From positions 2,194,995 to 2,218,994 of the forward strand of contig NZ_CP021023.1 in NCBI RefSeq assembly GCF_002117005.1: a stretch of 24,000 nt of DNA, in the 5' to 3' direction. The position numbers were made by a program, and so were the translations under genes. Positions 1 through 24,000 of this stretch are shown here, piece by piece. Origin of the DNA: Sedimentisphaera salicampi (GTDB lineage Bacteria; Planctomycetota; Phycisphaerae; Sedimentisphaerales; Sedimentisphaeraceae). The notes below the pieces were generated by a model that saw only the letters and a program-made list of their open reading frames with translations, did not search any database and was not told the DNA's origin. The first letter of the stretch is position 1; each line of letters starts with the position of its first letter.

Positions 1-666
1 ATGACCAAGAGGAAAAAGTTTTCACCTGTTAAGGCATTCTTCAGGTTTGGTTTTGTGCTGATATGCGCATCTGCCCTCACGCTGTTTTTTTTCCTGCTTC
101 TGCCTATACTGCAGACAATAAGCAAGCCTCCGAAGACGGATATGGTGATTCAGGATGTGGGTGTTGCGAATGTCCCCCCGCCGCCTCCCCCGCCGGAGGA
201 GGAGCCGCCGGAAGAGCCTGAGAAAGAAGAAAAGCCGCCCGAGCTTAACGAACAGAGCCAGCCTCTTGCACTCGACCAGCTTGAGCTTGCTTTGAATCCG
301 GGGTTCAGCGGCGGGATAATGGCCGGCGATTTTTCCGTTAAGTTAAATACAGCTGCTGCAGGCGGGGAAGATGTGGATGCGCTTTTTTCCATATCAGATC
401 TCGACCAGAAACCCAGGCCTATATACAGGCCGAGCCCGAGGATGAGCAAGGAGCTCAGAAAAAGAGCTCCGGGCAAGGTTTATATTATATTTATAGTTGA
501 TAAAAACGGCAGGGTTCAAAAGCCGAAGGTGCAGAGGTCAACCGATCCGATATTTGAGAAGCCTGCGCTGGAAGCGGTAAAGAAGTGGAAATTTGAGCCG
601 GGTAAGAGAAACGGCAGCCCCGTTCGTTTCCGTATGCGTGTACCTATAACATTTCCGAAAGGATGA
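1..666 (+). CDS. tonB: TonB-family energy transducer. It has an N-terminal membrane anchor, a Pro/Glu-rich spacer and a TonB C-terminal domain.
   Basis: A basic N-terminus is followed by one hydrophobic helix (FGFVLICASALTLFFFLLLPIL). The spacer PPPPPPPEEEPPEEPEKEEKPPE lies at about nt 172-243. The C-terminal part looks like TonB_C (KVYIIFIVDKNGRVQKPKV...ALEAVKKWKFEPGKRNGSPVRFRMRVPITF). The ATG is at window position 1, so upstream context such as exbBD is not visible. Confidence 0.8.
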   Translation: MTKRKKFSPVKAFFRFGFVLICASALTLFFFLLLPILQTISKPPKTDMVIQDVGVANVPPPPPPPEEEPPEEPEKEEKPPELNEQSQPLALDQLELALNPGFSGGIMAGDFSVKLNTAAAGGEDVDALFSISDLDQKPRPIYRPSPRMSKELRKRAPGKVYIIFIVDKNGRVQKPKVQRSTDPIFEKPALEAVKKWKFEPGKRNGSPVRFRMRVPITFPKG

Positions 667-2133
667 TTGAAAAATATGAAGATAGAAATGCTGGTAAACT
701 TGAATGATTCAGAGCCCAAAAACAGTGTTAGAAGCGTTTTTGCCGCAGTCTTGCTGCTGATTCTGCTGTGCGTTGTTTCAGCTCCGTGCAAAGGCGCTGA
801 AAAACGCAAAATCAAACTCAAGCCTGAGAAGTCTGCCATGACAGAGCTCGACCTGAAAATCTGGAACGATCCGGAATTCAAGAAGAGGTTCGCTGAGAGC
901 TATATGGCCGAAACCGAGGTTGAACCCAGGGTTACAAAGTCTGAACGCAAGGTGATGATGGAGATTATGGATCTGATCTCTGAAGACAAGATGAATGAAG
1001 CGGCAGAAATGCTAAAAGAACAGATCAGCGAGGCCTCAAGCGCTGTCTTTGATTTTACGCTTGCAAATATTCACTTCCAGAACGAAGAGCTCAAAAAGGC
1101 CATTAAGCCTTATAATAACGCTGTTGAGAAATTTTCGCGTTTCCGCAGGGCATGGAAGAATCTTGCTCTTATTCACTTCAGATTGAAAAACCACAAAAAG
1201 GCCGCTGAAGCCTTCACTAAATATCTTGAGCTGGGCGGGAAAGACTCCATCTCCTACGGACTGCTCGGCTTTTGCTATTCATCCATGGGTAAAAGTGTTT
1301 CGGCAGAATCGGCATACAGGATGGCAATCCTCTTAGATCCTGAAACACTCGACTGGAAAATGGGCTTGGCAAGGAGCTTTTTCAGGCAGGAACGCTTCGG
1401 CGCTGCCGCTGCTCTGTGCGGGAAACTGATAGAGAAAAATCCCGACCGCCCAGATCTCTGGCTGCTTCAGGCAAATGCCTATATCGGACAGAATAAGCCG
1501 CTTGAGGCGGCGGAGGTGTTCGAATTTGTTGACCATCTCGGCAAATCCACCGCAGATACGCTGAATATGCTCGGGGATATATACGTAAATGAAAAGCTCT
1601 ACGATATGGCTGCAGACAGCTATGTTAGAGCTATGAAGAAAAATCCCGACGAAAACCTCGAAAGGGCAATATATTCAGCTAAGGTGCTTTCGGCAAGGGC
1701 TGCAATGGAAGAAACAAAGCAGCTCATAAAAGAGATTCAAAAGCTGTACGCTGATACAATGAAAGACCAAACACGCAAGGAGCTGCTGAAGATTCAGGCC
1801 AGAATCGCTGTGGCTGAAGGTGAAGGCGAAGAAGAGGTGGAAGTGCTCAAGAAGATTGTTGAGCTGGACCCGCTTGATGGGGAAGCCCTCATACTCCTCG
1901 GCCAGAACGCTGCAAGAAAAGGCAATGACGAGAAGGCAATCTTCTACTTCGAAAGAGCGTCAAAGATTGAAGGCTGCGAAGCAGACGCCAAACTCCGCCA
2001 CGGCCAGCTGCTGGTGAGAAACGGGCAGTATAAAAAGGCCCTTCCTCTGCTTAGAAGGGCGCAAACTTTAGAGCCGCGGGAAAATGTGCAGAAATACCTC
2101 GAACAGGTGGAAAGAATTGCTAAGCAGAGATAA
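667..2133 (+). CDS. Exported or membrane-anchored tetratricopeptide-repeat (TPR) protein, probably co-transcribed with tonB
   Basis: There is a hydrophobic N-terminal segment (VFAAVLLLILLCVVSAPC). It is followed by many 34-aa TPR-like units, for example AWKNLALIHFRLKNHKKAAEAFTKYLEL, LWLLQANAYIGQNKPLEAAEVFEFV and ALILLGQNAARKGNDEKAIFYFERASKI. The ORF begins immediately after the tonB stop. The start is ambiguous: TTG 667, ATG 676 or ATG 688. Confidence 0.75.
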   Translation: MKNMKIEMLVNLNDSEPKNSVRSVFAAVLLLILLCVVSAPCKGAEKRKIKLKPEKSAMTELDLKIWNDPEFKKRFAESYMAETEVEPRVTKSERKVMMEIMDLISEDKMNEAAEMLKEQISEASSAVFDFTLANIHFQNEELKKAIKPYNNAVEKFSRFRRAWKNLALIHFRLKNHKKAAEAFTKYLELGGKDSISYGLLGFCYSSMGKSVSAESAYRMAILLDPETLDWKMGLARSFFRQERFGAAAALCGKLIEKNPDRPDLWLLQANAYIGQNKPLEAAEVFEFVDHLGKSTADTLNMLGDIYVNEKLYDMAADSYVRAMKKNPDENLERAIYSAKVLSARAAMEETKQLIKEIQKLYADTMKDQTRKELLKIQARIAVAEGEGEEEVEVLKKIVELDPLDGEALILLGQNAARKGNDEKAIFYFERASKIEGCEADAKLRHGQLLVRNGQYKKALPLLRRAQTLEPRENVQKYLEQVERIAKQR

Positions 2134-2147
2134 GCATAGCGAGGATG

Positions 2148-2166
2148 CGGGATAATTTTTATCCCG
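2148..2166 (+). terminator. Perfect 7-bp hairpin 15 nt after the TPR gene stop; a possible weak terminator
   Basis: CGGGATA (2148-2154) pairs with TATCCCG (2160-2166) around the loop ATTTT. No U-tract follows, so intrinsic-terminator function is uncertain. Confidence 0.35.
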
Positions 2167-2558
2167 GGATTCAGCGGAGTCAATTTTATATTTCACCGCA
2201 AAGCAAACGAGGCCTGCAAATGATTTTTGTGTGGGCGAACTATTACGTGCGCGATTATCAAAACAGGGTGCAAGCGGTTTTCCTCTCCTGATGAAATATG
2301 GAACGTCCTTTTCTATGTGTGCCCATCTTGAGAGGATCAGCCCAAACCATTGTGAATTATTGGTTTATACAGTTTTAACTCAGCCTTCGCAGTAATAACC
2401 CTCAAAAAAAGCTTGCCTTTTATTCGTTTTATGTTGAAATAAGCGATTAAGCCGGTAGATTTAGTTTGCGGCTAATTAAAGCATCAAAACGACAAGAAAG
2501 ATGAATTATGAAACAAATCAATCCCCGTTTTACATTGTTGGTATAAAAGGAGTTTGTA

Positions 2559-5165
2559 ATGGAAAGTACCAAAGGCATTGCGGAAGTTGATCAATCACTG
2601 CAAGAGAAAGTTCTAAACGTTACTCAAAGGGTGTCCAAGGCTGCTGAGCAGTTTCCTGATAAAACAGCAGTGAGCGACGAAAATCATTCGATAACCTTTT
2701 CAGAGTTGATATCGGTTTCAGACGTCATTGCAAAAGAGCTGCTTTCAAGAAAAATCAAAATGGAGGAGAAAGTTGGCATAAGCTGCGGCCAAAGCGTTGA
2801 GGCTGTCGTTTCTGCGCTTGCTGTGATGAAGGTGGGCGGAGCTTACGTGCCGCTTGATGCAGACTATCCGGACGAAAGGCTGATATATATCGCCGAAAAT
2901 TCGAATATGAATGTTTTATTCTGCATCAAGGGCAATCCCCCCAAATGGGCTGAAGGCCGTGAGATTATTGAGGTAGATCTTGATGAAATTCTCAAATCAG
3001 AATTTCCCAAAGAGCACATATCGGTTGATTATCCCCCAAACACCCTTGCCTATTCAATGTACACCTCCGGGTCAACGGGTACACCCAAGGGTGTGGAAAT
3101 AGAGCACAGAAATCTCAATCAGGAGATAGACTGGAATATAGAGTTTCACGAGTTAACCAGCGATGATGCTGCAAGCCTTGTTTCGAGCTTCAGTTTTGAT
3201 GTTTCGGTCTCGGAGGTCTGGAGCACATTATCCGTTGGAGCGAGGGTTTGCGTGGCACCTCCGTCCAAGGTTTACTCGCCTAAAAATCTGATTGAGTGGC
3301 TGTGCAGTGCGGGGATAACAGTGGCCCTTTTAGGCACCCCTCTTGCTGAAAAGGCTATTCGTTTAGAATGGCCTGAGGACTGCCCAGTTCGCACAGTCCG
3401 AACTATGGGCGACAGGCTCAGAGTAAGACCTTTGCCTAATTTGCCGTTTAAATTGTACAATGAGTATGGCCCTACAGAATGCACAGTTACTGTTACAGCG
3501 GGGCTGGTTTCGCCGGAAGACGACGGCAAATATCCCCACATCGGAAAGGAAGTGGGCGATTGCGTTATACATATCCTTGATGAAGAATTAAATCCCGTTC
3601 AGGATGGAGAGGAAGGCGAGCTCTGCATCAGCGGCGGCTGCGTTGCAAGGGGGTATGCCGGTATGCCCGAGAAAACTGCCGAAGTATTCGTGCCGGACCC
3701 AATCATAAAGGGCAATCGAATGTACCGAACCGGCGATGTTGCAAAGATGCGGCCGGATGGTAATATCGATTATGTTGGAAGGCGGGATTTGCAGGTTCAG
3801 ATCCGCGGGTTCAGGGTTGAGCTCAGCGAAATCGAAAAGTATGTTCTGGACAGCAAAAACGTCAATTCCGCTGCAATAGTTGCATCAGAAGAAGATGACG
3901 GCATCAGGCTCTACTGCTTCATAGAGCCGAAATCAGAGCCGTTCAATGTGAAATCACTCACAGATTTCCTTTCCTCCAAGCTCCCCACTTACATGAGACC
4001 AAGCGGATATTACGTGTTAGAGAAGATGCCGCTGAATGTAAACGGTAAAATAGACAGGAAGAAACTGCTCGCAGACGTTGTAGATAACCGGATTGAGAGG
4101 CATTCAAGAACAGATGAGATTGTAAAGCCCAGAAACCCGATGGAAGAGGTGCTCTGGGAAACTTGGAAACAAATCCTACGCAGAGAAGACTTCGGGATTT
4201 ACGACAACTTCTTCGACCTCGGCGGCCACTCTCTGATGGCTATAAAAATGGAAGCACTTTTAAGCAAACGCGGGCTTACTCTCACATTTGAAAAGGTGAT
4301 AAATTATCCTGTCATATCGCAGCTTGCTGCATTTTTGGAATTCAAGGTAGCGGGTAAAGAAAGCTCAGATGAGAAGTGCATAGTAACTCTGAACAAGGGC
4401 AGAAAGGATAGAGCCCCTGTTTATTTCCTCCATTCTACCAGCGGCGACATACTGGGCTATGCCAATATTGTGCACACCCTTGGCGAAGACCAGCCTTGCT
4501 TCGGTTTTCAGTCTATCGGGCTCTGGCATATTGATCAGGCAGACAAAACAATCGAGCAAATGGCTTCCAGATACGTTAAACTGCTGAATGAAATCCAGCC
4601 GGAAGGGCCGTTTGCCCTTGTAGGATGGTGCTTTGGGGGTTGGGTTGCTTATGAAATGGCCAAAATATTCAGAAAACAGGGCAGGCAGGTGGAAATTTTG
4701 GCGCTCATAGATGCCCCTGCCAAACTTACCGGCTCTAAGAAACTGCGTCAGTATCTAACGATTATCAAAAACCTTATCGCCCTCGGCCCAGCCGAAATGA
4801 CCAAAGAAATTGTAAAAAGGCTCAAGACAAAGGAATCCGACCTTGCAGCAGATGTGATTGGAGCCCATTTTGATGAGCAGGACGAAGAATTCAAAAACAG
4901 ATATGTATCAAATCGAGCAGAAGTGTATGACCATAATTTAGCCGCCGCTTATGCATATAAAGCAGGCAGTTATGACGATAAAGTGGTGCTTTTCAAGGCT
5001 CAGGACAGCGAGCTTTGGAAACTAAGAGGGCAGAAACTCGGCTGGGAATTAGTTGTTGATCACTTGCAGCTCGAGATTATCCCGGGAGAGCATAAAGATT
5101 TGATGAAGGAAAACAGCGAAATCGCTCTAAGGCTGAGAAAAATGATCGAAGACATCAGCGTTTAG
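2559..5165 (+). CDS. Stand-alone NRPS-like enzyme with adenylation, thiolation (PCP) and thioesterase domains (A-T-TE) and no condensation domain
   Basis: A-domain core motifs are present: YTSGSTGTPKGV (A3, aa 168-179), FDVSVSE (A4, D214), NEYGPTE (A5), GELCISGGCVARGY (A6), YRTGD (A7), GRRDLQVQIRGFRVEL (A8) and NGKIDRK (A10, K497). The carrier motif is FFDLGGHSLMAI (Ser558, nt 4230-4232). The alpha/beta-hydrolase TE shows YFLHSTSGD, GWCFGG (Cys691, nt 4629-4631), LIDAP and PGEHKDLM. The SD AAGGAG (2547-2552) lies 6 nt before the ATG. Confidence 0.9.
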   Translation: MESTKGIAEVDQSLQEKVLNVTQRVSKAAEQFPDKTAVSDENHSITFSELISVSDVIAKELLSRKIKMEEKVGISCGQSVEAVVSALAVMKVGGAYVPLDADYPDERLIYIAENSNMNVLFCIKGNPPKWAEGREIIEVDLDEILKSEFPKEHISVDYPPNTLAYSMYTSGSTGTPKGVEIEHRNLNQEIDWNIEFHELTSDDAASLVSSFSFDVSVSEVWSTLSVGARVCVAPPSKVYSPKNLIEWLCSAGITVALLGTPLAEKAIRLEWPEDCPVRTVRTMGDRLRVRPLPNLPFKLYNEYGPTECTVTVTAGLVSPEDDGKYPHIGKEVGDCVIHILDEELNPVQDGEEGELCISGGCVARGYAGMPEKTAEVFVPDPIIKGNRMYRTGDVAKMRPDGNIDYVGRRDLQVQIRGFRVELSEIEKYVLDSKNVNSAAIVASEEDDGIRLYCFIEPKSEPFNVKSLTDFLSSKLPTYMRPSGYYVLEKMPLNVNGKIDRKKLLADVVDNRIERHSRTDEIVKPRNPMEEVLWETWKQILRREDFGIYDNFFDLGGHSLMAIKMEALLSKRGLTLTFEKVINYPVISQLAAFLEFKVAGKESSDEKCIVTLNKGRKDRAPVYFLHSTSGDILGYANIVHTLGEDQPCFGFQSIGLWHIDQADKTIEQMASRYVKLLNEIQPEGPFALVGWCFGGWVAYEMAKIFRKQGRQVEILALIDAPAKLTGSKKLRQYLTIIKNLIALGPAEMTKEIVKRLKTKESDLAADVIGAHFDEQDEEFKNRYVSNRAEVYDHNLAAAYAYKAGSYDDKVVLFKAQDSELWKLRGQKLGWELVVDHLQLEIIPGEHKDLMKENSEIALRLRKMIEDISV
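2616..4073 (+). other. Adenylation (AMP-binding) domain of the A-T-TE enzyme, approximate bounds
   Basis: Motifs A3 to A10 occur in canonical order between aa ~20 and ~505. Confidence 0.85.
4137..4343 (+). other. Thiolation / peptidyl-carrier domain, approximate bounds
   Basis: It carries the LGGHSL phosphopantetheine-attachment motif, with the Ser codon TCT at 4230-4232. Confidence 0.85.
4392..5156 (+). other. Type I thioesterase domain with a Cys nucleophile, approximate bounds
   Basis: The nucleophile elbow reads G-W-C-F-G (nt 4623-4637). The candidate Asp is in ALIDAP and the candidate His in PGEHKDLM. Confidence 0.8.
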
Positions 5166-5216
5166 CTGCTGATTCTGCACGTTTCTCTTTCTTTTCAGGC
5201 AGTGAAGCGGGATTTT

Positions 5217-5232
5217 ATCCGCTGAACTTCCC
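5217..5232. terminator. Small imperfect hairpin between two convergent genes
   Basis: GCGGGATTTTATCCGC can form GCGG/CCGC plus AT/AT with one bulged G. There is no U-tract on either strand. It is the only obvious structure in the 114-nt convergent gap. Confidence 0.2.
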
Positions 5233-5279
5233 GTCTTCTCGTTTTCGCCTCTGCGAGTTGAAACTGTCCGAAGTATCGC

Positions 5280-7589
5280 TCAAGAGAATATTCGCTTGAA
5301 CAGCGAATCCACTTTCCCGCCTGCCTTAGCGATAACCACAGGCTTGGATGTCCTGCAGGCGATCTTCTCGGGTACAGAGAGCCCGCGGAACTGTCCCAGA
5401 GGGCGGTTTGTCATACCGAGCACGGTGAGCTCGTGATTTTTGGCTTCTCTTAGAATCGCTATTACCGAGCTTTTCGCTTTTACTGTTTTGGTAGTAAATC
5501 TGTCCGGCTTGAGCCTGAGCCTCATGGCCTGATTGAGCGCAAATTCCCTGAGCTTGAAGCCCCTTTTCTGCCCTGTATCCACCTTCAGCATAGTTACCTT
5601 CGCATCCGGCTCTGCCATTATGTTAGCTATTTCCGCTGCATAGGCGGAGTTTGGCCCGCCTGAAACAGGCACGAGAACGCTCTTGTATCTCTGTTTGGAT
5701 TTCTCCGAGCCCTTGATAATCACCACATTGCAGGGCGCCCGTTCTACTATCGGGTCTATCGTTGCTCCGATGTTGAAAAGTCTGTCTTCCGGTTTGCCGT
5801 GCCAGCCCAGAACAAGCAGCTTAACCTTTTTCTCCTTTACCGCTGAAACGATTCCTCGTGCTATATTTCTGCAGTAGCGGATTGTGGTATTCAGCGGGAA
5901 ATGCATCGAGAGATAGAGCATAGCCTCGGTAATTGCTTCTCTTCCCGGTTCGGTGTATTCTTCCGATTCAGAGAGAGATATATGCTCGGGCACAGAAACC
6001 ATATGAATCAGCTCCACATGCGGCTTTTTCTTTGAAGCGCAGAGCTTGTATGTTCCGTTAACCAGATCCACAGCGTTATCCGGATCTGCCAGACCCACCA
6101 TCACAGGATACCCCTTGGGCTTGTAGTTTCTCTGTTCATCAAAGATTGTTATCTCGTGATCTGCCGCTATAACCCTGTTCTTTGAATACAGCAGGTATAT
6201 AGCGAGGCCTGCGATAATCCAGATAGGTGCGATCACCCACGCTATTACGCTCATATGCACCAGCCACACAGCAAGCACAGCCTGCATAATCAGAGCAAGG
6301 ATCGGCGGAACGGGGAAAAACGGCATCATAAAGCCGTATTCAAGCTCATCGCCCATCCCGAGCCGAATCTTAATAACGCAGAGATTGGCCATGAAGAAAA
6401 GGAACATAAACATTATGCTGGCGCTGGAAGCTACATCTTCAGTAGGCAGGAAGGCTGCCGTAAATATTACTATTGCTGCTGTTGCGATAAGTGCGCCGTA
6501 TGGGGTGCGGTTTTTCTCGTGTATTCGAGACCAGAATCCCGGAAGCATACCGTCTCGCCCGAGGGCGTATGAGGCTCTTGTTCCCGAGTATATAGTGGCG
6601 TTCAGGGCGGAGGTGGAGGAGAAAATCACAGCGAGAGTGAGCACGAAATTCCCCAGAGGCATAAGCCTTGCGGCCGCCTCGCCGAAGCCCTTTTCCTTGA
6701 ACTGCCCGATCCACTCCCAAGGAGCCATCTGGCCAACCCCTTCGCTGCCCGCCTTTACCGATACCACCGTGGCAAAGGCTACCAGAACATAAATAATCGT
6801 TACGATAGCAACAGAATATATCATCGCCTTTGGGAGATTTTTTTTCGGGTCTATCGTTTCATCGCCCGCTTGAGCAATCACCTCATACCCCTCGAAGGCA
6901 ACGTAAGTGAAACCCATCGTTACCAGCAGCTTAGACCAGCCCTCCGGCATAAATGGCGTGAAGTTTTGGAGTCTGGATGGGTCTTGAACTACGGCAACCA
7001 CCCCGAAAATACCGATTGTGAGAACAAAAAGCGTTTGCCCCATCGTTATCACTGCACCGGCCTTGCCAGTTTCCGAGGAGCCCTTGAAGTTTATATATAC
7101 AAAAAGCCCCGCAGTTATTACTGCTGTAAGCCTTTCCATTACCAGAATAACGGTTTCCGGATCGCCGCCGAAAGATTCATAAAGCGGATTCAGCCAGCCG
7201 AGGGCATCCACAAACCGGATGCTGTATATAGCGAAGGTGAGGGCATACATGCTCCCTGCAACACTCGAAGCGAACCACTCCATCCAGCCTGCGAGGAAAC
7301 TTGCGTTGCGTCCGAAGCCAATGCGCGCGAAATTATACACCCCGCCTGCCCGCGGTATCGCAGAGCTCAGCTCGGCGAAGCTCATCGCTGTGAGCATTGC
7401 GAAAACGCCGTTCAGCGCGAATGTGAGCACAACCCCGCCGGGGCCTGCCTCGCCTATGGATATACCCATCCCGAGAAACACCCCCGCTCCAATCATCATA
7501 CCAAGACCCATCATTATGATGTGGAACAATGAAAGCTCTCGTGATAGTTCTGGGGTAGGATTTGGGGAAGGGCGTGATTTACGTGCCAT
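5280..7589 (-). CDS. APC-superfamily amino-acid/polyamine permease fused to C-terminal tandem universal-stress-protein (USP) domains
   Basis: The N-terminal ~470 aa contain about 12 hydrophobic segments and APC-type motifs (GAGVFLGMG, FAELSSAIPRAGGVYNFA). The C-terminal ~280 aa contain two USP-like alpha/beta units (YPVMVGLADPDNA... and SVLVPVSGGPNSAYAAEIA...PVVIAKAG). Confidence 0.85.
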   Translation of the reverse strand: MARKSRPSPNPTPELSRELSLFHIIMMGLGMMIGAGVFLGMGISIGEAGPGGVVLTFALNGVFAMLTAMSFAELSSAIPRAGGVYNFARIGFGRNASFLAGWMEWFASSVAGSMYALTFAIYSIRFVDALGWLNPLYESFGGDPETVILVMERLTAVITAGLFVYINFKGSSETGKAGAVITMGQTLFVLTIGIFGVVAVVQDPSRLQNFTPFMPEGWSKLLVTMGFTYVAFEGYEVIAQAGDETIDPKKNLPKAMIYSVAIVTIIYVLVAFATVVSVKAGSEGVGQMAPWEWIGQFKEKGFGEAAARLMPLGNFVLTLAVIFSSTSALNATIYSGTRASYALGRDGMLPGFWSRIHEKNRTPYGALIATAAIVIFTAAFLPTEDVASSASIMFMFLFFMANLCVIKIRLGMGDELEYGFMMPFFPVPPILALIMQAVLAVWLVHMSVIAWVIAPIWIIAGLAIYLLYSKNRVIAADHEITIFDEQRNYKPKGYPVMVGLADPDNAVDLVNGTYKLCASKKKPHVELIHMVSVPEHISLSESEEYTEPGREAITEAMLYLSMHFPLNTTIRYCRNIARGIVSAVKEKKVKLLVLGWHGKPEDRLFNIGATIDPIVERAPCNVVIIKGSEKSKQRYKSVLVPVSGGPNSAYAAEIANIMAEPDAKVTMLKVDTGQKRGFKLREFALNQAMRLRLKPDRFTTKTVKAKSSVIAILREAKNHELTVLGMTNRPLGQFRGLSVPEKIACRTSKPVVIAKAGGKVDSLFKRIFS

Positions 7590-7616
7590 CAGTTGGTCTC
7601 TCTATAAACAGACTGC

Positions 7617-7778
7617 TCAAGACTTGCTTCTACGTAGATTTTTCAGCGCATAACGGGCAGAGCCGTAGCCGTTTTGAGCCATCTTATTTATTCTGGACCT
7701 TGCCCAGAAGGCAGAAAGAAGCACAAAAGCCGTGCAGCTGACAACTATTATTAAACCTGCTATTATCCCTTCGTTCAT
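7617..7778 (-). CDS. Candidate 53-aa single-pass membrane protein. It is too short to appear in the supplied ORF track.
   Basis: My own translation is MNEGIIAGLIIVVSCTAFVLLSAFWARSRINKMAQNGYGSARYALKNLRRSKS*. It has one clear TM helix followed by a basic tail. It ends 27 nt upstream of the permease start, on the same strand. No obvious SD precedes it. Confidence 0.35.
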   Translation of the reverse strand: MNEGIIAGLIIVVSCTAFVLLSAFWARSRINKMAQNGYGSARYALKNLRRSKS

Positions 7779-7895
7779 AATGCGCAGAGTGTAACAAAAA
7801 CAAACCCTCAGGCAAGGTTTTTTACGCCTTTGAAAAACTTATTTTTGAGCAGGCAAAAGTCTTAGATCGTATAAGTGAAAATATTATTTCTTCTT

Positions 7896-8828
7896 TTAAT
7901 TTGCAGAAAAATAGTCGTAGTCCATCTCTTTAATTTCATAAACATTCGAAACAGAAACTCCAACACCTGTTTCAATCATATAATTAGCTAAATTTTTGCC
8001 GTCAATCAGAATAATACTAGAGTTGATCTTCTTAGCATAATCGATTGCTTCATTACTAAATTTAGCAGTTGCTATAAATATTCCTTTTTGAGCTTTTTGA
8101 CCTTGCAATGCACCTGCAAATTTTTGTATTTCGGGCCTGCCTATTGTTTTTGACGTATCCCATTTTTTTGCTTGTACATAAATAATATCCAAGCCTAATT
8201 TATCTTCTTTGATGTATCCATCTATTCCTTCATCTCCACTTTTACCAATAGCTTTTCCGGCATCTCTCCTTGAGCCTCCATACCCCATTTTAAGCAATAA
8301 ATCAATTACAATTTTTTCAAAAAGGTCAGGGGAAGATTCATACAGACTCGATAATAATTCCTGCGAAAGCGTATTGTTGATCTGTTCAAAACAAATTTCT
8401 AGCTGTTCTTCTGGGGTTACAGAGTCTCTGTTATTCCCCTTCGTGGTTTTGGTGTAATGATTGAGCTTTCTATTACTGTTTCTAAAATCGTTAAATGAAG
8501 GGAATTTTTTTAAATAATTTAGATCTATAGAAGTCAGTCCTTCATTTAAGGTTTTAAGTCCATTTTCTGTAATTTGAATTTGTCCGCGTTTCGCCTGCTT
8601 TATGAGCCCTGCTTTTTTTAAGTATGTTTTAGCCCATCCTATTCTGCTTTTGTAAACTTCCTGTTGCCCGCTGGGTAAGAAAACTTTTTTTTGACTTTCT
8701 GATAAATCCAATTTCTCAGCCAAGATGTTATAAATATCAACCATGTTGTAACAATTACCATCTTTTATAAATTCCAACATAGGCAACATGAACTTAAAAA
8801 AGTTAGGTACATCTACTTTTTCCTCCAT
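7896..8828 (-). CDS. mrr: Mrr-family type IV (modification-dependent) restriction endonuclease
   Basis: The N-terminal Mrr_N winged-helix pattern is present (LPMLEFIKDG...SRIGWAKTYLKKAGLIKQAKRGQIQITENGLKTL). The C-terminal Mrr catalytic core is present (GDEGIDGYIKEDKLGLDIIYVQAKKW, a D...QxK nuclease variant). I prefer ATG 8828, which has AGGAG 7 nt upstream, over the track's TTG at 8834. Confidence 0.85.
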   Translation of the reverse strand: MEEKVDVPNFFKFMLPMLEFIKDGNCYNMVDIYNILAEKLDLSESQKKVFLPSGQQEVYKSRIGWAKTYLKKAGLIKQAKRGQIQITENGLKTLNEGLTSIDLNYLKKFPSFNDFRNSNRKLNHYTKTTKGNNRDSVTPEEQLEICFEQINNTLSQELLSSLYESSPDLFEKIVIDLLLKMGYGGSRRDAGKAIGKSGDEGIDGYIKEDKLGLDIIYVQAKKWDTSKTIGRPEIQKFAGALQGQKAQKGIFIATAKFSNEAIDYAKKINSSIILIDGKNLANYMIETGVGVSVSNVYEIKEMDYDYFSAN

Positions 8829-8929
8829 ACTCAATCTCCTGAATAAAATGACAACTCGATTTAATGTAATTTAATATCTGTATAGGCTACAGGCAATGAT
8901 AGATCCTGTCAAGTGTTAAAATAGTTTTT

Positions 8930-9886
8930 TTACGACTTGAGAACCGATTTTATTTTATTCTCCAGATTTATCTTTTTATCTGCGCTGCCTAATGTTCCGT
9001 CGAAGATGTGAACGCAGCCCTTTGCCTGCAGTTCTGCGAGGAATCTGTCGAATTTGCTCTTTTTCTTCGGCTCGTTCTTCAGCACCTCCACCTTCGCTGC
9101 ACCTGTGCTCACGCATTCGCTTATCATCGAGGATGAGTCGCTGGTAACGAAGAGGTATTCGCTCATAGCAATAAATGCGGGTATTGGGTTATACCGGCTC
9201 TCTGAGAAGATTAGCTTGTAATCGAACGGGAATGAAGCGGCAATTTTTTCCACCTTTCTGCTCGTGCGGCGGGAAGTTGTCAGCCAGTGCGGCATGTTTG
9301 GGGTTTTCTCGAAGATCTTCTCAAGCTGTCCGCGAATCTTTTCGGGATCTATCTTCCCGTACGCATTTTCGCCCCCAATAATAACGCTCACAGCAGGGCC
9401 TTTTAGGCCGGTTTTCTCTGAGAATTCGGCTGCCTTCTGCTTATAAAAACTTTCCCCGCGGTTGCATAGGGTGATTGGTATGGGCGTAATATTCTCTGCC
9501 CGAGGGGGGTTGTCGTAGGATGGGCAGAAGATATGCGAAAAATCCGATTTGCGAATTCCGCGGGGGAGCATCAAAGCTATCACTTCCACCCCGAGGCGCT
9601 TGGCGAGCACCTTTGCCGGATAGTATGCCCCCGAGCTCACCGCAACAATCCTGCTTATTCCCTCCGTTATCTCCGGCGGGGTTACACCCCCATCGGAGCT
9701 GGTGAGGTTGAATGGCATATTGCTGTAGAGCCTGAGGGCATCCAGCATATAGCCGGCTGCCTTGAACGCCTTGAGCCTGTATTCTGCAGCAGCTTCAATG
9801 CAGTCCCAGCCCATAATGCTACATAATGCCCGGGCCTGATTGAGATGGCCGGGCTTGCCGTCGCTTATGATTAAAACTTTTTCCAT
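8930..9886 (-). CDS. ELM1/DUF1022-family protein (putative GT-B-like glycosyltransferase; bacterial function unknown)
   Basis: The N-terminus MEKVLIISDGKPGHLNQARALCSIMGW matches my recollection of the family signature (xxIxSDGKxGHxNQ). Length and the alternating alpha/beta pattern fit. The track ORF extends to 9982, but those 32 extra residues are Cys/Trp-rich and look non-coding, so I call ATG 9886. Confidence 0.55.
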   Translation of the reverse strand: MEKVLIISDGKPGHLNQARALCSIMGWDCIEAAAEYRLKAFKAAGYMLDALRLYSNMPFNLTSSDGGVTPPEITEGISRIVAVSSGAYYPAKVLAKRLGVEVIALMLPRGIRKSDFSHIFCPSYDNPPRAENITPIPITLCNRGESFYKQKAAEFSEKTGLKGPAVSVIIGGENAYGKIDPEKIRGQLEKIFEKTPNMPHWLTTSRRTSRKVEKIAASFPFDYKLIFSESRYNPIPAFIAMSEYLFVTSDSSSMISECVSTGAAKVEVLKNEPKKKSKFDRFLAELQAKGCVHIFDGTLGSADKKINLENKIKSVLKS

Positions 9887-10010
9887 TTCGTTTTCCACGC
9901 TTTCCCAGAAGCACAATGGTAACGAAATTCCGCCGCTATGGCAAGCCCAAACGCTCCCGCATAGCGAAAGCGTGCAGAACACCTGAAATCGGGGTTAGCG
10001 GAATATTGCA

Positions 10011-10043
10011 AAAAGGGCAGAATTGTTAAAATGCTCTGCCCTT
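10011..10043 (-). terminator. Rho-independent terminator downstream of the enolase-superfamily gene
   Basis: A perfect 10-bp stem forms between AAAGGGCAGA (10011-10020) and TCTGCCCTTT (10034-10043) with a 13-nt loop. On the minus strand the 3' arm runs into CCCTTTTTGC, which gives a U-tract. Confidence 0.7.
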
Positions 10044-10070
10044 TATTAACTCTGCCAGTGTTTGAGGCTG

Positions 10071-11261
10071 TTATTTCAGCAGCTTCAGGCCGAAGCCCGG
10101 GGTTTCCGGCGTGGATATTTTGCCGTTTTTTATTTCGAAGCCGGAGAAATCCACGTCTTCCGAGAAGCATGTAACACCTTCTATCGTTGGAATATTCCCG
10201 AGCCCTCTTGAGAGGTGGGAGATATAGCATGTCTTCAGCATAGACCCCCAAGCGTGTGGCGAGGCGAGGGTATTGAGCTTTTTGAGCCGAGGCATAATCT
10301 GCCTCCAAGGGGTAAAGCCCATTCCGATAATGTCTGTAAGGTAGAAATCGAGCAGCCCCTGCTTTGCCAGCGATATGAGCTGCGCCTGCACAGGGAGCCT
10401 CTCGCCGTCGGCGATGTAGGTTGATTTGCCGTTCTCCTTGAGCCACTTTTTAAGCTTTTCAAAGCCTTCCTTCTCTTCACGGAAGGGCTCTTCCATCCAG
10501 TAAAGCTCTGTATCGCCGATCCCCTTGAGATATTCGATTGTATCCTGATAGGTGTACATATCGTTTGCATCTGCAAGAAGCTCAGCATAGGGGAAGGCCT
10601 TGGCGATCTGATTTGTAACGTCTATATCCCTCTGCATACCCTCTTTTTCGGGCATCCACTTCTTCCCGCGTCCAATCTTTATCTTAAACTGCCTGTATCC
10701 GAAGTTGTAGTCGTATCGGCAGTTTTCGAGAACCTTATCGATTCCTTCAGGGTTGTCTTCGGGGTCGAGATCGTCGAAGTATATCATACCGCTGTAGCAG
10801 TTTGTGCTTTCCGGGCCTGCTGCCCCAAGCATTTTATACACAGGCATTTCGAGAATCTTCCCCGCCAGATCGTGCAGGGCGATATCGAGCTGTTCCGGAG
10901 CGGAGGGCTTTATGCCTGAGGCTGGTGTTATCAGATCAGATATTTTGAGCCCTTTAAGCGAATTATTGAGTATTTCGGCTCTGTCTCTGCCCGCGTAAAA
11001 CGTTCCCCAGCCCTCTGCGCCTTTGTCTGTTCGAATTTTACAGATGCTCACTGTCGGTCCGTTGCCGTGGTGTCCGAGGCGGGAATTCCGCCCTACGTGG
11101 CGGGGGTATTTCAGCCTTACCCTGTCATACTGTATTGAGCTGATTTTGTGGTCTGACAAAGCTTGTGAAATCTCGGCCGGCTCGTTTGCTGAAGCGGTAT
11201 TTGAATAGCCCAGGGCAGCTGCCGCAGCGGCGGATGCCTGAAGGAATTCACGTCTTTTCAT
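10071..11261 (-). CDS. Enolase-superfamily enzyme (mandelate racemase / acid-sugar dehydratase-like) with an N-terminal twin-arginine signal
   Basis: The Tat-type N-terminus is MKRREFLQASAAAAAALGYSNTASA|NE. Barrel motifs occur in order: FKIKIG (KxK), LADANDMY (metal Asp), LYWMEEPF (metal Glu), YIADGERL (third ligand), LTDIIGMG plus ASPHAWG (Asp/His dyad, MR-subgroup style). The SD AAGGAG lies 6 nt upstream of the ATG. Confidence 0.8.
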   Translation of the reverse strand: MKRREFLQASAAAAAALGYSNTASANEPAEISQALSDHKISSIQYDRVRLKYPRHVGRNSRLGHHGNGPTVSICKIRTDKGAEGWGTFYAGRDRAEILNNSLKGLKISDLITPASGIKPSAPEQLDIALHDLAGKILEMPVYKMLGAAGPESTNCYSGMIYFDDLDPEDNPEGIDKVLENCRYDYNFGYRQFKIKIGRGKKWMPEKEGMQRDIDVTNQIAKAFPYAELLADANDMYTYQDTIEYLKGIGDTELYWMEEPFREEKEGFEKLKKWLKENGKSTYIADGERLPVQAQLISLAKQGLLDFYLTDIIGMGFTPWRQIMPRLKKLNTLASPHAWGSMLKTCYISHLSRGLGNIPTIEGVTCFSEDVDFSGFEIKNGKISTPETPGFGLKLLK

Positions 11262-11399
11262 ATTTTTCTCCTTGATGATTCAGAAAAAGTAGGAATTTAT
11301 TATAATATTATAAGCAAAATTAAATGTTTTTTGTAAAAATTTTCAAGCAGTTTCTATTTACCTTATAGCAAATATATATTTAATTTTAAAGAGGTTTGT
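11262..11399. promoter_or_regulatory. AT-rich divergent promoter region between the enolase-like gene (-) and the GH172-sulfatase-GH31 operon (+)
   Basis: This is a 138-nt gap, strongly AT-rich relative to its flanks, with SD sequences at both ends (AAGGAG for the minus gene, AAGAGG for the plus gene). No promoter boxes can be assigned confidently. Confidence 0.5.
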
Positions 11400-13490
11400 A
11401 TGTTAAAATCAATGATCAAAAATTTTCTGCTGCTGTCCTTAATATTTCTGGCAGGGCAGGCTTTCAGCGAGGATGTAAAATTCTCCACGCTGCTTGAGGA
11501 TATGGTTAATCCCGATATCACTGCTCAGTGGCCGGAGCCGGAGTATGAATGTCTTCAGCTCAGCAGCAGAGACCCTGCCTCAAAGCAGAAAGGCGAGCCG
11601 AATTGGTGGGCAAATAACGACAGAAGCCATTTTCTGCGAATCGAGACTAATTACGGCAGAAAAGAGTATGTCCTTATGGATGCTGAAGGGCCGGGTGCAA
11701 TTGTAAGGATTTGGAGCACATGGCATGGCCCGGGCGGGAGTGAATTCAGCAACGGGACATTGAGATTCTATTTCGATAATGAAAGCAAGCCTGCAATAGA
11801 AGCCCCTATAACTGAAATACTCGATAAAGGCTATCTGGCAGACGCCCCGCTGGGCAATTCCGTTGCCAAAACTACAGAATACTCAAAACGCGGGCACAAT
11901 CTCTACCTTCCGATCCCCTATTCAAAGGCCTGCAAAGTAACCTACCAGACAAATAAATTTATAGATAAAGGCGGCAAAAAGGGCGAAGCTCTCTACTACA
12001 TCATAAATTACCGCAAATATCCAGAAGAAACTGATGTAGAAACCTTCTCAATGAAGGCTCTTAAAGATAATTCTGAATTGCTGGATAATGTGCAGAGCAA
12101 GCTGAAAAACGGCATCAAGATTGGCGGCAGGCCTTCTGCAGCTTTTAACGGAACATTATCTCCCGGGCAGTCTGCTCAATTACGACTCAGCGGGCAGAGA
12201 AGCATCAAAGGCATAAAAGTTAGGCTTGGTGAATCAGGCGGGATTTCAAAAGCACTTCGCAGCATCATTATTAAAGCAAAATTTGACGGCAAACAGACTG
12301 TATGGTCTCCGTTGGGTGATTTTTTCGGCACAGGTTATCAGCTCCATCCATATCAAACCTTTTATACCGGCGTGAGAAAAGATGGGCAGATGTACTGCAA
12401 TTGGATTATGCCGTTTAAGCAAAACGCCGAGGTGGTTGTGGAAAATATTGGCTCCGATACATTTTTTGTTGAGAAATGCGAGGTATATACCAAGCCATGG
12501 CAATGGGATGAGAATTCGCTTTATTTCCATTCAGGCTGGAAGCAGTGGAAAGATATAAAAACCCGCAGCAACGAGGACAATCCCGCAAACGGAGCGTTCG
12601 ACTTGAACTGGGTTACCATAAACGGCAAGGGGAAGTATGTGGGCGATGCGCTTACAATTTTCAACAATGCCCCGAGATGGTGGGGCGAGGGTGATGAAAA
12701 GATCTACATCGACGGCGAGGATTTCCCCTCCCACTTCGGCACAGGCACAGAAGACTACTACGGCTATGCGTGGTGCAGGCCGGCAGCATTCAGCGCACCC
12801 TTTCACGCCCAGCCCTGCGGAGCAGGCAATTTCCAGAAGGGGTTCACAGTAAACAGCAGGTTCCGCTCTCTGGACGCAATCCCGTTCAGCAAGAGCCTGA
12901 AATTCGATATGGAGCTATGGCACTGGGCGGAAACCACCGTAGATTATGCCCCTGTGATGTTCTGGTATGCCAAGAAAGATTCAAGCTCGAATCTAGGCCC
13001 GCAGCCGGAAGAGGCGCTGAAGCCCCTGCCGGATATCAGCGAAGATGGAAGGGTTCATATTGATATAGAAGGGGCGATTGAAGGCGAAGATATGCAGATA
13101 GCCCGCTGCGAAGGCGGCAGGGCATTCGTGCAGAACAATCCTCAATTCGGCTGGAGCGAGGATGCGCAGGTTTGGTGGCAAAACGGTGAGCCCGGGCAGA
13201 AACTCGTTTTGAAGTTCGAAAGCAGCAAGAGCGGAGAGTTCAAGGTTTATGCAAATCTAACAAAGGCAAGAGATTACGGCATAGTAAATATCTGCCTGAA
13301 CGGCGAGCTTATGAAGGAAAACATCGATCTTTTTAATCCTAAAGTTAAGGCCAGAGAAACGCTTCTCGGGAAAGCCGAAATACGCAAGGGGGAAAATGAG
13401 ATTGAAGTGCAGATTAAAGGCGCCAATCAAAAAGCCGTAAAGAGGCATATGTTCGGGCTTGATTACATTAAGCTTATGCCTGCAGAGTAA
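11400..13490 (+). CDS. Secreted DUF2961 / glycoside hydrolase family 172-like protein with an extra C-terminal beta-sandwich-like domain
   Basis: There is a Sec signal (MLKSMIKNFLLLSLIFLAGQAFS). DUF2961 hallmarks are present: GPGAIVRIW and WWGEGDEKIYIDGEDFPSHFGTGTEDYYGYAW. The additional ~140-aa C-terminal domain spans aa 553-696. Confidence 0.8.
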   Translation: MLKSMIKNFLLLSLIFLAGQAFSEDVKFSTLLEDMVNPDITAQWPEPEYECLQLSSRDPASKQKGEPNWWANNDRSHFLRIETNYGRKEYVLMDAEGPGAIVRIWSTWHGPGGSEFSNGTLRFYFDNESKPAIEAPITEILDKGYLADAPLGNSVAKTTEYSKRGHNLYLPIPYSKACKVTYQTNKFIDKGGKKGEALYYIINYRKYPEETDVETFSMKALKDNSELLDNVQSKLKNGIKIGGRPSAAFNGTLSPGQSAQLRLSGQRSIKGIKVRLGESGGISKALRSIIIKAKFDGKQTVWSPLGDFFGTGYQLHPYQTFYTGVRKDGQMYCNWIMPFKQNAEVVVENIGSDTFFVEKCEVYTKPWQWDENSLYFHSGWKQWKDIKTRSNEDNPANGAFDLNWVTINGKGKYVGDALTIFNNAPRWWGEGDEKIYIDGEDFPSHFGTGTEDYYGYAWCRPAAFSAPFHAQPCGAGNFQKGFTVNSRFRSLDAIPFSKSLKFDMELWHWAETTVDYAPVMFWYAKKDSSSNLGPQPEEALKPLPDISEDGRVHIDIEGAIEGEDMQIARCEGGRAFVQNNPQFGWSEDAQVWWQNGEPGQKLVLKFESSKSGEFKVYANLTKARDYGIVNICLNGELMKENIDLFNPKVKARETLLGKAEIRKGENEIEVQIKGANQKAVKRHMFGLDYIKLMPAE

Positions 13491-13502
13491 AGAAAGGGCT
13501 TT

Positions 13503-14990
13503 ATGATGTACTCCAGCAGAAGAATTTTTCTAAAACGTGCCGGCGGGCTTGCAGCTTTAACTGCTTTCTCCGGCCTTGCAGAGAGCTTATCGGCCGCTAA
13601 ATCGCAGAAACTGCCGAATTTTGTTGTAATATTCACAGACGATCAGGGATATGAAGACGTGGGCTGCTTTGGCGCCGAGGGCTTCGAAACCACCAACTTA
13701 GATAAAATGGCCGCTGAGGGGATGAGATTTACCGATTTCCACGTATCCCAGAGCGTATGCAGCCCCTCAAGAGCCGCTCTTATGACAGGCTGCTATCACC
13801 CGCGGGTTGGGATATACAAGGCCCTTTTCCCGCACGTAAACCGTGGACTAAATCCGAAAGAAGAAACCATAGCCGAAGTGTTAAAACCCAGGGGCTATCG
13901 CTGCGGGATATTCGGGAAATGGCATCTCGGCCATCGCTATCCGTTCCTTCCGCTTCAGCAGGGTTTTGACGAGTATTTCGGACTGCCCTATTCAAACGAT
14001 ATGTGGCCGCGTGATTTCGACGGCACAAGCCTCAAGGACGGCTTCCATCCGAAAGCCAGATGGCGGATCGGAATACCGGATTTGCCTCTGATGAAGGGCA
14101 ATACAATCATTGACCGCATCAGAACTATGGAAGACCAGAGCAAGCTCACAACTATGTACACCGAAAGGGCAGTTGATTTCATTGAGAGAAATAAATCCGA
14201 GCCGTTTTTCCTTTATCTGCCCCATTCAATGCCGCATGTCCCGCTTGCAGTGAGCGATAAGTTTCGCGGGAAGAGCAGAAAGGGCATTTACGGCGACGTG
14301 ATTATGGAGATAGACTGGTCTGCGGGCGAGATTTTCAAAGCTTTGAAAAGAAACGGCTTAGACGAAAACACGCTCGTAATCTTCACCTCAGATAACGGCC
14401 CTTGGCTCAACTACGGCAAGCATGGCGGCTCAGCCGACCCTCTCAGAGAGGGCAAAGGCTCAAACTGCTGGGAAGGGGGCAACAGAGTTCCCTGCATAAT
14501 GAGATGGCCGGGCAAAATCCCCGCCTCCAGCGAATGCGATAAACTCGCTGCCGCAATCGACATACTGCCCACATTTGCCAGTCTCAGCGGAGCGAGCCTG
14601 CCCGAGAAGAAAATAGACGGCGTTGATATAACGGCCCTGCTTGAAGGCAGGGAAAATGCAGAGCCTCGAAAAGATTATTTCTACTATTACGAAAAAGAGC
14701 TTGATGCTGTAAGACGCGGGCCTTGGAAGCTCGTATTCCCCCATAAGTACCGCGGCTGCGAAGGGGTTGAACCCGGGAAGAACGGATTCCCCGGCCCAAG
14801 AGAGCTTCGCAAAGCGGAGAAAGGGTTGTACAATCTGAATAAGGATATCGAAGAAGAGAAAAATGTGATCAATGAACACCCTGATATAGTTAAGGAGCTT
14901 GAAAAACTGGCCGAATCTGCCAGAGAAGAACTTGGCGACAGCTTGCACAACATTCGCGGCAAGGGGCAGAGGCCGGTAGGCAGAATATAA
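13503..14990 (+). CDS. Formylglycine-dependent sulfatase (S1 family, arylsulfatase-like) with a Tat-type signal
   Basis: The signal motif is SRRIFLK. The active-site motif is SVCSPSRAALMTG (C-x-P-x-R). Also present are FTDDQG, GKWHLG and TSDNGP. The gene starts 12 nt after the previous stop. Confidence 0.9.
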   Translation: MMYSSRRIFLKRAGGLAALTAFSGLAESLSAAKSQKLPNFVVIFTDDQGYEDVGCFGAEGFETTNLDKMAAEGMRFTDFHVSQSVCSPSRAALMTGCYHPRVGIYKALFPHVNRGLNPKEETIAEVLKPRGYRCGIFGKWHLGHRYPFLPLQQGFDEYFGLPYSNDMWPRDFDGTSLKDGFHPKARWRIGIPDLPLMKGNTIIDRIRTMEDQSKLTTMYTERAVDFIERNKSEPFFLYLPHSMPHVPLAVSDKFRGKSRKGIYGDVIMEIDWSAGEIFKALKRNGLDENTLVIFTSDNGPWLNYGKHGGSADPLREGKGSNCWEGGNRVPCIMRWPGKIPASSECDKLAAAIDILPTFASLSGASLPEKKIDGVDITALLEGRENAEPRKDYFYYYEKELDAVRRGPWKLVFPHKYRGCEGVEPGKNGFPGPRELRKAEKGLYNLNKDIEEEKNVINEHPDIVKELEKLAESAREELGDSLHNIRGKGQRPVGRI

Positions 14991-15007
14991 TATTAAAAGG
15001 AGAAATT

Positions 15008-16474
15008 ATGAAATCCAGAAGAGAATTTTTGAAGACAGGCTGCCTTATGGGCGCCTCACTTGCTTTCGGTTCTTCCCTAATCGGGGCTGAAAAGAAAACC
15101 AAAAGACCGAATATCATATTTATTATGGCCGATGACCATGCCTCGCAGGCCTTCAGCTGCTACGGAAGCAATCGAAACAAAACTCCACACCTCGACCGAA
15201 TCGCCGAAGAGGGGATGCTGTTTGAAAACTGCTTCTGCACAAATTCAATTTGTGCTCCGAGCCGAGCGGTAATTCTCACAGGCAAGTACAGTCATATCAA
15301 CGGCAAAACAACCAACAGACACAACAATCCTTTCGACGGCTCGCAGCAGACAGTACCAAAGCTGATGCGTAAAGGCGGGTATCAGACAGCAATGATCGGC
15401 AAATGGCATCTCAGGAGCGAACCAACAGGCTTCGACCACTGGGAGGTGCTCCCCGGGCAGGGCAAATACCACAACCCCGTTTTCAAAACCGAGAAAGGGC
15501 GGAAGAAGTATGAAGGCTATGTAACGGACCTCATCACAGACTTCACAATCGACTGGCTCGAAAACCGCAATGAAGACAAGCCGTTCTTCTTGATGTGTCA
15601 TCATAAAGCACCGCATAGAAGCTGGCATCCAGACGAGAAACACGAAGGGATGTATGCAGATAAGGAAATCCCCGTACCAGAGACTTTCGACGACGATTAC
15701 TCCACGCGCTGCGCAGCGGCAAAAGAAAGCGCAATGTCTATTCAAAGCCATCTTCGCAAATGGGACTTGAAGAAAACCCCGCCCAAAGGGCTCACAAAGG
15801 AAGAACGCAAACATTGGAACTACCGCAGGTATATGGAAGACTACCTCGCCTGCATCGCTTCAATCGATGATAATATCGGCAGGCTCCTCGATTACCTCAA
15901 AAAAAGCGGGCTCGAAGAAAATACTATGATCATCTACACCTCAGATCAGGGCTTCTTCCTCGGCGAACACGGCTGGTTCGACAAGCGGTTTATGTATGAG
16001 GAGTCTCTCAGGATGCCATTGCTTATGAGATGGCCCGGGCACATAAAGCCGGGAAGCGTTACCGATTCGATGGTGATGAATCTGGATTTCGCCCCCACTT
16101 TCCTCGACGCCGCTGGGCTGGATATCCCCAATGATATTCAGGGTGAAAGCTTCACCCCCATTTTGGAAGGCAGTGAGCCGGAAAAATGGCGGGATTCCGT
16201 TTATTACCATTACTACGAATACCCAGCAGTGCATTCTGTGAAAAGGCATTACGGCATAAGAACCAAGCGATACAAGCTGATCCATTTCTACTTCGATATA
16301 GACTGTTGGGAGCTTTACGACTTAAAGAATGACCCGAACGAACTTAACAATCTGTACGGAAAACCTGAATATCAGTCTCTTGTGAAAAGGCTTAAGGCTG
16401 AGCTGAAGAGGCTTCAGGTGAAATATAAAGATACTGAATTTATTAAAAACTTTGGCGGAGGTAAGAAACTATGA
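15008..16474 (+). CDS. Formylglycine-dependent sulfatase (S1 family) with a DUF4976-like C-terminus and a Tat-type signal
   Basis: The signal motif is SRREFLK. The active-site motif is SICAPSRAVILTGKY. Also present are MADDHA, GKWHL, TSDQGFFLGEHG and the C-terminal WELYDLKNDPNELNNLY. The SD AAAGGAG lies upstream. Confidence 0.9.
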   Translation: MKSRREFLKTGCLMGASLAFGSSLIGAEKKTKRPNIIFIMADDHASQAFSCYGSNRNKTPHLDRIAEEGMLFENCFCTNSICAPSRAVILTGKYSHINGKTTNRHNNPFDGSQQTVPKLMRKGGYQTAMIGKWHLRSEPTGFDHWEVLPGQGKYHNPVFKTEKGRKKYEGYVTDLITDFTIDWLENRNEDKPFFLMCHHKAPHRSWHPDEKHEGMYADKEIPVPETFDDDYSTRCAAAKESAMSIQSHLRKWDLKKTPPKGLTKEERKHWNYRRYMEDYLACIASIDDNIGRLLDYLKKSGLEENTMIIYTSDQGFFLGEHGWFDKRFMYEESLRMPLLMRWPGHIKPGSVTDSMVMNLDFAPTFLDAAGLDIPNDIQGESFTPILEGSEPEKWRDSVYYHYYEYPAVHSVKRHYGIRTKRYKLIHFYFDIDCWELYDLKNDPNELNNLYGKPEYQSLVKRLKAELKRLQVKYKDTEFIKNFGGGKKL

Positions 16475-19059
16475 CTTACACTTTACGGAATTTCTTGGCA
16501 TCAATTATAATCATTGGTGCTGTAGCTGCGGTTTGTTCTGCAGCTTCAGAGAGCTTTATTACAGGCGATGTACGGATTCAGCCGCTCTCTGAAACACTTG
16601 TGCGAATGGAAGTGCGGGGGCCGAAGGGCTTTGAAGACCGGCCTACCTTCCATATCCAAAACAGGGACTTGGGATGCGCCGAAGCGGAGAAGGTTGTTAG
16701 GAGAGACAATCTTATCGTTAAAACTTCTGCCTACAGCGTTCATATCCCTCAAAACGCCGAAAATCTCGACAAAGCCTACATAACCGATTCTGCAGGCAGG
16801 AAAGTCTGGAGCAAAGAAGGCGATTCAGAGTATTTCCCTATTATAACCCGCTGGCCGAACAGCGGCGGAGGCTTCCTTTACGATAAGGGCAAGCTGCTTG
16901 GGTACTCACAAAATGAAAATACAGACGAATTCCTCTGGAAGAAAGAGACTAAGGGAGGTTGGTTCAGGCTGAAAAACAAAGCCACAGGCGATTATATCTA
17001 TATAGACAGCGGCAAGGATAAGATCTATGCCGGCAAGCCCGATAATATAAAAAAGGCCGAATGGAAGGGAGAATCCGCAGGAGCGGGGTATGTACGCCTC
17101 AAAAACAGAGCCTATCCGAAATACTATATCCATATAGAAAATCAAAAGGGATATGCCGAAGTTGCCACTAAAGAAACTACCAACGATACCAACACCCCTC
17201 TCAGCCGCTGGCACAGCGCCAACTGGAAGCTGGATAAGAAGAGCAGAAACCGCAGATACCTCCCCGAGCCAACAGAAAAAACAAAGGCGTGGATGATAGC
17301 AGATGAGCCCAGATACGTTCCTTCAAGATGGGAATACAACCCTGCTCCTGAAGGCGTCGAAAACAACGGCTGGGACATGAGCAATAATACTGAAGATATT
17401 TACGTATTCCTCCCGCAGGGAAACTGGAAGAGGCTCAGGCAGGATTTTATTGAGCTTACCGGCAGAACAAATCTTGTGTCTCTCTATGCCCTTGGCGGCT
17501 GGGACAGCAGATATCATCCCTACACCCAGAAAGAGGCTCTGAATAAGATAAAGAAGTATCAGAGCAAGGATATCCCTCTGGATGTATTTGTGGTAGATAC
17601 AAACTGGCGCGTTGGTGCTTCTATAGGGTATGATATAAACAAAAAACTTTTCCCTGATATGGAAAGGTTTATTTCAAATGCCCACGATCTCGGCAAGAAA
17701 ATTATGTTCAACGACCACCCAGAACCCCAGGCTGAGGCTCTGGAGAGGGAGGAAGTGGTTTACAGAAACGACGGGCTGCGAGGCCTTTTCGATATAGGCC
17801 TTGATTTCTGGTGGTTCGACAGAAACTGGCACACCTGCATAAACCCGCCTGAGGGCATTGCAAAGGAAGTGTTCGGGATGTATATCTACGATGCAGTAAC
17901 AAGGGACTACTACCCGCACCGCAGGCCGCTGATTATGGCAAACTACGACGGAATAGACCACGGAAAGATCAACCGGCCTTCCAATATCGCCGCCCACAGA
18001 TACTCAATCCAGTGGACAGGCGACACCCGCTCGCACTGGAACTCACTCAAGGATGAGGTAAGGAACGCTGTATTTGCCGGTGTTTACGGGCCGTTCCCAT
18101 ATCTCAGCACCGACGTTGGCGGGCATATGGGCGAGCTCACAACAGAGCAGTACTGCCGCTGGGTTCAGTTTGGAACGCTCTCGCCAATATTCCGTCTGCA
18201 TTGCGGAAGAAAATGGACAAGAGACCCATGGGACTATGATGAACCCTGCGAATCGGTTGTTCGGGAGTTTATGCAGATGCGTATGCGGCTACTGCCCGTG
18301 CTCTATACCGCAGCAAGGGAAAACTACGAAACAGGCGAGCCGATTATGAAACGCTGCGACCTTCTCTACCCCGAATACGAAGAGGCAAAGACAAACCATC
18401 AGTATCTGATTGGCGATGATATACTCTTTGCCCCTGTTTATGAGCCTATGAAGGATAGCCCGAAACGCTCGCTCTGGCTTCCGCCGGGAGAATGGATCAA
18501 CGCATTCACAGGCGAGGTGCTTAAAGGCGGGGAAACGATTTCAGTAGATATCGCCCTCGAAACAGCCCCGCTGTTTGTGCGCAGCGGATCAGTTATCCCG
18601 CTTGCCCCGAATATGCTCGATACCACCAAAAAGCCGTGGGAGCCGGTAACTCTGGATATTTATCCTTCTTCTAAGACCGCTGCAAAGGCCGAGCTCTACG
18701 AAGATGACCGGATGAGCAGAGACTACGAAGAAGGCTTCTACAGGGAAACCGCCTTCTCCTGCAAGCCGGAAAAGGGCGGGAAAGTGCTGAATGTGGAGAT
18801 CTCTGCGGCTGATGGTACATTCCAGAATTCTCTCAAGACCAGAAGCTGGAAACTGCGTATTCACAAGCCGGAAGGCGTTAAGACAATCAGCAAGGTTCTC
18901 GCAGACGGGAAAAAAGCAAGCTTCAAGACAATCCGGAAAGACTCTGGGAAGATGCCTTTCGCCGTTGAAGGCGGCAGCCCGGACGGGGATGTTTTTGAAA
19001 TCACCCTTCCCGAGAAAAGCGTTTATCAAAGCCGGAACGTGAAAATTACATTTGAGTAG
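16471..19059 (+). CDS. Secreted glycoside hydrolase family 31 enzyme with an inserted beta-trefoil-like module
   Basis: The signal peptide is MTYTLRNFLASIIIIGAVAAVCSAAS. GH31 catalytic-barrel motifs are present: DVFVVDTNW, FWWFDRNW (candidate nucleophile Asp), HRYSIQWTGDTRSHW and STDVGGHMG (candidate acid/base Asp). The ATGA start/stop overlap with the upstream sulfatase indicates translational coupling. Confidence 0.85.
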   Translation: MTYTLRNFLASIIIIGAVAAVCSAASESFITGDVRIQPLSETLVRMEVRGPKGFEDRPTFHIQNRDLGCAEAEKVVRRDNLIVKTSAYSVHIPQNAENLDKAYITDSAGRKVWSKEGDSEYFPIITRWPNSGGGFLYDKGKLLGYSQNENTDEFLWKKETKGGWFRLKNKATGDYIYIDSGKDKIYAGKPDNIKKAEWKGESAGAGYVRLKNRAYPKYYIHIENQKGYAEVATKETTNDTNTPLSRWHSANWKLDKKSRNRRYLPEPTEKTKAWMIADEPRYVPSRWEYNPAPEGVENNGWDMSNNTEDIYVFLPQGNWKRLRQDFIELTGRTNLVSLYALGGWDSRYHPYTQKEALNKIKKYQSKDIPLDVFVVDTNWRVGASIGYDINKKLFPDMERFISNAHDLGKKIMFNDHPEPQAEALEREEVVYRNDGLRGLFDIGLDFWWFDRNWHTCINPPEGIAKEVFGMYIYDAVTRDYYPHRRPLIMANYDGIDHGKINRPSNIAAHRYSIQWTGDTRSHWNSLKDEVRNAVFAGVYGPFPYLSTDVGGHMGELTTEQYCRWVQFGTLSPIFRLHCGRKWTRDPWDYDEPCESVVREFMQMRMRLLPVLYTAARENYETGEPIMKRCDLLYPEYEEAKTNHQYLIGDDILFAPVYEPMKDSPKRSLWLPPGEWINAFTGEVLKGGETISVDIALETAPLFVRSGSVIPLAPNMLDTTKKPWEPVTLDIYPSSKTAAKAELYEDDRMSRDYEEGFYRETAFSCKPEKGGKVLNVEISAADGTFQNSLKTRSWKLRIHKPEGVKTISKVLADGKKASFKTIRKDSGKMPFAVEGGSPDGDVFEITLPEKSVYQSRNVKITFE

Positions 19060-19090
19060 CAGCGATTTGGGCAAATAATAAGATAAAAGA

Positions 19091-19120
19091 AGGCAGGCCG
19101 TTTGGTCTGCCTTTTAAATT
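19091..19120 (+). terminator. Rho-independent terminator ending the four-gene glycan operon
   Basis: AGGCAGGCC (19091-19099) pairs with GGTCTGCCT (19104-19112) as 9 bp with one G-U pair. The loop is GTTT, and TTTTAAATT follows. Confidence 0.8.
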
Positions 19121-19227
19121 CATATCGCTGAAATGACCTGTAAAATAGGAACGCTGCCCAATTCAACAGCAAATACTTTTCAACGCATATTATTGCAAGA
19201 AAAGGTTTTATGTTAAAAAGAATCAGG

Positions 19228-19264
19228 CAGCTGTTTCTATTTAATTTTTCTTTTCGGAAACAGC
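19228..19264. promoter_or_regulatory. Perfect 9-bp inverted repeat with a 19-nt spacer, upstream of the GNAT gene
   Basis: AGCTGTTTC (19228-19236) and GAAACAGCT (19256-19264) form the repeat. It lies 56 nt upstream of ATG 19320. Function is unknown; it could be an operator or an RNA hairpin. Confidence 0.3.
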
Positions 19265-19319
19265 TTGAAAACAGCAGAATATTATCGATAATGCAGCCGC
19301 TGAAAATTCGGGAGATGTT

Positions 19320-19784
19320 ATGGAATTTAGGAAAACGCAGAGAAAAGATTTAAGCCTTATAATCTCGATCGTTTCTGAGGCAGGCCTGCCCACATACGAT
19401 TTAACCGAGCAGAAAGCTGAAAACTTTATAATAGCCGAGGATAACGCAGGCAAAGCATTGGGCACTGCCGGCTTTGAGCTCTCCGGCAAAGACGGGCTTC
19501 TGCGTTCGCTTGCGGTTTGCAAAGATCACTCAGGCAAAGGCCTCGGCAAGGAGCTCGTAAGGGAGATTGAGCGAATCTGCGAGGGGGATGGCATCAGAGA
19601 TTTATACCTCTTAACCAAAACAGCGCCCGATTATTTCCCCGCTCTGGGCTACCGCCGAATAACCAGAGACCAGACAAGCAGCGATATCGAAAAGCTCACT
19701 CAGTTTACTGACACCCCGCCCGGCGAGGCGGTTTGTATGGTAAAATCGCTTTCACAGAGCCCCGCTAAACCCGCCGGCTGCTAA
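19320..19784 (+). CDS. GNAT-family N-acetyltransferase (ArsN2 / amino-acid N-acetyltransferase-like)
   Basis: The acetyl-CoA motif is LRSLAVCKDHSGKGLGKELV (R/Q-x-x-G-x-G). The C-terminal pattern DLYLLTKTAPDYFPALGYRRITRDQ...EAVCMVKSL resembles, from memory, the ArsN2-type GNATs. The SD GGGAG lies 5 nt upstream. Confidence 0.7.
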   Translation: MEFRKTQRKDLSLIISIVSEAGLPTYDLTEQKAENFIIAEDNAGKALGTAGFELSGKDGLLRSLAVCKDHSGKGLGKELVREIERICEGDGIRDLYLLTKTAPDYFPALGYRRITRDQTSSDIEKLTQFTDTPPGEAVCMVKSLSQSPAKPAGC

Positions 19785-20809
19785 TCCCTTGCAATCCAGC
19801 CTCCCGCAGCGAGCACAAGCTTATCGTCTTCGGGCACATAAACCGCCGCCGCTTGTCCGGGGGTTGGCGCGCTTACCGGCTCGGCAAACTCAATGTGCAG
19901 CCTGCCGGAGGTTTGATAAACCCTTGCCTCAGCGGGGGGGCTGTTGTAGCGAATTTTAACCCTCGCCTCAAACTCCTCGTATATCGGCTCAGTAAGCCAG
20001 TTCACGTTTTCGGCAATAATCCTTCTCTTGAGCAGATCCTCCCGCTCCCCAAGCACAACGGCGTTTGTCTCGCTGTTTATATCCACCACATACATCGGCT
20101 TTCCGAGGGCGATTCCCAGCCCCCTTCGCTTGCCGATTGTGTATCTGTGTATGCCTTCATGCCGGCCGAGCAGATTGCCCTGCGTATCGTAAACGTTTCC
20201 CTTTTTCACGATATCCGGCCGCTCTCTTTCAAGGCGGTCGAAGTAGTTCTCATCGTTGATAAAGCAGATTTCCTGAGAATCGGGTTTATTATGCACTTCA
20301 AGCCCGAGCTCTCTGGCAATCTCTCGTATCTGCCGCTTTTCCTTCAGGCCCAGCGGGAACAGCACCTTCGACAATACGTTCCTCTCAACCATTGCGAGTA
20401 TGTAAGACTGCTCCTTTTTTTCGTCGATGCCTGCGTATATTCTGCCGTTTTTCTGATGAATATAATGGCCTGTAGCGAAATACTCAGCTCCCAGCTGCCT
20501 TGCGTAATCGTAAAGCTCGCCGAATTTTATGATTCGATTGCAGTAAACGCAGGGATTAGGCGTTCTGCCATGCTTATACTCTTCCACAAAATAATCCATC
20601 ACGCGTTTGAATGATTCCCGAAGATCGAGCACGTGCAGTTTGATTCCAAGCTTTTCAGCCATCCTTTCGGCATCTTCTCTGTCATCGCTGCTTTTCTCGT
20701 GAGTGATCATAAACACGCCGAAACACTTGAACCCCTCCCTGCGCAGAAGGGCCGCGGCTACAGAGCTGTCCACTCCGCCGCTCATCGCAATGCAAACTTC
20801 GTTCTCCAA
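19781..20809 (-). CDS. mnmA: tRNA 2-thiouridine(34) synthase MnmA
   Basis: The PP-loop is CIAMSGGVDSSVAAALL. Catalytic Cys contexts are NPCVYCNRIIKF and DSQEICFI, and the length is typical. The start is TTG at 20809, preceded by GGGAG; the next in-frame ATG falls inside the PP-loop and is therefore too late. Confidence 0.9.
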   Translation of the reverse strand: MENEVCIAMSGGVDSSVAAALLRREGFKCFGVFMITHEKSSDDREDAERMAEKLGIKLHVLDLRESFKRVMDYFVEEYKHGRTPNPCVYCNRIIKFGELYDYARQLGAEYFATGHYIHQKNGRIYAGIDEKKEQSYILAMVERNVLSKVLFPLGLKEKRQIREIARELGLEVHNKPDSQEICFINDENYFDRLERERPDIVKKGNVYDTQGNLLGRHEGIHRYTIGKRRGLGIALGKPMYVVDINSETNAVVLGEREDLLKRRIIAENVNWLTEPIYEEFEARVKIRYNSPPAEARVYQTSGRLHIEFAEPVSAPTPGQAAAVYVPEDDKLVLAAGGWIARD

Positions 20810-20854
20810 AATGCTCCCTGAGTTTTCCTCAATTCTGATTTTCGTGAATGCTTT

Positions 20855-22276
20855 TTATTCGCCCTCAAGCTTTCTGAGCGGTCTGCAATCCAAGATTTTT
20901 ACTCCGTTAATAATACCGAAGAAGTCTATAATCTCGCCCTTTCCTTCCACGAGCTTTATGTGGGAGCTGTCGAAGCCGTTTTTGCCGATTGCTGCATCAA
21001 GGCCGATCCACTTGCCGCCTGCAAAGGCCTCATTCCAAGCGTGAAAGCCGAATTTATTCTCTCCGAAAAACTGCATCGTATGCACGAGCCCGCCGGCCGC
21101 CTTGCACGGAATCCCCGCCGCCCTGCATAGAGCTGCTGTGAGAACTGAATGCTCTGTGCAGTCTCCGGTTTTGCTCGCAGCGGTTTCAGATGCCCTTGCG
21201 TAGGCAGTACTGAGGTTTTTTGTGTCTATGTAATTATGCACAAATTCCTCTATCTTCCTTGCCTTTGCCAGCTCGCCCTCAGGCAAGTCAATCTGTTTTA
21301 AGAGCTCTTGAACTTCGGGGCTTTTGTAATCAACGTAGTCTGTTTCGCTTAGATACTTTTTCCTTTCAGCCTCGCTCAGCTTTGCTCTGCTTTCTGCGAG
21401 TGCAGGGTAAACAGTAACGCGATACTTATTTTCACCCAGATTCTCGCTTTTCTGCATACCGGTTGATGGTATGCCGGAAGAATCGTTATTGAGCTTCAGG
21501 GTATATACCACTGCGCTGCCGAAATCATCGCCCGAAAGCTCGCACGGACTGTCCAGAAGCGTTTGCTCAAGCAGGTCAATAGATTCGTTCTCGCTCAGAG
21601 CAAATTCCCTGCTGCACCGCACGAAGCTCAGCTCAATGCCCATCATATTCACTGTAGTTTTATAGAGCTCGCCCGTTTCATCGCACCAGCTTACAGAATT
21701 CACAGTGCTCCCGCCGGCAATGTATGTCTCGCTGGTCTTGGCCTTATAGAGCATCCGGGGCACGCCGAGAAGCTTTGTTTCCTGCTTCTCGCCAAACTTC
21801 ATAACCGTTCGAACAGGGCTTACCGTTTCCGGATCAAAGCCCATAATCTCTATCCTGCTGCCCTGAGTGATTTCTGTGTTGGAAAGTTTATGCTGGATGC
21901 CTGCGGGGAAGAGGATATCCTCGTTCCAGTCGTCTTTGAACACCCCCATCTCGGTTACGATTTTTACCTGCCCGTCTCTTATAGTGAAATGCTTTTTAAC
22001 GGTAGTACCGGTCATGGAGAGCTCATAGCTCATCTCTTTGGGCTCATAATCGGCTGTTTCGATATATTCGATCACCGTTTCCATGGAGATTGTTGTGCCG
22101 AATCTGGTCATCTCCATCATAATTTTGTTTTCGGTTTTGATTTCTTCGCCGCTGCGGGTTTGCTTCTCGAGCATATAGCCGCTCTTGCCGGAATTCATAA
22201 ACAATGCGTAGTATCTCTCCGAGCCGGCAAAGCTTACCCCTGCCAGCAGGAGAATTAAAATTAAAAATCGTTTCAA
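20855..22276 (-). CDS. Exported transglutaminase-like (papain-fold Cys-His-Asp) domain protein
   Basis: The signal peptide is MKRFLILILLLAGVSFAGS. The C-terminal transglutaminase core reads GDCTEHSVLTAALCRAAGIPCKAAGG...GFHAWNEAF...WIGLDAA. The N-terminal ~330 aa have no motif I recognise. The start is TTG with AAGGAG 7 nt upstream. Confidence 0.75.
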   Translation of the reverse strand: MKRFLILILLLAGVSFAGSERYYALFMNSGKSGYMLEKQTRSGEEIKTENKIMMEMTRFGTTISMETVIEYIETADYEPKEMSYELSMTGTTVKKHFTIRDGQVKIVTEMGVFKDDWNEDILFPAGIQHKLSNTEITQGSRIEIMGFDPETVSPVRTVMKFGEKQETKLLGVPRMLYKAKTSETYIAGGSTVNSVSWCDETGELYKTTVNMMGIELSFVRCSREFALSENESIDLLEQTLLDSPCELSGDDFGSAVVYTLKLNNDSSGIPSTGMQKSENLGENKYRVTVYPALAESRAKLSEAERKKYLSETDYVDYKSPEVQELLKQIDLPEGELAKARKIEEFVHNYIDTKNLSTAYARASETAASKTGDCTEHSVLTAALCRAAGIPCKAAGGLVHTMQFFGENKFGFHAWNEAFAGGKWIGLDAAIGKNGFDSSHIKLVEGKGEIIDFFGIINGVKILDCRPLRKLEGE

Positions 22277-22291
22277 TCTGATGCTCCTTTA

Positions 22292-22666
22292 TCAAAATTT
22301 TCGGTATGCAAGCCCCTCGAACACTGCCACAGGGTCTCCGCTGCTGTCTGTAACATCCACCTTCACGCAGCCAAGCCGGCCGCGGGGATTCACCTCCCGC
22401 GCCTCTGCGATAACCTCATCGCCCGCTGTAGTGGGCTTGAGGAACGAAACATTTGCATTTACGGCAACCGCATCGAAATCGTGCGTGTTGGCAGCGGCTG
22501 CGAATGTAGTATCTGCGAGGGAAAAGAGAGCACCGCCGTGGGTCATATCAAGGCCGTTGAGATGCTCGTTTGAAATCTTCATTCTTGCCTTTGCGTAGCC
22601 CTCTGAGGTTTCTAATATCTCTATACCGCAGTGCCGTGCGAATTTATCTCTGTCTATTGAGCTCAC
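22292..22666 (-). CDS. PaaI-family hotdog-fold acyl-CoA thioesterase
   Basis: The protein is 124 aa and carries the motif HGGALFSLADTTFAAAAN, typical of PaaI/4HBT-II thioesterases. The start is GTG with AGGAGG 6 nt upstream. Confidence 0.75.
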   Translation of the reverse strand: MSSIDRDKFARHCGIEILETSEGYAKARMKISNEHLNGLDMTHGGALFSLADTTFAAAANTHDFDAVAVNANVSFLKPTTAGDEVIAEAREVNPRGRLGCVKVDVTDSSGDPVAVFEGLAYRKF

Positions 22667-22676
22667 CGGAGCCCTC

Positions 22677-22949
22677 CTAACGTTTGTTTATTCTAATCAG
22701 GAAAAAGGTTATAAGGCTTGAAATAGCCGCTATTACCATTATCCGAGGCTGCCTGATTATAATCCCGAAAATCAGCATTATAATTGAGGCAGTGAGGATT
22801 GTTTTAACAACTTCCCTGAATCTCTCTGGGAGTTTGTCTTCGCTTTTCTGCGGGATATTCGATTCTCGCTTTCCGTACTGAGCCGTGCCGCATTCGGGGC
22901 AGTATTTATCTGTATCGCCGATTCTTTTTCCGCAGTTTTTACATATCAT
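22677..22949 (-). CDS. Small zinc-ribbon membrane protein
   Basis: The N-terminus has CxxC...CxxC (MICKNCGKRIGDTDKYCPECG). Two hydrophobic segments follow (ILTASIIMLIFGIII, MVIAAISSLITFFLI). Its stop codon lies inside the SD of the downstream PaaI gene. Confidence 0.6.
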   Translation of the reverse strand: MICKNCGKRIGDTDKYCPECGTAQYGKRESNIPQKSEDKLPERFREVVKTILTASIIMLIFGIIIRQPRIMVIAAISSLITFFLIRINKR

Positions 22950-23175
22950 AATCTATAAGCTTTCAAACAATGCTGGTAAATTCAACTTGTTGGACAATAT
23001 CGAATATATACTATACACGGGGAATTGCAAGAAATTGACGGAGAATTTAGCTTGGCCGCAGCGTGAACGGCAAAAAATATAGTCGGATGGGCAAAAAAGC
23101 TTTATTTGATGGAGCTGATTTAATACAATCAGAAAAGTTTGTACAAAACTTACCCTTTGATGGAAGTTCGGCATT

Positions 23176-24000
23176 ATGAAGCTGATATACTTTGCAGATA
23201 CAAAACGAAAAGAAGTTGCAGAAGCAGTTGAGATTTTCAGGAAGTTCGCCGAGGGCAAGGCGGAAATCCTTGAAAACTGTTTCGGCAGGAAAAACTGCGC
23301 AGACTACGCCGGCATAGCCGATATCGCTGTGGTTATAGGCGGAGACGGCTCTATCCTGCACGCTGCCCACAGCCTGCTCGGGGCGGGAATACCCGCTGCG
23401 GGAATAAATATGGGAAGGCTCGGATTTCTGGCAGAATTCAGCATCGAACATCTGGAAGAACATTTCAATCAGATATTCGAAGGCAGATTCGCAGTTGAAA
23501 AGAAGCTGCTCATAAACTGCGAGGCGGCTAAAAAGGACGGGACAGTTGAAAGAGTGTGCGCGCTTAACGACATAGCGATAAACTCCGGCCGGCCTTTTAA
23601 CACTATAGAAATGGAAATTGAGGTGAATTCCAGCCCTGTTACAAGCTGCGTCGGCGACGGGATCGTTGTGTGCACGCCCACCGGCTCTACCGCATACAAT
23701 CTCTCAGCAGGGGGGCCGATAATTTCAAACGATGTGGAGGCTGTTTGCATTACCCCCCTGAATCCGCATTCGCTTAGCTTCAGGCCGGTGGTGGTGGATT
23801 CCCGGAAGGTGATTCAAATATACCCGATCTCTGTGAATGATGGCTCTTCAGTAAACGCAGACGGGCAGACTATCGCCGAGCTGAAAGACGTTGAGAGCAT
23901 TAAGATCGAGAAAAGCCCGCAGAATTTTGAGATTATCAGCAACCCCGACAGCACCGAGTGGGACGCGCTGGCATACAAGCTCAAATGGGCGCAGAAACCG
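23176..24000 (+). CDS. nadK: NAD(+) kinase, 3'-truncated by the window edge. It is absent from the ORF track because the frame stays open to the end.
   Basis: My own translation from ATG 23176 is MKLIYFADTKRKEVAE...VVIGGDGSILHAA...GINMGRLGFLAEF...LNDIAINSG...VGDGIVVCTPTGSTAYNLSAGGPI. It contains the GGDG, GFL, NDxxI and GDG-x4-TPTGSTAY NAD kinase motifs. The frame is open for 275 codons to nt 24000. Confidence 0.9.
   Translation, partial: MKLIYFADTKRKEVAEAVEIFRKFAEGKAEILENCFGRKNCADYAGIADIAVVIGGDGSILHAAHSLLGAGIPAAGINMGRLGFLAEFSIEHLEEHFNQIFEGRFAVEKKLLINCEAAKKDGTVERVCALNDIAINSGRPFNTIEMEIEVNSSPVTSCVGDGIVVCTPTGSTAYNLSAGGPIISNDVEAVCITPLNPHSLSFRPVVVDSRKVIQIYPISVNDGSSVNADGQTIAELKDVESIKIEKSPQNFEIISNPDSTEWDALAYKLKWAQKP

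Follow-up and report, generated by a model that had tools for sequence, protein, structure and literature searches.

A stand-alone A-T-TE gene of Sedimentisphaera salicampi as a probable maintained duplicate of an NRPS terminal module

Introduction

What can an adenylation-carrier-thioesterase (A-T-TE) enzyme make when it has no C domain and when no biosynthetic gene lies beside it? The question is raised by a gene in a 24-kb stretch (24,000 nucleotides) of contig NZ_CP021023.1 from Sedimentisphaera salicampi, called the window below, in which all positions are numbered from its first letter. Genomes commonly carry stand-alone A-T-TE genes with amino-acid-type pockets, and few of these have a known product. 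The initial annotation regarded this one as a self-contained orphan and as the best candidate in the window for undescribed chemistry, which we treat here as one hypothesis among several. The history of the gene is unusually clear, with the parent NRPS, the PPTase, a diverged code and purifying selection all in hand, and it offers a tractable test of the fate of a terminal module after the loss of its C domain. To our knowledge, almost no natural products are known from anaerobic halophilic planctomycetes.

Results

The gene and its product

The A-T-TE gene occupies positions 2559..5165 on the (+) strand, stop codon included, as delimited from the ORF list, the translation, Pfam and NCBIfam. 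It starts with ATG and encodes 868 amino acids. A Shine-Dalgarno sequence (AAAGGAG, about 2546-2552) is located 7 nt 5' of the start codon, in a 425-bp intergenic leader of lower G+C (2134..2558, +). A promoter scan of the leader gave a sigma-70-like match at 2434-2461, which is a consensus match only. An Rfam search of the leader matched no family, and no relic of a C domain was found upstream of the gene by tblastn. A near-identical S. salicampi protein, which differs at 5 of 868 residues (99.4% identical), is annotated as 'amino acid adenylation domain-containing protein'.

The Pfam matches are AMP-binding (aa 27-366), AMP-binding_C (424-497), PP-binding (534-593) and Thioesterase (659-857). 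Neither Pfam nor NCBIfam revealed a C, E, R or Ox domain in the 868-aa protein, and neither HHxxxDG nor an MbtH signature is present in any frame of the 24-kb window, which bears out the domain reading of the initial annotation. That annotation had also allowed for a cryptic domain near the N terminus or before the carrier. The segments without model coverage (aa 1-26, 498-533 and 594 to about 610) are each at most 36 aa long and therefore too short to leave room for one, and Pfam and NCBIfam detected none in them. When aligned to P0122, the NRPS described below, the protein has 13 residues in front of its A domain, with no C domain or loading module on the same polypeptide. The product of 2559-5165 is an intact A-T-TE in which all catalytic motifs are kept.

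Adenylation domain

The A domain (aa 27-497; 2637..4049, +) was recognized by PF00501, PF13193 and TIGR01733, and its score against the last of these, an amino-acid adenylation model, was 355.6 bits versus a cutoff of 317.4. Core motifs A3, A4, A5, A7, A8 and A10 were all located, including YTSGSTGTPKG at residue 168, FDVS at 213, NEYGPTE at 301, YRTGD at 389 and NGKIDR at 495. Code positions were mapped by motif and then checked on a HMMER alignment to LgrA. By this mapping Asp214 in FDVS (nt 3198-3200, +) is Stachelhaus position 235; Lys497 is in NGKIDR (nt 4047-4049, +). The retention of Asp214 and Lys497, together with a TIGR01733 score above the cutoff, implies a predicted alpha-amino-acid substrate, as the initial annotation had argued from FDVS. 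The domain aligns to LgrA without a large insertion and Pfam found no oxidase family in it, which rules out an A-Ox-T-TE enzyme of the BpsA/IndC type.

Like this protein, the aryl-quinone and furanone synthetases TdiA, AtrA and RalA have the order A-T-TE and no C domain. They activate aromatic 2-oxo acids with an A domain that lacks Asp at Stachelhaus 235, and the quinone synthetases condense a TE-bound with a T-bound unit without a C domain. Asp214, Lys497 and the TIGR01733 score argue against an enzyme of this type, in which the TE joins two units (PMC9047271). The initial annotation had taken these synthetases to represent the characterised A-T-TE enzymes; this was too narrow, because amino-acid A-T-TE enzymes, MysE and PacP, are already known (PMC10666671, PMC8748450). 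MysE (Ava_3855, shinorine) activates L-Ser as a stand-alone A-T-TE and, with no C domain, joins this residue to an external partner (PMC10666671). The present enzyme resembles MysE as a stand-alone A-T-TE with a predicted alpha-amino-acid substrate, a likeness in architecture and not a sequence comparison. MysE is clustered with MysA (DDGS/EEVS), MysB (O-MT) and MysC (ATP-grasp) (PMC10666671), and Pfam matched none of these three families to the ORFs of the window or to the 10 kb preceding it.

Carrier and thioesterase domains

The T domain (aa 534-593; 4158..4337, +; PF00550) has its phosphopantetheine-attachment residue, Ser558, in the motif GGHSL at 555 (nt 4230-4232, +), and this Ser is invariant in the clade alignment A2. 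The TE domain (aa ~612-857; 4392..5129, +; PF00975), over which the TE alignment reaches back to about aa 610, has a feature overlooked in the initial annotation: its nucleophile is Cys, not Ser. By motif and alignment it is Cys691 in GWCFGG at 689 (nt 4629-4631, +), and alignment gave Asp718 (nt 4710-4712, +) and His845 (nt 5091-5093, +) as the other triad residues. The TE alignment A1, with seven relatives, shows no variation at Cys691 or His845 and has either Asp or Glu at position 718.

Among TE domains of solved structure, that of AB3403 (ABBFA_003403; Acinetobacter baumannii; 4ZXH/4ZXI) is the best relative, matched in 4ZXH with E = 2e-21 at low identity. Asp718, 27 residues past Cys691, falls in the alignment on the AB3403 Asp that has been assigned to position I, after beta6 (PMC11298585); the triad Asp of the A-T-TE is accordingly predicted at position I. 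AB3403 thus shares the GWCFGG Cys nucleophile and the Asp at position I, but it is a C-A-T-TE protein whose donor is supplied by a separate A/T pair, and its product is also unknown (PMC10510592). Cys is likewise the nucleophile in the TEs of ObiF and SulM, which form a beta-lactone and a beta-lactam (PMC6668435, PMC11298585). In those enzymes the triad Asp is relocated to position II, and the SulM motif is Q-C-N (PMC11298585). Asp at position I and the W-C-F motif rule out the ObiF/SulM type, as judged from sequence alignment only. PacP (pacidamycin) is a stand-alone A-T-TE0 whose aminoacyl group is used in trans by other NRPS proteins and whose TE has no catalytic triad (PMC8748450). It has the same stand-alone A-T-TE order, but Cys691, Asp718 and His845 are here intact and conserved, which excludes a PacP-type A-T-TE0.

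Parent NRPS and probable origin by duplication

In the sister S. salicampi assembly GCA_002239625.1, a separate contig encodes P0122, an NRPS with the architecture A-T-C-A-T-TE by Pfam, followed by a 4PPT_N (Sfp-type) PPTase, an HTH-S24 regulator and a CMD protein. As the window DNA is 99.5% identical to a contig of this assembly, we infer that the NRPS/PPTase locus is also in the window's own genome. The same locus is found in S. cyanobacteriorum (P0121), and similar NRPS-PPTase pairs occur in two further genomes; the related NRPS loci adjoin exopolysaccharide genes, not iron-uptake genes.

Against residues 1041-1898 of P0122 the A-T-TE shows 46% identity across 860 aa; the values are 45% for the last module of P0121 and 48% for P0003, a stand-alone protein encoded on the MAG contig L002. 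In a NJ tree, both Sedimentisphaera A-T-TEs were sister to ((P0003, L002up), (S. salicampi module 2, S. cyanobacteriorum module 3)), and all members of this grouping fall inside the terminal-module clade. Since the A-T-TE is nested in that clade, it appears to be a conserved C-less duplicate of an NRPS terminal module. Like the parent module, with which it shares 45-46% identity across A, T and TE, it has a GWCFGG Cys-TE with Asp/Glu and His, a GGHSL carrier motif and a short LgrA-A1-like spacing before NEYGPTE. The parent module differs in having a C domain before it and an adjoining PPTase, whereas the gene downstream of the A-T-TE is a convergent permease, not an Sfp-type PPTase. The A2 domain of P0122 is intact (Lys517 is present), and the C domain is fused to it.

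The description of the enzyme as an orphan therefore stands locally, where it has no NRPS neighbour, and does not stand at the level of the genome, for which the sister assembly shows a paralogous A-T-C-A-T-TE and a PPTase on another contig. The description as self-contained fails at the same level, the enzyme being the apparent duplicate of a terminal module of an NRPS encoded in the same species.

On contig L002, the C-less P0003 is located between another gene ending in ...A-T-TE and a PPTase, with a 2-bp gap on one side and an 11-bp overlap on the other, and the genes downstream show synteny to the NRPS locus of S. salicampi; the contig is cut upstream, and its first gene was read only as the ...A-T-TE end. 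In S. cyanobacteriorum, the NRPS has an extra internal module and the stand-alone A-T-TE is frameshifted.

Specificity code and selection

The 10-residue specificity code of the A-T-TE is DVSLRMEVTK. It is identical in both Sedimentisphaera A-T-TEs, though the proteins differ at 18% of residues. P0003 and all four NRPS terminal modules compared have the code DTSDKGEVIK, which is invariant among relatives only 35-46% identical and from which the A-T-TE code differs at five of eight variable positions. The A-T-TE code is unlike the codes of both modules in the S. salicampi NRPS. Its pocket is polar (Arg299 and Glu322 in code numbering); the pocket of the parent terminal module has Asp278, Lys299 and Glu322. 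A literature text search for the specificity codes returned no paper. We know of no code that DVSLRMEVTK matches.

Between the S. salicampi and S. cyanobacteriorum A-T-TE orthologues dN/dS was 0.11, with dS about 0.95. The regional values of dN/dS were 0.133 (A), 0.055 (T), 0.069 (TE before the frameshift site) and 0.134 (TE after it), compared with 0.128-0.145 for the parent NRPS modules. Purifying selection on the A-T-TE is as strong as on the parent NRPS, and because of the dN/dS of 0.11 the gene is not decaying. The S. cyanobacteriorum A-T-TE is split by a frameshift, a 1-bp deletion within an A-run of the TE region; as it falls in a homopolymer, it may reflect a sequencing error or have arisen very recently.

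Genomic neighbourhood

Upstream of the A-T-TE gene are a TonB_C protein (1-666) and a TPR protein (667-2133), and downstream, in convergent orientation, is an amino-acid permease that carries Usp domains (5280-7589), all identified by Pfam and all as initially described. The other 16 large ORFs scanned in the window gave Pfam matches to Mrr, ELM1-like, enolase-superfamily, DUF2961/GH172, two sulfatases, GH31, GNAT, a MnmA-type tRNA methyltransferase, transglutaminase-like, 4HBT and zinc-ribbon proteins, and three had no match. No PPTase, C domain, tailoring enzyme or exporter was found among these 16 ORFs. In the 99.5%-identical sister assembly, the 10 kb preceding the window contain a TonB-dependent receptor and DUF3450-ExbB-ExbB-ExbD and no NRPS genes. 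Thus biosynthetic neighbours are absent over 19 kb on the downstream side of the A-T-TE and over 10 kb on its upstream side; the claim made for the window is confirmed by Pfam on its ORFs and extends to the upstream 10 kb, where no NRPS cluster lies just outside. No orthologue was found to be assigned to a known pathway.

The flanks are not conserved. Homology of the S. cyanobacteriorum locus with the A-T-TE locus starts at nt 2538, 21 bp 5' of the start codon, and breaks off 21 bp short of the stop codon, and a DUF5060 protein, KilA-N, AbiE and RHS fragments (mobile/defence genes) are the neighbours there. The TonB/TPR pair and the permease are not shared, so that comparison of orthologue neighbourhoods, suggested in the initial annotation, gave no conserved context. 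In S. salicampi the A-T-TE is near a strain-specific Mrr insertion. The gene is unlinked to the NRPS in both species, at a locus with a different flank in each.

Discussion

We lean towards the reading that the A-T-TE is a maintained C-less duplicate of the NRPS terminal module and would be auxiliary to the parent NRPS pathway, not an independent orphan core. The Sfp-type PPTase beside the parent NRPS would prime Ser558 in trans, and the A domain would adenylate an alpha-amino acid unlike the parent's terminal residue and load it onto the carrier. The aminoacyl group would then pass to Cys691 and be off-loaded to a non-water acceptor by the release chemistry of the parental Cys-TE, so that the auxiliary module may add or release a third or alternative residue on the acceptor or partner of the parent. 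Since hydrolysis of a single aminoacyl thioester wastes ATP, selection would not be expected to keep an enzyme that only hydrolyses. On the other side, an independent role fits equally well with a gene that is unlinked to the NRPS and differently flanked in two species, and an NRPS with an intact A2 and a C domain fused to it offers no obvious vacancy for a trans-acting module. If the Cys-TE does form a bond with a partner, the A-T-TE would be a case of C-domain-independent peptide or ester bonds and of natural module fission.

A wider proposal, which we consider rather doubtful, is that C-less A-T-TE copies are a recurrent route to extend or vary an NRPS product, the Cys-TE either joining its aminoacyl unit to the NRPS dipeptide or moving both to a common non-water acceptor, e.g. 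a cell-surface polysaccharide. The latter acceptor is suggested by the position of the NRPS loci among exopolysaccharide genes. The operonic P0003, the extra module and frameshifted copy of S. cyanobacteriorum and the purifying selection fit recurrent extension.

It is possible, if unlikely, that the A-T-TE alone turns one amino acid into a released product. A side-chain nucleophile might attack the Cys691 thioester to give a lactam, imide or lactone, or TE-bound and T-bound units might be joined head-to-tail to a diketopiperazine. Intramolecular side-chain attack is carried out with glutamine by TEs of the BpsA/IndC type, and quinone-synthetase A-T-TEs set the example of condensing two units without a C domain. 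The gene has its own leader, ribosome-binding site and promoter-like site and is kept by purifying selection though unlinked to NRPS genes in two species. Its polar pocket is compatible with a substrate that has a side-chain nucleophile, and the invariant code of the parent terminal module would fit release via the side chain of that residue. However, we found no precedent for the formation of such products from a free amino acid by an A-T-TE with a Cys-TE, the C-less copy of L002 is operonic with NRPS genes and a PPTase, and the TE does not have features of strained-ring formation (it has Asp at position I and W-C-F in place of Q-C-N; PMC11298585). Should the A-T-TE cyclise an amino acid by itself, an anaerobic halophilic planctomycete would be the source of a new small metabolite; if it neither bonds nor cyclises, it is one more uncharacterised NRPS-like gene.

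A Cys nucleophile would make thioester-to-thioester transfer energetically neutral, and the Cys-TE might therefore transthioesterify the amino acid onto an NRPS carrier and diversify the peptide, in the manner of SyrC, CmaE, CysB and the TEII LgnA. Thioesterase-like or alpha/beta-hydrolase proteins are documented to move aminoacyl groups from one T domain to another (PMC8748450, PMC7966384), PacP, a stand-alone A-T(-TE0), hands its amino acid to another T domain (PMC8748450), and the A-T-TE code is unlike those of both NRPS modules. Such a shuttle is nevertheless improbable: the presumably releasing TE of the parent has the same Cys, which is then an ancestral feature rather than one acquired for shuttling, the two A domains of the NRPS seem active and leave no T domain in need of loading in trans, and known shuttles are free-standing proteins, not fused TEs. 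We regard as still less probable that the gene is a functionless duplicated fragment drifting to a pseudogene. The frameshift in the TE of the S. cyanobacteriorum copy, the location in variable regions (KilA-N, AbiE and RHS fragments; a strain-specific Mrr insertion) and the change of five of eight variable code positions relative to the parent would fit such a leftover. They are set against a dN/dS (0.11 for the whole gene, 0.134 past the frameshift) like that of the parent NRPS, catalytic motifs that are all intact, a new code that is the same in two species differing at 18% of residues, and the homopolymer position of the frameshift, with its possible sequencing error or very recent origin.

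The upstream same-strand genes (TonB-dependent receptor, DUF3450, two ExbB, ExbD, TonB, TPR) bring to mind a metal chelator or other ligand made by the A-T-TE and imported by this cluster, a link that we consider very improbable. A gap of 425 bp separates the cluster from the A-T-TE, and the linkage is missing in S. cyanobacteriorum, where DNA homology ends 21 bp 5' of the start codon and the neighbours are a DUF5060 protein and mobile/defence genes. Hydroxamate, catechol or other tailoring genes are absent, a single amino acid is an unlikely chelator, and the related NRPS loci are beside exopolysaccharide rather than iron-uptake genes. Among the best 120 database matches of the A-T-TE, about 20 are A-T-TE proteins of 858-965 aa without a C domain, and those that were checked have amino-acid-type codes.

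Domain organization of the A-T-TE enzyme

The gene at 2559-5165 (+) encodes an 868-amino-acid protein (ORF and translation) with the Pfam domains AMP-binding (aa 27-366), AMP-binding_C (aa 424-497), PP-binding (aa 534-593) and Thioesterase (aa 659-857). It scored 355.6 bits against TIGR01733, the NCBIfam amino-acid adenylation model (cutoff 317.4). The adenylation (A) domain has the complete set of core motifs, YTSGSTGTPKG, FDVS (Asp214), NEYGPTE, YRTGD and GRRDLQVQIRGFRVEL, and ends in NGKIDR with Lys497. The carrier (T) domain has the motif GGHSL with Ser558, and the thioesterase (TE) has GWCFGG (Cys691), LIDAP (Asp718) and PGEHKD (His845). Its nucleophile is therefore a cysteine, which the initial annotation had not described. 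No HHxxxDG or MbtH signature and no MbtH-like ORF was present in any frame of the window, and tblastn with a condensation (C) domain detected no C-domain relic in the DNA upstream of the gene. The initial description of an A-T-TE protein without other domains was thus borne out by Pfam/NCBIfam, the motif scan and tblastn. A search for cryptic domains in the stretches that no model covers (aa 1-26, 498-533 and 594-~610) found only short linkers, below domain size.

The protein is an NRPS-like enzyme of the stand-alone A-T-TE kind. This architecture is not rare in itself: among the best 120 database matches, about 20 had Pfam A, T and TE domains but lacked a C domain, at lengths of 858-965 aa. 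Amino-acid-type codes with Asp235 and Lys517 (GrsA numbering) were found in six of the seven stand-alone matches checked. Amino-acid-activating A-T-TE enzymes are already known, such as the L-Ser-using MysE of shinorine biosynthesis (PMC10666671) and PacP, an A-T-TE0 protein of pacidamycin biosynthesis (PMC8748450). Judged by gene context our enzyme is not of the MysE type, and its intact triad sets it apart from PacP. A quinone or furanone synthetase was rejected as Asp235 is present. What is specific to this enzyme is its demonstrable origin from a terminal module, its Cys-TE, its changed code and the fact that C-less copies recur in its NRPS family.

The best solved relative of the TE, that of AB3403 (4ZXH), shares its GWCFGG motif. 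ObiF and SulM, whose TEs form beta-lactone and beta-lactam rings, have a Cys nucleophile with the Asp relocated to position II, whereas in AB3403, which likewise uses Cys, the Asp follows beta6 at position I (PMC11298585). In the sequence alignment our TE has its acidic residue 27 positions past the Cys, in register with the AB3403 Asp, and the motif around the nucleophile is W-C-F rather than Q-C-N. By these two sequence features a strained-ring-forming TE does not seem to be indicated, and we rejected an assignment to the ObiF/SulM type. GWCFGG with Cys is conserved across the whole terminal-module clade described below and is also frequent in distant relatives (roughly one third of the TE-bearing matches).

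Origin from the terminal module of an NRPS

The TE domain alone (aa 601-868) was used as query in an exhaustive search of 1.84 billion representative proteins. The nearest TEs, 45-47% identical, form the C-terminal ends of small NRPSs with several modules. According to Pfam, P0122 of S. salicampi has 1902 aa and the order A-T-C-A-T-TE, P0121 of S. cyanobacteriorum has 2946 aa and the order A-T-C-A-T-C-A-T-TE, and P0124 is another small multimodular NRPS of 2188 aa. P0122 was missed by the word-indexed protein search and recovered only by the exhaustive TE-domain search. Compared with P0122, the whole A-T-TE protein is 46% identical to the last module (over 860 aa) but only 35% identical to the first.

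In a simple neighbour-joining tree, drawn without support values, the two Sedimentisphaera A-T-TEs were sister to a group of two pairs: P0003, a stand-alone A-T-TE from a MAG contig, with the product of the gene just upstream of it, and module 2 of the S. salicampi NRPS with module 3 of the S. cyanobacteriorum NRPS. All of these fell within the terminal-module clade, while the loading modules formed a separate clade. This nesting indicates that the gene is a duplicate of an NRPS terminal module without the C domain. There is good support for its evolutionary link to a small NRPS and a PPTase that are encoded elsewhere in the genome, the NRPS/PPTase locus being that of the 99.5%-identical sister assembly GCA_002239625.1, not of the window's own genome.

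A profile scan of genome contigs with the protein alone gave no match. The same scan with a TE alignment gave 78 loci, the best only 35-36% identical and none from Sedimentisphaera; TEs with GWCFGG/GWCYG occur widely among PVC bacteria, Myxococcota and Acidobacteriota, and most of them belong to C-A-T-TE or dimodular proteins. With an alignment of the clade, the best match among metagenome contigs was 37% identical and no close relative was found.

Substrate code

The ten Stachelhaus positions were mapped by motif and their register was checked on a HMMER alignment to LgrA. Both Sedimentisphaera A-T-TEs have the code DVSLRMEVTK. DTSDKGEVIK is the code of P0003 and of the terminal module in each of the four NRPSs, one of these modules being only 35% identical overall, and the NRPS loading modules have DAFF[FL]GH[VI][VL]K. 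To our knowledge no known code matches DVSLRMEVTK, DTSDKGEVIK or DAFFFGHVVK, and a literature search for the three found no paper with them. The enzyme keeps Asp235 and Lys517, which supports the alpha-amino acid substrate predicted in the initial annotation. Five of the eight variable pocket positions are changed relative to the parent NRPS (T236V, D278L, K299R, G301M and I331T), so the duplicate most likely activates an amino acid other than the parent's.

The NRPS/PPTase loci and a second C-less copy

P0122 is encoded on contig NHPQ01000004.1. A gene for an Sfp-type PPTase overlaps its end, and genes for an HTH-S24 regulator and a CMD protein come next; upstream are Poly_export, Wzy_C, PS_pyruv_trans, a hybrid histidine kinase and a 133-aa protein, whose equivalent in one further genome (L007) has a VanZ-like domain. 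The same locus recurs in S. cyanobacteriorum, where the NRPS is the trimodular P0121. NRPS and PPTase pairs in two further genomes adjoin LMWPc, or Bac_transf and Wzz. The initial annotation had called the A-T-TE gene an orphan. This holds for its surroundings, where no NRPS cluster was found, but not for the genome, since P0122 and the PPTase lie on another contig of the sister assembly. Overall, its description was correct and its interpretation only partly right.

The small NRPSs of these four loci, L005 10001-17562 (S. salicampi), L006 10001-20694 (S. cyanobacteriorum), L007 and L008, all start with an A domain and have the invariant codes DAFFFGHVVK and DTSDKGEVIK, a Cys TE and a PPTase gene overlapping the end. 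Their neighbours always include genes of exopolysaccharide type (Poly_export, Wzy_C, PS_pyruv_trans, LMWPc, Bac_transf, Wzz) and hybrid histidine kinases. A genomics paper on the Phycisphaerae mentions neither NRPS, antiSMASH, secondary metabolites nor siderophores. This conserved locus may be a more interesting target than the A-T-TE gene.

P0003, an independent C-less copy on MAG contig L002, is 48% identical to our enzyme. The genes downstream of it encode a PPTase, then an HTH-S24 regulator and a CMD protein, an order syntenic with the S. salicampi NRPS locus. In the L002 organism a C-less A-T-TE thus lies within the NRPS/PPTase operon. The upstream gene ends 2 bp before P0003; as the contig is cut there, only its C-terminal 478 aa are seen, which comprise the end of an A domain, T and TE and are 64% identical to P0003. 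The two tandem genes ending in A-T-TE occupy L002 3-4694, with the overlapping Sfp-type PPTase gene next. With the first gene cut by the contig end, the pair is possibly a two-enzyme system wholly without condensation domains.

A parallel pattern of an A-T-C-A-T-TE NRPS plus separate A-T-TE proteins was seen in Lentisphaerota/Victivallales genomes (L013 84-2834; L016 3476-10768; L020 741-8114; L004 2717-12613). The NRPS codes there are DARSQGLVDK and DIEDAGT[IV]IK, and the TE has GWCFG. The stand-alone A-T-TE of L013 has the code DIEDRFTVIK and resembles the terminal module; another, P0010, has DARSQGLVDK and is encoded directly 3' of a 2425-aa NRPS.

Selection and proposed function

The S. 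cyanobacteriorum orthologue is 82% identical to our enzyme. Its reading frame is broken inside the TE, where the A-run GGGAAAAAATG has a 1-bp deletion (L001 ~12150-12215), and two ORFs, of 728 and 140 aa, result. The frameshift is either a very recent event or inactivation, or a sequencing or assembly error in the homopolymer. By the Nei-Gojobori method, dN/dS between the two genes was 0.11 (dN 0.107; dS 0.95, which is near saturation). It was 0.133 for the A domain, 0.055 for the T domain, and 0.069 and 0.134 for the TE before and after the frameshift site, and the part after this site is thus still under purifying selection. Parent NRPS modules from the same species pair gave 0.128 and 0.145. 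Purifying selection on the A-T-TE gene is as strong as on the NRPS and the frameshift is recent or artefactual, which makes a leftover of the duplication unlikely; we regard a non-functional relic as very improbable.

The enzyme is an intact A-T-TE of terminal-module origin, under purifying selection and with a diverged code, in a species with a PPTase elsewhere. The PPTase would prime Ser558 in trans, the A domain would load an alpha-amino acid, and the aminoacyl group would then move on to Cys691. Off-loading would go to an acceptor other than water, because hydrolysis of a single aminoacyl thioester would spend ATP in a futile cycle, and selection would not preserve such an enzyme. Most parsimoniously, the aminoacyl group would be released by the chemistry of the parental TE. 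We favour an auxiliary module of the parent NRPS pathway, because the C-less copy in L002 is operonic with NRPS and PPTase. We hold this account as a whole to have slightly better than an even chance; its evolutionary part is much more secure, but not the link to the pathway. A self-contained former of a lactam, lactone or diketopiperazine is a tentative alternative, and it is doubtful that the Cys-TE carries out a coupling independent of any C domain, perhaps with a cell-surface polymer as acceptor. An aminoacyl shuttle to the NRPS carrier domains has precedents (PMC8748450, PMC7966384), and we think it improbable here. Synthesis of a chelator linked to the TonB genes, and with it a siderophore reading of their cluster, was rejected as hardly credible, since the linkage to the A-T-TE gene is not conserved in S. 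cyanobacteriorum.

Genomic context

S. salicampi belongs to the class Phycisphaerae of the Planctomycetota. At the DNA level the window matches contig NHPQ01000027.1 (assembly GCA_002239625.1) with 99.5% identity, and the protein differs from an S. salicampi protein at 5 of 868 residues. Pfam agreed with the initial annotation on the flanks, which are TonB_C and TPR proteins and, in convergent orientation, an amino-acid permease that carries Usp domains. A Pfam/NCBIfam scan of the remaining large ORFs of the window found no biosynthetic gene. The 10 kb upstream of the window in NHPQ01000027.1 encode a TonB-dependent receptor, DUF3450, two ExbB, ExbD, TonB and a TPR protein, which we take to be a TonB2-type uptake cluster, and no NRPS genes. 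The gene is thus not at the edge of a conventional cluster, a possibility that the initial annotation had raised.

DNA homology between S. salicampi and S. cyanobacteriorum is limited to window 2538-5144. The orthologue lies in a wholly different location, between a DUF5060 protein and a group of KilA-N, AbiEi/AbiEii and RHS fragments, so the TonB/TPR and permease neighbours are incidental. Around the gene we found only short, chance-level repeats as candidate mobile-element boundaries. An Rfam search for a riboswitch or leader RNA upstream of the gene gave no match; a single weak hit, to C0719, was dismissed (E = 0.22; 15 bits, where the gathering score is 50).

The TonB2-type cluster is complete on one strand (window 1-2133 and L003 842-9575) and ends 425 bp before the A-T-TE gene. 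It comprises a 1021-aa TonB-dependent receptor, DUF3450, a large ExbB-like protein, ExbB, ExbD, TonB and TPR. The convergent neighbour at 5280-7589 (-) is a 769-aa APC-family amino-acid permease with two universal-stress-protein domains, in NCBIfam most similar to the branched-chain amino-acid transporter BcaP, under the model cutoff; its linkage to the A-T-TE gene is not kept in S. cyanobacteriorum. An Mrr-type restriction endonuclease (Mrr_N and Mrr_cat; ORF 7896-8834 (-)) lies in a segment at 7853-8939 of low G+C (0.335 vs ~0.48). This segment is missing from the otherwise 99%-identical GCA_002239625.1 and is thus a strain-specific insertion. At 11400-19059 a same-strand polysaccharide-degradation run encodes DUF2961/GH172 (696 aa), two sulfatases (495 and 488 aa) and GH31 (862 aa, with a ricin-type lectin domain), genes typical of sulfated-glycan use in this group.

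Follow-up and report, generated by a model that had tools for sequence, protein, structure and literature searches.

Cysteine is the nucleophile in the thioesterase (TE) domains of ObiF, which gives a β-lactone, and SulM, which gives a β-lactam. In both enzymes the catalytic Asp has moved to the loop after strand β7 (PMC6668435, PMC11298585), and the Cys itself is required (ObiF, PMC6668435; SulM, PMC11298585). The canonical acid site of ObiF holds Gly, and restoration of an EntF-like triad there is reported to cause steric hindrance of loading (PMC6668435). SulM is recognised by a Gln-Cys-Asn motif combined with an A-domain code for Dap (PMC11298585). The substrates of both enzymes are N-acylated or peptidyl and are made by condensation (C) domains.

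In two other described enzymes the cysteine is paired with an acid after strand β6. The first, AB3403 (ABBFA_003403, PDB 4ZXH/4ZXI), comes from a multi-gene cluster of Acinetobacter baumannii, where it serves as a C-A-T-TE termination module, and its TE has been described with a nucleophilic Cys and an Asp after β6 (PMC11298585). In BulbE-TE, from the bulbiferamide NRPS of Microbulbifer, the triad is Cys961/Asp988/His1097, with the Asp at +27 and again after β6 (PMC11536411). A ureido-peptide delivered by a multimodular line is cyclised by this domain to a 15-atom macrolactam. Its Cys is needed if a poor nucleophile is to carry out the aminolysis, and replacement of Cys by Ser abolishes macrolactamisation while hydrolysis rises (PMC11536411). 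A literature search for GXCXG thioesterases or for a census of Cys thioesterases returned only the papers on ObiF, SulM and BulbE.

The A-T-TE gene and its nucleophile elbow

The locus described here lies in a window of 24,000 nucleotides from Sedimentisphaera salicampi, a salt-loving planctomycete. An open reading frame encodes a protein of 868 amino acids, in which translation and Pfam give the order A-T-TE: AMP-binding (residues 27-366), AMP-binding_C (424-497), PP-binding (534-593) and Thioesterase (659-857). Pfam finds no condensation domain in the 868 residues, and the minimal A-T-TE architecture of the original prediction is thereby borne out. The features are as follows.

2134 to 2558, + strand: intergenic region of 425 nt, read directly from the sequence, with the upstream TPR gene on its 5' side
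2559 to 5165, + strand: gene for a C-less NRPS module, A-T-TE, from the open reading frame, Pfam and homologues; 99% identity to a Sedimentisphaera salicampi protein
2637 to 4049, + strand: adenylation domain, residues 27-497, from Pfam, with core motifs intact
4158 to 4337, + strand: thiolation (carrier) domain, residues 534-593, from Pfam PP-binding
4380 to 5162, + strand: type I thioesterase domain of the AB3403-like Cys subfamily, residues 608-868, from Pfam PF00975, the AlphaFold2 (AF2) model of the TE alone, Foldseek and profile comparison with the PDB
4623 to 4637, + strand: nucleophile elbow G689-W690-C691-F692-G693, with the Cys691 codon TGC at 4629-4631, from the sequence, AF2 models and alignments
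4710 to 4712, + strand: Asp718, predicted acid of the triad, in the canonical place directly after strand β6 (AF2) and 27 residues past the Cys, aligned with the ID motif of AB3403
5091 to 5093, + strand: His845 in PGEH, predicted triad histidine, directly after strand β8 (AF2), aligned with PGDH of AB3403

Following the TPR gene is a hairpin, GCGGGATAATTTTTATCCCGG, at about 2146-2166, and an AAAGGAG ribosome-binding site precedes the ATG. The gene looks monocistronic; a promoter and terminator scan gave no more sites than were found in shuffled sequence.

The A domain groups with amino-acid-activating A domains, and LgrA module 1 supplies the PDB entry whose A domain matches it best. It retains Asp214, which corresponds to Asp235 of GrsA, and Lys497, which corresponds to Lys517. 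Its specificity code, DVSLRMEVTK, includes Arg299, Met301 and Glu322 and was taken from columns of an alignment in which other rows give back the Leu, Gly, Ser, Cys and Val codes already known. The code is identical in both Sedimentisphaera species, and we know of no classical specificity code that it matches. In the carrier domain the predicted phosphopantetheine site is Ser558 of LGGHSL (codon 4230-4232), which is invariant in an alignment of 46 sequences.

The same domain order occurs in the quinone and furanone NRPS-like synthetases, fungal and bacterial (TdiA, RalA), in which the TE joins two successively loaded units without a C domain. Those enzymes use aryl α-keto acids and their A domains lack the α-amino-binding Asp235, whereas the equivalent Asp214 is present here. 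A paper on a quinone synthetase makes no mention of the nucleophile.

The TE is a type I NRPS/PKS thioesterase of the α/β-hydrolase fold, as indicated by its profile (PF00975, 75.5 bits against a cutoff of 26.4, E 9.5e-21), by its fold, with Foldseek matches of the model to TE domains at probability 1.00, by its predicted triad and by the carrier domain upstream. Direct reading of bases 4623-4637 gives GGA TGG TGC TTT GGG, so that the elbow is G-W-C-F-G, with Cys where Ser had been expected, as originally noted. The proposal that Cys691 sits between a β-strand and a helix was checked with two AF2 models, one covering the full-length protein (pLDDT 86) and one the isolated TE (pLDDT 90, pTM 0.88). 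Both place it on the nucleophile elbow, after a strand at 685-690 and before a helix at 692-706. The downstream residues that had been suggested as its partners, the Asp of ALIDAP and the His of PGEHKDLM, correspond in the models and in the AB3403 alignment to Asp718, right after the strand at 711-717, and His845, right after the strand at 833-844. Cys691, Asp718 and His845 thus form the canonical triad as placed by alignment and strand order, with Asp816 (position II), a second acid after β7, as a candidate alternative.

Conservation among 70 Cys-type representatives follows this assignment. No exception occurs at G689, C691 or G693, and W690 is found in 69; the position of Asp718 is acidic in 68 (Glu in 42, Asp in 26), and that of His845 is His in 69. 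The position of Asp816 is acidic in 43 of the 70 (61%).

The closest solved relative and the extent of the cysteine subfamily

AB3403 is the top PDB match of the TE by every approach used: by phmmer (4ZXH, 1e-28), by profile, where the alignment runs end to end (4.4e-39), and by Foldseek. The elbow GWCFGG is identical in the two proteins, the acid follows β6 in an ID motif, and the His is that of PG(D/E)H, although identity over the whole domain is only about 25% in the Foldseek alignment with the model. Unlike AB3403, the protein here is C-less and stands alone. AB3403 is the structural prototype of an AB3403-like Cys clade and its only solved structure. By its published description BulbE-TE has the same Cys/Asp(+27)/His arrangement, with the spacing from 961 to 988 equal to that from Cys691 to Asp718, and it is possibly a biochemically studied member of this clade; its substrate is a peptide, whereas only a single aminoacyl unit is available here. 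The TE of the window thus shares with AB3403 and BulbE an elbow Cys and an acid about 27 residues on, after β6.

With ObiF and SulM the TE shares the Cys nucleophile and a GxCxG-type elbow. Their triad is RifR-like, with Asp after β7, whereas Asp718 stands at the canonical position. The elbow reads Trp-Cys-Phe against the Gln-Cys-Asn of SulM, and the A-domain code is not that of SulM. Neither enzyme appears among the PDB matches of the TE in the phmmer list (E<=0.01), among the best 60 profile matches listed (E up to about 1) or in the Foldseek top 50, and by such comparison their TEs seem not detectably closer to this one than generic thioesterases are. The tie to strained-ring release that the original prediction drew from the Cys is therefore not supported: the canonical acid is the one seen in AB3403 and BulbE-TE, and the context offers neither a C domain nor genes in the window for supply of a β-hydroxy or β-amino acid.

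The original prediction also held that Cys-nucleophile TEs are rare, which describes characterised enzymes alone. Around this protein Cys is in the majority: of the nearest 50%-identity representatives, 149 in number, 91 have it at the elbow, and it is present in 67 of the 68 tips of its own clade in a tree built with the elbow column masked. When genome contigs were scanned with the Cys-TE alignment, the narrow motif GP..L.GWC[FY] was found in the genomes of at least 148 species, the motif counts being lower bounds, and the best-scoring matches were in PVC bacteria. A whole-protein scan of genome contigs found no relative, the peptide patterns being too specific. A search for homologues of the A domain alone, intended as a sample unbiased by TE type, led nearly always to free-standing A-T proteins that have no TE, and for this reason the frequency of Cys among all thioesterases is given as lower bounds only. 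A large and mostly unstudied TE subfamily normally has Cys at the elbow, and the residue is a trait of the clade as a whole.

Selection and genomic context

Cys691 is kept in the 99%-identical S. salicampi protein, in the 82%-identical S. cyanobacteriorum orthologue, in both genes of a tandem pair (L001) and in a further A-T-TE protein (P0010), and does not alternate freely with Ser, in keeping with what a functional Cys had been expected to show. Its codon alternates between TGC and TGT among these genes, and flanking codons carry synonymous changes, so the Cys is not a sequencing slip. Relative to S. cyanobacteriorum, dN/dS is about 0.11 over the whole gene and ranges from 0.06 to 0.13 along it. 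These values, together with the TGC/TGT alternation, point to selection on the gene, which is intact and under purifying selection. In the S. cyanobacteriorum copy a 1-nt deletion splits the TE, yet dN/dS is 0.13 even downstream of the frameshift, and the frameshift, which falls within a run of A near position 10184 of L003, is possibly an error of the assembly. There was no signal of horizontal transfer, the GC content of the gene (0.43-0.50) resembling that of its surroundings.

The 24-kb window holds no PPTase, acceptor carrier protein, A-less module, C domain or tailoring genes, and the neighbours of the gene are unrelated between the S. salicampi and S. cyanobacteriorum genomes; consequently nothing in the context hints at the product. 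The neighbourhoods of the window, L001 and S. cyanobacteriorum point to no operon partner. A conserved neighbourhood with L001 was considered and rejected, the upstream gene there being a second A-T-TE and not the TPR gene of the window.

C-less A-T-TE genes with the Cys recur in other settings. At L001 a tandem pair is accompanied by a PPTase, and at a second locus (L002) the gene for P0010 adjoins a complete dimodular NRPS with an A domain in both modules. That P0010 might be a terminal module split from this NRPS was discarded, as the NRPS ends in its own TE. A further A-T-TE, the P0120 type with a Leu code, adjoins a P450 that scores highest in NCBIfam with the cyclodipeptide-synthase-associated P450 family (202 bits against a cutoff of 500) and whose best PDB matches are PksS, CYP267B1 and BioI. 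As evidence for a diketopiperazine pathway this P450 was set aside, the family score lying far below the cutoff, and it is kept as a hint only.

Proposed transfer and release from Cys691

The preferred reading, with a probability of roughly 0.6, is that the gene encodes an intact and self-contained A-T-TE enzyme, whose TE belongs to a large Cys subfamily of ordinary type I NRPS TEs and acts through aminoacyl-S-Cys691. By analogy with the described Cys enzymes, Cys691 is most likely the catalytic nucleophile and forms a thioester acyl-enzyme. The A domain would adenylate an α-amino acid chosen by its code and load it onto the phosphopantetheine arm of Ser558, from which the aminoacyl group would pass to Cys691, activated by His845 and Asp718, in an energy-neutral transthioesterification. 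The aminoacyl group would then most likely be handed to a nucleophile other than water, because hydrolysis would leave a C-less module in a futile, ATP-burning cycle, and because a thioester acyl-enzyme is far more reactive toward amines than an oxoester. An amine acceptor would yield an amide. The amine could belong to another aminoacyl-S-T unit, the self-condensation product then being a dipeptide or diketopiperazine, or it could be an external one; alternatively, the thiol of another carrier protein could serve as acceptor. The unusual release chemistry of the original prediction is in this way retained as plausible non-hydrolytic release, but the β-lactone or β-lactam signal that it took from Cys plus A-T-TE is not.

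A tentative extension, a good deal less likely than the preferred reading itself, takes the stand-alone A-T-TE(Cys) proteins as a recurrent class of amide-bond or acyl-transfer catalysts that work independently of C domains, encountered to date mainly in PVC bacteria. In such enzymes the amine of a second aminoacyl-S-T unit would attack aminoacyl-S-Cys and so produce dipeptides or diketopiperazines with neither a C domain nor a cyclodipeptide synthase. The loci behind this suggestion are the orphan gene of the window, the tandem pair with its PPTase (L001), the gene beside the dimodular NRPS (L002) and the P450-adjoining group (P0120).

Among the alternatives, the one that fares best, while still rather unlikely, is an aminoacyl shuttle, in which Cys691 would hand the amino acid, from one thioester to the next, to a carrier protein whose gene lies elsewhere, on the phosphopantetheine thiol of an A-less NRPS module or a stand-alone T protein; with Cys as nucleophile both transfers would be energy-neutral. 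Several α/β-hydrolase or TE-type proteins set a precedent: CmaE and SyrC, which are free-standing acyltransferase-like proteins, have an active-site Cys, and LgnA TEII uses Ser77. CmaE, SyrC and LgnA move an aminoacyl group from a T domain via a covalent enzyme intermediate, and the tridomain PacP (A-T-TE0) donates one to the stand-alone T protein PacH (PMC8748450). PacP has the same domain order and likewise no C domain, but its TE lacks a catalytic triad, whereas the TE here has a full predicted one. Against a shuttle, neither an acceptor carrier protein nor an A-less module is found in the window or adjoining an orthologue, the NRPS beside P0010 has its own A domain in each module, and the TE, a PF00975 domain like that of AB3403, falls in the clade of terminal type I domains, not with acyltransferases of the CmaE/SyrC type.

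It is improbable that the gene is what remains of the last module of a vanished NRPS and makes no product itself, or that it encodes a plain hydrolase. The orphan setting without conserved neighbours, the frameshift in S. cyanobacteriorum and the location of the closest TE relatives at the ends of multimodular NRPSs are what such a remnant might be expected to show, but the low dN/dS on both sides of the frameshift, the intact core motifs, Ser558 site and triad, and the code shared by the two species indicate otherwise. Weakest of all, and very improbable, is cyclisation of a β-hydroxy- or β-amino-acyl thioester to a β-lactone or β-lactam: the essential Cys of ObiF and SulM and the acidic Asp816 after β7 speak for it, but an acid is nearly invariant where ObiF has Gly, the EntF-like triad is the one reported to hinder ObiF loading, the SulM motif is replaced, AB3403 comes first in all three lists of PDB matches while ObiF and SulM are missing among the matches listed, and there is no C domain for N-acylation of a substrate and no ObiH-like or SulN-like gene in the window.

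An elbow Cys on its own does not establish a β-lactone or β-lactam product. It is by the position of the triad acid and by subfamily that ObiF and SulM are told apart from the AB3403-like Cys clade, which is much larger and is common in genomes and metagenomes. In genome mining, genes of the present kind are better labelled 'NRPS-like, Cys-TE, product unknown' than listed as strained-ring candidates. A small, soluble A-T-TE enzyme encoded by a single gene offers a convenient model for what the Cys gives such enzymes.

Domain layout and the cysteine elbow

The 868-residue window protein contains no condensation (C) domain by Pfam, and its domain set makes it an adenylation-thiolation-thioesterase (A-T-TE) protein.

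Features of the A-T-TE gene (ORF 2559-5165, +) and its product
aa 27-366, AMP-binding (Pfam)
aa 424-497, AMP-binding_C (Pfam)
aa 534-593, PP-binding (Pfam)
aa 659-857, Thioesterase PF00975 (Pfam)
3198-3488 and 4047-4049, A-domain pocket residues of the code DVSLRMEVTK
4623-4637, +, nucleophile elbow G689-W690-C691-F692-G693 (GGA TGG TGC TTT GGG, in frame)

The original prediction, an elbow at Cys691 with candidate Asp and His residues downstream, proved correct. In AlphaFold2 models of the full-length protein (pLDDT 86) and of the isolated TE (pLDDT 90, pTM 0.88), Cys691 occupies the turn joining strand 685-690 to helix 692-706, with Asp718 immediately past strand 711-717 and His845 immediately past strand 833-844. 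Asp816, after β7, may act as the triad acid in place of Asp718; its column is acidic in 43/70 Cys-type relatives. The TGC codon of Cys691, for which a catalytic role is predicted, is no sequence error, since all close relatives have Cys at the elbow, encoded by TGC or TGT, and their neighbouring codons are synonymously changed. A homologue search recovered proteins of Sedimentisphaera salicampi (Planctomycetota, Phycisphaerae) and S. cyanobacteriorum with 99% and 82% identity, respectively. Taken together, the sequence, its homologues and the two models show that the chain of adenylation, carrier and thioesterase domains is complete and that its Cys-His-Asp triad has canonical geometry.

Because the A domain retains Asp214 and Lys497, the counterparts of Asp235 and Lys517, respectively, its substrate is expected from sequence to be an α-amino acid. 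The ten-residue code, DVSLRMEVTK, is the same in both Sedimentisphaera species; its residue 299 is Arg, 322 is Glu, and 301 is Met where A-domain codes nearly always have Gly or Ala. The code columns were validated by other rows, which give the textbook codes DAWFLGNVVK, DILQLGLIWK and DLYNNALTYK. This code occurs despite a backbone closest to Leu-activating stand-alone A-T proteins: the nearest A domain in the PDB is LgrA module 1, and the others nearest form a large family of stand-alone Leu-code A-T proteins.

Distribution of cysteine at the elbow

The supposed rarity of Cys holds among characterised enzymes but not around the window protein. When the TE was searched exhaustively with phmmer against 1.84 billion representatives, 32,172 matches were obtained, and in the best 149 of these the elbow residue is Cys in 91, Ser in 52 and Ala in 3, the Cys share dropping by rank from 25/30 to 21/30, 18/30, 17/30 and 10/30. 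In a neighbour-joining tree computed from the TE core without the elbow column, 67/68 tips of the window's clade also have Cys. Among full-length Cys-type relatives (from the homologue set P0121-P0269), G689, C691, G693 and H624 are invariant (70/70), H845 is kept in 69/70, and column 718 is acidic in 68/70, with Glu (42) commoner than Asp (26) as the triad acid; all eight full-length Ser-type relatives have Asp in this column. With each species represented by one genome, a scan for the narrow pattern GP[YFL][LAM]LxGWC[FY] yielded at least 148 encoded relatives, the best-scoring from Kiritimatiellales, Pontiellaceae, Verrucomicrobia and Lentisphaerota, and the lower-scoring including many from Streptomyces, cyanobacteria and proteobacteria. 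In light of the nearest matches, tree clade, conservation and genome scan, it was concluded that Cys is stably kept throughout a large clade and is no rare peculiarity of the window gene. Cys and Ser do not alternate freely among the orthologues surveyed, so this refuting condition of the original prediction does not apply. A whole-protein search gave Cys in 25/62 TE-bearing proteins, and an A-domain-only search, intended as an unbiased TE sample, returned almost exclusively A-T proteins.

Thioesterase type and release chemistry

The window TE is an AB3403-like Cys thioesterase. By phmmer, its T-TE region matches AB3403 of A. baumannii (PDB 4ZXH) at 1e-28, followed by a second tier at ~1e-14 (skyllamycin TE, Pks13 TE, EntF and NocB). 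AB3403 has GWCFGG at the column aligned to the window elbow; a seven-sequence Cys-type TE profile matches it across the full domain (4e-39), bringing the ID and PGDH motifs into register, and Foldseek ranks 4ZXH first for the TE model. AB3403 combines Cys with an Asp after β6, as in ordinary NRPS thioesterases (PMC6668435, PMC11298585). BulbE-TE, whose product is an indolyl macrolactam, has the triad Cys961/Asp988/His1097, also with Asp after β6, and substituting Ser for its Cys removes cyclisation and increases hydrolysis (PMC11536411). The window protein shares this arrangement (Cys691, Asp718 at +27, His845), BulbE being compared by published description.

The aminoacyl group would pass from Ser558-phosphopantetheine to Cys691, and then to a nucleophile other than water, since hydrolysis would waste ATP. 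Work on BulbE and ObiF indicates that a thioester acyl-enzyme favours amines and poor nucleophiles over hydrolysis (PMC11536411, PMC6668435). For a C-less module the simplest outcome would be an amide: the aminoacyl group could be joined to a second loaded unit by self-condensation, yielding a dipeptide or diketopiperazine, or be handed to an external amine. On this analysis, an unusual release that is not hydrolytic is plausible. Thioester-to-thioester shuttling of the aminoacyl group to another carrier protein is a serious rival, with precedents in CmaE, SyrC and LgnA and in PacP (A-T-TE0), which passes its aminoacyl group to PacH (PMC8748450), although no acceptor is visible in the window gene set.

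Release of a β-lactone or β-lactam, the outcome first suggested by analogy with ObiF and SulM, is unlikely given the TE type and the absence from the window of a C domain and precursor-supply genes. ObiF and SulM pair Cys with an Asp relocated to the post-β7 loop, forming a RifR-like triad; the canonical acid site is Gly in ObiF, and SulM carries a Gln-Cys-Asn motif (PMC6668435, PMC11298585). Asp718 of the window protein follows β6. ObiF1 (6N8E) and SulM-TE are missing from the phmmer list (E<=0.01), from the 60 best profile matches listed (E-values up to ~1) and from the Foldseek top 50. Overall, the original interpretation is supported in part: the elbow Cys is real and conserved and non-hydrolytic release is plausible, but a tie to β-lactone or β-lactam chemistry is not supported.

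Gene surroundings, selection and related loci

The A-T-TE gene has unremarkable GC content and an upstream region of its own of 425 nt, in which a hairpin follows the preceding TPR gene and an AAAGGAG site precedes the ATG. The gene is convergent with an amino-acid permease-Usp gene, and the rest of the 24,000-nt window holds no other NRPS-related genes. The neighbours of the S. cyanobacteriorum orthologue differ.

Other features of the window
7896-8834, -, Mrr-type restriction endonuclease (Mrr_N and Mrr_cat)
8930-9982, -, ELM1-like ORF (Pfam Mito_fiss_Elm1, PF06258, E 1.8e-33)
11400-19059, +, DUF2961, two sulfatases, GH31 glycosidase with ricin-type lectin domain
elsewhere, TonB-C and TPR proteins, enolase-superfamily protein, GNAT acetyltransferase, MnmA, transglutaminase-like protein, 4HBT thioesterase

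The Mrr gene is probably a horizontally acquired insert, since the GC of its stretch (0.335) deviates from that elsewhere (~0.48), and the 11400-19059 run looks like a sulfated-polysaccharide degradation locus. PF06258 takes its name from a mitochondrial fission protein of eukaryotes. The start of the ELM1-like ORF is overlapped by a same-strand ORF of 191 aa.

That the gene is a decaying remnant is unlikely: dN/dS (Nei-Gojobori) between the two Sedimentisphaera species is 0.11 for the whole gene (A domain 0.13, T 0.08, N-terminal TE part 0.06), and the gene is thus maintained by selection. In S. cyanobacteriorum (~10150-10200 of locus L003, CP019633.1) an A-run just past the triad Asp (window equivalent ~4735-4745) has lost 1 nt, which breaks the orthologue into ORFs of 728 and 140 aa. 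As dN/dS downstream is still 0.13, the deletion either arose very recently or reflects an assembly error.

The nearest Cys-TEs in PVC genomes (Kiritimatiellales, Pontiellaceae, Verrucomicrobia, Lentisphaerota) terminate a conserved NRPS of ~2,350-2,450 aa, ordered A-T-C-(formyltransferase-like insert)-A-T-TE, the insert of ~470 aa lying between C and the second A. This NRPS is not known to have a described product.

Loci encoding the PVC NRPS
L007, L009, L011-L013, L019, L020, L022, L028, L030-L032, ORFs ending near 10780

C-less A-T-TE(Cys) genes were found repeatedly, in several contexts. One (P0010) directly follows a complete dimodular NRPS, A-T-C-(formyltransferase-like)-A-T-TE (L002 717-10613), which ends in its own Cys-TE (elbow GWCLGG), so that two Cys thioesterases lie in one cluster. 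In the P0120 group, a Leu-code A-T-TE(Cys) gene is followed by a P450 and a PanE-like (2-dehydropantoate-reductase-like) gene (L004 8001-13016; L005, L006); the best NCBIfam match of the L004-type P450 is a cyclodipeptide-synthase-associated family, well below cutoff. P0003, a 48% relative, has a second A-T-TE(Cys) gene upstream and an Sfp-type PPTase downstream (L001 3-4694); both tandem genes have a GWCFGG elbow. This pair with its PPTase is a minimal self-contained set that lacks a condensation domain. The stand-alone A-T-TE setting of the window TE is uncommon for AB3403-like Cys thioesterases.
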